Below, in pieces: positions 1 to 64,000 of a DNA stretch of 64,000 nt. Position 1 is the first letter of the stretch; each line of letters opens with the position of its first letter. The stretch is from an uncultured delta proteobacterium (GTDB lineage Bacteria; Desulfobacterota; Binatia; JACPRU01), in assembly GCA_963745025.1 (NCBI GenBank), contig CAVUWD010000016.1, positions 320,001 through 384,000 of the forward strand, in the 5' to 3' direction. The notes beneath the pieces were generated by a model that was given only the letters and a program-made list of their open reading frames with translations, was not told where the DNA came from and did no database searches. The position numbers were made by a program, and so were the translations under genes.

Positions 1-103
1 CGGGCCAGAGGGCACAACTGCCAATGTGGCGATTCTCAGAGACAAAGGCGACACGCTGGGCGCAGGCGACGCGGCCCGTCCAGGGGATCTAACTGGGTTG
101 AAG

Positions 104-2107
104 CTAATACCTCGTCGCGAATACCGCGTACTCTATCTCCCACTCGCCGCTGCCAACGTATTGAAGGGTTACGGAATACTTGCGCTGGATCGGCTTGTTG
201 AAGCTGCGAGGTATCTCGACATGGACCTCGGCCTCGTAACGGGACCGCTCGATGCCGTCGACGAAACTCCCGCCGCCGATGCGCTTGGCGAGCACGGATT
301 TTAGAACCCTCGCGTTGGAATTTTCGTACCGCTGCACGGCAGCCTTTGCCCAAGCCGCAGCGGCATCTCGCGATGCAAGATCCGAAGCCCCTGTGGCCAC
401 AGCGGTAACTGGTAACGTCGGTTCGCGAGCCATCGCCGCCATCGCCGTAGCGGCGGCAGTTGGCGATGTCGGTTCAGGCGCTCTCATCGCCGTTGCGGGT
501 GGGGTGGGATTGGCCCGCGTGTTGATCCGGGTTTGGGCGATCAGTCGAAGAGTTCCCGCGGCCATGGAGAGAACTACGACCGCAGCGAGGAGTCGCGGGA
601 ATCCCTGCCGACGGCCCGAAGCCATGGCAGGATAGAAAACACGTGGTGTGGCCGCGAAACGAGCCGCTCGACGTCTAAACGCCTCCAACCACTCGGTCGG
701 GTTCCACATCATGTGCATGACCACTTCAGGCTCAGGGGCAGACGGTGAGACGACGACTTTCCCTTCGACCTCGTTCGCCATCCCTTTTCCTTCGCTACCC
801 GGTTGGAAGGAATCGTCTCGTGCCGATCTTGTGGCGAGCCGAGGAAGCTTGTTCGCTCCCAGCGCGCGTCTCGGAGGAGAGTGGGAAACTCTCAGCTCCT
901 TGAGGCCACCACTCCCTGGGAGCGGAGAATGGCCTACCAGAACGATCTTGGCGGTCGCGAACAGCACCCACAGATCGCGCCGCAGCGACGGTCGCGCGAT
1001 CGCACAGAGGTCGTAGCGCATCTTCTCGATCTCGCCAGGAAGATCGTGCGCGTAGCCTTGTCGGACCTGCGCCCACCCGGTGAGGCCGGGCCGGACCAGG
1101 GAACGGAGGGAGTAGTAAGGGATGGAGCGAGCGAACAGTTCGTAGTTCGAGACCGGGTGCGGACGGGGACCGACGAGGTCCATGTCCCCGCGCAGGATGT
1201 TCCAGAGCTGGGGCAGCTCATCGAGGTGGAGCTTTCGAAGCCACCGGCCGAGTGGAGTGATGCGATTTACGTTGTCCCGCTCCCATTCCGAGGAGGTGGC
1301 CTTCTCGCTGCCCATGGAGCGGAACTTCAGCAGCCTGAAAGGCCGACCGTGCAGCCCCACACGCTCCTGGACGAACAGCACGGGACCTCTGTCGGCCATG
1401 TAGATGGACAAAGCGATGAGCGCCATCACCGGGAGAGCCGGCAGCAGCGCCACGGCGGCCACGACGGCGCTCACGCACCGCTTCATCGTACCGTAGAGAC
1501 GGTTGCTCAGACACGCATGCGAGACCAGCAGATGCAACGAAGTTCTCTCATCGAAGAAGATCTTGCCGGTCAGCCGCTCATAGGCTTCGTGCCCGGTCTC
1601 CACCGGAACGCCCCCGATCTGTTGCGCGAAGAGCTCGCACATGGGTAGCTCCTCGAGAGGCGAGCGAAGGCAGACGACGATCCGTACGGGTCTCGTCTCT
1701 GCGATAACCTTGGAGACTCTCGAAATCGTACGCAGCGGCTGTCCTGGATTTCCGTCTCCGTCGCTCTCGGTGAAGCGGATGGCCGTGTAGCCGCTACGCT
1801 CGAGTTCCCACGTCGCCGCCCGCGCCACCGCGCTCGTTCCGAAGACCAGGACGTTCCGACTGGAAGACGTTCGCGCACCCGAAAAAATCGAACGAACACG
1901 CCATCGCCGCGAGAACGCGTCGCGACGCGTGAAAAAGTAGAACGCCTTCGCAAGAACTCTACGGTGGATAAAGGTCGCCACTTTGCGATTCGCTGGTCCG
2001 TTCGGGGCCTGCTCGACCAGTAGTCCTCGCGCTCGAGAGGAGGCTCGCAACGCTTGCATGGGGGCGCGGACGCGCCGTTCCGCCTTCCGTCCGGCGAGGC
2101 GTATCAC
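104..2107 (-). CDS. Bacterial sugar transferase (polyprenyl glycosylphosphotransferase, EPS priming GT) with long in-frame C-terminal extension; true start uncertain
   Basis: Motifs FVQERVGLHGRPFRLLKFRSM, LDELPQLWNILRGDMDLVGPRP, VRPGLTGWAQV. The domain ends near nt 930. The extension has its own RBS+ATG at 781. Confidence 0.85.
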   Translation of the reverse strand: MIRLAGRKAERRVRAPMQALRASSRARGLLVEQAPNGPANRKVATFIHRRVLAKAFYFFTRRDAFSRRWRVRSIFSGARTSSSRNVLVFGTSAVARAATWELERSGYTAIRFTESDGDGNPGQPLRTISRVSKVIAETRPVRIVVCLRSPLEELPMCELFAQQIGGVPVETGHEAYERLTGKIFFDERTSLHLLVSHACLSNRLYGTMKRCVSAVVAAVALLPALPVMALIALSIYMADRGPVLFVQERVGLHGRPFRLLKFRSMGSEKATSSEWERDNVNRITPLGRWLRKLHLDELPQLWNILRGDMDLVGPRPHPVSNYELFARSIPYYSLRSLVRPGLTGWAQVRQGYAHDLPGEIEKMRYDLCAIARPSLRRDLWVLFATAKIVLVGHSPLPGSGGLKELRVSHSPPRRALGANKLPRLATRSARDDSFQPGSEGKGMANEVEGKVVVSPSAPEPEVVMHMMWNPTEWLEAFRRRAARFAATPRVFYPAMASGRRQGFPRLLAAVVVLSMAAGTLRLIAQTRINTRANPTPPATAMRAPEPTSPTAAATAMAAMAREPTLPVTAVATGASDLASRDAAAAWAKAAVQRYENSNARVLKSVLAKRIGGGSFVDGIERSRYEAEVHVEIPRSFNKPIQRKYSVTLQYVGSGEWEIEYAVFATRY

Positions 2108-2273
2108 AGTGCGCGGCGATTTCGCAAACGCCGTTTCTTAGCAGCTCGGGTCGCCTTTGCGGCGGCGCTGCGAGGGTGCGCTCCTCACGGGCGACGCCGC
2201 CCTCCAGTGACTCCACATAGTGAGCGCGATGATGATCGCAAGGCCGAGGTAGAGCACGAGCTGCGCGGCGATC

Positions 2274-2858
2274 ATGCGATCGGGATGCCAGGCGGGTAGC
2301 TCGAAGAGGCGAGCGAGATCGAGTGCGCGTCCGATTCTATCGAGGAGCCTTCGAGGCATTCGGCGACTCATACCTTACCGTTGGCGTGGAGGAAGTCGAG
2401 CCGTCCAGCACGCGGTGCCGATCTGCGTTCAGGGTGATCTGCGGCAACACCTTGGACACGGCTGCGGATGTACGCGCGGTACGTTCTGGGAGTGCCTATT
2501 AAGCTCCAGCCATGTCTATCGCCGGAAGGCCGCCTCGACCGCGCCGTCGGCACCGGCAAGCCGCCTGAGAGCGGTGAGACCCGACGACCCCGCGCCGATC
2601 TGGTTGTTGGCGCTCCCCGTCGTGGCCGCCGGGCTATTCTGCCACGCGGAATGTTGGTCTTCTCGCAGCACCATCGTGCTCGCGCACGGTGTTGTCGCCG
2701 GATCGCCGGCGATGGCCCGGGCTGCTCAGCCGTGGATCGCGAACGGCCGCATTGGGCGCCTGAGCTTCGACGGCATCTGCTTCGCGCTCGGATGGTCAGC
2801 GCGGGACGTCCGGGACGCCGTACTCCATCGACGTCGTGAACGCAGGCGCGCCGCATGA
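2274..2858 (+). CDS. Hypothetical, possibly membrane protein (start uncertain)
   Basis: ORF with hydrophobic stretch PIWLLALPVVAAGLF; no recognisable family. Confidence 0.25.
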   Translation: MRSGCQAGSSKRRARSSARPILSRSLRGIRRLIPYRWRGGSRAVQHAVPICVQGDLRQHLGHGCGCTRGTFWECLLSSSHVYRRKAASTAPSAPASRLRAVRPDDPAPIWLLALPVVAAGLFCHAECWSSRSTIVLAHGVVAGSPAMARAAQPWIANGRIGRLSFDGICFALGWSARDVRDAVLHRRRERRRAA

Positions 2859-2998
2859 CATGAGAGGTTGCCGATCCAGCGGGAGTCCAGGCCCGCTGGA
2901 CCGGGCGGAACCAGGAACACACCGGAGGAGGATCCGATGTCGAGACGAACATTACCAACCCGAAGGGAGAATCGCCAACTCAGCCTGACCCGTCGCCG

Positions 2999-3390
2999 GG
3001 CGAAGACGTTCTCGTCTTGGCCAACGCCCTGTTGCAAAGGTACTCCACCGAGACCGGAAGAAAGATTACCGGCTTTGATCGATCGGCGCTTGAGGCCCTG
3101 AGGACCTACGGATGGCCGGGGAACGTTCGCGAGCTCGAAAACCGGGTCAAACGAGCGGTGATCATGGCGGAACGAAGAAGAGAGTGGCTCCGGCCGACCT
3201 CGAGCTCGACTCGCCGTTCGAGAAGTATCAAGGGAAGCGGCTTCGCGAGGCTCGCGAGGCTCTCGAAAGAGAGATCATCGAGAAAGCGCTTGCGAAGCAC
3301 GGCGGCAACATCACTCACGCCGCGACCGAGTTGGGAATAAGCCGCCCCACGCTGCATGACCTGATCAACAAATATTCCATCGTGATTTAG
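2999..3390 (+). pseudogene. Truncated, frameshifted sigma-54-dependent Fis-type activator (PrsR-like C-terminal part)
   Basis: One frame reads GEDVLVLANALL...WPGNVRELENRVKRAVIMAE. After an indel at ~3170 another frame gives the Fis HTH (ALAKHGGNITHAATELGISRPTLHDLINKY). Receiver and most of the AAA+ domain are absent. Confidence 0.8.
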
Positions 3391-3422
3391 AGAATGGCGA
3401 CCCGAGCACTTCTGTGCCGAGC

Positions 3423-3552
3423 TGTCGATAATCCTTACAATTCGACATACGTTTCCGAACTTTAGGATCAAGACAAACGTTTTCGCGCCGTTGCGATTTT
3501 GCTCATCTCGGCCAAAGCCCCGTAGGCCCTCGGATCGTCGGAAATCTTTACG
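3423..3552 (+). promoter_or_regulatory. Two PEP-CTERM-box-like enhancer sites
   Basis: TGT-N11-ACA at 3423-3439 and CGT-N11-ACG at 3536-3552, upstream of a PEP-CTERM gene. Confidence 0.55.
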
Positions 3553-3628
3553 GTTACGCTCATTCGTACGGGATGATCAATCACGAAAACGTGGGATATT
3601 TCCATCATTTCTCGTCCTCGGCTCGACC

Positions 3629-3644
3629 TGGACCAATTCTTGGA
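3629..3644 (+). promoter_or_regulatory. Possible sigma-54 promoter (non-canonical -12)
   Basis: TGGACCAATTCTTGGA is GG-N10-GG instead of GG-N10-GC; lies ~38 nt before the ATG. Confidence 0.35.
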
Positions 3645-3681
3645 GGAGAACTCGGGTATGATGTCTTCTTAGGAGCGAGGA

Positions 3682-4413
3682 ATGAGACTAGTCAAATTTG
3701 TTTCGGCAGGAGCATTCGCGCTGACAATGGCCTTAGGGCTGTCTACGGCCCAGGCCACCGCGATCACCTTCACCGCGAGCGGCACCGGTTCGGACGGGGC
3801 GCTGTCCGCGAGTGCCCTATTCACGACAACTGCCGGCGAGGTCGACGTGACTCTGACGAACCTTCTGGGCGCGAACGTGATCCGGAGCGCCGGGCAGGCA
3901 CTGAGCGACATCACGTTTACCCTGAGCAATACCGCAGGGACGCTCGGTACGACGTCGGCTTCCGGGCAGCTCGGCAACATCTCGGGTATTGTTCCACCTG
4001 GCGGAGGCACGGTGACCTATACGTCCGGCGACCCCACACGCTGGCTGGGTGCTGGGGGCCAGGGTGACTTTAGCGTCGTTGGAGACACCGTTACGCTTGA
4101 GGCGATCGGCGGCGGGAAGCCGAGCCAAATGATCATCCCATTCCAAGTGGATGGAGGCGCGTACTCGAACGTGAACCCCGGGTTCGACAACTTCAACCCC
4201 TACACGATCGGCCCGGCCACCTTCAGTCTCCACCTCTCGGGCGTAACGGCGGCCACGACCATCACGTCGGCGACCTTCTCGTTCGGGACCGGGCCTGACA
4301 CTTTCTTGAGCGGTACGCCTGGGGGAGTGGCGCCCGAGCCAGGGTCGGTATTTCTCCTTGGGTCAGGTTTAGCGGCACTTGGGTTGTTCCGCTGGCGTCG
4401 TCATAGCCCCTGA
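3682..4413 (+). CDS. PEP-CTERM sorting domain protein
   Basis: N-terminal signal peptide, Gly/Ser/Thr-rich body, C-terminal APEPGSVFLLGSGLAALGLFRWRR; RBS AGGAG. Confidence 0.92.
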   Translation: MRLVKFVSAGAFALTMALGLSTAQATAITFTASGTGSDGALSASALFTTTAGEVDVTLTNLLGANVIRSAGQALSDITFTLSNTAGTLGTTSASGQLGNISGIVPPGGGTVTYTSGDPTRWLGAGGQGDFSVVGDTVTLEAIGGGKPSQMIIPFQVDGGAYSNVNPGFDNFNPYTIGPATFSLHLSGVTAATTITSATFSFGTGPDTFLSGTPGGVAPEPGSVFLLGSGLAALGLFRWRRHSP

Positions 4414-4435
4414 AGAGATTGACAAGCCTAGCTTG

Positions 4436-4469
4436 AAGGGGTCACCCGCAGTGCGGGTGACCCCTTTTT
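4436..4469 (+). terminator. Rho-independent terminator
   Basis: AAGGGGTCACCCGC-AGT-GCGGGTGACCCCTT followed by T-run. Confidence 0.85.
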
Positions 4470-4499
4470 CTCTCCGACTTCTTCGACGCTCCTGGACAG

Positions 4500-4830
4500 C
4501 GCGTCGCACTTGCTCCTCGAGGACGGTCGGGCTCCACGAGCCGTCGGCGTCAGCGCAGGTGGAGCAGACGCCCAGGCGCTGGAAGAAGCCCTCCGCCCTG
4601 GCGGCCTGGACAGGACGGTCCGCGGGGGGTGCGACTTTGGCGAGCTCACGTACCTCGCCGATTCCCTGCATCAGCTTCGCCACGTACTCCGCCGTGATTG
4701 CGAAGTTGAGGTTCTGTCCCGTCTTCAACGACGACGTCGCCACGCGATGACACGTGCGTTCGCGTCGAGCACCGGCCCGCCGCTGCTCCCAGCGGAAATC
4801 GGGGCGGTGATCTGCAAAAGCAACGTGGTT
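4500..4830 (-). pseudogene. Fragment of trypsin-like (S1C) serine protease, frameshifted
   Basis: Reads LLQITAPISAGSSGGPVLDANARVI, then a 1-nt deletion at ~4745, then VATSSLKTGQNLNFAI. The N-terminal part is absent. Confidence 0.75.
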
Positions 4831-4947
4831 CTTGCCGCTCCTCCGCATTGGTTCAGGAGTTCGTCAGGATTTGCGCCAGCTCGGAGGCTGCGTCACGAAT
4901 CGCTTCCGTTGGTCGCGATCCCCGCTCCGGCCGCGCCAACTGCCGAG

Positions 4948-5241
4948 CTAGTCTCGGCGGGAAGTGGTGCCCATCTCCTGCAAATGCCGCCTCAGCGTCT
5001 GAAGCGCCTCGAGGACTACCCGATCGTGAAAGCCGGGGTGCGAGAACGCCGCCTGTAGACCTTCCAGCGCCTCGATCAGCGGCTGGATGCGTGCCCGTGG
5101 ATCCGGATCGATCCGATCGCGAACCGCGTTGGCGAGCAATCGGGCGTAGTCGGGCTTCAAGCGCCCGCCCGCCGGATAGTCTTCGTCCTTTATGCCGAAG
5201 TCCAGCTCGCCGAGCCGCTCTGCGATCCGATCGGCCACCAC
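4948..5241 (-). CDS. Hypothetical protein
   Basis: ORF with protein-like composition inside the decayed element; no family recognised. Confidence 0.35.
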   Translation of the reverse strand: MVADRIAERLGELDFGIKDEDYPAGGRLKPDYARLLANAVRDRIDPDPRARIQPLIEALEGLQAAFSHPGFHDRVVLEALQTLRRHLQEMGTTSRRD

Positions 5242-5619
5242 CGCTGGATCCTCGGTCTCAGCTCGAAAACCTCAGTTCCCGGTTGGAGTAGAAGAGGATC
5301 GTCCTGAAGCTCGTTTGGTATTGTTGGGTTAGGAGACTCAACGAATGCCGAACGGAGGGACAGGACGATGGCGCTCGAACCAACAACCGCGCTACTTTCG
5401 CCTCGCATCCTTCAATGAAATCGTTTGCCGTTCTGAAAACGATTTCACCCCCCGGCGCCCGGGGCTTTCCCTTATCGAAACGTGCTCAGTCCACCAGTCA
5501 ATAAACAGTTCCTGATCGACGACCTTCTGCTCGACAGCCTTTTCGAGTAGCGGCCAATCCTAGCGGCCTCTCGTCTCGGTCTGTCGGGTTCCGTCGACTG
5601 CTGTTGCCTTCCGTTGTCG

Positions 5620-7017
5620 TCAAACCGCCATCCAGAGCCGCCGAGGCTTCGCGACCACCGCCGCCGCAAGGCAGAGAGCGTTCGCCGCGTCGTCCCGGCC
5701 CCCGTGGGGGTGATCCACCATCGTCCGGCCCCCGGATCGCGCCCGGCGCTCGAGCTGCTTCAACTCCCGCGCCTGCTCCGAATGATCGAGTATGTCGATC
5801 CGCCCCGATGCGAAGAAGGGCTCCGCTTCGAGAAACGCCTCGCTCTTCGTCTTGGGCGCGTCCTCGTACTTCACCTTCTCGGCCTCGAATCTCTGGCGCG
5901 TCCAGCCCGCCCCGTAGCGGTCCGCGTACACACAGCGTAGCCAGTACCGCTGAAGAATTTGCGCCATCTCGTGAACCATCGCCTCGAGATCGAGGTCCCG
6001 GCCGCGGCCCCCGTAGACCTTCAGAAGATCCTGGACGATCCGCATCTCCGCGCCCTTGCCCTCCGCGTGAACGATCGAGATGGCACTGCGCTCCCGGCCG
6101 CCGCCGGCGAGATCGACCGCCGCGGTGTACACGCAGCCAGGAACCGGCGGCAATTCGTGCCGGCCCCGGACGATCGCATCATCCACCCACACGCCCGGCA
6201 GGAACGCCTCGAGGTCGTCGACGAACTCGGCTTCGTACTCCCGCGCGAACCGCGACGGATCGAGCCGCCGCTCCCGCTCTAGACGGCTCTGGCGGATCGA
6301 AGGATTCATCACGATCGAGGGCGCCCGCCATACCAGCACGTCGGGCGAGTCGACGCCGAAATGGTTCTTGAAGTCGTCGTAAAGAACCCCGCCCTTCATG
6401 TACGGTGTCGAGATCTTCACGACCTTCGTCCGGTCGAAGGCGATCATGCCCCGGCGGATTGATGCCTGAACTTCGACGTCGCTGTCCGAAGATCCCTCGA
6501 GGCGATAGAAGCCGGCCTCGTCCATCACCCCGCACGGGATCGACCAGCCCCTAAGGCTTCGCTGCGTGCACGGGAAGCAACTGATCGTGATGCCGTTCGT
6601 GAGCTCGATCTCCGAGGCCCGCACCTCGGCCACGAGCGCGCGCAAGACGTCCGACCCCGTCAGGTAGTCCCGAACGAAGCCGAAGGCGATCTTCGCCGCC
6701 CGCGCATCCTGCGCAACGCACGGAATGACCGCCCGCTCGCCTCGCTGGAGCTCCTTCTCGTGGCCGCCGTACGTAGCCTCGTAACAGACGATCGGCGCCG
6801 CGATGCGGCTGTCCTTGCCGGACCGCGCTCCGGCAATCACCGTCGCCTCCGGGAAGGGATGCCCCGGATACGTCTCCCGGCCCGTGCAGAGCCGCCAGAG
6901 CTCCATCTGCTCCGAAGTGAGGGGTAGACCCTCGATCGAACGGAGAAGCGTCTCCTGGGCGTCGCTGAGCGTGAGGCCGAGCAGACGCGAATCGGTCGTG
7001 AACTCGACCAGGTTCAC
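5620..7017 (-). CDS. Phage terminase large subunit-like ATPase/nuclease
   Basis: Walker A VIAGARSGKD, Walker B VMDEAGF, coupling motif ISTP, RNase-H-like AAVDLAGG and C-terminal RDDAANA. Confidence 0.8.
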   Translation of the reverse strand: MNLVEFTTDSRLLGLTLSDAQETLLRSIEGLPLTSEQMELWRLCTGRETYPGHPFPEATVIAGARSGKDSRIAAPIVCYEATYGGHEKELQRGERAVIPCVAQDARAAKIAFGFVRDYLTGSDVLRALVAEVRASEIELTNGITISCFPCTQRSLRGWSIPCGVMDEAGFYRLEGSSDSDVEVQASIRRGMIAFDRTKVVKISTPYMKGGVLYDDFKNHFGVDSPDVLVWRAPSIVMNPSIRQSRLERERRLDPSRFAREYEAEFVDDLEAFLPGVWVDDAIVRGRHELPPVPGCVYTAAVDLAGGGRERSAISIVHAEGKGAEMRIVQDLLKVYGGRGRDLDLEAMVHEMAQILQRYWLRCVYADRYGAGWTRQRFEAEKVKYEDAPKTKSEAFLEAEPFFASGRIDILDHSEQARELKQLERRARSGGRTMVDHPHGGRDDAANALCLAAAVVAKPRRLWMAV

Positions 7018-7676
7018 GACGGGCTCTCGTCGGGTTTCGTCGTTTCCTTCGTTTCTTCCGTCACCCCGGTAGACTCAACGGAGTCGGGTTTCCGCGTTTC
7101 AGGCGTTTTCCGCGTCACTGCGGTAGACTCCGAATGGCCATTGTCCTTCGTGGCGTACTCGGCCGCGATGTCCCCGAGGGTCAGTGCCTGCTTCGTGCGC
7201 CTCTCGAGCCCGAGGGCTTGAAGCAGCCGAGCCCGAGTCTCCACCAGCGCGGTACGTTCTTTGACTACCGGGATCAGCGTCCGCTTCCGCTTGATGACAA
7301 TGGTGTCCAGGGTGAGGAGCCAGCCGTCTACCGAGTCGATCCAGAGCGTCAGCCGCGCCACGTCATCGATGAGGATCTGCTGCGCCTGAGAGAGCCGCTC
7401 CTTCCCGCCGAGGTCGGCTGTGATCGCATCGCGTAGGTTGCGCAGCGTCAGCGCGAGCTTCGTGCGTCCGTCGATCGCACGGGTACCTATCTTGCGAACC
7501 TTCTCCTTGAGGAGCGTCAGGCCGTGCTTCTGGCTGTTCTGATTGCCCGGCGGCCCGCTCCGGCCAGGTTTGCCACCTGCCTTAGGACGCTTGGCAACGT
7601 CCGGCCCGGATGGAGACTCGATGGAGACCTCCTCGGTTATCGCCTTGGAATCGTTCACGTTCTCTCTGACGTGCAA
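7014..7676 (-). CDS. Putative terminase small subunit (start uncertain)
   Basis: GPPGNQNSQKHGL motif typical of TerS-like proteins; stop overlaps the TerL start. Confidence 0.55.
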   Translation of the reverse strand: MHVRENVNDSKAITEEVSIESPSGPDVAKRPKAGGKPGRSGPPGNQNSQKHGLTLLKEKVRKIGTRAIDGRTKLALTLRNLRDAITADLGGKERLSQAQQILIDDVARLTLWIDSVDGWLLTLDTIVIKRKRTLIPVVKERTALVETRARLLQALGLERRTKQALTLGDIAAEYATKDNGHSESTAVTRKTPETRKPDSVESTGVTEETKETTKPDESPS

Positions 7677-7855
7677 GAGGCTTTATCTTGTGGGGTAGGG
7701 ACCTCCGACCATTCGTTTCTGACTGGCCGATCCGCTTGCCATTGAAGACGGCGGCCGAGCGGCTCGATGGTTGGAGATAGGGAATCCACCGAATTGCGAT
7801 CGACAAAGGGCTGCGGCGCGAGGTAAGCGGTCGCTAAGCGAAGGAGGACTCCGCG

Positions 7856-8254
7856 ATGCAAGCTCGTCCCATCAATCCCCAACCGTTCCTCTCCGAGTCG
7901 TTCAACATCAATCAGGCAATCGAAGTGACCGGCGGCCAGCGCGTGCTGTACGTGTCCGGTCAGACCTCGAACGACGCGAGCGGTGCGCCGATGAACCCGG
8001 GTGATCTCGTCGCCCAGTTCAAGCTGGCCTGGAAGAATCTCGTCGAGGTACTCGCAGCCGCGAACATGGAGCCGAGGAACATCGTGCGGCTCAACTTCTA
8101 CACGACAGACGTCGAGACGTTCATGGCAAGGGCCGGGGAGATGGTGCCGGTCCTTGCGCAGGCGGGGTGCAAGCCGGTGGCGACGCTGCTCGGTGTCGTG
8201 CGCCTCTTCGAGCCGAGCATCATGGTCGAGATCGAAGCGACCGCCGTAGCCTGA
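7856..8254 (+). CDS. RidA/YjgF family protein
   Basis: VLYVSGQT...ATLLGVVRLFEPSIMVEIEATAVA; strong RBS AGGAGG. Confidence 0.9.
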   Translation: MQARPINPQPFLSESFNINQAIEVTGGQRVLYVSGQTSNDASGAPMNPGDLVAQFKLAWKNLVEVLAAANMEPRNIVRLNFYTTDVETFMARAGEMVPVLAQAGCKPVATLLGVVRLFEPSIMVEIEATAVA

Positions 8255-8341
8255 AGCGAATCTCGCGCTGAATGCGGTCTTGTCGGGTGGGGGGTAGGGA
8301 ATCGGGGTGAACGACCAGAGTAGGGCCTCGCGTCCCTCAAT

Positions 8342-8457
8342 GTCTCCACGAAGTCTCCATGAGGTCGCGTGAGGTCGCCTCAACTGGCGTGAGGGATTGC
8401 CTGAAATCGGGGGATTTCTTACGTGAATTGACGCGACTTGACGTGATCTGAGGTGAA
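8342..8457. repeat. Short direct repeats next to att site (putative integrase arm / Xis sites)
   Basis: GTCTCCA x2, TGAGGTCGC x2, and four 10-bp-periodic imperfect repeats (cttacgtgaa/ttgacgcgac/ttgacgtgat/ctgaggtgaa) at 8418-8457. Confidence 0.55.
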
Positions 8458-8463
8458 AAATTG

Positions 8464-8517
8464 GACTCAGGATCTTGTGGGGTAACACCTGTGGGGGTTC
8501 AAATCCCCCCTCTCGCA
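8464..8517 (+). mobile_element. att site: duplicated 3' half of tRNA-Leu(CAG), not an intact tRNA
   Basis: GACTCAGGATCTTG (anticodon CAG), long variable arm, GGGGGTTCAAATCCCCC T-arm, TCTCGCA acceptor strand; no D-arm or 5' acceptor strand upstream. Confidence 0.85.
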
Positions 8518-8740
8518 TTAGGTTTTCCAGAGAAGGGATTTCTCGGCGCTGGTGGAGGTCTTCCCACAGCTCGGGCCGCCGTGCCGCATGCCCCGTGCCG
8601 GGCCGGCCGCGCGGTACGTCGAGCGCGGGGTTCCTGCCCTTCGCGGCGGCCATCCCCCAGCGTACGGAGGCAACAGTTTGATCTTCAGAGGGCACCAGTT
8701 TACGGTTTACAAGCTCGCTTTACGGCAAATTCGCTTCGCC

Positions 8741-9811
8741 ATGTCCGACTGTCCCGCACACAACGCGCCGCAGACACCGCACAGGCGCCGTCCACGCTAC
8801 CGCGGGAAACACCCGCGCCGCTTCGAGGAGAAATACAAGGAGCGCGATCCGCAGCGTTATGCCGAGACGGTCGCGAAAGTTCTCGCCTCCGGCAAAACGC
8901 CTGCCGGCACGCACCGGCCCATCATGGTTGCCGAAATTCTAGAAACGCTTGCGCCCAAGCCTGGTGAGGTCGCCGTCGATTGCACGCTAGGCTACGGTGG
9001 GCATGCGCAGGAACTTCTCGCGCGGCTTCAGCCGGGCGGACTTTTGCTCGGTCTCGACGTCGATCCCATCGAACTTCCGAAGGCTGAGGCTCGATTACGA
9101 GCGCTTGGCTTCGGTCCCGAAAGTTTTACCGCGCACCGCACCAACTTTGCGGGTCTTCCGCAAGTCCTCGCCTCGACGGGATTCTCCGGCGCGGACATCA
9201 TTCTCGCTGACCTCGGCATGTCCTCGATGCAATTGGATGATCCGTCGCGCGGCTTGTCCCTGAAACATACCGGCCCGCTCGACCTGCGCATGAACCCGCA
9301 ACGCGGTCAGCCCGCCTCGGTGCTGGTCGAAAAAATACGGCCCGATGCGCTCGCAGAGTTGCTCGTCAGAAATGCGGATGAACCAAACGCGCGCTCTCTG
9401 GCCGAAAGGCTCGCTGGCCGCCACTTTGCTACCACCACATCGCTCGCGGCGACCATCCGCGCCGCGTTGCCGCGTGTCAACGACGAAGATCGCGAGCTTT
9501 CCATCCGCCGCGTCTTTCAAGCCCTGCGCATCGCCGTCAACGACGAATTTTCTGCGCTCGGAACTTTTCTGCGTCATCTTCCCGCGTGCCTCAATTCCGG
9601 CGGTCGCGTCGCGATCCTGACGTTCCACTCCGGTGAAGACCGGCGCGTGAAAAAGTCTTTCGAGTCCGGCCTGAGCGCTGGTCTCTACATCGACATCGCC
9701 CGCGAAGTCATTCGCCCCACGCCCGCCGAACGTCACGCCAATCCTCGTTCGGCGCCGGCCAAGTTGCGCTGGGCGCGGAAGGGCCGCAGCGGCGCAGTTG
9801 GCAGTTCGTAG
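8741..9811 (+). CDS. rsmH: RsmH/MraW-family SAM-dependent methyltransferase (stand-alone paralog)
   Basis: VDCTLGYGGHA, ADLGMSSMQLD, GPLDLRMN, FQALRIAVNDE, LTFHSGEDR, NPRSAPAKLRWA. Not in the mraZ/ftsL context; has an N-terminal PRRFEEKYKE extension. Confidence 0.85.
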   Translation: MSDCPAHNAPQTPHRRRPRYRGKHPRRFEEKYKERDPQRYAETVAKVLASGKTPAGTHRPIMVAEILETLAPKPGEVAVDCTLGYGGHAQELLARLQPGGLLLGLDVDPIELPKAEARLRALGFGPESFTAHRTNFAGLPQVLASTGFSGADIILADLGMSSMQLDDPSRGLSLKHTGPLDLRMNPQRGQPASVLVEKIRPDALAELLVRNADEPNARSLAERLAGRHFATTTSLAATIRAALPRVNDEDRELSIRRVFQALRIAVNDEFSALGTFLRHLPACLNSGGRVAILTFHSGEDRRVKKSFESGLSAGLYIDIAREVIRPTPAERHANPRSAPAKLRWARKGRSGAVGSS

Positions 9812-9849
9812 TCCCGGCTCTAGCCGATTCCGATCTCGAGCGTCCGTTT

Positions 9850-10007
9850 CATGGTTTCAGACCATGCTTCGGGGCGTTCTCGTTGCCTGGCGGACCGCTG
9901 CGACCAAGCTTGCTGCGAACGCACGTGGGTTGACGTGACCCGAGCCCAAAAATAGAACTCACAGGATCTTGTGGGGTAACACCTGCTGGGGGGGCGGATT
10001 CCCCCTC
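9850..10007 (+). mobile_element. Second, degenerate att copy with adjacent terS-like remnant
   Basis: CAGGATCTTGTGGGGTAACACCTG at 9962-9985 is identical to 8468-8491. Upstream TTGACGTGA context is shared. The minus strand of 9850-9910 encodes GRSGPPGNENAPKHGL, like the TerS. Confidence 0.75.
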
Positions 10008-10040
10008 GAATTTCTGTGTGCTTTCCCCCAACATTAGACG

Positions 10041-10646
10041 ATGGCCAAGCTCGTTCTCGTCCGTCACGGGCAATCGCTTTGGAACCTCGAGAATCGCTTT
10101 ACGGGATGGGTCGACGTCCCGCTGACGGACAAGGGGCGTGACGAGGCGCGTGTTGCCGGAGAGCGGCTGAGAGACATCCGCTTCGACGTGGTCTACACGT
10201 CGGTGCTGTCGCGCGCGCAAGAGACGCTAGAAATCATTCTCTCCGTTCTCGGGCAGCGCCCGCCGATGATCCGGGATCAGGCCCTGAACGAACGCCACTA
10301 CGGCGACCTCCAGGGGCTCAACAAGGAGAAGACCGCCGAGCGATACGGTGCCGAGCAGGTCAAGCTCTGGCGCCGCTCCTACGATGTGCCGCCGCCGAAC
10401 GGCGAGGCGCTGAAGAACACGGCCGAGCGCACGTTGCCATTCTTCGAGCGCGCGATTCTCGGCGATCTCCAGCTCGGCAAGAACGTGCTTGTCGTGGCGC
10501 ACGGCAACTCCAACCGTTCGATCGTCATGAAGCTCGACGGACTCACCAAGGAGCAGGTGATCGCTCTCGAGCTCGGCACCGGTGTGCCGCTCGTCTACGA
10601 GATTGGAGCGAGTGGTGAGGTGATTTCGAAGGAGATCAGAGGATGA
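10041..10646 (+). CDS. gpmA: 2,3-bisphosphoglycerate-dependent phosphoglycerate mutase
   Basis: LVLVRHGQSLWNLENRFTGWVDV, LNERHYGDLQG, VAHGNS. Confidence 0.95.
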   Translation: MAKLVLVRHGQSLWNLENRFTGWVDVPLTDKGRDEARVAGERLRDIRFDVVYTSVLSRAQETLEIILSVLGQRPPMIRDQALNERHYGDLQGLNKEKTAERYGAEQVKLWRRSYDVPPPNGEALKNTAERTLPFFERAILGDLQLGKNVLVVAHGNSNRSIVMKLDGLTKEQVIALELGTGVPLVYEIGASGEVISKEIRG

Positions 10647-10650
10647 GAGA

Positions 10651-10718
10651 GGCTACGGGACTACAGGCTACAGGCAAGGCACCTCGGAGTCCGTAGCTGT
10701 AGCCTGAAGCCCGTAGCC
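10651..10718. repeat. Inverted array of heptamer repeats (GGCTACR-type)
   Basis: GGCTACGGG-ACTACAG-GCTACAG ... CCGTAGC-TGTAGCC-TGAAGCC-CGTAGCC. Confidence 0.7.
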
Positions 10719-10726
10719 ATATTCTC

Positions 10727-13420
10727 ATGGACCTCCCGAAGACATACGAGCCGTCCGCGGTGGAAGAGAAGTGGTACCGCTTCTGGCGGGAGCGTGGCTA
10801 CTTTCACGGCGACGAGACGCGGGGCGGGAAGACGTTCTCGATGGTCATCCCGCCGCCGAACATCACCGGCTCGCTGCACATGGGCCATGCGCTCAACAAC
10901 ACCATTCAGGACATCCTCTGCCGCTACCACCGGATGCTCGGCGACGTGACGCTGTGGATTCCCGGAACCGACCACGCCGGCATCGCGACTCAGAACGTCG
11001 TCGAGCGCCAGCTCGCGGCCGAAGGCACGGATCGCCGCGCGATCGGTCGCGAGAAGTTCGTCGAGCGTGTCTGGTCGTGGAAGAAGGAATCGGGATCGAC
11101 GATCACGCGCCAGCTCGCGCGCCTCGGCGTGTCCTGCGACTGGGAGCGAGAGCGGTTCACGATGGACGAGGGACTGTCGCGCGCGGTGCGCGAGGTGTTC
11201 GTCACGCTCTACGAGCAGGGCCTCATCTACCGCGACCGCTATCTCATCAACTGGTGCCCTCGCTGCCGGACCGCGCTCTCGGATCTCGAGGCGGAGCACC
11301 AGGAGATTGCGGGCGAGCTCTACCATCTGCGCTACGCTTACGCCGACGGCTCGGGCGCGATCGTAGTCGCGACCACGCGGCCCGAGACCTTGCTTGGCGA
11401 TACCGCGGTCGCGGTTCACCCCGAGGACGAGCGCTATCGCGACAAGGTGGGCAAGGAGGTGATCCTGCCGGCTCTCGGCCGGCGCATCCCGATCATCGCA
11501 GATGCGGTGGTGTCGCGCGAGTTTGGCACGGGCGCGGTGAAGATCACCCCCGGCCACGATCCGAACGACTTTTTGACCGGCAAGCGCCACGGCCTGCCGA
11601 TGATCTCGGTGATGGACGAGGAGGCGCGCATGACGGTCGAGGCCGGTCGCTACCGAGGCCTCGACCGCTACGAGTGTCGCAAGCAACTGGTGGCGGATCT
11701 CGAGGCCGAGGGTCTCGTCGAGAAGATCGAGCCTCACCAGCTGGCCGTCGGGCAGTGCTATCGGTGTCGCACGGTCGTGGAGCCGCTGCTCTCCGTGCAG
11801 TGGTTCGTCAAGGTCGGCCCGCTCGCTGCCCCGGCGATTGCTGCCGTTCGCGAAGGTCGCACGCGCTTCGTGCCCGAGCACTGGGAGAAGGTCTACTACG
11901 GCTGGATGGAGAACATTCGCGACTGGTGCATTTCGCGCCAGTTGTGGTGGGGACACCAGGTGCCGGCGTGGTACTGCCTCGACTGCGATCGCGGCGCGAT
12001 CCGCGGCGCGGCGCCCGAGGGGATCATCGTGTCGGAGCACGCCATCCCGATCGTCTCGCGCACCGACCCGACCGACTGTCCGCGCTGCCACGAGAAGAAC
12101 CTGATCCGCGACGGCGACGTCCTCGACACCTGGTTCAGCTCGGCGCTCTGGCCCTTCAGCACGATGGGCTGGCCGGAGAGGACCGCGACGCTCTCGCGCT
12201 TCTATCCGACCTCCGCGCTGGTGACCGGCTTCGACATCATCTTCTTCTGGGTGGCCCGCATGATGATGATGGGCCTCCACTTCATGAACGACGTGCCATT
12301 CCGCGACGTCTACGTGCACGCGCTCGTGCGCGACGAGCAAGGCCAGAAGATGTCGAAGTCCAAGGGCAATGTCATCGACCCGCTCGCACTCCTCGACCGC
12401 TATGGAACCGACGCCTTGCGCTTCACCCTGGTCGCGCTCTCGGCGATGGGCCGCGACATCAAGCTCTCCGAGGACCGCGTGGAGGGGTATCGGAATTACG
12501 CGAACAAGATCTGGAACGCGGCGCGCTTCGTGCTCTTGAATGCCGCCGGCGAGCAGACGGTGCCAAGCGACTTGCCGCTTCCGGCCGACGACCTCACGCT
12601 CGCCGATCGCTGGATCCTCCACCGCTTCGCGGTGGTGAGCGCCGAGGTGCGGGCGGCTCTCGAATCGTACCGGTTCAACGAGGCGGCGTCGGCGCTCTAC
12701 CGCTTCCTCTGGTCGGACTACTGCGACTGGTATCTGGAGATGGCGAAGATCTCGCTCGCCGAGCCGGAGCGTCGCTCGACCACGCTCGGCGTGCTGGTCG
12801 GCGTGCTGGAGCGCTTTCTGCGCTTGCTTCATCCGTTCATGCCGTTCCTAACCGAGGAGCTCTGGCAGGCGCTTCCCGCGCCGAAGAGTGAGGAGAGCAT
12901 CGTGATCTCCGCCTATCCGGAGGCCGCCGGCGAGTGGCTGCGCGCCGACGTCGATGCGATGGACACAGTGATCGAGGCCATCCGCGCCGTTCGCAACGTG
13001 AGGGCGGATCTCAACGTGGCGCCGAGCGCGGCGATCGAGCTCGTGGTCTTCGGTGACGGCCGTCCACGCCTCGAGCCCCACGAGAGCTACCTTCGCCGGC
13101 TCGCGGGCGTAAAGACAATCGACTACCGTGACGGGGGAGAGCGCCCGAAGGGCGCGGCCACCGTGGTGGTCGACGGCCTCGAGCTGGCGATCCCGCTGCG
13201 CGGGCTCGTCGAGGATCCGGCGGCCGAGATCGCGCGCAACCGCAAGCAGCTCGAGAAGCTCGAGAAGGAGATGCGCGGCATCGCCGCCAAGCTCGCCAAC
13301 CCCCAGTTCCTCGAGCGCGCTCCCGCGGAGATCATCGAGAAGGAGCGAGAGAAGGAGCGCGAGCTCGCGGAGCGACGAGCGAGCCTCGAACGGAACGTCG
13401 AGCGGCTGAGCACCTTATGA
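10727..13420 (+). CDS. valS: Valine--tRNA ligase
   Basis: [13 protein letters not shown] (HIGH), [18 protein letters not shown]-terminal coiled coil. Confidence 0.98.
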
Positions 13421-14262
13421 GCATCTTCGGGCAGGCTAGCGTTCGCCGGCTGATCCGGCTCGCCCTCGAGGAGGATGTGGGGCGCGGGGACGTGACCACC
13501 GCAGCGACGGTGGGAGAGGCGATCGAGGCGGTCGGGACGATCGTCGCTCGCCATCCGGTGGTCGTCGCGGGCTTGCCAATCGTCCCGGTGATCGTCGAGG
13601 AGGCGGGAATCGAGGCGCCGGGAATCGAGGCCCGTTGCCACGAAGGCGTGGCCGTCGGGTCGGAGACCGTGATCGGCGAGCTGCGTGGCAAGGCGGCCGG
13701 GCTCCTGACCATCGAGCGCGTGATGCTAAACTTCTTGCAGCGGATGTGTGGGGTCGCCACGCTGACGCGGCGTTACGTCGAGGCGGTTGCAGGCACACGC
13801 GCGAAGATCGTCGATACCCGGAAAACCGTGCCGGGGTGGCGGCTCCTCGACAAGTACGCGGTCGTGACCGGCGGCGGTGTGAACCATCGCTTCGGTCTCG
13901 ACGACGGCGTCTTGATCAAGGACAACCACATCGTCGCCAGCGGCGGCATTGGCGCCGCGATCGAACGCGCGCGGCGCCACGCGCATCACCTGATCCGCGT
14001 CGAGGTCGAGTGCGAGACGATGGCGCAGGTCGACGTGGCGCTTGCCACCGGCGTGGACGCGATCCTGCTCGACAACATGGCGGCAGCGGAGATCGCTGCG
14101 GCGGTGCGCCGCGTCGGCGGCAGAGTGTGCGTCGAGGCCTCGGGCGGGGTGACGCTCGCCACCGTGCGCGAAATCGCCGAGGCAGGGCCGGATCTGATTT
14201 CGGTCGGTGCGCTCACGCACTCGGCTCCGGCGGCCGATTTGTCGCTGGAGCTCAGGATTTGA
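13417..14262 (+). CDS. nadC: Quinolinate phosphoribosyltransferase
   Basis: [45 protein letters not shown]. Confidence 0.96.
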
Positions 14263-14425
14263 GAGGTTGCAGACTTCGGGAAACGACAGAGACGCCGGCC
14301 ACTCACCTTGCCCGTAGCCTGTACCCCCTCTCCAACGATTGCCCCCTTACAGCCTTTGGGCTATTTGCGGGAGCTCGCCGAAGCCGCGAGAGGAAACGAT
14401 TCGCGAACCCAAGGAGGAAGAAGCA

Positions 14426-15076
14426 ATGCAGATCTACGGCTCGTTTGGTCCGAACCCACGTGCGCTGAGGATGTTCGTCGCCGAGAAAGGCATCACGATC
14501 CCGACGAAGGAGCTCGACATCCTCGGCGGTGAGAACCGTCGCGCTCCCTACACCGACAAAAATCCGGGCGGCCAGCTGCCCGCGCTTGAGCTCGACGACG
14601 GAACGGTGATTGGTGAGACCGTGGCGATCTTCGAGTATCTCGAGGAGCAGAATCCGAAGGCGCCGCTCGTCGGCACCAACGCCAAAGAGCGCGCGGAGAC
14701 CCGCATGTGGCAGCGGAGGGTCGAGCAACGGATCACCGAGAACCTCTACAACGGATTCCGCTTCGCCGAGGGGCTCGCACTGTTCAAGGACCGCATGCGC
14801 TGCCTGCCGGAGGCGGCTGCCGGCTTGAAGCAGAACGCCCAGGACAACCTGCACTGGCTGGACAAGCTGCTCGGCAACCGAAATTTCATCGTGCCCGACC
14901 GCTTCACCATCGCGGACATCATCCTCTATTGCGCGCTCGACTTCGGCCAGAGCGTCGGCCAGGCGCTGCCGAGCGATGCGCCGAAGGTGAAGGCGTGGTT
15001 CGACCGCGTGGCGGCCCGACCGAGCGCAAAGGCAAGCCTGCACCCCAACTCGGCGCAAGTCGGGATGCGGGGCTGA
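14426..15076 (+). CDS. Glutathione S-transferase family protein
   Basis: GPNPRALRMF, NPGGQLPALELDDG, ETVAIFEYLE, FTIADI; RBS AGGAGG. Confidence 0.9.
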   Translation: MQIYGSFGPNPRALRMFVAEKGITIPTKELDILGGENRRAPYTDKNPGGQLPALELDDGTVIGETVAIFEYLEEQNPKAPLVGTNAKERAETRMWQRRVEQRITENLYNGFRFAEGLALFKDRMRCLPEAAAGLKQNAQDNLHWLDKLLGNRNFIVPDRFTIADIILYCALDFGQSVGQALPSDAPKVKAWFDRVAARPSAKASLHPNSAQVGMRG

Positions 15077-15125
15077 CACCGGCCGTCGGATCATCCCCGG
15101 CCGGCCGAAGACCGGAGAAACGTTC

Positions 15126-15962
15126 ATGCACCACGGCGTAGTGTTCTTCCAGGGCGATTTTGCCATGCGTCCCGGCGATGTGGCCCGCGCCTCCGAGGAT
15201 CGCGGGTTCGAGTCGATCTTCTTCGTCGACCACACCCACATCCCGGTGCGGCGCACTACGCCGTATGCGCTCGGCGGCGAGCTGCCGAAGGACTACTACC
15301 ATAATCACGACATCTTCGTGGCGATGTCGTTCGCCGCAGCGGCGACCAAGAAGATCAAGATCGGCAGCGGCATCTGTCTCGTCATCGAGCGCGATCCGAT
15401 CACTCTCGCCAAGGAGGTCGCGAGCCTCGACTTCCTCTCGAACGGCCGAGTGATCTTCGGCATCGGCGGCGGCTGGAACCGCGAGGAGATGGAGGATCAC
15501 GGCACGACCTTCCCCACGCGGTGGAAGCTCCTCCGCGAGCGCGTCGAAGCGATGAAGGCGATCTGGCGCGAAGACGAGGCCGAGTATCACGGCGAGCTGG
15601 TGCGCTTCGACAAAATCTGGTCGTGGCCCAAGCCCGTGCAGAGGCCGCATCCGCCGATCCTGCTCGGCGGTCACGGCGAGAAGGCGTTCGATCGGGTGAT
15701 CCGCTACTGCGACGGCTGGATGCCGCTCACGTGGGTGGACAAGAACATTGTCCCCGAGATCGGCCAGCTCCGTGGCCGAGCGAAGCGTGCGGGCCGCGAC
15801 CCACGAACGATCTCGGTCACGGTCTTCGGCGCCGCACCCGACGCCAAGGAGCTCGCCGCGTATGCCGAGGCCGGAGTTGCGCGGGTGCTCTTCGGGCTGC
15901 CCAATGCCGCGGCCGATCAGGTGTTGCCGGCGCTCGATCGCCTGGCGAAGCTGCGCGCGTAG
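15126..15962 (+). CDS. LLM-class (probably F420-dependent) oxidoreductase
   Basis: DHTHIP, RDPITLAKEVASLDFLSNGR, GIGGGWNREEM, PKPVQRPHPPILLGG. Confidence 0.88.
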   Translation: MHHGVVFFQGDFAMRPGDVARASEDRGFESIFFVDHTHIPVRRTTPYALGGELPKDYYHNHDIFVAMSFAAAATKKIKIGSGICLVIERDPITLAKEVASLDFLSNGRVIFGIGGGWNREEMEDHGTTFPTRWKLLRERVEAMKAIWREDEAEYHGELVRFDKIWSWPKPVQRPHPPILLGGHGEKAFDRVIRYCDGWMPLTWVDKNIVPEIGQLRGRAKRAGRDPRTISVTVFGAAPDAKELAAYAEAGVARVLFGLPNAAADQVLPALDRLAKLRA

Positions 15963-16017
15963 GCCGTGCGAATCGTTGCCAGGCGGTTGCCAAAGATTTG
16001 CCAAAGGAGTCAGTGAC

Positions 16018-16389
16018 ATGAGTCAGAAGACACTCTATGAACGCCTGGGCGGCTATGATGCGATCTGCGCGGTTGCGAACGATCTCTTGCCGCGCTTGCA
16101 AGCGGATCCGCGATTGGGGCGCTTCTGGCAGCATCGGGGCGAGGACGGCATCGAGCGGGAAAAGCAGCTGCTGATCGATTTCCTCTGCTCGAGCGCCGGC
16201 GGTCCGCTCTACTATACGGGACGGGACATGAAGATCTCGCACAAGGGGATGAAGATCAGCGAAGGCGATTGGGGGGCGTTGTTGGCACACCTGAACGCCA
16301 CGCTCGACGCCTTCAAAGTGCCACAGCCGGAACGGGGCGAGGTCGTCGCGTTCATACAGAGCACGAAGACGGATATCGTCGAAGTGTAA
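16018..16389 (+). CDS. Group 1 truncated hemoglobin
   Basis: TLYERLGG, GGPLYYTGRDMKISHKGM; RBS AAGGAG. Confidence 0.9.
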   Translation: MSQKTLYERLGGYDAICAVANDLLPRLQADPRLGRFWQHRGEDGIEREKQLLIDFLCSSAGGPLYYTGRDMKISHKGMKISEGDWGALLAHLNATLDAFKVPQPERGEVVAFIQSTKTDIVEV

Positions 16390-16408
16390 AGGAGGCATCA
16401 GCGAGCCA

Positions 16409-17641
16409 ATGGAAGCCCTCTACATCGTCGGCGTCGGCATGACGCGCTTCGGGAAGCTGCTCGAGCGTTCGGTGAAGGATCTCACCCGCGAGGCGGTGAC
16501 CGCCGCGCTCCGCGACGCCGGCTGCTCCGTGTCGGATCCTGAAGCGGCGTATTTTTCCAACGCGTGTCAGGGGCACATGCAGGGCCAGGATCTGATCCGC
16601 GGTGAGATCGCGCTGCGATCGATGGGCATCGAGGGAATCCCCGTGACCAACGTCGAGAACGCCTGCGCGAGCGCGAGCACGGCACTTTATGGGGCGGTGC
16701 AATTTCTGCGCGCGGGTATGGGCGAGATCGCGCTCGCCGTCGGCGTAGACAAGATGTACTCGACGGACCGCGCGAAGATGTTCAGCGTGTTCGACAGCGG
16801 GTGGGACGTGGAGACGGTGGAGGAGAACCGGCAGCGCTTGCTCGCTCTCGGGGCGGGTGTCCCGGTTCCCGAGGGCACGATGTCGACGCGACCGTACAGC
16901 GCGATGATGGACGTGTACGCCGCGTGGGCGCGCTTTCACATGCGCACGTTCGGGACGACGCGGGAACAAATCGCCGCGGTCGCGGCCAAGAACCACCAGC
17001 ACTCGACGGAGAATCCTCTCTCGCAGTACCGCGAGGCCTACAGCGTGGAAGAGGTGCTGAGGGCGCCGCCGATCACCTATCCTTTGACGCTGCCGATGTG
17101 TGCGCCGATCAGCGACGGCGCGGCGGCGGCGGTCATCGTCCGCGAGAGCGTGCTCGGGCGCTTTGATCGGCGCCGTGCGATCAAGATTTGCGCGTCGGTC
17201 TTGATGAGCGGCACAGACCGGCGGCCCGAGGAGGTCGAGAAGCACATCGGGCGCCGCGCGGCGTTGAAGGCCTACGAGCAAGCGGGAGTCGGCCCTCGAG
17301 ACATGTCCCTCGCCGAGGTGCACGACGCGACCGCGATGGGCGAGATCATTCAGATCGAGAACCTCGGCTTCTGTCCCTTTGGCGAGGGGGGGCCGACGGC
17401 CGCGCGCGGTGAAACGCGGATCGGCGGGCGCATTCCCGTGAACCCCTCCGGCGGCCTCGAATCGAAGGGACATCCGATCGGCGCCACGGGTCTTGGCCAG
17501 GTCTTCGAACTCGCGACCCAGCTCCGCGGTGAGGCGGGCCGGCGACAGGTCGAGAATGCGCGCTTCGCGATCGCCGAGAACGGCGGTGGCATCTACGGCA
17601 TCGAGGAGGCCGCCTGCTGCGTCACGATCTTGGGGGGCTGA
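16409..17641 (+). CDS. Thiolase family protein (SCP-x type)
   Basis: NVENACASAST, AEVHDA, SGGLESKGHPIGATG. Confidence 0.92.
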   Translation: MEALYIVGVGMTRFGKLLERSVKDLTREAVTAALRDAGCSVSDPEAAYFSNACQGHMQGQDLIRGEIALRSMGIEGIPVTNVENACASASTALYGAVQFLRAGMGEIALAVGVDKMYSTDRAKMFSVFDSGWDVETVEENRQRLLALGAGVPVPEGTMSTRPYSAMMDVYAAWARFHMRTFGTTREQIAAVAAKNHQHSTENPLSQYREAYSVEEVLRAPPITYPLTLPMCAPISDGAAAAVIVRESVLGRFDRRRAIKICASVLMSGTDRRPEEVEKHIGRRAALKAYEQAGVGPRDMSLAEVHDATAMGEIIQIENLGFCPFGEGGPTAARGETRIGGRIPVNPSGGLESKGHPIGATGLGQVFELATQLRGEAGRRQVENARFAIAENGGGIYGIEEAACCVTILGG

Positions 17642-18290
17642 GGCGTCGCCTGCCTCCCGGTCGCGAGCGCGCGTCGTTGGGTGGCAACAAGCCGTGCTCG
17701 ACGATGTCGTAGAACTCGGCGAAGGCCTGGCTCATCGTCAGCCCGACCCGCGCGAGCATTTCCGGGTCGACGAGCTGCGCGACCACGTTGAGCATGACCT
17801 CGGCGATGAGCTTCGCGTGGACGCCGCGAAAGTGCCCGCGCGTCGCGCCGTCATGGATGAGCCGCTCGAGGCCCGCGATCCGCTCCCGTTGATGGCTCAT
17901 CAGGCGCCGATGCGTGGCCGGAAAACGCGATAGATCGCGCACGAATTGCGCTCCGGCGTCGCGCGTGGCGATGATCGCGGCACCGAGGTAACCGGTGAGG
18001 GCGGCAAATGGATCCGTGGCCGCCGCGGCGGCGGCCACGCCCGCGCGCCGAAGCTTGGCGAGCCAGCGCTCGACGACGAGCTCGAAGAGCTTTTCGCGGC
18101 TCGGCGCGAGCTGATAGAGGGCGCGCTTGGAGCAGTGCAGCCGGCGCGCCAGCTCCTCGGTGCGGAAGTGCAGGAAGCCGTCGCGCAGGAAGACGTGCTC
18201 GAGCTCCTCGAGCAGGCGCTCCAAGCGTGGCGAAGCGAGGCGCAGGACAGGGACTGGCTTGGATGAGGAAGATTTCGCTTGACGCTGCAT
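17622..18290 (-). CDS. TetR/AcrR family regulator
   Basis: HTH VFLRDGFLHFRTEELARRLHCSKRALY; divergent from the apc-like operon. Confidence 0.88.
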   Translation of the reverse strand: MQRQAKSSSSKPVPVLRLASPRLERLLEELEHVFLRDGFLHFRTEELARRLHCSKRALYQLAPSREKLFELVVERWLAKLRRAGVAAAAAATDPFAALTGYLGAAIIATRDAGAQFVRDLSRFPATHRRLMSHQRERIAGLERLIHDGATRGHFRGVHAKLIAEVMLNVVAQLVDPEMLARVGLTMSQAFAEFYDIVEHGLLPPNDARSRPGGRRRLSPPRS

Positions 18291-18300
18291 GAAAACCCGT

Positions 18301-18326
18301 GGTACCGGGTGCGAGATCATAGTACC
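18301..18326. promoter_or_regulatory. Putative TetR operator GGTAC-N16-GTACC
   Basis: Spaced palindrome between the divergent TetR and apcA-like genes; same pattern at 28235-28260. Confidence 0.55.
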
Positions 18327-18364
18327 GGAGGATCCGAGGGGTCAAGCGACGAGGGAGACGCTTC

Positions 18365-20293
18365 ATGGCTTGGATGGTGACCATCGACAACGGCTCGACC
18401 TTCACCGACGGCTGTCTGCTCGCCGACGGCGAGCTCTCGACCGTGAAGGTGCTGACGACGCCGTACGACCTGATGCGCTGTTTCGTCGACGTGTTCAAAG
18501 GCCTGGCGCGCGAAGCGGGCCTCGCCTCGGAGAGCGAGCTGCTGCGCCGCGTCGAGGAAGTGCGCTACTCGACGACCTCGGGAACCAACGCGCTCTTGGT
18601 GCGCAAGGGCGTTCGCGTAGGCGTCATCACGGGCCCGGACGGAACGGCCGACCTCTACGGGTTGCGTCGCACCGACCCGAGCCTCGTCGATGCGCTGGTG
18701 GGCGACCGGGTCGTCGCCTACGTCGTCGGTGAGGGCCTGGCGCGCGACGTCGACGACCGCATTCTGCCCCCGATCCGCCAGCTGCTCGCGCGCGGCGCGC
18801 AGTGGATCGTCGTGTCCTTGCCCGAGCCGTGGGGGGCGCGCGCCGAGCGCGACTTCAAGCGCAGCCACATGAAGCTTCTTCCCGGGCACCTCCTCGGCTC
18901 CGTGCCCGTGCTCTATTCGCGCGAGATCTGCGCCGATCCGGACGACGCGCGGCGCACCGCCACCGCGATCCTCAACGGCTTTCTGCACCGCGAGATGGCG
19001 CGGTTCCTGTACCACGCCGAAGCGTGGGTGCGGGACCACCACGTCGCCCAGCCACTGCGAATCATGCGCAACGACGGCGCTTGCGGACGCGTCGCCAAGA
19101 CCACCGCGGTCAAGACGCTCGACTCGGGCCCGATGGGCGGCCTGGCGGGTGCCGCGGCACTTGCCCGCATTTCTGGCGAGAGCAAGCTGGTGACGCTCGA
19201 CGTCGGGGGCACGAGCTCCGACATCGGTGTGATCGACGGCGATCGCCCGGCATTCGATCTCTTCGGGTCGGTGCACGGACTGCCGCTGTCGTTCTCGTTT
19301 CCCCAGCTGCGCACCGCCGCGCTCGGCGGGGGGTCGCTGTTCCGGGTCGAGGGGGGAGCGATTCGTATCGGTCCGGAGAGCGCCGGGGCGCTGCCCGGAC
19401 CGGCGTGCTTCGGCCGCGGTGGCAACGAGGCCACGCTGACGGATGCTGCGTTGATCGTCGGCTATCTCGATGCCAAGCGCTTCGCGGCCGGCGCCATCGC
19501 GCTGCGTACGGAGCTCGCCGCCAAGGCGATCGAAGAGCGCATCGCCAAGCCGCTCGGCCTTCAAGGCGCGAGCGCCGGGGCGGCGGCGATGATCGAGGCC
19601 TTCGCCGACCGGCTCGCCGCGGAGGTGTCACTCGTGCTCGGCCGGCGTGGCTGGAAGCCCGCGGACACCGCGCTCGCCGTGTTCGGTGGGTCGGGGCCGC
19701 TGCTGTCCTGCCTCGTCGCCGACCGCATGGGGCTTCGGCGCGTGATCGTCCCGCCCGCCTCGTCGAGCTTCAGCGCCCTCGGCGTCGGCTTCAGCGAGCT
19801 CGCCCACGAGTACCGGGCGCTGCTGACGGGTCCGGTAGCGGCGGACGCCTGGCGGATGGTCGTCGAGGAGCTCCGCGAGCGCGCGCAGCGCGACATGTTC
19901 GGGGAGGGCGTGGAAGGCGTGGAGTGCCGCGTGACGATGCGCGCTCGCGATGAGGACGGTGGCGCGGAGCATGCCGTATCGGATTCCCGCGACCCGCCGG
20001 AATCGCTGCGCGCCGGCAAGGGCCGCTTCGCGCTCGATTACCGCCTCGGCGTGACGGGGAGTGGCCGCAAGGAATTTCCGCGCTGGGCTGCTGAGGGAGC
20101 GCGAGCGGAGCATGCCGGCGAGCGGATCGTGCTCGTCGGACGAGAGACCAGGAGCGTACGGGTGCTCGACGCCGGCGCGCTCGGCGGAACCGTGAGCGGG
20201 CCGTGCCTGCTCGAGACGCCCTTCTGGAGCGCGGTCGTTCCAACCGGTTGGAACGTGGCCGAGACGGGATATGGGCTCCGACTGAACCGATAG
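18365..20293 (+). CDS. apcA: Hydantoinase/oxoprolinase A-type subunit, acetophenone carboxylase alpha-like
   Basis: IDNGSTFTDG, STTSGTNAL, SGPMGG, DVGGTSSDI, GPESAGALPGPAC; first gene of an apcABCDE-like order. Confidence 0.75.
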   Translation: MAWMVTIDNGSTFTDGCLLADGELSTVKVLTTPYDLMRCFVDVFKGLAREAGLASESELLRRVEEVRYSTTSGTNALLVRKGVRVGVITGPDGTADLYGLRRTDPSLVDALVGDRVVAYVVGEGLARDVDDRILPPIRQLLARGAQWIVVSLPEPWGARAERDFKRSHMKLLPGHLLGSVPVLYSREICADPDDARRTATAILNGFLHREMARFLYHAEAWVRDHHVAQPLRIMRNDGACGRVAKTTAVKTLDSGPMGGLAGAAALARISGESKLVTLDVGGTSSDIGVIDGDRPAFDLFGSVHGLPLSFSFPQLRTAALGGGSLFRVEGGAIRIGPESAGALPGPACFGRGGNEATLTDAALIVGYLDAKRFAAGAIALRTELAAKAIEERIAKPLGLQGASAGAAAMIEAFADRLAAEVSLVLGRRGWKPADTALAVFGGSGPLLSCLVADRMGLRRVIVPPASSSFSALGVGFSELAHEYRALLTGPVAADAWRMVVEELRERAQRDMFGEGVEGVECRVTMRARDEDGGAEHAVSDSRDPPESLRAGKGRFALDYRLGVTGSGRKEFPRWAAEGARAEHAGERIVLVGRETRSVRVLDAGALGGTVSGPCLLETPFWSAVVPTGWNVAETGYGLRLNR

Positions 20294-20303
20294 GAGGCGC
20301 CGC

Positions 20304-20663
20304 ATGCAAGTCGTCATTACCGAGTACCTCGAGATCGAGCTCGAGCAGGAGCGCTGGCGTTGCCGGCGCTGCCAGCACGACCTCGGCTCCGCGCGGGACA
20401 ACTACAAGCGTGGCCTGCTGGTCCACGACCGCGATCCCAAGGAGATCCACCGTCCGATCATCGATCCGAAGAAGTATCGCTACACGTTCGCGCCGGATTC
20501 GAAATGGTGCCGGATCCTCGAATACTACTGCCCGGGCTGCGGGGTGCAGATGGAGACGGAATACCTGCCCCCAGGCCATCCACCGACCCACGACATCGAG
20601 CTCGACATCGACGACTTGAAGCGGCGCTTCGCCGGCAACGCGGAGAAGATCGAGAGAGCGTAA
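20304..20663 (+). CDS. apcB: Acetone/acetophenone carboxylase small Zn-binding subunit
   Basis: ITEYLEI, CRRCQHDLG, NYKRG, EYYCPGCG, EYLPPGHP. Confidence 0.85.
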   Translation: MQVVITEYLEIELEQERWRCRRCQHDLGSARDNYKRGLLVHDRDPKEIHRPIIDPKKYRYTFAPDSKWCRILEYYCPGCGVQMETEYLPPGHPPTHDIELDIDDLKRRFAGNAEKIERA

Positions 20664-20688
20664 AGACGTAGACGGAAGGAGAGCGCGC

Positions 20689-22821
20689 GTGCGTCGACTA
20701 TCGATCGACATCGGTGGAACGTTCACCGATTGCTTCCTCGAGTGGGATGGCCGTCACATCGAGGCCAAGGCCCTCACCACTCACCACAACCTTTCGCTCG
20801 GCTTCCTCGAGGCGGTCGGCCGTGCGGCCGAGGACGCGGGCAAGACACCGGAGAGCGTCCTGTCCTCGGTCGATTCGGTCCGCTACGGGACGACGCTCGG
20901 CACGAACGCGCTGATCGAGCGCAAGGGGCCGCGGATCGGCGTGCTCGTCACCGCCGGCTTCGAGAGCGGCCTCCGCCTGTCGCGCGGGCGCGGTTACGGC
21001 GAGGGCCTGCCGCGCCACCTACAGGTCGATCTCGGGCGGGCGACGCGCCCGGATCCTTTGGTGCCGAACTCGCTGGTCGTCGGCATCCAGGAGCGCATCG
21101 ATTTCCTCGGTGAGGTGGTGATCCCGATCAACGTCGAGGACGTGCGCACGAAGATTCGCCGTCTCGTCGACAACGGCGCTGAAGCGTTCGTGATCTCGCT
21201 GGTGAACTCGGTCGTGAACGACAAACACGAAGAGATCGTCGAGCAGGTGATCCGCGACGAGTACCCGTCGAGCCTGCTCGGGTCGTTTCCGGTCATTCTC
21301 TCGCATCGCATCTCGCGCCGCAAATCCGAGTACGCCCGCACGATGGCGGCGGTGATCTGCGGCTATCTCCACGAGCACATGTTCTACTCGCTCGGTACCC
21401 TCGAGGACGCGCTTCGTGAGCGCGGTTACCAAAAGCCGGTTTTGCTGATCCACAACACGGGCGGCATGGCGGCTCTCGAGTCGACCCACGCTCTCCAGAC
21501 CATTCACTCGGGTCCGGTCGCCGGTCTGGCAGCCTCGCAGCACCTGACGCGGGAGTACGACATCCCGCTGATCATCGCGACCGACATGGGCGGTACGTCG
21601 TTCGACATCGGCATCATCGAGCGAGACGGCACCTGGATCTACGATTTCCATCCGGTCGTCGATCGCTGGCTGGTGTCGACGCCGATGGTCTATCTGCAGA
21701 CGCTCGGCGCCGGCGGCGGATCGATCGCGCGCTATGATCGCTTATGGCGCTCGGTCGAAGTGGGACCGGATTCCGCCGGGTCGGATCCGGGCCCCGCCGC
21801 GTACGCCCGCGGCGGAAGCCGGCCGACGGTGTCCGACGCCGACCTCGTGCTCGGTTACCTGAACCCCGAATACTACGCCGACGGCACGATCCCCCTCGAC
21901 GTCTCATTCGCCGAGCTGGCGATCGAAGAACACGTCGCGGAGCCGCTCGGCATCTCGGTCCTCGAGGCCGCGAAGCTCATCAAGCGGAAGGTCGACGCGA
22001 ACATGGCCGGCGCGATTTTCAAAGAGGTTGCGACGCGAGGCTTCGACCCGAAGAACCTGAAGCTCCTGTCCTACGGCGGCGGTGGTCCGGTGCACTGCTG
22101 TGGATTCGCCCGCGCCCTCGAGGCCAAGAGCGTGCTCGTGCCGCCGTTCGCCTCCGTGTTCTCGGCGTTCGGCGCCGGCAATCTCGGGCAGCTGCACATC
22201 CACGAGCGCTCCGCGTACCTGGTCGTCTACAACCCGCTCACCCGCCAGATGACGCTCGACATCAGCATCGTGAACGGCATGATCGACGAGCTCGAGCAGC
22301 TCGGACGCGACGACCTCGTGCGGCAGGGCTTCCAGCCGAAGGACGTTCAGTATCAGGTCGAGTTCGACATGCGCTACGGAAACCAGCTCGTCCAGCTCTC
22401 CGTGCTGTCCCCCGTCAAGAGACTGAAGGACATCGACGACGTGCTGGCGATGATCGAGGTCTTCAGCAAGACGTACGCATCGCGCTTCGGCGCGAAAGCG
22501 TCGGCTCCGGAAGCCGGCATCAAGATCATCGCGGTGCGCGTGCTCTCCTGGGTGCCCGCGGAGAAGATCCCGCTCGCCGGCCACAACGGAGCGAAGGAAT
22601 ACAAGCCGAAGGCGAGCGGCTCCCGCACGTGCCACTTCTGGACGGAGGAGCAGCCGATCGATACGCCGATCTATCGCTGGACCGACATGAAGGCCGGCGC
22701 CGTCGTCGACGGGCCCGCCATCGTCGAATCCCCGCACACCACGTTCGTCGTCGAGTCGGGCTGGGACTTCCACCTGGGCTCCGCGGGCGAAGTGTGGCTG
22801 AACGACATCACGAAGAAGTAG
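20689..22821 (+). CDS. apcC: Hydantoinase/oxoprolinase A-type subunit, acetophenone carboxylase gamma-like
   Basis: IDIGGTFTDC, GTTLGTNAL, HSGPVAG, DMGGTSFDI, GPDSAGSDPGPA. Confidence 0.8.
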   Translation: MRRLSIDIGGTFTDCFLEWDGRHIEAKALTTHHNLSLGFLEAVGRAAEDAGKTPESVLSSVDSVRYGTTLGTNALIERKGPRIGVLVTAGFESGLRLSRGRGYGEGLPRHLQVDLGRATRPDPLVPNSLVVGIQERIDFLGEVVIPINVEDVRTKIRRLVDNGAEAFVISLVNSVVNDKHEEIVEQVIRDEYPSSLLGSFPVILSHRISRRKSEYARTMAAVICGYLHEHMFYSLGTLEDALRERGYQKPVLLIHNTGGMAALESTHALQTIHSGPVAGLAASQHLTREYDIPLIIATDMGGTSFDIGIIERDGTWIYDFHPVVDRWLVSTPMVYLQTLGAGGGSIARYDRLWRSVEVGPDSAGSDPGPAAYARGGSRPTVSDADLVLGYLNPEYYADGTIPLDVSFAELAIEEHVAEPLGISVLEAAKLIKRKVDANMAGAIFKEVATRGFDPKNLKLLSYGGGGPVHCCGFARALEAKSVLVPPFASVFSAFGAGNLGQLHIHERSAYLVVYNPLTRQMTLDISIVNGMIDELEQLGRDDLVRQGFQPKDVQYQVEFDMRYGNQLVQLSVLSPVKRLKDIDDVLAMIEVFSKTYASRFGAKASAPEAGIKIIAVRVLSWVPAEKIPLAGHNGAKEYKPKASGSRTCHFWTEEQPIDTPIYRWTDMKAGAVVDGPAIVESPHTTFVVESGWDFHLGSAGEVWLNDITKK

Positions 22822-22833
22822 CCGGAGGATTCC

Positions 22834-25062
22834 ATGGCCGCTGAGAAGAGCAAGCTCGACAAGTTCCTCGAGGATACCGTCGTCTTCCTCGGACCGGATC
22901 GCGAGATCCTGAAGGATCATCGCCTCGCCCCTCGCGACGAGCGCGAGGAGCGCGTCATGCGGGAGCACAAGGATCCGCACAAGATCAGCCTGATTCGGGC
23001 GAAGCTCGAAGTGCTCGCGGAAGAAGCCTTCGATCAGCTCGAGCAGACCGGCGCGGCGGCGGGTGCAAAGTGGGGAGACCTGATTGCCGGCGTGTTCACG
23101 GCATCGGGCGACCTCGCGCAGGCGTCGACGGGCGGCGTGCTGATCTTTTCGGTCGTCTGCCAGCCGGTGCTCCGCTACATCAACAAGTACTGGGGAAGCG
23201 AGCCGACCGTGGGGATCAGGCCCGGCGACGTCTTCATGTCGACCGACCCGCGCTACGGCAACATCCACACCCCCGACCAGAACACGATCCTGCCGATCTT
23301 CGACGACGAGGGGAAGCTCGTGCTGTGGGTCGTCGTGATCGTGCACGAGGGCGAGAACGGCTCGGTCGAGCCGGGCGGCATGCCCTCGGCCGCCGAGTCA
23401 CCGTACATGGAGGGCATCCGCATGCCTCCCTGCAAGGTCGGCGAGAACTACGAGTACAAGAAGGACTGGGTCACGTATCTGCAGAACAGCGTGCGCGATC
23501 CGATGCTGCAGGTGCAGGACATGAAGGTCCGGCTCGCCGCCTGCCTGAAGATGCGCGAACGCATCAAGGACATCGCGAAGGAATACGGCTGGGACGCGCT
23601 CGCCTCGACGCTTCGCTGGACGCTCGAGGATACCGAGGCCGAGGTTCGTCGGCGTCTCCGGGCGTGGCCGGAGGGCGTGGTGCGCTCCATCGCGTGGACC
23701 GACTCGACGCTGCGCGAGAACGCACTCATCAAGATCTCGCTCGAAGCCAGGAAGAAGGACGACGAGCTGATTCTCGACTTCCGGGGCACGAGCCCGCAGT
23801 TCGTGAACCGCTCGATCAACACGCAGCTGCACGCGCTGAAGGGCATGCTCGCCCAGGTGTTCCTGACGTTCGTCTGGCCCGATCTGCCGCGCAATCAGGC
23901 GGTGTTCGCGCCGATGCGCCTGATGAGCGACTGGGGTTCCGCGCTCGATTCGACGCCGGAGGCGCCGAACGCGCAGAGCATGATGACGTTCTTCCCGGGC
24001 TTCACGGCGCTTCAGATGTGCGTGTCGAAGTTCCTCTATCCCACCACGACGCGCTACACGAAGATCCTCGCGCCCTGGTACAACATGATCACCACGTTCA
24101 TCTACGGCGGCGTGAACCAGTACGGTGAGACCGTCGGCAACCTGTGCGCCGACCTGAACGGCATGAGCGGCGGGGCGCGCGAGGACCAGGACGGCGAGCA
24201 CTCGATCGCGCCGATCTTCGCGGCCATGACCGACCTCGGCGAGAGCGAGATCCTCGAGGAAGAGACGCCGATCGTCAAGATCGTCCCGAACCGGCTGCTC
24301 GAGGACAACCAGGGCTTCGGCAGGTTTCGCGGCGGCAGCGGCTACCAGGTGATCGGCACCGTGCGCCGCTCCGACATGTTCGGCTTCATGACGACGTGCA
24401 CGGGATCGAAGTTCCCGACCACATACGGTCTCTACGGCGGATACGGCGCGCCGTCGTACCCGCTCTGCAAGATCAAGGGAGTCAACGCGTTCGAAACGCT
24501 GAAGGACCTGCCGGAAGCGGAGTGGACGATTCCCGGCCTGATGAACGGTCAACCGTTCGAGGGCGCGAAGTACTCGACGCACCACATGGGCATGCAGTTC
24601 GAGATCGTGAAGCAGGGCGAGCTCTACATGATCTGCCAAGGGGCGGGCGGGGGCTACGGCGATCCGCTCGAGCGCGATCCCGAGGCGGTCACGCGCGACC
24701 TCCGAGACGGGCTGATCTCGGGCCGCACCGCCAAGGAGCTGTACTTCGTCGCCTATGACGAGCGCACGCTCTCCGTCGACGCGGAGGGTACCGAGAGGCT
24801 TCGCCAGGCCGAGCGCGAAGCGCGGAAGAAGCGCGGCAAACCGTTCGACGCGTTCGTCAGGGAATGGGTCAAGCCGGAACCGCCGAAAGACCTGCCGTAC
24901 TACGGCCCGTGGGGCGACCGCGAGGAGATCTACCTCGGCAGTCCGGACAACAAGGTGGCGCGCGGCACCTGCCTGGGGATCACCATGACCGATCCTCGCG
25001 AGGTGCGGATCGCCGAGCTCGAGAAGAAGCTGCGCGATCTCGGCGTCGAGCTCGCGCTATAG
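22834..25062 (+). CDS. apcD: Hydantoinase B/oxoprolinase catalytic subunit, acetophenone carboxylase delta-like
   Basis: DPRYGNIHTPD and HEGENG metal motifs, GFGRFRGG, GGGYGDPLERDP. Confidence 0.82.
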   Translation: MAAEKSKLDKFLEDTVVFLGPDREILKDHRLAPRDEREERVMREHKDPHKISLIRAKLEVLAEEAFDQLEQTGAAAGAKWGDLIAGVFTASGDLAQASTGGVLIFSVVCQPVLRYINKYWGSEPTVGIRPGDVFMSTDPRYGNIHTPDQNTILPIFDDEGKLVLWVVVIVHEGENGSVEPGGMPSAAESPYMEGIRMPPCKVGENYEYKKDWVTYLQNSVRDPMLQVQDMKVRLAACLKMRERIKDIAKEYGWDALASTLRWTLEDTEAEVRRRLRAWPEGVVRSIAWTDSTLRENALIKISLEARKKDDELILDFRGTSPQFVNRSINTQLHALKGMLAQVFLTFVWPDLPRNQAVFAPMRLMSDWGSALDSTPEAPNAQSMMTFFPGFTALQMCVSKFLYPTTTRYTKILAPWYNMITTFIYGGVNQYGETVGNLCADLNGMSGGAREDQDGEHSIAPIFAAMTDLGESEILEEETPIVKIVPNRLLEDNQGFGRFRGGSGYQVIGTVRRSDMFGFMTTCTGSKFPTTYGLYGGYGAPSYPLCKIKGVNAFETLKDLPEAEWTIPGLMNGQPFEGAKYSTHHMGMQFEIVKQGELYMICQGAGGGYGDPLERDPEAVTRDLRDGLISGRTAKELYFVAYDERTLSVDAEGTERLRQAEREARKKRGKPFDAFVREWVKPEPPKDLPYYGPWGDREEIYLGSPDNKVARGTCLGITMTDPREVRIAELEKKLRDLGVELAL

Positions 25063-25065
25063 GCA

Positions 25066-25836
25066 ATGCTCGACGGCCAGCAACGCTCCGTTTGGCTGCG
25101 CGTCGCTGCGGGAATCGAGACGCTCTCGGGCCTCGGCCGAAGTGTCTGGAATGAGCCGGCGGCAGGCCGCAACGCGCTACGTGAGCTACTGTCGGTCTTG
25201 CCGCTGACGCACGTGCAGGTCGACCTCGCGGCTCTACGCGGACGGAGCGATCCCGCGGCCGATTGGAAGGCCGTGTTGTCGCGAGCCGCCGACTGGGCGG
25301 ACGTGCTCCGCGAAACCGCCGCGGCGATGGCGGACGCGGTGCGCGGTCGCGCCGTCTGGGGTCTCGGCATGCCGAGCCCGGCCGCGGTCGCCGAAGATCT
25401 CGGCGACTCGAGCGAGCGCGGCGTGCTCAAAGCGGGTCTGCAGCTCGCGGGCTTCCTGCAGGGATTTCGCGAAGCGGGGCTCGCCTTCGTCGCGCTCGAC
25501 CTCACCAGCGGCGCCGTGGCGGACAAGGCGGTCGCTCCCCTTCTGCGCAACGCCGAGCTGTACGGCTGGCGGCGCGCCGTCGTGCTCGGGGACATCGCAC
25601 AGGCGAGCGCCGGGGCAGAGATCCGTCTCGCCGCCGGGCAAGACTATCAAACGCTGACCGGTGCCTGGGAGCGGGGCGAGCTCATCGGCGGCGGTCTCGA
25701 CGGGGCGTTCTGGGCCGGCCAGCCGCCACCGCGGCCGGCACCGGCGCGTGCGCTCCTCTTCGGCGCGATCCCCGCAGGCCTCGAAGCCGCCGCGATCGTC
25801 GCCGCCGGGCGAAGCCTGCAGGCGTGGATGGCGTGA
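25066..25836 (+). CDS. Hypothetical protein in the ApcE (epsilon) position
   Basis: 256 aa, tightly coupled between the apcD-like gene and the CoA ligase; positional assignment only. Confidence 0.6.
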   Translation: MLDGQQRSVWLRVAAGIETLSGLGRSVWNEPAAGRNALRELLSVLPLTHVQVDLAALRGRSDPAADWKAVLSRAADWADVLRETAAAMADAVRGRAVWGLGMPSPAAVAEDLGDSSERGVLKAGLQLAGFLQGFREAGLAFVALDLTSGAVADKAVAPLLRNAELYGWRRAVVLGDIAQASAGAEIRLAAGQDYQTLTGAWERGELIGGGLDGAFWAGQPPPRPAPARALLFGAIPAGLEAAAIVAAGRSLQAWMA

Positions 25837-25840
25837 GCGG

Positions 25841-27451
25841 ATGCTGAGCCTGCCGACCGAACGCTGGACACTGGTCGAGCTCGCGCGCCGCCAAGCCGAG
25901 AGCTACGGCGAGCGCGAATTCATGCGCTTCGAGGACGGCACCGCGCTCTCCTTTGCCGAGCTCGACCGTCGCAGTACGCGCCTCGCCCATGCGCTCGACG
26001 CGCTCGGGCTCCGCCCGGGCGATCGTCTGCTCGCGCTCTTGCTGAACGGTCCGTCGTTCCTGCCGCTGCTGCTCGCGACCAACAAGGTCGGGGCCGTCTT
26101 CGTGACGGTGAACACGGAGCTCAAGGGGGCATTTCTCGAACACCAGCTCCGCAACAGCGGCCCGCGCATCGTCGCCGTGGATCGCGAGCTCGCCAAGGCG
26201 TTCTCGGGAATCGACCTCGCGGGAGTCGAGTCGGTCCTCCTCGTCGGCGACGGCGGGCCGGGCGTCGAGGCGCTCGAAGGTCCTCGGCTTCTCGACCTCG
26301 ACGCGCTAGAGAGTCCGATCGAGAATCCAAACCCCCTCGTCGAGCCTCTCGCGCGGGACATCGCGACGGTGATCTACACTTCCGGCACGACGGGCCCCTC
26401 GAAAGGCGTGCTCATGCCGCACGCGCACGCCTACCTGATGGGCTACACGCTCGCGCGGCGGCTCGCGATCACCGAGGACGACCTCTACTACGTCTGCATG
26501 CCGATGTTTCACTCCAACGCTCTGTTCATGCAGACGATCGGCAGCTTGATCGCCGGCGCGCGTGTGTTCGTCGTGCGACGCTTCAGTCCATCGCGCTGGC
26601 TCGAGGACGTCCGGCGGACGGGAGCGACGTTGACGAACGGCCTCGGCGTGATGCCCGAGTTCATCTTCCGCCAGCCCCCGAGCGACAACGATCGCCGTCA
26701 CCGCCTGCGCGCGATGATGGCCGTGCCGATCGCCGCCGAGTGGGGACGCGCATTCGAGGAGCGCTTCGGCGTGCCCCTCGTCCAGGGGTACGGCATGACG
26801 GAGATCAACATCGTCGCCTACACGGCTCCCGGAGATGGCGTGGAGCCCGGCTGCGCCGGCCTCGTCCTCGAGGAGTTCTTCGACTTGAGACTCGTCGACG
26901 GCGAGGATCGCCCGGTGCCGGCCGGCCAGACGGGCGAGATCGTCGTACGGCCGAAGCGACCCTGGTGCTTCATGGCGGGGTATCAGCGAATGCCCGAGAA
27001 GACCGTCGAGGCGTGGCGGAACCTGTGGTTTCACACGGGCGATGCGGGGCGTTTCGATGCGCGCGGCCGGCTCTTCTTCGTCGATCGCATCAAAGACTGC
27101 ATCCGCAGACGCGGCGAGAACATCTCGTCGTTCGAGATCGAGCAGGTCATCGGCTCGCATCCGGAGGTCGCCGAGTGCGCGGTCGTGGCCGTGAAGGCGA
27201 CCGACCAAGGTGGGGAGGACGAGATCAAAGCCTGCGTCGTGGTCAAACCAGGCGCGGTGCTCGCCGCCGAAGCGCTCCTCGATCATTGCCAGGAGCGCAT
27301 GCCGAGGTTCGCCGTGCCGCGCTTCGTCGAGTTCGTCACCGCGCTGCCGAAGACCGCCACGGGAAAGCTGCAGAAGGAAGAGCTACGGCGCCACGGTAGA
27401 ACCCCCTCGACGTGGGACCGAGAATCGGTCGGATACGTCGTGCGGCGCTGA
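25841..27451 (+). CDS. CaiC-family acyl/aryl-CoA ligase (benzoylacetate-CoA ligase position)
   Basis: YTSGTTGPSKG, GYGMTE, WFHTGD, IRRRGENISSFEIE, LPKTATGK. Confidence 0.92.
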   Translation: MLSLPTERWTLVELARRQAESYGEREFMRFEDGTALSFAELDRRSTRLAHALDALGLRPGDRLLALLLNGPSFLPLLLATNKVGAVFVTVNTELKGAFLEHQLRNSGPRIVAVDRELAKAFSGIDLAGVESVLLVGDGGPGVEALEGPRLLDLDALESPIENPNPLVEPLARDIATVIYTSGTTGPSKGVLMPHAHAYLMGYTLARRLAITEDDLYYVCMPMFHSNALFMQTIGSLIAGARVFVVRRFSPSRWLEDVRRTGATLTNGLGVMPEFIFRQPPSDNDRRHRLRAMMAVPIAAEWGRAFEERFGVPLVQGYGMTEINIVAYTAPGDGVEPGCAGLVLEEFFDLRLVDGEDRPVPAGQTGEIVVRPKRPWCFMAGYQRMPEKTVEAWRNLWFHTGDAGRFDARGRLFFVDRIKDCIRRRGENISSFEIEQVIGSHPEVAECAVVAVKATDQGGEDEIKACVVVKPGAVLAAEALLDHCQERMPRFAVPRFVEFVTALPKTATGKLQKEELRRHGRTPSTWDRESVGYVVRR

Positions 27452-27473
27452 GCCGGGCGAGTTCGTGACAACT

Positions 27474-27521
27474 CCCCCTCACCCGGCCTTCGGCCGACCT
27501 CGCCCCAACGGGGGGTAGAGG
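27474..27521. repeat. REP-like palindromic repeat overlapping the TetR 3' end
   Basis: CCCCCTCACCCGGCCTTCGGCCGACCTCGCCCC...GGGGTAGAGG with GGCC-TTC-GGCC hairpin. Confidence 0.65.
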
Positions 27522-28210
27522 TGAAAAGACTGGCCGGCGCGTGCTCCACGGGGTGAGCCTCGAGCGCCGCCGGACCGGCGTCGCTCCGGCCGTGTCGGCT
27601 CGCTCTCCGGGTGGAGGAGGCCGTGGCGCAACAGCCGCGACAGCTCGGCGTAGGCTTCGGTCATCGAGAAATTGGCGGCTACGAGAAAGTCCGGCTGAGA
27701 GACGCGTCGGTAGGCATGGGTGAAGACCTCCGCGACGAGATACGGATCGAGCCCGCGAAAGACGCCATGACGAGTCCCGTCGACGACGATCTTGCGGACA
27801 CCTTCCATGCGCCGTCGCTGGTGGTCATCGAGCATTCGCTTGGCGGGCAAGAAGCCGGCGATGTCGCTGAACAGGATGTTGCGCGTCCGCGCGACCTCGC
27901 GGATTCCTGGCGCGAGATAGGCCTCGATACGCGCGGCGGGGTCAGGGGCTGCTGCTGCTGCGGCCTCCCCCTGGCGGCGGATGCGCTCGAGAAAGCGGTC
28001 GAGGACCATCAAGAACAAATCCTCCTTGCTCGCCGCGAGCTCGTAGAGCGTGCGGCGCGAGCAGCGGAGGCGGGCGGCCAGGTCGCCGACGCTGACGCGT
28101 CGAAAGCCCTCGGTCAAGAAGATCTCTTCGATCGTGTCGAGCGTCCGCGCCGCGCGAGACGCGACCAACGACAGGCGCGGAGAGGAGGGAAGGGATTTTG
28201 CTCTTGCCAA
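27479..28210 (-). CDS. TetR/AcrR family regulator (paralog of 17622..18290)
   Basis: IFLTEGFRRVSVGDLAARLRCSRRTLY. TTG start at 28210 inferred by alignment with the paralog N-terminus. Confidence 0.85.
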   Translation of the reverse strand: MARAKSLPSSPRLSLVASRAARTLDTIEEIFLTEGFRRVSVGDLAARLRCSRRTLYELAASKEDLFLMVLDRFLERIRRQGEAAAAAAPDPAARIEAYLAPGIREVARTRNILFSDIAGFLPAKRMLDDHQRRRMEGVRKIVVDGTRHGVFRGLDPYLVAEVFTHAYRRVSQPDFLVAANFSMTEAYAELSRLLRHGLLHPESEPTRPERRRSGGARGSPRGARAGQSFHLYPPLGRGRPKAG

Positions 28211-28234
28211 GGTCGTGCGGTCCGTGGTACGGCC

Positions 28235-28260
28235 GGTACCAGTTTTCGGTAAGTGATACC
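28235..28260. promoter_or_regulatory. Putative TetR operator GGTAC-N16-ATACC
   Basis: Same spacing as 18301-18326, just upstream of the second TetR. Confidence 0.55.
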
Positions 28261-28401
28261 AGACGATCGTCGTACGAGCCCACGCCATTGCCCACGAATC
28301 CGCGCCCGCGCGATGCTGTCGCGGAGCGAGCACGAGACGAGCTTCATCGAGGTGATCAAAGGCGACGGGCAATGATGCGGATGGATCTGAGGGAGATGAG
28401 C

Positions 28402-28472
28402 ACCGGCTACCGGCAACAGGAAAGGCGCCGCTAAGGCTTTGCCGGTAGCCGGAAGTCGGTAGCCGGAAGCCG
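28402..28472. repeat. Inverted heptamer repeat array
   Basis: CCGGCTA-CCGGCAA ... GCCGGTA-GCCGGAA-GTCGGTA-GCCGGAA. Confidence 0.7.
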
Positions 28473-28493
28473 AACTCGCATAGGAGGTACATC

Positions 28494-29330
28494 ATGAAAT
28501 TTCTCGAAGTCTGTGGTCTTCGCCGCAGCATCCGCATCTTCGATCGCAAGAAGCCGGTCGACCGGCAGCAGATCCAGCGAATTCTGGAGGTGGTGCGGGT
28601 GGCGACGACCTGCCCCGGAAACCTCCAGCCGTGGCGCGCAATCGTCGTTGACCAAGACAAGCTTGCGGCTGCCGACCGCAAGACGTTGCTCGCCGCCGAC
28701 AATTACCAGGCGGCCCATGCCCAGGCCCCGATCTGGATCTACTGGTGCGCCAATACGGATTCGGCGCGTCCGGAATCCTTCCGCATCCGGGTCCACGAGC
28801 TCATCGACGTCGGCGCAATGCCGACCTACTACGGCTGGACGCACGAGACGGTCGACGGCTCGATTCTGCGCGGTGAGATCGCACCCGAGGGAATGGCCAA
28901 CATCGAGCAGATCATCCACGGAATGCCTGCCGAAATGAGCGCGATGATCGCGAGGCAGGAAACCGTCGGCGCCTGCGCGGTCGCCGTGCTGGCCGCCGTG
29001 AACGAGGGGCTCGGCACGTGCCTCCACGCCTGCCACGGCGCCGACAAGATCGAGGACGTGCGCCGCGTGTTGAAGCTCCCCGAATCGTGGAACACCATCT
29101 GGGTGCAGCTGATCGGTCATCCGTTGGAGGACCGTGAAGCCGGCGGACAACGGCCCCGGCTGCCGTTCGGCGAGCTCTTCTTCGAGATGGATCCGACTCG
29201 TCCGTTCGTGCGCGACGAGACGGTGGTGAAGGATCTCGAGCGCGAAGGGTTGTTTCGGGCGCCGAGCCCGAAGCCCGGACGCTTTGAGGAGCTCATGCAG
29301 ATCGGGCGGAAGCTCGGCTATCCGATCTGA
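28494..29330 (+). CDS. Nitroreductase family protein
   Basis: RRSIRIFD, PGNLQPWR, AVNEGLGTC; RBS AGGAGG. Confidence 0.88.
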   Translation: MKFLEVCGLRRSIRIFDRKKPVDRQQIQRILEVVRVATTCPGNLQPWRAIVVDQDKLAAADRKTLLAADNYQAAHAQAPIWIYWCANTDSARPESFRIRVHELIDVGAMPTYYGWTHETVDGSILRGEIAPEGMANIEQIIHGMPAEMSAMIARQETVGACAVAVLAAVNEGLGTCLHACHGADKIEDVRRVLKLPESWNTIWVQLIGHPLEDREAGGQRPRLPFGELFFEMDPTRPFVRDETVVKDLEREGLFRAPSPKPGRFEELMQIGRKLGYPI

Positions 29331-29344
29331 ACCCGGGCCCTGCC

Positions 29345-29668
29345 ATGAACGATCTTCGGAGCTACGCTTCCGTCACGCGATGGATCGACAACGTGAACCG
29401 CTACTACCAGCTTCCCGAGAGCGAGTGGGTCGACCGACTCGCGGCGCTACGCGTCTTCTGTGAGCAGGTGGGCAAGGACCCCGACGCCGTGATCCGCTCC
29501 GCCGTCGAAGAGAAAGGGGCAAAGGTCGAGATGATGCGCCGCTCGAAGCAGATCGCCAAAGAAGCGACCCGCGATGCGCGCGCCGCTCATGATCAGGACG
29601 GCTTCGTGCGCAGCTTCTTCATCCACAACGGCGCACGGGTGGTGGTCCGGCCCTACGAAGAGGAATGA
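29345..29668 (+). CDS. Hypothetical protein
   Basis: 107 aa ORF with coding-like GC3 bias, 14 nt after the nitroreductase. Confidence 0.7.
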   Translation: MNDLRSYASVTRWIDNVNRYYQLPESEWVDRLAALRVFCEQVGKDPDAVIRSAVEEKGAKVEMMRRSKQIAKEATRDARAAHDQDGFVRSFFIHNGARVVVRPYEEE

Positions 29669-29669
29669 C

Positions 29670-29870
29670 GCTTCGGGCGGCGGGCTGCAGCGGCGCGACC
29701 TGGGAGCGGAGCCCGTGCTGAACCTCTGCGGCGGAGACGTCGCGCGAACTTCGTCTCGAGCGGGCGGATAGCGCCGCGCAGATACCGGCGGCTTGCCCCG
29801 TCGCCATAGCGATCCGCGTCACGCGGCACGAGGAATGCGCCTCGTGGGTTGGCCGCAGCGGCCCATCGGG
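29670..29870 (-). pseudogene. C-terminal remnant of FAD-dependent oxidoreductase
   Basis: THEAHSSCRVTRIAMATGQAAGICAALS resembles the conserved C-terminus of the FAD_oxidored family; the rest is missing. Confidence 0.65.
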
Positions 29871-29960
29871 CGCATCTGCCGCTGGCTCAGGCTCTCCGCA
29901 TAGTAGAGATGGCAGAGGCGAGGCTTCTCTCTCCCCCGCAAGTCGAGTAATGGGCACGGC

Positions 29961-30983
29961 ATGAGCGGGGAGCCGTCGACCGCGGAGCGGATTCTGCGAA
30001 TCTTGCGGGACGCCGCCGGTCCGGTGAGTGGCCCGGACATTGCGCGTCGACTGAACATCTCTTGTGCCGCAGTGCGAAAGCACGTGCGCGCCCTCGTCGC
30101 GAACGGCTATCGCATCGGCAGCGAGAATCCCGCCGGTTACCGTCTCGAGGCCCCGTCGACGCGCCTGCTTCCCGCAGAGATCGCTCGACATCTCACGACG
30201 AAGAGGATCGGTCGGATCGTTCATCACTTCGATTCCATCGATTCGACGAATCGCCACGCCATGGACCTGGCGAGGCGCGGCGCCGGGGAAGGCGAGGTGG
30301 TGGTCGCGGAGGTGCAAACCGCCGGCCGCGGGCGGCTCGGCCGCTCGTTCTTTTCGCCCGAGGGTGTCAGCTTCTATGGATCGATCATCTTGCGACCGGA
30401 CATCCCGCCGGCGCGAGCGCCGCAGATCACTCTGCTTGCCGGCCTCGCGGTCGCCGAAACCGTCGAGAAGCATGCGGGAATCCGCCCGGGACTCAAATGG
30501 CCAAACGACGTGCTCCTCGGCCCGCGGAAGATCGCCGGGATCCTCACCGAGATGGAATCGGAAGCGGCCCGCGTCCTCCATGTCGTCTGTGGCCCCGGCA
30601 TCAACCTGAACGTCCCGACGGCGGAGTTTCCGCTCGAGCTACGCGCCATCGCCACGTCCATTCTCGCGGCGACCGGCCGCAGCGTCGATCGCGCCGCCTT
30701 CGCGGCCGACCTGTTCGGTAGCTTCGAGCGCCTCTACGACGAGTTCCTCTCCAGGGGCCTCGGTCGCTTGCGAGAGCCCTGGGACGCGTATTCGGTCCTC
30801 AACGGCGAATGGGTCAGTGTCGAAGGCGCAGGAGAGACGCTCGAAGGTCGAGTGCTCGGCATCGACGAGGAGGGTGCGCTCCGGCTCGAAGGTCGGCAGG
30901 GTCGACTCGTGCGCGCGATCGCCGGCGACGTGACGTTGAAGAAGGAGGCTACTGGCTTACCGGCTACCCGAAAGAGGCCCTGA
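29961..30983 (+). CDS. birA: Bifunctional biotin--ACC ligase / biotin repressor
   Basis: N-terminal HTH, DSTN, QTAGRGRLGR, KWPNDV, KIAGILTE. Confidence 0.95.
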   Translation: MSGEPSTAERILRILRDAAGPVSGPDIARRLNISCAAVRKHVRALVANGYRIGSENPAGYRLEAPSTRLLPAEIARHLTTKRIGRIVHHFDSIDSTNRHAMDLARRGAGEGEVVVAEVQTAGRGRLGRSFFSPEGVSFYGSIILRPDIPPARAPQITLLAGLAVAETVEKHAGIRPGLKWPNDVLLGPRKIAGILTEMESEAARVLHVVCGPGINLNVPTAEFPLELRAIATSILAATGRSVDRAAFAADLFGSFERLYDEFLSRGLGRLREPWDAYSVLNGEWVSVEGAGETLEGRVLGIDEEGALRLEGRQGRLVRAIAGDVTLKKEATGLPATRKRP

Positions 30984-31132
30984 GTCTTTGGGGTAGTCTC
31001 CTGAAAGGAGACCGAGCACTCCTCCAGATGCGCGTCGCGCCGATCTGCGGTAGCGACGTCCACATTCCCCGACGAGTCGATCCCGACCGACGGAACATTC
31101 GCTCGTGAAATCTTCGAGAACGGCGGTGGTTC

Positions 31133-32107
<975 letters not shown>

Positions 32108-32229
32108 GAGAAAACGCGGCGCAGAACGTTACGGGGACGTTGGCAACATTGTCAACGTCCCGGCGGGTTTGCCGGAAAGAAATTTGATGATGCTACCAAT
32201 ATCCCGGTGAACCCCTGCCTGCGAAGACA

Positions 32230-32263
32230 CGAACGCCGCGCCCCGGAAAGGGTGCGGCGTTCG
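32230..32263 (-). terminator. Hairpin terminator after groEL
   Basis: CGAACGCCGCGCCC-loop-GGGTGCGGCGTTCG. Confidence 0.65.
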
Positions 32264-32319
32264 CGCACGGAGCGTCATGCGCAGGCCGGCTTCGGCTGCG
32301 AAGCGAGACGCAGATCCGG

Positions 32320-33954
<1,635 letters not shown>

Positions 33955-33964
33955 TTAGGATTGT

Positions 33965-34255
33965 CTATTCGATCACTCCGAGGACGTCATCCTCGCGGAG
34001 AATCAAATGCTCCTCACCATCGAGCTTGAACTCGGTGCCCGAATACTTTGCGAACAGCACCTTGTCGCCCGCCTTGACGTCCAGCGGCAACACCTTACCG
34101 TCCTCGCGCCTGCCGGGTCCGACGGCGATCACCTTCCCCTGTTGAGGCTTTTCCTTCGCTGTATCGGGGATGATGATACCGCCCTTGCTCCTGTCCTCCT
34201 CCTCTAGCCGCTTGACGATGATCCGGTCGTGCAGTGGCTTCACTCGCTTCGCCAT
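33965..34255 (-). CDS. groS: Co-chaperonin GroES
   Basis: [23 protein letters not shown]; RBS GGAGG. Confidence 0.97.
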
Positions 34256-34313
34256 AATCCTGTGTTCCTCCCTGAAGGCTGTTGCTGGCGGGCGGAACTT
34301 CACATGCCGCCCC

Positions 34314-34340
34314 GTACGTCTCGAGCAGGGCGAGTCTAAT
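34314..34340. promoter_or_regulatory. Degenerate CIRCE-like element
   Basis: GTACGTCTC-N9-GAGTCTAA versus consensus TTAGCACTC-N9-GAGTGCTAA, upstream of groES. Confidence 0.3.
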
Positions 34341-34715
34341 TTCGATCGCGCGCGGATCAAGGGCCGGATGAAAAAAATTCTTTCTCGATAGCTGTGAGGC
34401 CGTCGCGGACGGGGAGAAGGCCCAGCCCCTGGTCGAAGAGATCGGATGGAATCAGGCCGCCCGTGGCCGCTACCGCGTCGGGGTCGGCTTCATCGATACT
34501 TGCGGCAGCGAGACGGGGGAGGCCGAGTTTCGGATGGTGACGGAAGTGTCCGGCAAGCGCCGGGAGCAGACCAGAACGGTCGGCAACCGAGTTTGACGTG
34601 TCGCAGAGATAGAGTGAGACTACGCGTACCCCATTTACGGTGATGAAACGGATGGGGTCATTGAAAACGATCGGCAAGAGAGGGACCGCGGAGCCTTAGC
34701 CGAAAGCCGATAGCC

Positions 34716-35171
34716 GTGCTGAACGTTGGTGAAAAGGTCCCAGAGATCGCGGCTCCGCTCCACGACGGCGGGGAGTTTTCGACGGCGAAGCTCCGCGGCA
34801 AGCCCTACGTCATCTATTTCTATCCGAAGGACTTCACGCCCGGCTGAACCAAGGAAGCCTGTACCTTCCGGGACCGGAAGGCCGACGTCTCCGCGGCAGG
34901 GGCCGAAGTCTACGGTGTCAGCCTCGACGGCCTCGAGCAGCACAAGGCGTTCGCCGAATCGCTGAAGCTCAATTTCCCGCTCATCCCTGACCCCGACAAG
35001 AAGCTCTCGGGTGTCTTCGGTGTCCTGCGGCTCTGGGGGCTCTTGCCGATCACCAAGCGCGTCACGTTCGTGGTCGACGGCTCGGGTGTGGTTCGCAACG
35101 TGATCGCGGCGGAGTTCAACATCGACAAGCACGTCGATGAGGCGATCACGACGCTCCGCTCGATCCGCTAG
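34716..35171 (+). CDS. bcp: Selenocysteine-containing peroxiredoxin (BCP/PrxQ), 151 aa
   Basis: GTG start; YFYPKDFTPG-TGA(34845-34847)-TKEACTFRD; continues in frame (VYGVSLD...LNFPLIPD...KRVTFVVD) to TAG. TGA is at the peroxidatic Cys position. Confidence 0.88.
34864..34881 (+). promoter_or_regulatory. Bacterial SECIS hairpin
   Basis: CCTTCCG-GGAC-CGGAAGG, with stem 16 nt after the UGA and a G-starting apical loop. Confidence 0.75.
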
Positions 35172-35221
35172 AAGAGCATCCCGGGGTGAAGCGGTCGTTT
35201 GATTGAGGGGCCGCCCGAAGC

Positions 35222-36643
35222 CTATTCTCTCAACGTGCGCTGATACAGCCGGCGGATCGCGGCGATCTTCTTCTCGAAGTTCTGCGGGGTCCAGTCGCCG
35301 GTCGCGATCGGCTTGTGTACGACCACTTCGATCGTGGCGGGGCGCACGAACATCGCGTGCTTCGGCAGCGCGTCGAGGGTGTTCTTGAAGACGATCGGTA
35401 CGATCGGAACCTCGGCGGCCATTGCCAGGTGAAACGCGCCCTTCTTGAAGCGGCCGAGCTTGGGCGTCGCGCTGCGCGTGCCCTCGGGGGCGATCGCGAT
35501 CGACAAGCCCCTCTTCAGCGCATCGATTGCGGGCTCGAGGGCTCGCACCGCCTGCTCGCGATTCGCGCGATCGACGAAGACCGCTCCGGCCAGCGTGAAC
35601 ACCGGCCCGAAGATCGGGTTGTTCTTCACCTCCTTCTTGGCGATGCCGATGAAGTCGCGGCGCAGCAGCTTGCAGAGCAGCAGCATGTCGATGGCGCTCT
35701 GGTGATTGAAGATGAAGACGGCGGGGCGATGTGACCAGAGGTGGCCTTCTCCCTGCACCCGTACGTCGACGCCGGCGATCGCCGTGCCGATCTCTCCCCA
35801 CACGCTCGCGGCCACGTTGACGGCCCTTCGCCAGCTGCCGTCCAAGAGAAAGGCCGGCAGGCCGAGCAGCGCGGAAGGAATCAGGCTGCCGACCGCGAGC
35901 GACGTGCGCAGGACCTCCGTGGCGCCCGGGGTGCCGCGGCTCGTGAAATCGCGAATCGGCCAGCCGCGCTTCACGGCGATCTCGCGAAGCCGGCCGTTCG
36001 GGTTGGTCGGTCGCGGCTTGCCGACGATCGCGAGCAGAGACAAGTCCTCCTCGCTGTCCGTGTAGAAGTAGCTCTCCTCGAGGTCGATTGCGTGCGCGGC
36101 GGCGAGCTCACGAGCGGCGATCGCTTTGCCTTCGCCGTAACACGTCGGCTTCAAGACCCCTCCGGTGAACTTGCCGTCCTTCACCTCGAGGCGAGTGCAG
36201 AGCACGTGGCGGATGCCGAGGTTCTGCGCGAGCGGATCGATCTGGTAGCGTGTCGCAGAGGACACGACTGCCACGGTATGTCCCTTCTTCAGGTGCGCCT
36301 GCACGAGCGTGCGCGATTCGGGATAGACGTCAGCGGCCAGGCGATCGTGGAAGATGCGCTCACCGATTGCCGCGAACTCCGTCTCCGGAGTGCCGCGCAG
36401 TCCTGCCGACGTGCCGGCGGCGAACGAGGAAAAGCCGATCTGACCGAGCTCGAATTGGGCGATCGCGATGGCCGTCTCGAGCATGCCGCGCGGGCCCATG
36501 CGGCCCGACACGATGCCATCGCGGATGAATTCGATCACGGAGAACCCGGCGAGCAGAGTCCGGTCGACGTCGAAGAACGCTGCGATCTGCGGGCCGGAGG
36601 GTCCGTCGAGGATCTCGCGTGTCAGCTCGGAACGCTCGGGCAT
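35222..36643 (-). CDS. HAD-IB hydrolase / PlsC acyltransferase fusion
   Basis: FFDVDRTL, YTDS; NHQSAID, APEGTRS, FKKGAF. Confidence 0.9.
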   Translation of the reverse strand: MPERSELTREILDGPSGPQIAAFFDVDRTLLAGFSVIEFIRDGIVSGRMGPRGMLETAIAIAQFELGQIGFSSFAAGTSAGLRGTPETEFAAIGERIFHDRLAADVYPESRTLVQAHLKKGHTVAVVSSATRYQIDPLAQNLGIRHVLCTRLEVKDGKFTGGVLKPTCYGEGKAIAARELAAAHAIDLEESYFYTDSEEDLSLLAIVGKPRPTNPNGRLREIAVKRGWPIRDFTSRGTPGATEVLRTSLAVGSLIPSALLGLPAFLLDGSWRRAVNVAASVWGEIGTAIAGVDVRVQGEGHLWSHRPAVFIFNHQSAIDMLLLCKLLRRDFIGIAKKEVKNNPIFGPVFTLAGAVFVDRANREQAVRALEPAIDALKRGLSIAIAPEGTRSATPKLGRFKKGAFHLAMAAEVPIVPIVFKNTLDALPKHAMFVRPATIEVVVHKPIATGDWTPQNFEKKIAAIRRLYQRTLRE

Positions 36644-36764
36644 GGGGAGACCGAAGGGAAGCCTCTCAGCGCAGACTCGGGGCTGCGACCGAAACGCCCC
36701 AGGGTGATGAGGCCTCGTATCTCATATCTTCGTGCGGAACCGTTACGTGCTCTCCCCTACTAGT

Positions 36765-37433
36765 TCAGAAGCGTGCGTCGATGGCAATCGCTCTCCCCAG
36801 GCGAGCGAGATACTCCTCGCGGGGGACGGTGAGCACGCCGAGCGAGACGAGATGCGGGGTGACGAACTGCACGTCGAGCAGTACGAAGCCGTTGCGACCG
36901 AGGCGCTCCACCAGCTCGGCCAACGCGACCTTGGAGGCGTCGGCCTCGCGGTGGAACATCGACTCGGCTGCAAAGAAGCCGCCGATCGCGAGGCCATACA
37001 GTCCCCCGGCCAGACGTTCGCCCGCCCACACCTCGATGCTGTGTACCCAGCCGAGCTCATGGAGCTCGAGGTAGGCCGCCTTCATCTGCGGCGTGATCCA
37101 CGTGCCCTCGGAACGATCCGCGCATCCGGCCATGACGTCGCGACACGCATGGTCGGCGGTCACTCGAAACACGCCGCGACGACGTTTGCGCCGCAAGCTG
37201 CGCGATTCACGAAAGCCGTCGAGCGGTAAGATGGCTCGGGGATCGGGTGACCACCAGAGGAGCCGACCGTCGGGATCCGGCCAGGGAAAGATGCCCGCTC
37301 GGTATGCCGCCAGCACCGTGCCCGGCTGCAGGTCGCCGCCTGCGGCGAGCAATCCATTGGGCAACGCGGCCCGCGGATCGGGCATGCGGTAGCGGCTCGG
37401 CAACACCCCTCGCGGGCTCATCGCAAGCGCCAT
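36765..37433 (-). CDS. aat: Leucyl/phenylalanyl-tRNA--protein transferase
   Basis: AYRAGIFPW, WWSPDPR, HSIEVW, GGLYG, ESMFH, ASKVAL. Confidence 0.94.
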   Translation of the reverse strand: MALAMSPRGVLPSRYRMPDPRAALPNGLLAAGGDLQPGTVLAAYRAGIFPWPDPDGRLLWWSPDPRAILPLDGFRESRSLRRKRRRGVFRVTADHACRDVMAGCADRSEGTWITPQMKAAYLELHELGWVHSIEVWAGERLAGGLYGLAIGGFFAAESMFHREADASKVALAELVERLGRNGFVLLDVQFVTPHLVSLGVLTVPREEYLARLGRAIAIDARF

Positions 37434-37504
37434 CTTACCCTCGTGGTGCCGAGAGCCGAAGACCGAGAGCCGAGGGGCATTCCGCCGCGCATCTCCGAGC
37501 GCAA

Positions 37505-38293
37505 TCAGACGGTCACGTGAGCGGCGACGAAGCGGACGATCTCATCGATCACGGACGGGTGCTCGAAGATGTCGTTGTGACCGGCCCCGGGGACGCGAAG
37601 AAACCGCTTCGGCTCCCGCGCCAGCGCAAACAACTCCTCGCCGAGCGCGTAGGGAACGATCGCGTCACGGTCGCCGTGGACGGCGAAGAACGGAACCGAC
37701 AGCCGACCCACGAGATCCGTCGAATCAAACCGCGCGCCGGCGAGAAAGGCGAGGCTCCCGTAGTGGATGCGAGCGACCTCGCGGAGGCTCGTGAACGCCG
37801 ACACGACGACAACGGCGGCGCAGGGGCGCTCGGTCGCGAGACGAATCGACACGGCGCCTCCGAGCGACTCGCCGAAGCAGACGATCCGTGACGGAGGCGT
37901 GCCGTGCGCACGCTCGCTGTCGAAGGCTGCCGCCGCGTCGAGATAGACGCCCGCCTCGCTCGGCCGTCCCTGGCTCTTGCCGTAGCCACGGTAGTCGTAG
38001 GCGAGAACGTCGACGCCATGCGAAACGAGCGCCAGCAGCACGTCCGCACGGCCGGCGATATTGCCGGCGTTACCGTGCGACCACACGAGCGTCGCCCGCG
38101 CGGACGCGCTCCGCGCTACCCACGCGTGGAGGCGCACACCGTCGGCGGCAGTCAGCCAACGCTCTTCGACGCCCGCCGGAGGATCACCGACGAAGGGATC
38201 CGGGAAAAAAACCAGTCGGTCGATCATGACCCGAAAGCCCGAGAGCAGAGTGGCGGCGAACAGCGTCCACGCGACCTTCCGTGCCGGGCTCAC
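37505..38293 (-). CDS. Alpha/beta hydrolase
   Basis: HGNAGN, DYRGYG, GESLGG, HGDRD, GAGHND. Confidence 0.9.
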   Translation of the reverse strand: MSPARKVAWTLFAATLLSGFRVMIDRLVFFPDPFVGDPPAGVEERWLTAADGVRLHAWVARSASARATLVWSHGNAGNIAGRADVLLALVSHGVDVLAYDYRGYGKSQGRPSEAGVYLDAAAAFDSERAHGTPPSRIVCFGESLGGAVSIRLATERPCAAVVVVSAFTSLREVARIHYGSLAFLAGARFDSTDLVGRLSVPFFAVHGDRDAIVPYALGEELFALAREPKRFLRVPGAGHNDIFEHPSVIDEIVRFVAAHVTV

Positions 38294-38304
38294 AGGCCGT
38301 CACG

Positions 38305-39285
38305 TCAGGCGACCTGGAGCGCAACCTTACCGAAGTGGACGCTCGACTGCACGATGCGATGCGCCTCAGCGGCATTCGCAAGCGGCAGGACACGATCCAC
38401 GACCGGGCGAAGGCGACCAGCCTGCAACGCCGCACCGAAGCGTGTCTCGAACGCGCGGATGATGGATGCCTTCTCGGTTACTGGCCGACCCCGTAAGGTC
38501 GAGCCGACGACCTGCAACCGCTTCATCAGCAACGCGGCGAGATCGATCTCGCCGCGCGCGCCGCCGATCAACCCGATGATCACCAGCTTGCCGCCGACGG
38601 CGAGAATGGAGAGATTCGGCGCGAGGTAGCGCCCGCCGATCGAATCGAGAACGACGTCGACCCCGCGGCCGCCGGTGGATTCCCGCACCGGCGCCGCGAA
38701 GTCACCGTCGCGATAGTTGATGGCAACGTCGGCCCCATGCTCGCGGCAACGGCGGCACTTCTCGTCGCTGCCGGCCGTCACCAGGACTCGCAGGCCGGCC
38801 TCCCTGCACAGCGTGATCGCCGCCGTTCCGACGCCGCTCCCTCCACCATGCACGAGAACGCTCCCCTGCGGAGGGGGGTCACCCAGGAGAAAGATGTTGA
38901 GAAACGCGGTGAGAAACACTTCGGGAAACGCGCCAGCCTCCCGATCGCTCAATGCGGCGGGAACGGGAATCGCCGAGCCGGCATGCACGATCGCCTCTTC
39001 GGCGTACCCACCGCCCGGCAGCAACGCCATCGCACGATCGCCGCGCGTCCAGCCCGTCACGTTCGCACCGATCTCGACGACTTCGCCTGCACATTCGAGT
39101 CCGAGAATCGCCGAGGCGCCCGGAGGAGGTGGATACAGTCCTTGGCGCTGCATCAGGTCGGCTCGGTTGACCGCCGTCGCCCGCACGCGAATCCGCAGGT
39201 CGTCGGGTCCGGGAGTCGGCGGGGGCACGTCGCCAAGGTGGAGAACCGACTCGTCCCCCGGCTGATCGAACACGATCGCTCGCAT
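38305..39285 (-). CDS. NAD(P)H-quinone oxidoreductase (PIG3/zeta-crystallin type)
   Basis: VNRADLMQRQGLYPPPPG, VHGGGSGVG, GSTLRGR. Confidence 0.92.
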   Translation of the reverse strand: MRAIVFDQPGDESVLHLGDVPPPTPGPDDLRIRVRATAVNRADLMQRQGLYPPPPGASAILGLECAGEVVEIGANVTGWTRGDRAMALLPGGGYAEEAIVHAGSAIPVPAALSDREAGAFPEVFLTAFLNIFLLGDPPPQGSVLVHGGGSGVGTAAITLCREAGLRVLVTAGSDEKCRRCREHGADVAINYRDGDFAAPVRESTGGRGVDVVLDSIGGRYLAPNLSILAVGGKLVIIGLIGGARGEIDLAALLMKRLQVVGSTLRGRPVTEKASIIRAFETRFGAALQAGRLRPVVDRVLPLANAAEAHRIVQSSVHFGKVALQVA

Positions 39286-39423
39286 CGTCGTCCTTCTAGC
39301 GCCCCCCGATGCGGAAGAAAACTCGCCGCGCATCATTTTGGGCGTTGAAGCGCTGTCGACCCCGCACGATGTTGCGGGAAAGGCCCTGATCGCTTACGTC
39401 AAGGTACCGGTTGTGGGGACGTC

Positions 39424-39942
39424 GTGCGTCGACGTCGCGAAGGAGGACCGACGGAAGCCGAAGCCAGCGAGTGGATGGCCCGCGCGCTCGCCGAAGCGAG
39501 GCGAGCGGAGAAACTCGGCGAGGTCCCGATTGGCGCGGTCGTCGTCGCCAACGGGAAGATCATCGGTCGGGGACACAACGAGACGATCCGTGCCCACGAT
39601 CCGACCGCGCATGCCGAGATTCTCGCGCTCCGCCGCGCGAGTCGTCGACTCGGTCTCGAGCGGCTGACCGATGCCGCGATTTTCGTGACGCTTGAGCCGT
39701 GCGCGATGTGCGTCGGGGCGATGATCCAGGCGCGCATCGCCTCGCTGACGTTCGCCTGCCGCGACTCCAAGGCGGGAGCGGTCGTCTCGCTCTATGCGCT
39801 CGCCAGCGACCCGCGCCTAAATCACCGCTTCGGGTTTCGCGAGGGAGTTCTCGAAACGGAGTGTCGAAGCCTGCTCCAGGAATTCTTTCGCAGGCGGCGC
39901 ATGGTGAATCGTCGCGCGACGAAATCGCGCGCGGCGAGTTGA
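39424..39942 (+). CDS. tadA: tRNA adenosine(34) deaminase
   Basis: GEVPIGAV, DPTAHAE, TLEPCAMC. Confidence 0.94.
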   Translation: MRRRREGGPTEAEASEWMARALAEARRAEKLGEVPIGAVVVANGKIIGRGHNETIRAHDPTAHAEILALRRASRRLGLERLTDAAIFVTLEPCAMCVGAMIQARIASLTFACRDSKAGAVVSLYALASDPRLNHRFGFREGVLETECRSLLQEFFRRRRMVNRRATKSRAAS

Positions 39943-39964
39943 TTTCACCGCTCCCTCGATTTCG

Positions 39965-40372
39965 TCAATGGGCCAGACGCCGTTGCGCGGCGAGGTCGCG
40001 CACGGCGCGCACGATCTCGTCGGCCGAGGCACTTGGGCCGAAGACCGCCGCCACACCCTTCTCGCGCAATCGACGGCCGTCGGCGGGAGTGATCACCGAG
40101 CCACCGAGAACGAGTGGGATGCCATCGTCACGGTCGCGTAAAAGGTGGAGGAGATCGTCGACATAATAGACGTACTCCCATGAGTGACAGCTCACACCGA
40201 CGACGTCGACGCTTTCGTCGAGCGCCGTTGCGGCAATCGTCCGCGGCGAGGCGAAACGGCCGAGATAGATCACTTCCATGCCGGCGTCGCGCAACATCGA
40301 GGACACGGCGAGCGCCCCGGTCTCGTGCTGATCGAGGCCGAGGATCGCGACGAGCACCCGTTCAGGCGTCAT
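39965..40372 (-). CDS. Cobalamin-binding small subunit of acyl-CoA mutase
   Basis: GLDQHETG (DxHxxG), LRDAGMEVIYLG, GVAAVFGP. Confidence 0.88.
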   Translation of the reverse strand: MTPERVLVAILGLDQHETGALAVSSMLRDAGMEVIYLGRFASPRTIAATALDESVDVVGVSCHSWEYVYYVDDLLHLLRDRDDGIPLVLGGSVITPADGRRLREKGVAAVFGPSASADEIVRAVRDLAAQRRLAH

Positions 40373-42015
40373 GCCAGCATGCCCCCCGGCGCGTCCCCGA
40401 GGCGCCCCGCCGGCGGCTTGTCGGTCCCGAAGGGATCGTAGGCCTGGCCGTACGCCAGGCGAAGCACGCCCGAGATCTCCCCGAGAGTCGCTCCGGCGTC
40501 CAGTGCCGCAAGGATCGGTGGCATGAGCGACGCGCGATCGTCGGCGGCCTGGGCTCGAAGATCCGCGAGCGACGCCACGACCGGCCGCTCGTTCCTCGTC
40601 CGCTTGAACTCCCGGATCCGCTCCGCGTGATCCCAGCACGGCTCGATCTTGGTCTCGGCTACGTCCCGCAGCAGCCGGTCCTCGTCGTCGGACATGCGAA
40701 ACACGTTGACCCCGACCCGCGGCACCGTACCATCCTCGATCTCGCGCACTCGCTGGACCATGGCGTTCTCGAGCATGGTGCGGAACCAGCCGCGGGCGCT
40801 GAGCTCGGCAGGATCGCCCATCGTCTCGATCTCGGCGATGCGCGCGCAGATGCGGCGCTCCATCTCGTCGGTCAGGCTCTCTACGTAGTAGGAGCCGCCG
40901 AGAGGGTCCGCGACCCGCGCGACTCCGGTCTCGAGCTCGAGGATCTGCTGGGTGCGGAGTCCCACGAGGTGCGACTCGGGGCTCGGCGTACGGTAGGCCT
41001 CGTCGAAGGCAGAGATCTCGATCGCCTGTACGCCGGCGAGCGCGAGCGCCAGCGCTTGCGTGGTCCCGCGCACCACGTTGTTGATTGGCTGCTCGGCGGT
41101 GAGCGAGCTGCCGGCGGTATGGGCGGTGATGTTGACCGACCAGGAGCGCGGGTCGCGAGCGCCGAACTCCTCGCGCATCATGCGCGCGAACAGCCGGCGC
41201 GTGGCACGGATCTTCGCGATCTCCTCGAAGAAGCCCATCCGGCAGTTGACGAGGATCGCGATGCGCGGCGCGAAGCGGTCCACGTCGAGGCCGCGGGCGA
41301 CGAGTTCGCGCACCACTTTACGGATCTCGACGAAGCCGAGCGCCATCTCGTCGACGGCGTCGGGACCGCCGTCGCTCACGTAGTACGTGTCTTCAACGAA
41401 CGAATGAAAGCGAGGCATCTCGCGCGAGCAGAACTCGATCGAATCCAACGTGAGGCGCAGACGCAGCTCGACCGGCATGTGGACCGCGTAGCAGTAGTCC
41501 TCAGCGTAGAGCGGAGCCTGGATCACCGAGCCGCGGAGAACTTCGGCCGCCACTCCGCGTTCGCGCGCCACGAGATAGATTCCGGCGACCGCGAACCACC
41601 CGGGCAGCGAGTGCGAGAGCGTGACGCGGTCGAGGGGGATACCGTCGTAGAGCTCGCGAAAGTCCTCGAGGCGGCAGAGCGACACCCCTTGCGTGCCGAT
41701 CGAGTTTCGGGCGAACGAGTTATCGGGATCGAGGCAGGCGACTGTAGGTGCGTCGCCGATCACGTCGAGCCCGGCGGCGCCCTTCTCGATGAGGTAGCGG
41801 AACTGAGCGTTCGACCGCGCCGGCGGCCCCTCTCCCGAGAGCTCACGCTGGATCCACGTGCCGCCGCGCTCGAGGCGCGCGCGCCGGCCGCGCGTGTATG
41901 GATACGAGCCAGGGTCGCCGAGCGCCTTTTCGTAATCGAGGGCGGCGCTGTCCTCGGGACCGTAGAAGGGTTTCACTGCGATGTCCGAGAGAGATCTGCG
42001 TGACTTCATTTTCAC
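40369..42015 (-). CDS. B12-dependent acyl-CoA mutase large subunit (divergent MCM family)
   Basis: GDPGSYPYTRG, FFEEIAKIRA, HTAGSSLT, DEAYRTP, DPLGGSYYVE, VGVN. Confidence 0.9.
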   Translation of the reverse strand: MKMKSRRSLSDIAVKPFYGPEDSAALDYEKALGDPGSYPYTRGRRARLERGGTWIQRELSGEGPPARSNAQFRYLIEKGAAGLDVIGDAPTVACLDPDNSFARNSIGTQGVSLCRLEDFRELYDGIPLDRVTLSHSLPGWFAVAGIYLVARERGVAAEVLRGSVIQAPLYAEDYCYAVHMPVELRLRLTLDSIEFCSREMPRFHSFVEDTYYVSDGGPDAVDEMALGFVEIRKVVRELVARGLDVDRFAPRIAILVNCRMGFFEEIAKIRATRRLFARMMREEFGARDPRSWSVNITAHTAGSSLTAEQPINNVVRGTTQALALALAGVQAIEISAFDEAYRTPSPESHLVGLRTQQILELETGVARVADPLGGSYYVESLTDEMERRICARIAEIETMGDPAELSARGWFRTMLENAMVQRVREIEDGTVPRVGVNVFRMSDDEDRLLRDVAETKIEPCWDHAERIREFKRTRNERPVVASLADLRAQAADDRASLMPPILAALDAGATLGEISGVLRLAYGQAYDPFGTDKPPAGRLGDAPGGMLA

Positions 42016-42472
42016 TCCGCTTGCATCATGGGGAAGCGGAGACGGGCAGGGCGCCGGTCCGCTCTTCGAGGGGCTGCTTCAAGTCGTCGAGCCAAGCCGC
42101 CACCATTCCGTTCGCCAACTCTTCTCCTTCGTGGCGCATGGCCCCGTTACGCCGCCGCCTGCGCCGCGCCAGGCTGCGGCAACTCGACATTGGCGAAGAC
42201 AATCGCCATCCACAGCCGCTCTATACTTAGGTATGGTTCTGTCACGAAAGGGTCGCAAGACCCATGCCCGAGTGTATTCCATTTTTTCATATAGCTCATT
42301 GACTGCATTTGTCTCCAAGGGAAGCAATATTCCATGTAGTGCTCCCGAAGGGAGCAAAAGCATCTCTGAATGATCCGTTCAGCGATGGCTCGCCTTTTGC
42401 TGTTCGGTCATTCGGAGCATTCGTTCGCGACTCCGCTCGCGCCGCGTTTTCATACGACGAGAAAGGACCTCC

Positions 42473-42943
42473 ATGTCGACAACCAGCGTCCACCAGTATT
42501 TCACCGCCGACCATCGCCGCCTCGACGATCTCATGCGGACGTTCCAATCGGAAAAACGTCGGGACTTCTCAAAGGCGAAGGATGCGTTCCGCGAATTCCT
42601 CTTCGGTCTGCGACGGCACATCGTCTGGGAGGAAGACATCCTGTTCCCATCGTTCGAGAAACGGTCGGGTATTGGCTCGGGCGGGCCGACAGACGTCATG
42701 CGAGCCGAACACCGGCTGATCGGTGATGCCCTCGATGAGCTCCACGAGAAGGTGCGCCGGGCCGATCCCGCGTGCGACGCGGAGGTGCAAAAGCTGACGG
42801 AGCTGCTCTCCGTTCACAACCGCAAGGAAGAGAACGTCCTCTACCCAATGTTCGACGAGACCGTAGACGCCGAGGAGCGGACGCGGCTCTTCCAGGAAAT
42901 GGAGGAGATTCCCCGAGAGCGCTACGCCCGATGCTGCGGGTGA
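42473..42943 (+). CDS. Hemerythrin-domain protein
   Basis: DHRRLD, HIVWEEDILFP, EHRLI, HNRKEENVLYP. Confidence 0.88.
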   Translation: MSTTSVHQYFTADHRRLDDLMRTFQSEKRRDFSKAKDAFREFLFGLRRHIVWEEDILFPSFEKRSGIGSGGPTDVMRAEHRLIGDALDELHEKVRRADPACDAEVQKLTELLSVHNRKEENVLYPMFDETVDAEERTRLFQEMEEIPRERYARCCG

Positions 42944-43065
42944 GCTGCACTCGTTCGGCAGTGGGGTAGCGGGACGTGTCGCGGCGGCTCGCCGCCGCAA
43001 TGGCGAGCCGCGGATGTGCCACGTCGCGATCCCGAACCACATCAACGAAACGGGAGGATGCATCC

Positions 43066-44298
43066 ATGGAAGACGTGTTCGTCGTCGGGGTGGGTATGAC
43101 GCCGTTCGGCGTTCACACCGGGCGGAGCGTGAAGGATCTCGTCCGCGAGGCGGTCGAGGAGGCGCTCGCGGATGCCGGCGCCACGCGCGCCGATCTCGGC
43201 GCCGCGATCTTCTCGAACCTCGCGCAGGGAGCTCTCGAGGGGCAGTTCGGCACGCCGGGGCAGATCGCGCTCCGGGCCATGGGCATCGAGGCGATCCCGA
43301 TCGTGAACGTGGAGAACGCCTGCGCCAGCGCCTCGACGGCCTTCCACCTCGCCGTGAACCAGGTGAAAGCCGGCGTCTGCGACGTTGCGCTCGCCGTCGG
43401 CGTCGAGAAGCTGAACGTCGGTGACTGGTCCCACCGCATGAAGGTGTTCGACGGCGCGCTCGACGTCGAGGACGGTGGAGCGACGATGCGCCGGCTGCTG
43501 GCGATCGGCGGGATCGACGAATCGGAAGAGCCTTCCGGCCATCGCACCTCGATGATGGACGTGTATGCGAGCTTCGCACGCGCACACATGAAGGACTTCG
43601 GCACCACGCAGCGGCAATTCGCGGCCGTAGCGGCGAAGAACCACGACCACTCCGCCCGAAACCCGAAGAGCCACTTCCGAAAGGCGATGACCGTGGAGGA
43701 GGTGCTCGCGGGGCGGCCTCTGCTGTATCCGCTGACGGTGCCGATGTGCTCGCCGCTCACCGACGGAGCCGCGGCCGCGATCGTCTGCAGCCGCGAAGGT
43801 CTCGAGCGCCTGCGCGTGCCGCGTGCGCAGGCGGTGCGGACCCTCGCGAGCGTCCTCGTGAGCGGTCGCGAGCGCGATCCTCACGACTGGAAGGCGCACG
43901 TGGGCCGGCGTGCGGCAACGAAGGCATATGAGCTCGCCGGCGTCGGCCCCCGCGAGGTTTCCCTCGCGGAGGTGCACGACGCGACCGCCGTAGGCGAGGT
44001 GATCCAGACCGAGTGCCTCGGTTTCTGCGAGCTGGGCGAAGGAGGACGCCTCGCCGAGAGCGGCGCTACGCGACTGGGCGGGCGCATTCCCGTGAACGTC
44101 TCGGGGGGACTCGAATCGAAGGGGCACCCAATCGGCGCAACCGGTCTCGGGCAGATCTACGAGCTGGTCTCGCAGATCCGCGGCCGCGCCGGAGAACGGC
44201 AGGTCGAGGACGCCCGCATCGCCATCGCCGAGAACGGGGGCGGGATCGTCGGCATCGAGGAGGCCTCGGCGTGCGTCACGATCCTCGCGCGATCGTGA
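43066..44298 (+). CDS. Thiolase family protein (paralog of 16409..17641)
   Basis: NVENACASAST, AEVHDA, GGLESKGHPIGATG. Confidence 0.92.
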   Translation: MEDVFVVGVGMTPFGVHTGRSVKDLVREAVEEALADAGATRADLGAAIFSNLAQGALEGQFGTPGQIALRAMGIEAIPIVNVENACASASTAFHLAVNQVKAGVCDVALAVGVEKLNVGDWSHRMKVFDGALDVEDGGATMRRLLAIGGIDESEEPSGHRTSMMDVYASFARAHMKDFGTTQRQFAAVAAKNHDHSARNPKSHFRKAMTVEEVLAGRPLLYPLTVPMCSPLTDGAAAAIVCSREGLERLRVPRAQAVRTLASVLVSGRERDPHDWKAHVGRRAATKAYELAGVGPREVSLAEVHDATAVGEVIQTECLGFCELGEGGRLAESGATRLGGRIPVNVSGGLESKGHPIGATGLGQIYELVSQIRGRAGERQVEDARIAIAENGGGIVGIEEASACVTILARS

Positions 44299-44415
44299 GC
44301 GGCTGTCGAGGACTCGGTCGGGAGGCCGATCAGGTGCGGCACTGAGGAGCTGACCACCCCAAGCGACGATTGGCCAAGAAAGCGCCCGTGCCGAAGATCG
44401 CGTCGCGGGGCGGGC

Positions 44416-45945
44416 TCAAAAGCCGTACGTGCCGCGCAGCGCCAACTCGTCGGCGAAGCCCAGGGCTCCGAGCCTCCCCGGGCGATTCTCCTCGCCGCCG
44501 AGCAGGTTTGCGAAGAGATCGAACCGCCAGTGGTCGCCGACGATTGCGCGCGCTCCGGGCTGTACCCAGTACGCGCCATCGGGGTCGTAGTTGGCGAGCA
44601 GCTCGAGGAACAGGAGCTTGCGCAGCAGCGGCTGTGAGAGCGCGAAGGTGAGCTGCTCCGCCGTAGCGTCGACGCGGGCTCCGTTCGAGCGGATGCCTTG
44701 CGGTGCGCCCGCGACGATCGTCTCGAAGAACGTGAAGCTCAGGATCGTCGTCGCATCCGCTCCGGGGAAGAGGACCGTCGGCCGATCCACCGACAACGCA
44801 TAGCGCCACGTGGCTCGCCGCTCCACTTGCGTGGGCGCCGGCTCCCCGGAACCGGGCGCCTTTTGGTACGGCTGGTCGGGAGCGACCGTTGCCTCGAGGC
44901 GGAAGACCGCGCCGAGCTGCTGCTGGAAGTAGTTGGCCGAACCCCCGGCGAGAAAGACCCGCGGGTGAACGCCGTCACTCAGGAAGCGCAGCGGCACGGT
45001 TTCGCCCGGCGCGACGGGTGTCGGAAGGCCGAGTTTCGGGTCGACGACCGCCCCGCTCGAAAGCAGCACGGCGTCGTCGACCGGCTTCGACAGCGCGACG
45101 AGCGAGAGCGAGGCTCCGAGGATGTTCTCGGTGATGCGGCCGCCGACGGTCCAGTGCCCCCGCGCGGGCTCGTCATGCACGGCGACGAAGCTCGGGGTCA
45201 CATTGTAGGGTGAGCCGAGGGCGGGGAGCTGGGTCGAGATCGAGTCTCCCGGGTTGGCGATGACCTCGAGATCAGTCTCGGCGGACCAAGGATTCGGCAG
45301 CGGCGAGGTCACCCGCAGCATCCACTGCGGGATGCGGATGTTGTCGAACTCCTCGACGAAGGGCTCGAGGAAGAGGTGCCAGTTCAGATCGAGGGGGTTG
45401 ACCACGTCGAGCACGCGCCTTCCCAGCGTCTCGCCCCAGACGACCTGCTGCTTGCCGATGCGCACCCACGCCGCCCCCAGCGACACGTCCGTGTACAGCT
45501 CCCAAGCTTCGGCGCAGGCATGGTCGCTCGACACCCGCATGCTCCAGCCGTCGCCCCGGAACCCCGCAGGGCAGCCGTCGAAGTTGCGCAGGCGCCCGTC
45601 GAGGTCGCTCGCGTGCTCCGTCATCAGGCGGAACTTGCCGAAGAGGCGGAGCTCTTTCGACAGATCGTAGATCAGCTCGAGCTGGCCGAAGGAGCGGAAG
45701 AGGTTCACCGTGTGTGCGGTGTCGTCGACGCCCCGGTTGTTGGGATTCCTGCCGTCGAGGGAGATCGCGCTCTGTAGGCGCTGGAATCCCGTGGCGTCCA
45801 GGTGCGGGTAGTCCGCGGCCGAAACCGTACCGCTCCCGATCGCTACGAGGATGATCCACCAGGCGAGCCACGCCGTCCGCGCGCCGCCGATCGCCGGACT
45901 GCGCGGATTTAGTAGGCCGCCCGCAGCATCGCTTCCTCGGTCCAC
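44416..45945 (-). CDS. DUF1302-like outer-membrane beta-barrel protein (start uncertain)
   Basis: Signal-like hydrophobic N-terminus, RIGKQQVVWGE, DVVNPLD, RIPQWM, C-terminal aromatic TYGF. Confidence 0.75.
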   Translation of the reverse strand: MDRGSDAAGGLLNPRSPAIGGARTAWLAWWIILVAIGSGTVSAADYPHLDATGFQRLQSAISLDGRNPNNRGVDDTAHTVNLFRSFGQLELIYDLSKELRLFGKFRLMTEHASDLDGRLRNFDGCPAGFRGDGWSMRVSSDHACAEAWELYTDVSLGAAWVRIGKQQVVWGETLGRRVLDVVNPLDLNWHLFLEPFVEEFDNIRIPQWMLRVTSPLPNPWSAETDLEVIANPGDSISTQLPALGSPYNVTPSFVAVHDEPARGHWTVGGRITENILGASLSLVALSKPVDDAVLLSSGAVVDPKLGLPTPVAPGETVPLRFLSDGVHPRVFLAGGSANYFQQQLGAVFRLEATVAPDQPYQKAPGSGEPAPTQVERRATWRYALSVDRPTVLFPGADATTILSFTFFETIVAGAPQGIRSNGARVDATAEQLTFALSQPLLRKLLFLELLANYDPDGAYWVQPGARAIVGDHWRFDLFANLLGGEENRPGRLGALGFADELALRGTYGF

Positions 45946-47213
45946 AGATCCTCGAGCTTCCTCCCGGCGTTCTTCTCGACCGAGGGGGCGTCGACCCAGA
46001 TGTAGGTGACGTGGTCGGCGAGCAGGTCCATGGTGTGGTTGGGATGGTTGAACGAGATGACGGTCTCGCCGTCCTTGCGGATGCGGGCGTGATGGTGGAC
46101 GCCCGTCTTCCACACCCGGCCGGTGCGGTCGTAGAAATCGAAGACGAGTGGCTTGCGCATCACCGAGTCGACGTAGAGGATCTTCTTCGCGTACGGGCAC
46201 TGCGGATCCTTCGGCACGGCCTCGAGGATCTGGACGTCGGGCCGAAGCTCCCAGCGCCCGCGGGGGAAGCGGCCGGCGATCGTCGGCAGGGGATCGATCT
46301 CGTAGCCGTCCGACACGCCGGGGAGGATCATCGGCCGGCGCTCGGCGAGGGTCCACGACCAGCGGCTCAGCGGATCGTTGTTGCCGTTGTGGTCGCTGCG
46401 GAAGATGTCGTTGCCGCTGGCGGATTCCCAGCGCTGGTAGGTCGGCACCTCGCGCACGCGGCGCGTGGCGGGTACGTAAGCGTAGGCTCGCTCGAGCAGC
46501 GTCTGATCGTAGGGCCGCACGGTGAGCACCGCGAGGCCGCGGTAGTCGAAGGGCTCCACGTAGCGGATGAGCAGGCGGTAGAGCTCGTCCTCGTGCCCCG
46601 GGTAGAACGGCGCGGGCGGCATGCGCGTGCGGCCGACCGTGCTGATGCCTGTGAAGATCCACCGCAGAGACCGGTAGACCTCGCCCTTGCGGATCAGGTG
46701 CTCGCCGCCGCCGTAAGAGAAGTCGTCGGCATACTCGATCCACGAGGCGCTGGCGATGTTCCACGCCGCCTCGAGGCCTGTCCTGGGCTCGAGGAAAGGA
46801 AATCCGCCGATCCACGGGCGCCCATCGCGCGTGCGAAGCTGCCCCTTCTCGTCGAGCACGGCCATCCCGCGATGGTGCTCGCTTGCCTCGAGCCAGGGCT
46901 CGGGGACCAGCCGGCGCTCGTCGGTCGTGGTCGGGCCGACCGTGAGCTCGAGCCCGTACCGCGCGATCTGCTCGCGCGTGCCCGCGGGCAGGAGATCCTT
47001 CACGACCGTCACGTTGTCTCTCGTGATCGTCGCGCCGACGCTGATCCGTCCGCCGGTGAGGTCGTCGAGAGTGGGCGATGACGCGGCCGCCGCCGATCGC
47101 GCACCCCAGCCGGGGACCGCGGATCGCAACGCGCAGAGCCCGGCCGTCGCGCCAGCCATCTTGAGCAATCGCCGCCGATCCAGCGCGAAAACGGCGGCGG
47201 ATGGGTCGCTCAC
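45909..47213 (-). CDS. DUF1329-like periplasmic protein with Tat signal
   Basis: LDRRRLLK...SAAA signal, GFPF.EP..GLEAAWN, YVPATRRVR, YDRTGRVWK. Confidence 0.78.
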   Translation of the reverse strand: MSDPSAAVFALDRRRLLKMAGATAGLCALRSAVPGWGARSAAAASSPTLDDLTGGRISVGATITRDNVTVVKDLLPAGTREQIARYGLELTVGPTTTDERRLVPEPWLEASEHHRGMAVLDEKGQLRTRDGRPWIGGFPFLEPRTGLEAAWNIASASWIEYADDFSYGGGEHLIRKGEVYRSLRWIFTGISTVGRTRMPPAPFYPGHEDELYRLLIRYVEPFDYRGLAVLTVRPYDQTLLERAYAYVPATRRVREVPTYQRWESASGNDIFRSDHNGNNDPLSRWSWTLAERRPMILPGVSDGYEIDPLPTIAGRFPRGRWELRPDVQILEAVPKDPQCPYAKKILYVDSVMRKPLVFDFYDRTGRVWKTGVHHHARIRKDGETVISFNHPNHTMDLLADHVTYIWVDAPSVEKNAGRKLEDLWTEEAMLRAAY

Positions 47214-47752
47214 CACGGTGAGCCCAGCGTGCCTTCGAAGAAGCCGCCGAAACGCAGAAAGCCACCCACCATCACCGCGACCATCCCCGCAATCGCGTTG
47301 TAGCGCGCGAGCCGGCGCATCCAGGCTGCGGCGTTCGGCGCCGCGGCGCGCTTGTCCTCGATCTCCTGGCGGCTGGCGTCGTACGGGAGCTTCACGATGA
47401 CTCGCGGGCGCAGGTAGAAGGTGAGGATCGCCCCGTTCACCGTCACCGTCAGCCAGATCGTCATCATGACGAGCAGCGCGCTGCCGTATCCGGTGAGGTA
47501 GAAATGGTAATCGACGAGATCCCAAGTCAGCCCGAAGCGGGTGGTCAGGAAGAGCCCGGTGAGCGGCAGGCCGATCAGCGTTCCCCAGATGAGGCGCGCG
47601 AATGTGACGCCGAGCCGGTCGCCCAGGCGCGCCGCCTGTCCAGGGGGAATGAGATCGAGTTTGGGTGTGAGCAGGAAGTCGAGGAACACGTTGGCGCCAA
47701 CGAAGATCGCCGCGAAGAGCAAGTGCAGACCGACGAGGAGGGAGTTGATCAT
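47210..47752 (-). CDS. Four-helix integral membrane protein (CopD/DUF2269-like)
   Basis: Four hydrophobic segments, His in TM1 (GLHLLFAAIFVG); start and stop overlap both neighbours. Confidence 0.75.
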   Translation of the reverse strand: MINSLLVGLHLLFAAIFVGANVFLDFLLTPKLDLIPPGQAARLGDRLGVTFARLIWGTLIGLPLTGLFLTTRFGLTWDLVDYHFYLTGYGSALLVMMTIWLTVTVNGAILTFYLRPRVIVKLPYDASRQEIEDKRAAAPNAAAWMRRLARYNAIAGMVAVMVGGFLRFGGFFEGTLGSPW

Positions 47753-48861
47753 TGCGTTCCCGCCCAGTAGCTCCCAGCGCGCAGGGTCTCGAGGTCCGCT
47801 TCCAGTTGCCGCACGTGCTCGCCTGTATCTCCCTCGACGCTGACGCAGGCCTTCGCCCACTCCGCGCAGTACGCGCAGCGCTGGCAGTCGAGGGAGCAGT
47901 GCCCCTCGCGGAAGAACCGCAGGAAGCCGTCGAGCCGGGAACTCGCCATGTGCACGCGCGGCGCCGTCGGAGTCTCCCCCGACAGCGTCTCCATCGGCTG
48001 GACGGCGACGAGCAGCTCGGCCACATCTTCGCAGCGCCGGCGGTGATAGGCTTCGGCCACCTTGAGGATCCACGGCGTGTGCGAGCTCGGGCCGTCGCCC
48101 ATCTTCTCTCGGCCCGCGACCTTGAAGAAGTCGATCCCGAGCTGCTCGTACTGGGCCACGTCCTCGGGCCGGATCCACGGCGCCCGCAGGTACTCGACCA
48201 CGTCGTTGCCTCGCGCCAGCGAGCAGCGGTAGTAGCAGTAGTCGACGTAGTAGTGCCGTTCGATGCTCTCCGCGGAGTGGGAGATCATGTTGGCGTGGTA
48301 GTGACGGATCGGGCAGGAGAGCAGGCAGCCCTCGTTGACCACCACCGACAGGGGGCAGTCGACGGCGCGGCGGATGATCTCGAGGCGGCGGAAGTCGCGG
48401 TTGATCTGCGGGTCGATGTGGATGAGGTCCGCCCCGAGGTCGCGAAAGTACGCGGCCTTGCGGGCGTCGTCCACCGCCGCCAGCACCGACACCTGGAGCT
48501 CGAGCTCCGGGAAGTTTTTGCCAACGAGCTCCATCACGTATGGGTTCGCGGTGACCACCGCGGTCGCCCCGACCGCGCGCAGCCACTCGAGCCGTTGCAG
48601 AATCTCCCAGCGTCCGTCCTCGGAGAGCTCGCGGTTGCCGAGGCAAGTGGCGTTCATCACGTAGGTGAACTTGATGCCGCGCTCTTCCATCTGCTGGATC
48701 TGGCTCGCGACTTCCTCTTCCGTCACCTCCGGCAACACCAACGAAGAGCGTACCGTGGCTTCGCGGGGCAGGCTGCCGTAGAGATACGCGGGCTTGAGAC
48801 GGGCCGCGCGCGGGAGCAGCTCCGGATCCCAGTTCGTGGGTAGAATCAGCTTTCCGTCCAT
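47749..48861 (-). CDS. U32-family (UbiU/UbiV/RlhA/TrhP-like) Fe-S protein
   Basis: TYVMNATCLGN, VNEGCLLSCPIR..H, YCYYRC, WIRPED, FKVAGRE, CSLDCQRCAYC. Confidence 0.85.
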   Translation of the reverse strand: MDGKLILPTNWDPELLPRAARLKPAYLYGSLPREATVRSSLVLPEVTEEEVASQIQQMEERGIKFTYVMNATCLGNRELSEDGRWEILQRLEWLRAVGATAVVTANPYVMELVGKNFPELELQVSVLAAVDDARKAAYFRDLGADLIHIDPQINRDFRRLEIIRRAVDCPLSVVVNEGCLLSCPIRHYHANMISHSAESIERHYYVDYCYYRCSLARGNDVVEYLRAPWIRPEDVAQYEQLGIDFFKVAGREKMGDGPSSHTPWILKVAEAYHRRRCEDVAELLVAVQPMETLSGETPTAPRVHMASSRLDGFLRFFREGHCSLDCQRCAYCAEWAKACVSVEGDTGEHVRQLEADLETLRAGSYWAGTQ

Positions 48862-50156
48862 TATGCCCTCCGTTGCTCCGGCGCGCCGAGCTCGGAACGT
48901 TCGATCACCTGCCGGAACGTCCACGCGAGGCGGACGTCGCCGAGCCAGACGAGCTCGACCTCGGGAACTTGCAGTCGCTCGTAGAGCCGCGCCTCCAGGG
49001 CCGGCGCGTTGATAGCCGCTCCTTCGATCGCGGCGGTCAGCCGGTTCTCGCCTCCTCGGACCAGCACGAGGTTGCGCCCGACGAGATCGGCGTCCTCGTC
49101 GACGGCGAGGCGCACGTCGTAGGCGGTGATCGTCCGCCCGCCGACGACCACACTGCTCTCCGGCCGCCCGTACATCTTGAGCCGGCGCAGCACCCGGCCG
49201 CACGGGCACTCGCCGGGCAGGAAGGCCGCGACGTCCCCGGTGCTGTAGCGGACGACGACGCTGCCGCTGCCCACTGTGAACTTGGTGACGACGAAGCTGC
49301 CGCGCTCTCCCGGCGGCACCGACCGCCCCGCGGCGTCCACCACCTCGAGGTACGCGGTGTCCTCTTGAATGTGCGGGCCGGTATGCGAGGGACAATCGTC
49401 GAGGCCGATGCCCGCCTCCTGGCACCCGGCCTTCTCGAAGACGTCGCCGACGCCCAGGCGCTGGCGGAGGAAATCACGCAGGCCGGGTGTGAGCGGCTGG
49501 CCCACGGCGACGATCGAACGCACACCGCGGAACGTGTCGCGCAGGCGGATGCGGTGGTCTTCGCCGTAGCGTACGCACGAAAGCAGGAAGGGCGAGGTCG
49601 TACTCACGAGCTCGGGACGGATGGCGGCGACGGTTCGCAGGAAGCTCGCGATCGAGTCGTTCCCCATGCTGCCCCAGAAGTAGGCGATCGACCCGCCGAG
49701 ACGTGCGATCGCGTGAGCCTCGGCGGCGGCGAGCTTGTGCCACGCGGGGCTCAGCAGCAGCGCCGTCATCCCCGGCCGGAAACCCATCCACGAGAAGGCG
49801 CGCAGCAGCCCGCGTATGCCGTACTGCTGATCCTCGAGGCTCGACCAGAGCAGCAGCGGCTCTCCGGAGGTACCGCGCGTGCTGAAGCCGACGCAGCCGT
49901 GGGCGGAGCCGGTCCAGTCCTCTCCGGCCCGCACGAGGATGTCCTTGTTCACGACGGGGAACGATTCGAAGTCCGCGATCGATCCCAGGCGGGCGCAGGA
50001 CATCCCGGCGCGCCGCCAGAGGTCGCGGTAGAAGGGAACCTCGGCCCTGGCGTAGTCCACCACCTCGCGCAAGCGCTCGAGCTGCCAGGCGGCGAGCTCC
50101 GCCGCCGACCAGCGCTCGACCTCATCGAACCGATTCTCTGCGAGCTCCGCCGTCAT
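48861..50156 (-). CDS. Phenylacetate--CoA ligase (PaaK)-family protein
   Basis: QLERLREVVDYARAEVPFYR, variant P-loop STRGTSGEP, VRYSTGD, CPCGR. Confidence 0.8.
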   Translation of the reverse strand: MTAELAENRFDEVERWSAAELAAWQLERLREVVDYARAEVPFYRDLWRRAGMSCARLGSIADFESFPVVNKDILVRAGEDWTGSAHGCVGFSTRGTSGEPLLLWSSLEDQQYGIRGLLRAFSWMGFRPGMTALLLSPAWHKLAAAEAHAIARLGGSIAYFWGSMGNDSIASFLRTVAAIRPELVSTTSPFLLSCVRYGEDHRIRLRDTFRGVRSIVAVGQPLTPGLRDFLRQRLGVGDVFEKAGCQEAGIGLDDCPSHTGPHIQEDTAYLEVVDAAGRSVPPGERGSFVVTKFTVGSGSVVVRYSTGDVAAFLPGECPCGRVLRRLKMYGRPESSVVVGGRTITAYDVRLAVDEDADLVGRNLVLVRGGENRLTAAIEGAAINAPALEARLYERLQVPEVELVWLGDVRLAWTFRQVIERSELGAPEQRRA

Positions 50157-50851
50157 TCGAGCACCTTCAAGTCCGGGCCGAGGCCCACCAAACGCACGCA
50201 GCAGTCCTCGGGTCCGAGCGGACACTCGCCGACGCGCGGCCGTCCGACGGTTGCGAGTCGCACAGACTTGGTCGAGGGGGCAAGCAGGTTCACTACTCGA
50301 TCGCCGTCTCTGCGGTAGACGCCGTGGCGCAGGTGGAAATGGTGGCAGCGCGGGCACTCGGGCGCGAGCAGGAGCGCCGACTCGATGTTGAGGAGATAGC
50401 GCGGGGTCCGTCCGCACTCGACGCGCGGTGCGTCGCCGTCGATGGCCACGATCAGCGACGGACAGCGCGAGAGCAGGTGCGCCCCGCCGCGCTCGTCGAC
50501 TTCCCGCAGCAAGCCGAGTACCTCGGCGCGGACGACCAGAACGTCGATCTGCACCTGGTCGGCAAGCGCCGGGGTAAGGGCCACGCGCTCTGGCGACGCG
50601 TCGAGACAGACGATGCGCCCGTGGAGCCGCTCGGCGACGCCGTTTTGCAGGTGCGGCATCAGCGAAGAAGAGCCGAGAAACGCGAGGGGGCTCGTGCCGT
50701 AGTCCTGGACGGCGATCGTAGCGCCATCCTCGACGCCAAGGACGCGGTAGCACCAGGCGAGGTGCTCGGCCCAAATGTCGAGGTCGTTTTCCCCGAAGAG
50801 GAGCCGGCCGTTCGGCACGTCGAAGCTGAGGCGCGCACCCTCAGGAAGCAT
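50153..50851 (-). CDS. Truncated PaaK-like protein
   Basis: ENDLDIWAEHLAWCYRVLGVEDGATI..DYG resembles the PaaK central region; no P-loop; Cys-rich tail. Confidence 0.55.
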   Translation of the reverse strand: MLPEGARLSFDVPNGRLLFGENDLDIWAEHLAWCYRVLGVEDGATIAVQDYGTSPLAFLGSSSLMPHLQNGVAERLHGRIVCLDASPERVALTPALADQVQIDVLVVRAEVLGLLREVDERGGAHLLSRCPSLIVAIDGDAPRVECGRTPRYLLNIESALLLAPECPRCHHFHLRHGVYRRDGDRVVNLLAPSTKSVRLATVGRPRVGECPLGPEDCCVRLVGLGPDLKVLE

Positions 50852-52064
50852 GCGTCGCCTCTCGCGGCACTTCACCGTGCAGTGTCACGACTCCGACGTT
50901 GTCCATGCTGGCCATCTGATGAGTGCGAAAGAGCTTCCCCACCCTCAGCTTGGTGTCATCGACCCCGCCCGCATAGCCGACCATGCCCGACAGCGTCTCC
51001 ACGCAGGCCTCGGCCTGGTCGAGCATTTCCCAGGGAACGAGCGAGACCTTTCCGCTCGCGGGGTCGATGGGCACGAGGCTCACGTTGACCAGTGGGAAAC
51101 CATGCGCCCTCGCAGGGAACCACGTGGGATGCGGCGCGACGATCGGTCCAACCTCCGCCAGGCCCCAGACGGGTAGGATCGCCTGACCGAGGAGCTTCTC
51201 GAGCCGTCGCCTCCAGGCCGGATCGAAGCGGGCGGTTGAGACGAAGATATAACGGAGGCCGGCTAAGGCCGCCGGCCGTCTGCGACGGCGCAGCACCTCG
51301 TCCGCCTGGCGCCGGACGAGAATCGTGTACGCCTCGCGATCGGCGTCGAGCGCGCCACCGCTCTTACCTCCGCGGTCCGGGAAGACGATGGGCATGCCCT
51401 GAAGGAGAGCGCCGAACATGCCGACGACCGCTTCCCAGGAGTCAGGCGGTGGCAGGCAGACGAAGGCGAGCTCGCGGAGCGGTGGGATGAACGTGGCGAG
51501 CGAGGTGCACATGGCCGCGATGGAAAAGTGCGAATGAACGACGACACCCCGCTCCCCCGGAATCAGCACCGCGGGATCGAGGGCGCGCCTCGGCCGGGGG
51601 CTCTGGCGATACGCGTCGGCGAGCTCCGCTCGGTGGAGCACGGGGAGCCCCGAACGCTCGGCGCCCGGCCCGGCTCCGCTCGCGGTGATGATCGCGGCCG
51701 CCTCCGCGGACTTCAGATGCGCGGCCTGCTCCTCGACCGCCCGGCTCGGGTCGGTCACCAGCACTCGTTTCTCCGCGAGGAGAGCCGCGAGGAGCAGGAC
51801 CAGCGCGTCGGGGCCGCTAGCCTCGGCGACCGCGATGGTGCCGCCGAGGTCTCGCTTCTGGATGCCGCCTGCCACAGAGAGCGCCTGCTCGAGGAGCTCG
51901 CCATAGGTCAGCCGACCTCCCGCCCACACCAGCGCGGGTCGTTCTTTCGCGCTCGTGGCCCGACGCTTCACGAGCCACTCCAACGCCTGCGGCGGTACCC
52001 CGATCCGTCGCGGTACGCCCGTAGGCCAGTACCACGAGGGAATGGCCCCGCCCACTTTCGACAT
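50841..52064 (-). CDS. Degenerate AMP-binding (ANL superfamily) protein, N-terminal domain only
   Basis: ERPALVW.GGRLTYGEL, VWGLAE, MVGY, FRTHQMASMDNVG. No TSGTTG P-loop and no C-terminal subdomain. Confidence 0.65.
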   Translation of the reverse strand: MSKVGGAIPSWYWPTGVPRRIGVPPQALEWLVKRRATSAKERPALVWAGGRLTYGELLEQALSVAGGIQKRDLGGTIAVAEASGPDALVLLLAALLAEKRVLVTDPSRAVEEQAAHLKSAEAAAIITASGAGPGAERSGLPVLHRAELADAYRQSPRPRRALDPAVLIPGERGVVVHSHFSIAAMCTSLATFIPPLRELAFVCLPPPDSWEAVVGMFGALLQGMPIVFPDRGGKSGGALDADREAYTILVRRQADEVLRRRRRPAALAGLRYIFVSTARFDPAWRRRLEKLLGQAILPVWGLAEVGPIVAPHPTWFPARAHGFPLVNVSLVPIDPASGKVSLVPWEMLDQAEACVETLSGMVGYAGGVDDTKLRVGKLFRTHQMASMDNVGVVTLHGEVPREATHAS

Positions 52065-52072
52065 AGCGGCTC

Positions 52073-54988
52073 TTAACCCTGGAACGCGGCCTTCTCGAAG
52101 GAGACGTTCGTCTGCCGGTCGGTCTGCAGCGGAGCCCAGTTCCACAGCGTGTACTCGTAGTGGCGGTAGCCGCCCGCGAACTGTAGCCCTTTCGGCACCC
52201 CCGGCAGGAGGCCGTCATACGGCATCCAGTTCGGGTACTGGTACGGCTCCCAGGCGTGGTAGATCACCACCTGATCGCGCCGCGTGCACGGGGAAAGCTT
52301 GGCGCGCACCAGGAACTCGCCGTAGTCGTTGAAGACGCGGACGAAGTCGTTGTCCTTGACGCCTTTCTCCGCCGCAACCTCGTCGTTGACGAAGATGAAG
52401 GGCTCGCCGCGGTGGAGCTGCAGCATCTCAGGCGAGACGATCCAATTGGCGTGGACGCTCCAGCGCAGGTGTCCGCTGGTGAGCCGCAGGGGATGGTGGC
52501 CGGCGATGAACGGCGGCTCCTTGAAACGGACCAGGTGCTCGTCGGCCTCTATGAACCAGGGGTGGTCGAGGTAAAACTCGATGCGCCGCGTGGTCGTCGC
52601 GTACGGGACCTTTTGGTCCACCTGATCACGGAACGGCACGTGGATGTCGCCGGGGATCATATCGGCATTTTGCACCACCGAGGCGTGCCACGTCGGGCGC
52701 CCGGAGAGCCACGCCTTGCCCGTGCGCCGCACGTTCTCGAGGCTCACCTCGTCACCGTCGAGGCTCGTGTACCAGCCCATCTTCCCCATGGCGCGATAGG
52801 TGCCGTCGAGCAGTCGCTCCTCGTCCTCGTTCGAGTCGCCGTAGCGATGCCCGTAGGTCGCCCGCCAGTAGAGCTCGTCGACGACGATCTCGCGGTCACC
52901 CGACTTGTACTTCTCGATGCCCCGCGCCTTGAGGCCCTTCTCGCAGCCGCGCACGAGCCCGAGGACGATCTGGCGATCGCTCTTCGACTCGCCGAGCATG
53001 GGCACGGACTGGTCGGTGAAGGTCATGAACCGCGTGTGCGGCGTCGAGTACTTGGCGTCCGCGTACTCGTAGTGAGAGGCCGCCGGCAACACGTAGTCGG
53101 AGAAGAGCGCGGTCGTGCTCCAGCGCGGATCCAGCGTCACCACCAGGTCGAGCTTCGGCCAGAGCGTCTTGAAGTAGGTGTTCATGCCGCCGCGATGGCG
53201 ACGCAGCGGGTTCGAGCCCGACACGAACATCACCTTCGGCGGGCAATCCTTCGCGGGCCTGTCGAACCCCTTCCACCACCCCTTCGCGATGGCCTCCTCG
53301 GCGTATTCGCTGATCTTCTTCTTGCAGTTGGGATCCTCGAGATGCTTGTCCCACACCTCCTTGTAGCCGGCGTGGTGGTACCAGAGGGCCCAAGGGGGAG
53401 AGAGGGTTCCGGCGGCCCGCAAGAGCTCGCGGAGCGAGCCGAGGGACGCCTCCACCGGAGGCATCGTCGGATCCATCTTCACGCGGTTCTTGTAGTCCTC
53501 CATCATCATCTGGAACATGTTCATCGTGCTCGCGATCGGATCCTCGGCCTCGATCGTGTCCTTCGGCATACCGCTGACGATCGGCATAGCGCAACCGAAC
53601 TCCGTCCCCGCCGACCAGCCGCGTGAACCCGTGCCCGCTTTGCCAAGGTTTCCGGTGAGTGCGAGCATGTAGCAGTAGGAGCGCTCGAGCAGGTCGCCGT
53701 GGTAAAGCTTGCCGGCGTTCCAGTTCACGAAAACGAAGACCTTGCGCGGCGGCCGACAGAGATCGGCGATCTGCTGCAGCGTCTCAGGATGCACGCCCGC
53801 CTGCTCGTGCACTTTGTCGGGGGTGTATTCGGCGACCCGCTCCTTCAGCAGGTGGAAAACCGTTGTGACCGCGATCTCCTTTCCGTCCTTCAGCCGCACC
53901 GTCTGCGTCCCGTCGAGGGCGTAGTCACCCGACATCCGTAGCGTATCCTTGGGCAACGGTACGATCTTTCCGGAGGCATCGAGAGCGTAGAACTGTTCGG
54001 CGTCACCGCCCTCCTTGAGATCGGCCTCGCGCAGGAACCGCTTGTCGTCGCTGCGCACGAGCACCGGCAGGTCCGTCTGCTCCTTCATGAACTCCTCGTC
54101 GATCCAGCCGTTCTCGATGAGGATCCGGCAGACACCGAGCCACAGCGACGGGTCGGCCGACCAGTTGATCGGCACCCACACGTCGGCGAACTGCGCGGAG
54201 GCGTTCTTGTCCGGTGCGATGGCGACGATCTTTGCGCCGCGGTAACGCGCCTCGAGCATGTAGTGGACGTCGGGGATGTTCGCGTAGATGGGGTTCGAGA
54301 GCATGATGATCGTGTCCGGGAGAAACCACGTCTCGATCCCGGGGGTGTGCTGGAACTGCCCGAACGTCAGATACTGACCCACGTTGAAGTCGCCGATCAT
54401 GAAGTTGATGTCGAAGCTGACGCCGCCGAGGAGGGCGGTGAGGCCGGTGATGGTGATCTCGCTCGCGCCGCGGACGATGCCGAGGCCGTTCGTGCAGTGG
54501 TCGTCGATCACCGACTGCGGCCCGTGCTTCTCGATCGCCTCCGCCGTCTTGGCACCGATCTCGTCGAAGGCCTGCTCCCAGGTGATGCGCTCCCACTGGC
54601 CGCTGCCGCGCTCGCCCTTGCGCTTCATCGGATAGAGCACGCGGTCGGGTCCGTACATCGAGCGCGAGTGCTGGTAGCCCTTCTGGCAACCCCGGGGGTT
54701 GTAGTCCGGAACGCGGTACTCGGGGTCTGTGAACTCCGGATACGTGCACGAGATCTCCTCGCGGATCACCTTTCCGTCCTTGACGTACACGCGGAACGGG
54801 CAACTCCCCGGGTAGCAGTTCACTCGGTGCGTGCCCCACTTCCAGCAGTCGAATTTGAAATAGTCATCGGGTGATACGACGTCCCCCGCGTGTGGGTAAG
54901 CCCGTGCTCGTCGAGATACTGCGAGAGCCTCCTCACGCTGTTCGACGATCGTCGGGACCGCGGCATCGGTGTCATTCTTGTTCGTCAT
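52073..54988 (-). CDS. DMSO-reductase type II molybdoenzyme alpha subunit, ethylbenzene/steroid-C25 dehydrogenase-like; no Tat signal
   Basis: FS0 motif THRVNCYPGSC...NPRGCQKG, Asp-ligand region MIGDFNVG, SDYVLPAA, GHLRWSVH, VIYHAWEPYQ. Confidence 0.88.
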   Translation of the reverse strand: MTNKNDTDAAVPTIVEQREEALAVSRRARAYPHAGDVVSPDDYFKFDCWKWGTHRVNCYPGSCPFRVYVKDGKVIREEISCTYPEFTDPEYRVPDYNPRGCQKGYQHSRSMYGPDRVLYPMKRKGERGSGQWERITWEQAFDEIGAKTAEAIEKHGPQSVIDDHCTNGLGIVRGASEITITGLTALLGGVSFDINFMIGDFNVGQYLTFGQFQHTPGIETWFLPDTIIMLSNPIYANIPDVHYMLEARYRGAKIVAIAPDKNASAQFADVWVPINWSADPSLWLGVCRILIENGWIDEEFMKEQTDLPVLVRSDDKRFLREADLKEGGDAEQFYALDASGKIVPLPKDTLRMSGDYALDGTQTVRLKDGKEIAVTTVFHLLKERVAEYTPDKVHEQAGVHPETLQQIADLCRPPRKVFVFVNWNAGKLYHGDLLERSYCYMLALTGNLGKAGTGSRGWSAGTEFGCAMPIVSGMPKDTIEAEDPIASTMNMFQMMMEDYKNRVKMDPTMPPVEASLGSLRELLRAAGTLSPPWALWYHHAGYKEVWDKHLEDPNCKKKISEYAEEAIAKGWWKGFDRPAKDCPPKVMFVSGSNPLRRHRGGMNTYFKTLWPKLDLVVTLDPRWSTTALFSDYVLPAASHYEYADAKYSTPHTRFMTFTDQSVPMLGESKSDRQIVLGLVRGCEKGLKARGIEKYKSGDREIVVDELYWRATYGHRYGDSNEDEERLLDGTYRAMGKMGWYTSLDGDEVSLENVRRTGKAWLSGRPTWHASVVQNADMIPGDIHVPFRDQVDQKVPYATTTRRIEFYLDHPWFIEADEHLVRFKEPPFIAGHHPLRLTSGHLRWSVHANWIVSPEMLQLHRGEPFIFVNDEVAAEKGVKDNDFVRVFNDYGEFLVRAKLSPCTRRDQVVIYHAWEPYQYPNWMPYDGLLPGVPKGLQFAGGYRHYEYTLWNWAPLQTDRQTNVSFEKAAFQG

Positions 54989-55016
54989 CGTCGTGTTCTC
55001 CTCGATTGGAGGGCGT

Positions 55017-56039
55017 TCAGCCGAGCGAGTTCTGCGGCGCGTCCACGCTGAACGGCGTGAAGGCGTCCGCCCAACGGTAGATGATCAGCAGGTCCATGAG
55101 CTCGGAGCGCTCGCCGGCGGCGGCTTTCTCGCGATGCTCCTTCAACGTGGCGAGCGCCTGATCGACCTCCGGCCCGAAGTAGCTGCGCAGCAGCTGGATC
55201 GGAATGTCGGCTGCCGCAGTCGGTTGATTGCCGGGGCCGAGGTGCGGCGGTCGCACGAAGGGCGGCACGTAGTAGACGTTCGGCTCCGTGCCGAAGTCGG
55301 GCCGCAAGGGGAGAGCCACCTTGTACTGCTTGACGAGCTTGTGGATGTAGCTCGCCTTGTCGTCCAGATAGCCGAATAGCATGGCCCGGGCGGGACAGCT
55401 CTTGGCGCATACCGGCGCGTAGTCCTTCTCGACGCGCATCACGCAGAAGTCGCACATCTCGGCGACGGAGTTCTTCAGGTTGCTCATGGGGATCTTGTAG
55501 GGGCAGCCCGCCACACACACGCCGCAGTCGTCGCACGACTTCGGATCGATCATCACGATCCCGTCCGACTCGCGCTTCGACATGGCCGGGGCGGCGCCGA
55601 TGTCCGCGGCGTGCTCCTCGCACGCCTTCACGCACGGCGGGTTCGTGCAGTGATTGCAGAGGCGGGGCATGTAGAAAAAATGCCCGTTCGGCCACTGGCC
55701 CGCCCCCTGGTCCTCCTCCCAGATCGGCCCCCACGTCGGGGTCTGGCCGGTCTCCTCGACGATCGGGCGCAGGTACTTTTCACGGTTCCCCGATTCGTAG
55801 ACACCCTTCCAATCGAAGGTCCACGTGCCGCCGTAGTCATGCACCCGGTCGGGAATCTTGCGGCCGGCCTCCATCCAGTTTCTCGGCCAGCCCTTGCCGG
55901 GCTTGGTCTCGACCCAGATGTAGTAGAGCATCTCGCAGCCCGGCCGGTTCAGGCGGTGGGTGCGGCAGGTCACCGTGCACCCCTGGCAGCCGATGCACTT
56001 GTCGAGATTGATTACCATCGCGAGCTGTTTCGTTGCCAT
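55017..56039 (-). CDS. Fe-S beta subunit (EbdB/NarH-like)
   Basis: NLDKCIGCQGCTVTC, VETKPG, GPIWEED, CNHCTNPPCVKAC, CDDCGVCVAGCPY, CDFC...CAKSC, FGTEPNVYYVPP. Confidence 0.9.
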   Translation of the reverse strand: MATKQLAMVINLDKCIGCQGCTVTCRTHRLNRPGCEMLYYIWVETKPGKGWPRNWMEAGRKIPDRVHDYGGTWTFDWKGVYESGNREKYLRPIVEETGQTPTWGPIWEEDQGAGQWPNGHFFYMPRLCNHCTNPPCVKACEEHAADIGAAPAMSKRESDGIVMIDPKSCDDCGVCVAGCPYKIPMSNLKNSVAEMCDFCVMRVEKDYAPVCAKSCPARAMLFGYLDDKASYIHKLVKQYKVALPLRPDFGTEPNVYYVPPFVRPPHLGPGNQPTAAADIPIQLLRSYFGPEVDQALATLKEHREKAAAGERSELMDLLIIYRWADAFTPFSVDAPQNSLG

Positions 56040-56097
56040 CGCGCGCTCCTCTTCTCTCTTTTCCTATTATTATCGTTGCTCTCTGGTTGTTGGCTTT

Positions 56098-56113
56098 TGC
56101 ATTAGCCATGCCA
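56098..56113 (-). promoter_or_regulatory. Sigma-54 promoter for the Mo-enzyme operon
   Basis: Minus strand TGGCATGGCTAATGCA = GG-N10-GC. Confidence 0.75.
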
Positions 56114-56343
56114 CGAGTGCGGTGGACCCGAATCGATGGTATCGCCGTTAGGATCGCGCGTATCCGCAAACACAGGCGAAGTTCTCCTCAATATTATGGA
56201 GCAGTTGGATACAGTTGCTTTCCATTTCGAGTCAGTTTCGGGGAAAACCCATCTCGGCCTTCAAAATTTCCAACAATGGGGAGGTGCTATAGGGGCCCGA
56301 TGCGATTCGGCCCGCGGCTTTGACCGAAAGGATGGAACGAGCC

Positions 56344-56359
56344 TGGAACGATCCTTGCG
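56344..56359 (+). promoter_or_regulatory. Sigma-54 promoter for the bcr-like operon
   Basis: TGGAACGATCCTTGCG = GG-N10-GC with TTGC. Confidence 0.78.
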
Positions 56360-56386
56360 ATGTCGGTACTGTACGTTAGCGCTGCA

Positions 56387-57547
56387 ATGAACCTACTGGC
56401 GGAATTCGATGGCGAGCCCCTGGAAGAGGTCCTTACGCTCTGCCGCGACTGCATCGAGGACGCGAAGTTCGACACCGTGCGCCGCTGGCGCGAGACCGGC
56501 GGTAAGGTCGTTGGCCATTTTCAAGTGTATTTTCCAGAGGAGATCGCGCACGCGGCCGGACTCTTGCCCGTCAAGGTACGAGGCGCACAGGTCGAGACCC
56601 CGCAAGCGGACTCTCGCTTCGGATCGTACCTGTGCTCGATTCTGCGCACGTCGCTCGAGCTGGCGCTCAGCGACCGGCTGAAGCTCGACCTCTTCATCAC
56701 TCCCCCGATTTGCGACGCCGCACGCAACCTCGCCGGCATCTGGGCCCGGAATTTCTCCTACCCTGCGCAGATCCTCTATCTGCCGCAGAATCCCAACTCT
56801 GCCCACGCCGCGGCGTACCTCACCGGCGAATACGGGCGTCTCAAGGAAGTCATCGAGGGCGTGGCGGGGAAGCGGGTCGGCGACGACGATCTCCGTCGCT
56901 CGATCGCGATCTTCAATCAGAATCGGAGCCTGATCCGAGAGCTCTATGCGATCAAGCGGGAGGCGCCTTGGTTGCTCTCCGTCGAAGATGCGTACGCCCT
57001 CGTGGGCGTCGGCGGTCTGATCCCTCGGGAGGAGCACAACCGGCTCCTCGCCGCCCAGATACCGCGGATCCGCGCCCGCTCCGCGCGGAGGCAAGACAAG
57101 ATCCGCGTGGTCTTCGAGGGGGGCTTCTGCGAGCAGCCCCCGCTCGAGATGCTGCGGGTCATCGGCGAGTCCTGCTACATCGTGGACGACGACCTGCTCA
57201 TCGGTCTGCGCTGGATCGAGGAGGACGTGCCGCTCGAGGGTGATCCGCTCGCTAACCTGGCCGAGGCCTACCTCGAGCGCTCCTCCTACAGTCCGGTGCA
57301 GCACGACTTGCGAAAGCCGAAGGAGCGGATGCTGCTCGAGCGCATTCGGCGCGCAGGCGCCGACGCCGTGATCCTCACCGCCGCGAAGATGTGCGAGCCG
57401 GGCCTGGACGAGCAGGTGACCTACACGAAGACCCTCGACGCGGCCGGCATACCCTACTTCGTCAGCGAGTTCGAAGAGAAGATGACGAGCTTCGACCATC
57501 TGCAGATGCAGCTCGAGACATTCGCCGAGAACCTGCTCTTCGATTGA
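56387..57547 (+). CDS. bcrC: Benzoyl-CoA reductase subunit C-like (HAD/BcrC family)
   Basis: [53 protein letters not shown]. Confidence 0.78.
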
Positions 57548-57580
57548 GGGCCGAATGGACCGAGCTAGAAACCGGAAACG

Positions 57581-58870
57581 ATGACGGACCAGGAAAGCAT
57601 CGTAGGCCGCGGGGCGAAGGAAGGAAGCCGGCTCTTCCGCGAGTGGTACGGCGGTCTCAACGCCGCTGCCGAGCGAGGGGCGCCGACCGCATACGTCTTC
57701 GTGATGGGCAGCATCGCCGAGATCCTCCGGGTCTTCGACTTCTGCATGGTCTTCCCGGAGATCAACTCGCTGCAGACCGCGGTGCGTGGCGTCGCGCAGG
57801 ACTACCTGAACCAGGCCGAGGAATACGGGTACTCGACGGACATCTGCGGCTACTTGAAGGCCGACGTCGCTCTACAGCTGCGCCAGGGTGCTCATCCGAT
57901 GGGGCGGATCCCCAAGCCCACGCTCGCGGTGGTCACCAACGCCTGCAACACGTACATCAAGTGGGCCGAGATCTGGGAGCGTCTCCACCACATCCCGATC
58001 TTCACGATGGACGTGCCCGGGGCGCGCAGCGCCGGAGAAGAGCCGCGCTGCGGAAGTAAGGAGCTCGAGCGAGACCGCGGCTACGTCGAGGCGCAGCTCC
58101 GTGAGCTCGTCGCCCTCTGCGAGCAGCTGACGCACAAAAAGCTCGATCTCGATCGGCTGCGCGAGGTGCTGAGTCACACCAACGACATGAGCCGCAGCTG
58201 GCGCCGCATCCTCGAGCTCAACCAGGCGAGCCCGGCCGTGTTCAACGCCTTGACCGACGGGACGATCTTCCTCGGTGTCGCCAACGCCCTGCGGGGAACC
58301 GCCGAGGGCGCCGCGTATTTCCGCGACCTCGTCGAGGAGATGGAGCTGAAGGCGAGTCGGGGAATCGGCGTGTTGCCCGAAGAAAAGCACCGCCTCACCT
58401 TCGTAGGGGTCCCGTGCTACCCGATGTTCAGGCGCTTCTACGAGCTCTTCGCCGAGTGGGGCGGCGTCTTCGTGAACTCGACGTATCTGTCCTTTGCGGC
58501 CGGGGGCCTGAATCTCGGCTACCAGTACGACCTCGAGCGCCCGCTCGCCAGCCTGGCCGAGGGAATCCTCATGAGCCTCCGGCACAGCATGGACGCCATG
58601 TTCTTCCAGGACCGCTCGCTGGTGGAAATGGCCCAATCGTTCCGGGTGGACGGAATCGTCTACCACCCGATCAAGAGCTGCCGCACGGTCTCCACCGGGC
58701 TCGCGGACAATCGCCGCGCGGTCATGGAGAGGTACGACGTGCCGTGCCTCTTCATCGAGTCGGACATGATGGACAAGCGGGTGGTCGCCGAAGCCCAGCT
58801 CAAGAATCGGATCGACGCCTTCTTCGAGGGCCTAGCCAGCCGCAAGCTGCGCGCTCAGGCGCGCCCGTAG
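57581..58870 (+). CDS. bcrB: Benzoyl-CoA reductase subunit B-like
   Basis: PEINSLQ, STDICGYLKAD, CNTYIKWAE, GVPCYP, IKSCRTVS, KNRIDAFFE. Confidence 0.78.
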   Translation: MTDQESIVGRGAKEGSRLFREWYGGLNAAAERGAPTAYVFVMGSIAEILRVFDFCMVFPEINSLQTAVRGVAQDYLNQAEEYGYSTDICGYLKADVALQLRQGAHPMGRIPKPTLAVVTNACNTYIKWAEIWERLHHIPIFTMDVPGARSAGEEPRCGSKELERDRGYVEAQLRELVALCEQLTHKKLDLDRLREVLSHTNDMSRSWRRILELNQASPAVFNALTDGTIFLGVANALRGTAEGAAYFRDLVEEMELKASRGIGVLPEEKHRLTFVGVPCYPMFRRFYELFAEWGGVFVNSTYLSFAAGGLNLGYQYDLERPLASLAEGILMSLRHSMDAMFFQDRSLVEMAQSFRVDGIVYHPIKSCRTVSTGLADNRRAVMERYDVPCLFIESDMMDKRVVAEAQLKNRIDAFFEGLASRKLRAQARP

Positions 58871-58891
58871 AAGGCGAGAAGAGGGAAGCCC

Positions 58892-59740
58892 ATGACGTAC
58901 GCGGCTGGGATCGACGTCGGATCGACGCACACCAAGGCCGTCCTCATCGACGAGGATCAGCGGATCGTGAGCCGGGCGCTCGTGGATACGGGAGCGAACG
59001 TCGTCACGGCCGCAGAGAAGGCCTTTCGCGCTGCCCTCGACGGTGCGTCCGCCTCCGAGGAGGAGGTGGCGTTCATCGTCGGCACGGGATACGGCCGCTA
59101 CAAGGTGACCTTCGGTGACGCGCAGGTGACGGAGATCAGCTGCCACGCGCGCGGTGCGGTGCTCATGTTCCCCGCGACACAGACGGTCCTCGACATGGGA
59201 GGCCAAGACACCAAGGCGATCCACATCGATCCGCGGGGAGAGGTCCTCGACTTCTGCATGAACGACAAGTGCGCCGCGGGCACGGGCCGCTTCCTGGAGG
59301 CCGCGGCCTTCGCCCTCGATCTCCCCCTAGGCGATCTCGGGCCGACCGCTCTCCGCTCGAAGAAGCCGGTGCAGATCACCACCACTTGCATCGTCTTCGG
59401 CAAGTCAGAGATCCTCTCCTGGCTGGCGCGCGGCAAGAAGGTCGAGGACATCCTCATGGGTGTGCATCGCTCGATCGCGGTGCGCTCGATGGCCCTCCTT
59501 CATCGCGTAGGCGTCAAGCCGCAGGTGACGTTCACGGGCGGGGTGAGCCGCAATCGCGGCATGGTCGAGGTGGTGCAGGAGATGCTCGGCGTGACCCTGA
59601 ACGTCAGCGAGGAATCGCAATTCATGGGCGCGCTGGGAGCCGCGCTTTTCGCCCTCGACCACATCCGCAAAAGCCGGACCGCCACCAAGCCTCCCGTGGG
59701 CAAACCCCTAGGCGCGAAGGAAGGGACGGCGCCGGCATGA
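58892..59740 (+). CDS. ASKHA ATPase electron-activating subunit (BadF/BadG/BcrA/BcrD family)
   Basis: [45 protein letters not shown]. Confidence 0.9.
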
Positions 59741-60597
59741 TGTTCACGGGCGGAGTCGACGTCGGATCGACGTACACGAAGGCGGTCATTCTCAGGGAGG
59801 ACGGCCGTATCGCCGCAAAGACGATGGTCGCCACCGGCTTTCGCCTGGCCGAGGCGGCGACCTGCGCGTTCGAGGACGCCATTGCCGCGGCGGGAACGAG
59901 CGAGCACGAGATCGCTTACGTGGTGAGCACCGGACTCGGCCGCTATCAGGTCCCGTTCCGCGACACCCAGGTCACCGAGCTCACGGCGAATGCGCGGGGT
60001 GCGCGCCACTTCTTCCCGAGCACGCGAACCCTGCTCGACGTCGGCGCCCAGACCATGAAGTCGAGCCGCCTCGACGAGCGCGGCAAGGTGAAGGCGTTCC
60101 GACTCACCGACAAGTGCGCGGCCGGGACCGGAGCGTTCCTCGAGACGACGGCTCGCTACCTCGGCTACGAGATCGACGAGATCGGCCCACTCACCGCCAC
60201 GTCCAAGGAGCCCGTCGCGATCTTCGCAGCCTGTGCAGTATTCGCCGAGTCGGAGGTCATCAATCACGTCTCCTCCGGCCGCGCCCCGGCGGACATCATG
60301 CACGGCGCCATCGTCTCGCTCGCCGACCGCTCGGTCCAGCTCATGAAGCGGACCGGCATCGAGCCCGAGATCACGCTCGTCGGCGGCATTATGCGCTTCG
60401 AGACGATGGTCCGCGTGATGAGACAGGAGCTCAAGACGGCGGTGAACGTCCCGCCGGAGGACCTCGCACAGTACACGGGAGCGATCGGCGCGGCCCTCCT
60501 CGCTCAGCGGCGGCTAGAGAAACGTTGCGGCGAGGCCGGGGTGAACGGATCGTCGAGGGCGGCGTGCTCGGGGTCCGCTGCCGGGTTCTCGCGTTAG
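59737..60597 (+). CDS. Second ASKHA ATPase activator subunit
   Basis: [32 protein letters not shown]; ATGA overlap with the previous gene. Confidence 0.9.
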
Positions 60598-60641
60598 CAG
60601 TCTGCACCGTCAGTTGGGGCTGAAGGGAGGCTCGAACCGGC

Positions 60642-61667
60642 GTGGGCATGCTCGTGAACGGCGTCTGGACGCAGCAGGGATACGACATGCGGAAGACGGG
60701 CGGCGCTTTCGTCCGCTCGGAGACGACATTCCGACGGTGGATCACCGCGGACGGCTCATCGGGGTTCCGCGCCGAGCCCGGCCGCTACCATCTCTTCGTT
60801 TCGCTCGCCTGCCCGTGGGCGAGCCGCGTGGTGATCGTTCGCAAGCTCAAGAAGCTCCAGGACGCAATCTCGATGTCGATCGTGTACTGGGGCGACGAGG
60901 GGTGGTTCGGCGCCGGGGGGGACTCTTTCCCCGAAACCGTGAAGGGCTCGATACGGCTGCACCAGGTCTACACCGCGGCCCGGCCCAGCTACACCGGCCG
61001 CGTCACCGTACCCGTGCTGTGGGATCACAAACAGCGGACGATCGTGAACAACGACTCGGCGGAGATTCTCCGGATGCTGAACGGCGAATTCGACGCCTTC
61101 GGCGACCCCACGGTAGACTTCTACCCTGAAGATCTCCGGCCCGAGATCGACCGCTTGAACGCGTTCGTCTACGAGAACGTGAACGACGGCGTCTATCGCG
61201 CCGGCTTCGCCGCCTCGCAATGGGCCTACGAGGAAGCGTTCGAGCGTCTATTCGCCGCCCTCGACGAACTCGAGGCGCGCCTCGCGCGGTCCCGTTACCT
61301 CGTCGGCCACCGCATCACGGAGGCGGACTGGCGGCTCTTCACGACGCTCGTGCGCTTCGACCTGGTGTACTACGCGCACTTCAAGTGCAACCGCCGCCGC
61401 CTCGTCGACTACGGGAACCTCTGGGCTTACACGCGGGATCTCTACCAGGTCCCCGGGGTGGCGGAGACCGTGGATCTCGACCACATCAAGCGGCATTATT
61501 ATGTGAGCCAGGACTGGATCAATCCTACGAGAATCGTGCCCAAAGGCCCGGAGATCGACTTCGCGGCGCCGCACGGCCGCGACCGGATCTATCCGGCTCC
61601 GCAGAGCGTTCTCTGCGAGAGGAGGACCGATGATCGACGTCACCGAGATCGCAAAAGGCATCCATAG
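60642..61667 (+). CDS. Glutathionyl-hydroquinone reductase (YqjG/ECM4-type GST)
   Basis: GRYHLFVSLACPWA, TVPVLWD, TEADWRLFTTLVRFD, HIKRHYY, NPTRIVPKGP. Confidence 0.9.
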   Translation: MGMLVNGVWTQQGYDMRKTGGAFVRSETTFRRWITADGSSGFRAEPGRYHLFVSLACPWASRVVIVRKLKKLQDAISMSIVYWGDEGWFGAGGDSFPETVKGSIRLHQVYTAARPSYTGRVTVPVLWDHKQRTIVNNDSAEILRMLNGEFDAFGDPTVDFYPEDLRPEIDRLNAFVYENVNDGVYRAGFAASQWAYEEAFERLFAALDELEARLARSRYLVGHRITEADWRLFTTLVRFDLVYYAHFKCNRRRLVDYGNLWAYTRDLYQVPGVAETVDLDHIKRHYYVSQDWINPTRIVPKGPEIDFAAPHGRDRIYPAPQSVLCERRTDDRRHRDRKRHP

Positions 61668-62349
61668 AATCTCCCTTTGGGAGGAGGAGGACTTGATGAA
61701 GCGTCGGCTGATGTCCCACGGCTTCACCATCAACATGTTTCTCATCAAGGCCCGCAGACCCGCGATCATCGAGACGCTGCTCCGCAACACCTTCAAGCGC
61801 GTGCGCAGATGCGTCGAGAAAATCGTCGATCCCGCCAAGCTGAGATACGTGGTGATTCCGCATCACGAGGGGGACTCGTCGGGCGCCATCAACGAATGGC
61901 TCCGGGTCGCGCCACGAGCAGTGCCGCTGTGCTCGGAGATGTGCGCGGTTCTTTCGCTGCGAGACTTTTCCAACCGAGAGCCGACCGTCGTTTCCGACGG
62001 CCAGGTGATCGATCTTGGAAGCCACCGTCTCCGCTTTCTCGTCACACCCTACGTGAATCAAATGGATAGTCTGATGGTCTATGAGGAAAGCACGTGCACG
62101 CTGTTCCCGAATGATCTTTTCTGTTCGATGGGAACCGAGATCATCACGACGGAAGACCATTCCGAAGTCGCGCTGCGCAACGCGCGTGAGCTCGGCTACC
62201 AAGCGGACGACCGAGTCAATCTCAACCGCGCCCTGGATAAGATCGCGAAACTCGACATCAAGGTCGTTGCCACCATGCACGGCCCCGCCGTCATCGGGCA
62301 CGTCAGCAATCTGATCGATGCCTTTCGCGACAACGTGATCTCGGTCTAG
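61630..62349 (+). CDS. MBL-fold FprA/ODP-like protein
   Basis: LRYVVIPHHEGD, TLFPNDLF, ATMHG; RBS AGGAGG. Confidence 0.8.
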   Translation: MIDVTEIAKGIHRISLWEEEDLMKRRLMSHGFTINMFLIKARRPAIIETLLRNTFKRVRRCVEKIVDPAKLRYVVIPHHEGDSSGAINEWLRVAPRAVPLCSEMCAVLSLRDFSNREPTVVSDGQVIDLGSHRLRFLVTPYVNQMDSLMVYEESTCTLFPNDLFCSMGTEIITTEDHSEVALRNARELGYQADDRVNLNRALDKIAKLDIKVVATMHGPAVIGHVSNLIDAFRDNVISV

Positions 62350-63386
62350 CCGCGAGCGCCCTTGCCGCGCGGGCTGCCCTCGATGATCGAGAACGGGGAG
62401 AGCATGGGGATGACCCGGTCGAGCCGGAAGCCAGCCCTGTCGAAGAGCTCGGCGAATTGCACCTCGCTGCGTTCCCGCCCGCCGCCGAGCGTCATCATCA
62501 GTAAGTCCAGAAACGGACTTGGATCGGGCTCGCCATCCGGCGGAACCAGCATCTCGATCACCAGAAGCTTCCCGCTCTCGGCGATCGCCTGGCGGCAGTT
62601 CTTGAGAATGTCGAGGGCGCGCTCGTCGCTCCAATCGTGCAGGACGTGCTGCAGGATGTAGGCATCGCCGCCCGCGGGCACGGACTCGAAGAAGCTCCCG
62701 CCGACCCGCTGGCAGCGGTCCGAGATCGCTTCGACCTTCCGGGCGCCGTCAACGACATCGGCCAGGTCGAAGAGGATTCCATGCAAGAACGGATATGCGG
62801 AGAGGATTCCGGCAAGAAGCGCTCCGTGGCCTCCGCCGACGTCGACGAGGGTCGAGAATCCCGAGAAGTCGTATGCAGAGAGCACGGCCGCCGCCTGCAT
62901 CTCCGACGAGCGAGTCATCCACGCGTTGAAAGCGGCTGCCTCGCCGCGGTGGTCTGCGAGATAGTCGAAGAAGGACGCGCCGTGGACGCGGGTGAACGCA
63001 TCCTCCCCCGTCATGACGCTATGGAAGAGATCGCCCAGCGCGCTCCAGAAGAAGGGAGATCCGAAGAGCATCGCGGCATCGCGGACCGAGAAGGGGCTGT
63101 CGGTTCGCAGCGTATCGCCGAGGAGTGTGAGCGAGAAGCGGCCGTCGGCATCCTCGTAAACGACGCCGATGCTCGCGAGATAGTGGAGCAGCCGGCGAAG
63201 CGACGGAGCGTGAGCCGCGGTCGTCGTCGCGAGCTCCTCGACTCGCTTGGGGCCATCGGCGAGCAGGTCCGCCACGCCGAGGCGCGCCGCCCCGTGGATC
63301 GCCTGGGTGGTAATGAATCCGCTGAGGAGCCTCAGCATCTCGCCTGCGGGTGGTAAGGGCTCTTTTTCGGACGCAAGGTTTTTCAC
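62346..63386 (-). CDS. O-methyltransferase (dimerisation + Methyltransf_2)
   Basis: AARLGVADLL, VDVGGGHG, GSFFESVP, VLHDWSD, GGRERS; GTG start with GAGGA RBS. Confidence 0.9.
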   Translation of the reverse strand: MKNLASEKEPLPPAGEMLRLLSGFITTQAIHGAARLGVADLLADGPKRVEELATTTAAHAPSLRRLLHYLASIGVVYEDADGRFSLTLLGDTLRTDSPFSVRDAAMLFGSPFFWSALGDLFHSVMTGEDAFTRVHGASFFDYLADHRGEAAAFNAWMTRSSEMQAAAVLSAYDFSGFSTLVDVGGGHGALLAGILSAYPFLHGILFDLADVVDGARKVEAISDRCQRVGGSFFESVPAGGDAYILQHVLHDWSDERALDILKNCRQAIAESGKLLVIEMLVPPDGEPDPSPFLDLLMMTLGGGRERSEVQFAELFDRAGFRLDRVIPMLSPFSIIEGSPRGKGARG

Positions 63387-63407
63387 CGGTTTCCTCGTTT
63401 CACTCTG

Positions 63408-63500
63408 CGCCAGGGCCTGCACTCCGGTGAGGAGGACAGAGCCTTCCTCGAGGAGATAGCGCTCCGCGAGCTCGTCGCGAGCCGATTCGTCTGCGTTCAC
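63408..63500 (-). pseudogene. 5' stub of an indolepyruvate:ferredoxin oxidoreductase-like gene
   Basis: LAERYLLEEGSVLLTGVQAL resembles the IOR N-terminus; GTG overlaps the upstream ligase TGA. Confidence 0.6.
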
Positions 63501-64000
63501 GGAGCCCTCGCGCCGGCGGTCCGCTCCCCCGGCACGGCAGCGGCCTCGCGGTCCCAGGTGTCCGCCGTGATGCCCTCCTCGCGCAGGCGGTACTTTTGCA
63601 CCCGCTCGGTGGGGGTCTTCGGCAGGCGGTCGACGAAGCGGACGTAGCGCGGCACCATGAACCGCGCCATGCGCGCCTCGCACCAGCTCGCGAGCTCGGG
63701 CGCGGCGAGCGGGCGGCCCGGTCTCGGTACGACGCAGACCATCACCTCGTCCTCGCCGAGCTCGGAGCGGACGGGGATCGCCGCGCACTCGAGCACCGCG
63801 GGGTGGTCAGCGACGATATGCTCGACCTCCCAGGAGCTGATGTTCTCGCCGCGGCGTCGGATCGCGTCCTTTTTGCGATCGACGAATACGTAAAACCCAT
63901 CGCCGTCGCGCTGCAGGTAGTCGCCGGTGTGGAACCAGAGATCCTGCCAGGCCGCAACCGTTTTCTCGGCCATGTTGTAGTAGCCGAGCAGCATCGACCA
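63497..64000 (-). CDS. CaiC-family CoA ligase, 3' part (runs off window)
   Basis: WFHTGD, IRRRGENISSWEVE, LPKTPTERVQK. Confidence 0.9.
   Translation of the reverse strand, partial: WSMLLGYYNMAEKTVAAWQDLWFHTGDYLQRDGDGFYVFVDRKKDAIRRRGENISSWEVEHIVADHPAVLECAAIPVRSELGEDEVMVCVVPRPGRPLAAPELASWCEARMARFMVPRYVRFVDRLPKTPTERVQKYRLREEGITADTWDREAAAVPGERTAGARAP

Follow-up and report, generated by a model that had tools for sequence, protein, structure and literature searches.

Nine minus-strand genes, which run in one direction and mostly overlap (44416-56039), lie downstream of a sigma-54-like site in the 64,000-nucleotide stretch of DNA analysed here (hereafter the window). We tentatively favour the reading, plausible though short of probable, that they form a sigma-54-controlled operon for the oxygen-independent oxidation and catabolism of a hydrophobic carboxylic acid, which would probably be isoprenoid-like or alkyl-aromatic. 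Two types of anaerobic hydroxylase may act on this one substrate after its uptake and CoA/AMP activation.

Results

The gene order is beta and alpha subunits resembling those of EBDH and S25DH (g1, g2), g3, g4, g5, a U32 protein (g6), g7, a DUF1329 protein (g8) and a DUF1302 protein (g9). Gaps of 28 and 8 nt separate g1/g2 and g2/g3, and from g3/g4 on the junctions overlap by 35, 4 (ATGA), 1 (TAATG), 4 (ATGA), 7 or 4 (GTGA) and 37 nt. A sigma-54-type -24/-12 promoter-like site, TGGCATGGCTAATGC (56099..56113, minus strand), is found ~58 nt upstream of g1; it is a GG-N10-GC site with two mismatches to TGGCAC-N5-TTGC. Taken alone, the GG-N10-GC pattern shows no significant excess in the window, which contains 56 matches where 44.9 are expected; 7 of 100 shuffles had at least that many. 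Upstream of the beta gene, a TGGCAY-N6-TGCA-like site (≥9 of 11 specified positions) is present in 10 of the 11 homologous loci examined, a raw count, the shuffles having covered the window only. The whole genome has 24 sigma-54 activator matches, with none inside the window. The recurrence of the same gene order in many loci puts the arrangement far beyond chance. An earlier note on this DNA had described nine genes on one strand at these coordinates, in a tight operon with overlapping starts and stops behind a sigma-54-type promoter; the Pfam and NCBIfam matches, the junction read-out and the comparable sites before other beta genes all agree with that description.

The beta subunit g1 (55017..56039, minus strand; 340 aa) is an EbdB-like Fe-S protein of the type II DMSO-reductase family (Fer4_11, 92 bits), scoring 352 bits with NCBIfam TIGR03478 (type II DMSO-reductase beta, cut-off 480.7) and 315 bits with the EbdB model (cut-off 740). 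The alpha subunit g2 (52073..54988, minus strand; 971 aa) is an EbdA/S25DH-like molybdopterin protein (Molybdopterin, 107 bits; TIGR03479, 764 bits), with 611 bits for the EbdA model (cut-off 2000). Its best solved relative is the EBDH alpha subunit (2ivf_A, E 1e-171), where the Mo ligand Asp223 aligns with D200 and Lys450 with K427 of g2, and the FS0 cluster motif H54-C58-C63-C101 is invariant or almost so across the alpha clade. More distant relatives of the alpha and beta subunits are NarG and NarH. In the tree, the alpha clade occupies a long, fully supported stem separate from other EBDH-like sequences; database sources label some of its members 'steroid C-25 hydroxylase alpha'. A Tat motif was found in none of 64 clade members, and no gamma or delta subunit gene was found in the operon. 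The EB_dh gamma genes of the genome sit elsewhere, and NarJ-like delta genes occur in the genome only at C16:399078 and C16:410032, outside the operon. The missing Tat motifs, the lack of gamma and delta genes in the operon and the scores under curated NCBIfam cut-offs support, at the level of sequence, a predicted cytoplasmic enzyme of alpha and beta only, distinct from standard EBDH. The EBDH-family assignment made previously therefore holds for the family (2ivf_A, TIGR03479) and not for a standard EBDH. Neither the absent Tat signal nor the absent subunits had been remarked on before.

Three proteins with adenylate-forming folds follow, as had been proposed. The first, g3 (50841..52064, minus strand; 407 aa), is a degenerate AMP-binding (ANL) N-terminal-domain protein with no C-terminal domain (PF00501, 85 bits, spanning profile positions 2-362 of 384). 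Its P-loop region aligns as LLPxGRGxVxHSH, the protein stops before the hinge, and the motifs YWP, HPTW and GFPLVNV are new and invariant. The second, g4 (50153..50875, minus strand; 240 aa, or 232 aa if translation starts with the ATG at 50851), matches no Pfam family and gives no BLASTP match to g5. Its AlphaFold model (mean pLDDT 77) matches PaaK1 (2y27; Foldseek E 2e-6, TM 0.62 on the query), which identifies it as a truncated PaaK-fold protein without a P-loop. It conserves DFGSSPxSFLGSS and CxxCxxFHLR, and its family is small (81 representatives at E ≤ 1e-3 among 1.84 billion). The third, g5 (48861..50156, minus strand; 431 aa), is a PaaK-like adenylate-forming ligase (AMP-binding, 37 bits; solved PaaK 2y4o, E 2e-19), with NCBIfam scores of 115 bits for the DVU_1553-family ligase and 66 bits for PaaK. 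It alone of the three has the P-loop and TGD motif, and its residues G95, T96, G98, D308 and R331 are invariant in 13 sequences. Since the ATP-binding motifs are lost from g3 and g4, only g5 looks catalytic; any role for g3 and g4 in the operon is a guess, because catalytic motifs are absent from them. This loss of adenylation motifs had been overlooked.

The U32-family Fe-S protein g6 (47749..48861, minus strand; 370 aa; Peptidase_U32, 33 bits) matches PDB 5d88 both by sequence (E 8e-18) and by the fold of its predicted model (2e-13), in line with its previous assignment. It carries an extra C-terminal C-x3-C-x2-C-x2-C motif, and C73, C183, C213, H189, H195 and C322/C326/C329/C332 are invariant in 16 sequences. 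Downstream, g7 (47210..47752, minus strand; 180 aa) is a small CopD/DUF4149-like membrane protein (CopD 30.1 bits, slightly short of the cut-off of 32.1), the Atlas neighbours of which are CopD-like hypothetical proteins. Three hydrophobic segments exceed the hydropathy threshold and a weaker fourth is seen by eye; H10 (first helix), an IPP motif, W100, R135, W144 and R147 are invariant in seven sequences. The exported DUF1329 (LolA-like) protein g8 (45909..47216, minus strand; 435 aa; 155 bits) begins with DRRRLLK and a hydrophobic stretch, and Binatia-type loci have DUF1329 genes with Sec-type signals downstream. The last gene, g9 (44416..45945, minus strand; 509 aa), encodes a DUF1302 outer-membrane-type protein (62 bits) with a signal-like N-terminus, and is kept in L072 (94% identity) and L153 (77%). 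In L082 and L113, too, DUF1302 genes are found, there beside distant U32 genes.

Seven genes constitute the conserved core: beta, alpha (one to three copies), g3, g4, g5, U32 and g7, usually with DUF1329. Of the nine-gene unit first proposed this core stands, whereas DUF1302 is limited to the window's own lineage and a few distant loci, a lineage specificity not noticed at the time. Binatia-class genomes keep the core order, as does an Actinomycetota MAG (beta-alpha-g3-g4-g5-U32-g7, 44-64% identity), and a Gammaproteobacteria MAG keeps part of it. In the genome scan, g3, g5 and U32 lie downstream in 12 of 20 alpha-clade loci (g4 in 11 of these and g7 in 9, the remainder ending too early), while 8 have no g3-g7 nearby; the U32-anchored metagenome scan found the whole core in L073-L076. 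Among 120 genomes of the class scanned for the alpha clade and window-type U32, all five that carry the alpha clade have U32 within 10 kb and 114 have neither; U32 is present in six, the single U32-only genome having a contig that ends inside g4. Both the g5/U32 and the U32/g7 overlap are retained in all nine loci where both junctions are readable, and the number of alpha paralogues per beta subunit ranges from one to five by locus. The genes thus recur together elsewhere, whereas the earlier note had named a lack of such co-occurrence as what would refute it, and no characterised pathway matching gene for gene was found, as it had also supposed; nor did the literature yield a published description of such a system.

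The g7-g4-g5-g3 module and U32 also occur without the Mo enzyme, an observation missing from the earlier note. Two such modules have no Mo enzyme within 10 kb: L068, in the window's genome, beside SDR and ECH genes, and L103, with U32, CoA-transferases, a thiolase and a linalool-dehydratase-family gene. More distant U32 relatives adjoin ordinary acyl-CoA ligases or B12 radical SAM enzymes and no Mo enzymes. A Sterolibacterium MAG has alpha-clade genes and no U32 detected at E ≤ 1e-20; the Mo enzyme can therefore exist without U32. By the tree and the gene maps of L078-L081 and L084, U32 became associated with Tat-less alphas twice, in separate lineages of the alpha subunit. In L080 the gene that overlaps U32 encodes an alpha subunit, in L084 a NarJ-like delta protein; delta chaperones accompany U32 in L080/L081 and in L084, which also has a gamma-like gene.

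Next to the operon are genes for an SCPx-type thiolase and for an acyl-CoA mutase, homologues of which turn up again in other loci. Divergent from the operon is a benzoyl-CoA-reductase-like (BcrCBAD-like) cluster with its own sigma-54-like site, and acetophenone-carboxylase-like genes are also inside the window. Related loci contain ECH, ADH, ALDH, ACAD, CoA-transferase, SCP2, linalool-dehydratase-family (Ldi), FAD desaturase-like, UbiA, UbiD and methyltransferase genes. In Binatia-type loci the core is followed by MoaA, the nitrate-reductase-associated protein PF09655, MqnC/CofH-like radical SAM genes and MoeA, and in the Actinomycetota MAG it is preceded by NifS/NifU. The context gives no single substrate, because the neighbours point to aromatic and isoprenoid substrates alike.

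Discussion

The window's enzyme shares with EBDH (EbdABC(D), Aromatoleum aromaticum, 2ivf) the type II DMSO-reductase architecture with an Fe-S beta subunit and the aligned Mo-ligand Asp, Lys and FS0 motif. Unlike EBDH, it is Tat-less, genes for a heme-b gamma and for a delta subunit are missing from its operon, and its alpha, far below the EbdA cut-off and on a separate stem, is accompanied by g3-g7. S25DH/S26DH of Sterolibacterium denitrificans perform water-dependent hydroxylation of unactivated side-chain carbons. According to PMC7411048, their pathway has an ATP-dependent step between two Mo hydroxylations, and those enzymes that have been characterised work in the periplasm as alpha-beta-gamma complexes, carry TAT signals and come with a delta chaperone. 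The system described here resembles them in that several alpha paralogues can share a single beta subunit; the window's enzyme differs in being Tat-less and alpha-beta only, and in that the ATP-using proteins of its operon have the ANL fold instead of being a kinase and a lyase.

The g5 fold, P-loop and TGD motif are those of PaaK and PaaK-like ligases (2-hydroxyisobutyryl-CoA ligase, 6hdw), and g4 has the PaaK N-domain fold; unlike PaaK, g3 and g4 are motif-less, have no described counterpart and are always encoded with g5 and g7. UbiU/UbiV, TrhP and RlhA are U32 oxygen-independent hydroxylases, and g6 has their fold and conserved barrel Cys residues. It differs from UbiU and TrhP in scoring only 16 bits with their equivalog models, in its extra invariant C-terminal four-Cys motif and in being encoded in a Mo-enzyme operon. 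NarGHI and PadBCD (phenylacetyl-CoA:acceptor oxidoreductase, which oxidises a benzylic methylene) are cytoplasm-facing DMSO-reductase-family enzymes passing electrons to a membrane subunit. The window's enzyme would likewise face the cytoplasm, the sequence comparison here having covered NarG and NarH; unlike both NarGHI and PadBCD, its operon has no NarI-type or PadD-type anchor and no NarJ, and g7 is CopD-like.

In the catabolic reading, the DUF1302 barrel and LolA-like DUF1329 protein would carry the substrate across the envelope, as their family folds and signal peptides suggest. PaaK-like g5, whose fold and motifs are clear, would then use ATP to form an acyl-AMP or acyl-CoA, probably in a complex with motif-less g3 and g4 and membrane g7, because these four genes travel together. 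Judging from its family, metal-ligand residues and missing export signal, the Tat-less alpha-beta Mo-bisMGD enzyme may hydroxylate an unactivated C-H of the activated substrate in the cytoplasm, with the OH coming from water. The U32 protein could perform a second oxygen-independent step, a prephenate-type hydroxylation or a redox reaction, and electrons might leave through the beta Fe-S chain to an acceptor replacing the heme-b gamma subunit, either g7 and quinone or ferredoxin. This reading is supported by the family assignments with the conserved Mo-ligand Asp, Lys and FS0 motif, by the sequence evidence for a cytoplasmic enzyme, by the two separate origins of the link between U32 and Tat-less alphas, and by conservation of the seven-gene core and of the sigma-54 site; the exported DUF1329, the SCPx-type thiolase, the acyl-CoA mutase, the ECH, ADH, ALDH, ACAD, CoA-transferase, SCP2 and Ldi genes of related loci and the divergent Bcr-like cluster provide a catabolic and uptake context. 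The MoaA/MoeA/PF09655/radical SAM or NifS/NifU flanks fit a cofactor or maturation role equally well, and the U32-delta overlap in L084, the U32-less Sterolibacterium MAG, the 8 of 20 loci without g3-g7, the motif-less state of g3 and g4 and neighbours that point to two kinds of substrate also count against it.

These flanks are among the grounds for an unlikely alternative, in which g3-g7 with U32 do not act on the substrate and are an assembly, cofactor-handling or electron-exit set of the Tat-less Mo enzyme that replaces delta and gamma; electrons could, for instance, reach quinone by way of the U32 Fe-S clusters and g7, and the ligase-like proteins could process an intermediate of a cofactor. 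An operon without a gamma or delta gene, the translationally coupled core, the overlaps of U32 with delta (L084) and alpha (L080) genes and the constant company of U32 and the alpha clade in the class sample would all suit it. However, the module occurs without a Mo enzyme (L068, L103), more distant U32 relatives stand beside acyl-CoA ligases or B12 radical SAM enzymes instead, L080/L081 and L084 retain delta chaperones and L084 a gamma-like gene despite having U32, and PF09655 is missing from the window's genome.

A specific catabolic version, in which the operon would take the place of the anaerobic phenylacetate route with non-orthologous genes, we consider improbable. Here PaaK-like g5 would form an arylacetyl-CoA, and the EBDH-like enzyme, EBDH chemistry being benzylic hydroxylation, would oxidise the benzylic methylene, like PadBCD, to an arylglyoxylate on the way to an aroyl-CoA for reduction by the divergent Bcr-like enzyme. 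In L018, too, a Bcr-like cluster has an alpha paralogue next to it; in L015 of the Sterolibacterium MAG, beta-alpha is immediately preceded by a 2-oxoacid:ferredoxin oxidoreductase; and the acetophenone-carboxylase-like genes are compatible with this route. Yet g5 reaches only 66 bits against the PaaK equivalog cut-off of 646, the Bcr-like subunits score under their cut-offs, other Binatia-type loci have no Bcr-like genes within 10 kb of the core, U32, g3, g4 and g7 are left without a role, and the SCP2, desaturase, UbiA, mutase and Ldi neighbours indicate isoprenoid-type substrates. It is very improbable that the set is biosynthetic, modifying an endogenous prenylated aromatic or quinone-like lipid, or making a dedicated redox cofactor, under anoxia, with U32 acting like UbiU/UbiV and the Mo enzyme hydroxylating a side chain. 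The SCP2, FAD desaturase-like, UbiA, UbiD, methyltransferase and MqnC/CofH-like neighbours in related loci agree with this, as do the match of g5-type proteins to the coenzyme F390 synthetase model and the link between U32 proteins and oxygen-independent ubiquinone hydroxylation drawn in PMC10990095. Nevertheless, the patchy U32 (6 of 120 class genomes) fits better with an accessory catabolic island than with core biosynthesis, uptake-type exported proteins and beta-oxidation-type neighbours are present, and one to five alpha paralogues per beta resemble the catabolic S25DH systems described in PMC7411048. We thus return to oxygen-independent catabolism as the tentatively favoured role: this operon, conserved in uncultured bacteria, points to an oxygen-free attack of an undescribed kind on a hydrophobic organic acid.

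Organization of the operon

The nine genes g1–g9 occupy 44416–56039 on the minus strand; since the window is GC-rich (62–70%), their reading frames were chosen by third-position GC content together with family matches. Pfam and NCBIfam searches identified g1 as a type II DMSO-reductase beta subunit, g2 as the matching molybdopterin alpha subunit, g3 as an AMP-binding N-terminal domain, g5 as a PaaK-like ligase and g6 as a U32 protein. The g7 protein is CopD-like, with a score slightly below the Pfam cut-off. Both Pfam membership and export signals were found for the last two genes, g8 encoding a DUF1329 protein (155 bits) and g9 a DUF1302 protein (62 bits), and the N-termini resemble signal peptides both here and in the homologues. 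From g1 to g9, the first two junctions are gaps (28 and 8 nt) and the other six are overlaps (35, 4, 1, 4, 7 or 4, and 37 nt); the ATGA, TAATG and GTGA start/stop overlaps claimed in an earlier note are all present. No intrinsic terminator was detected 3′ of g9 by a simple scan.

A sigma-54-like GG-N10-GC site lies at 56113–56099, upstream of g1; as a bare pattern, GG-N10-GC is not significantly enriched in the window. A TGGCAY-N6-TGCA site with at least 9 of 11 positions matching was found 58–344 nt upstream of the beta gene in 10 of 11 homologous loci, the chance of such a site being only a few percent per 400-nt stretch by our rough estimate. Matches to sigma-54 activators number 24 in the genome and none in the window, the nearest being at position 408865 of contig C16.

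The molybdenum enzyme

The closest solved protein to g2 is the alpha subunit of ethylbenzene dehydrogenase (EBDH), and g2 carries the Pfam Molybdopterin and Molydop_binding domains. In an alignment with the EBDH alpha structure (2ivf_A), D200 corresponds to Asp223 and K427 to Lys450. The residues H54, C58, C63, C101, D200 and K427 show little or no variation across 12 clade members, the cluster motif being H-x3-C-x4-C...C. The features that define an alpha subunit of the EBDH or steroid C25 dehydrogenase (S25DH) type, namely a Mo-bisMGD domain, an Asp metal ligand and an N-terminal His/Cys FS0 motif, are thus all found in g2. The NCBIfam scores of this alpha-beta enzyme nevertheless fall under the curated cut-offs, both for TIGR03479 (764.5 vs 984.75) and EbdA (611 vs 2000) and for TIGR03478 (352.5 vs 480.7) and EbdB (315 vs 740).

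A Tat signal, sought as an RR motif followed by a hydrophobic stretch, is absent from g2 and from 64/64 clade members (at least 61% identity). None of the nine operon proteins matched PF09459 (EB_dh gamma) or PF02613 (NarJ-like delta), and the gamma and delta copies of the genome lie 24–40 kb away or on another contig. The same genome contains a canonical periplasmic-type EBDH-like cluster (L069, C16:404001–424000), which encodes gamma, beta, a Tat-bearing alpha and a delta chaperone alongside a multi-heme cytochrome c, cytochrome b561, a sigma-54 activator and a PadR regulator; the Tat-less form is hence an enzyme in its own right rather than an error of annotation. An orphan Tat-less alpha paralogue, ~70% identical to g2, is located on a second contig of this genome (L070 8075–10948, C12:103075–105948), where it adjoins a glycogen phosphorylase gene with no beta or g3–g7 genes near.

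In a maximum-likelihood tree, obtained by a quick IQ-TREE search on 35 rows that we selected from more than 120 sequences, the alpha clade has full support and is set off by a long stem (1.2 changes per column). The alphas adjoining U32 genes split into two separate lineages within this tree, so their association with U32 arose or was retained more than once.

Ligase-like proteins and the U32 protein

The GT.G P-loop, the Asp of the TGD motif and the GR motif are invariant in g5 and its aligned homologues (13/13 sequences), and g5 is not a PaaK equivalog, since it scores 66 bits on TIGR02155 (PaaK) against a cut-off of 646. All three adenylation motifs are missing from g3 and g4. The g3 alignment spans nearly the whole AMP-binding N-domain and the sequence stops before the hinge; LLPxGRGxVxHSH occupies the P-loop region, TGD has been lost, and the invariant motifs YWP, HPTW and GFPLVNV are found instead. 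The g4 protein matches no Pfam or NCBIfam family and has no BLASTP similarity to g5. In a Foldseek search, its structure model (mean pLDDT 77) resembles PaaK1 and other N-domains of the PaaK type (E 2e-6), so the previous description of g4 as a truncated PaaK is right at the level of the predicted fold. It retains the PaaK N-domain fold while having no P-loop, and it carries a conserved CxxCxxFHLR motif. Out of 1.84 billion proteins, no more than 81 representatives match the g4 profile at E ≤ 1e-3, and almost all of them are 220–340 aa long. A NarJ-like chaperone was also considered for g4 and ruled out, as the fold search returns PaaK-type N-domains only. With the motifs intact in g5 and missing in g3 and g4, the operon encodes one probable enzyme, g5, and two conserved non-catalytic relatives. 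In one compared locus (L005 16849–17571), the computed g4-homologue reference translates with one internal stop codon, which may reflect a frameshift, a sequencing error or the coordinates chosen.

The assignment of g6 to the U32 family holds on several counts: its score for the U32 TIM-barrel domain PF01136 is 32.9 bits (cut-off 22.4), it matches PDB entry 5d88 both by sequence (E 8e-18) and by fold (E 2e-13, model mean pLDDT 86.5), and its cluster-binding-type Cys residues are conserved, strictly so at C73, C183 and C213 and almost so at C179. On the UbiU and TrhP models it scores 16 bits, far under the cut-offs. U32 proteins have been presented as proposed prephenate-dependent hydroxylases, with most subfamilies uncharacterised and the electron acceptor not known, and prephenate-dependent, O2-independent hydroxylation by them as known solely from E. 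coli genetics and isotope labelling (PMC10990095).

Co-occurrence of the core genes in genomes and metagenomes

The gene-neighbourhood check proposed in the earlier note was carried out as genome, metagenome and class-sample scans, and the core genes (beta, one to three alphas, g3, g4, g5, U32 and g7) were found to recur together in other genomes and metagenomes. The genome scan, with the alpha-clade alignment as query and one genome per species, retained 64 loci. Downstream of the alpha on the same strand, g3, g5 and U32 are present in 12 of the 20 loci with an alpha of at least 61% identity; g4 accompanies them in 11/12 and g7 in 9/12. Two of the loci lacking g7 stop inside the U32 gene, and the third, from a Gammaproteobacteria MAG (L017), has no g4 and ends after U32. 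Most of these loci contain two tandem alphas, and two contain three. Genes g3–g7 are missing from the remaining 8/20 alpha-clade loci, two of which have almost no downstream flank, and were found near none of the 44 alphas of 44% identity or less. In a Sterolibacterium MAG, a beta and two clade alphas adjoin a 2-oxoacid:ferredoxin oxidoreductase, and no U32 was found at E ≤ 1e-20. An Actinomycetota MAG has the arrangement beta-alpha-g3-g4-g5-U32-g7 at 44–64% identity.

In a sample of 120 genomes from the class to which the genome of the window belongs, the alpha clade is present in five and the window-type U32 in six, and U32 lies within 10 kb of the alpha in 5/5 alpha carriers. The contig of the sixth U32 genome stops inside g4 and shows g4-g5-U32-g7-DUF1329-DUF1302 at 62–87% identity, so the nine-gene form is shared within the family of the window. 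As related genomes are non-independent samples, no statistics are attached to these counts.

The metagenome scan was anchored on U32 and retained 80 loci. One of them (L072) is almost a copy of the window from g5 to g9 and onward through the thiolase, hemerythrin and mutase genes, and four (L073–L076) contain the complete core. In L078–L081 a set of U32s with 37–40% identity lies amid Tat-less alphas; L080 and L081 each combine one beta, one delta, a UbiD-family gene, U32 and up to five Tat-less alpha paralogues in ~20 kb. In L082, L083, L084, L103 and L113, U32 adjoins g3 and g5 of the opposite strand, with g4 and g7 in some, and the order is g7-g4-g5-g3 wherever all four are present. DUF1329 and DUF1302 genes also stand beside U32 in L082 and L113. 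In L084 a gamma-beta-delta-U32 operon faces a beta-beta-delta-alpha-g7-g4-g5-g3 operon; the idea that U32 is a simple substitute for the gamma subunit is weakened, as this locus encodes a gamma-like protein, delta and U32 in one operon.

The remaining 64 metagenome loci, with U32s of 28–42% identity, showed none of these partners except one weak g3-like match and one alpha fragment. Neighbourhoods were annotated for nine loci (L085, L095, L100, L112, L114, L124–L126 and L140, 30–36% identity), out of 12 picked among these 64. Here some of the distant U32s are found beside full-length AMP-binding ligases accompanied by genes of fatty-acid synthesis, and others next to B12-binding radical SAM genes, the latter often with tandem U32 copies. 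Other settings include an aromatic prenyltransferase with a LuxE-type acyl-protein synthetase, and a nearby chorismate synthase.

Separable modules

A second g7-g4-g5-g3 set was found in the genome of the window, at C16:1013989–1018138. Its proteins are 25–33% identical to those of the operon and retain the g7 invariants. In this locus (L068 9987–15598, C16:1013986–1019597), a gene for a 461-aa protein precedes the paralogous set, and the surroundings contain SDR, enoyl-CoA hydratase (ECH) and methyltransferase genes with no Mo enzyme near. Searches of Pfam, NCBIfam and PDB sequences gave no match for the 461-aa protein, and its identity as a diverged U32 was ruled out (BLASTP E 0.5). The arrangement in L103 is of the same type, with 461-aa proteins 74% identical between the two loci, and adds U32, a thiolase, CoA-transferase subunits and a linalool-dehydratase-family gene. 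The operon and its relatives are therefore built from three recombining units: the Mo enzyme, U32 and g7-g4-g5-g3. Recombination of these three units fits a pathway-level link more than one obligate protein complex.

Neighbouring genes

Divergent from g1, a four-gene BcrC/BcrB/BcrA/BcrD-like cluster occupies 56344–60597 on the plus strand, with a sigma-54-like site TGGAACGATCCTTGC (56344–56358) just ahead of it. None of the four subunits reaches the equivalog cut-off for benzoyl-CoA reductase. A second copy with 73–78% identity (C16:419316–423460) adjoins the canonical EBDH-like cluster, and a third adjoins an alpha paralogue in L018.

Just downstream of g9, at 40369–44298, are genes for an SCPx-type thiolase, a hemerythrin and, on the minus strand, the large subunit of an acyl-CoA mutase; this trio is also downstream of the operon in L072, and in L005, L103, L108 and L141 mutase and thiolase homologues lie close to the core or to distant U32 genes. 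A thiolase followed by acetophenone-carboxylase-like genes (ApcA 336, ApcC 566 and ApcD 319 bits, all below cut-off) lies at 16409–27451 on the plus strand, in a region that also encodes a gamma-type small subunit, a 256-aa protein without a family and an acyl-CoA ligase.

In Binatia-type loci the core is followed by MoaA, an exported DUF1329 protein, a PF09655 protein, an MqnC/CofH-like radical SAM gene and sometimes MoeA. The run of MoaA, DUF1329, PF09655 (‘nitrate reductase-associated’) and radical SAM genes is downstream of g7 in L073, L074 and L016, with MoeA in L074; PF09655 is absent from the genome of the window. In the Actinomycetota MAG (L152 11671–14156), two MqnC/CofH-like radical SAM genes follow g7, and NifS, NifU and thioesterase genes precede beta. 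Other upstream neighbours in related loci are SCP2, FAD desaturase-like, ECH, mutase with B12-binding subunit, and UbiA genes.

Discussion

From the families, motifs, missing export signal and subunits, and synteny observed here, the most economical reading of the whole set is a sigma-54-controlled catabolic module, in which the substrate, the electron acceptor, the reaction of U32 and the physical association of the proteins are our inference. Uptake across the envelope would proceed through the DUF1302 and DUF1329 proteins, and the substrate would be activated with ATP by g5, together with g3, g4 and g7, for which we propose a complex on the basis of synteny. The alpha-beta enzyme would carry out water-dependent hydroxylation in the cytoplasm, and U32 may provide an additional oxygen-independent step. 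In the chief alternative, some of these proteins would instead handle a cofactor or provide the electron exit of the Tat-less Mo enzyme, a reading with which the Moco and Fe-S genes accompanying the core and the coupling of U32 to delta in L084 are consistent; against it, the other modules occur Mo-free.

A bolder reading, which we regard as rather improbable, is that the core is a new kind of cytoplasmic O2-free C-H functionalisation machine, in which the Mo hydroxylase, U32 and the ligase would act sequentially on one hydrophobic substrate. It would consist of a water-dependent Mo hydroxylase stripped of its Tat signal, heme subunit and chaperone, a prephenate-type U32 hydroxylase, and an ATP-dependent ligase anchored by two pseudo-ligases on a small membrane protein; g7 might then supply the electron acceptor, missing so far, that U32 hydroxylases presumably require. 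Compared with the cascade of S25DH, kinase/lyase and steroid C26 dehydrogenase (S26DH), such a core would be a cytoplasmic, AMP-based counterpart.

The characterised S25DH and S26DH are alpha-beta-gamma enzymes of the periplasm, which carry TAT signals and have a delta chaperone (PMC7411048). In contrast, the alpha of the present operon is Tat-less, and the operon has no gamma or delta gene. A search of openly accessible papers found no description of this gene combination. We regard the system as a cytoplasmic EBDH/S25DH-like enzyme with a fixed and, on this search, undescribed accessory set.

To our knowledge, only two oxygen sources exist for anaerobic hydroxylation: water, used by molybdenum enzymes, and, since 2024, prephenate, used by U32 proteins. 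Here one member of each family is fixed together with the other in a single operon, in at least two phyla. We know of no characterised EBDH/S25DH-type hydroxylase that is not a periplasmic alpha-beta-gamma enzyme, and a large Tat-less, heme-subunit-free clade bears on the electron route and on the CoA-/AMP-activated substrates reachable in the cytoplasm. Because this U32 subfamily comes with fixed partners, the question of its function and electron acceptor becomes testable, and the four genes g7-g4-g5-g3 form a unit without annotation, centred on two pseudo-ligases. Uncultured bacteria that abound in soil and groundwater carry the pathway, which may therefore contribute to the anoxic turnover of lipids, terpenoids or alkyl-aromatics.
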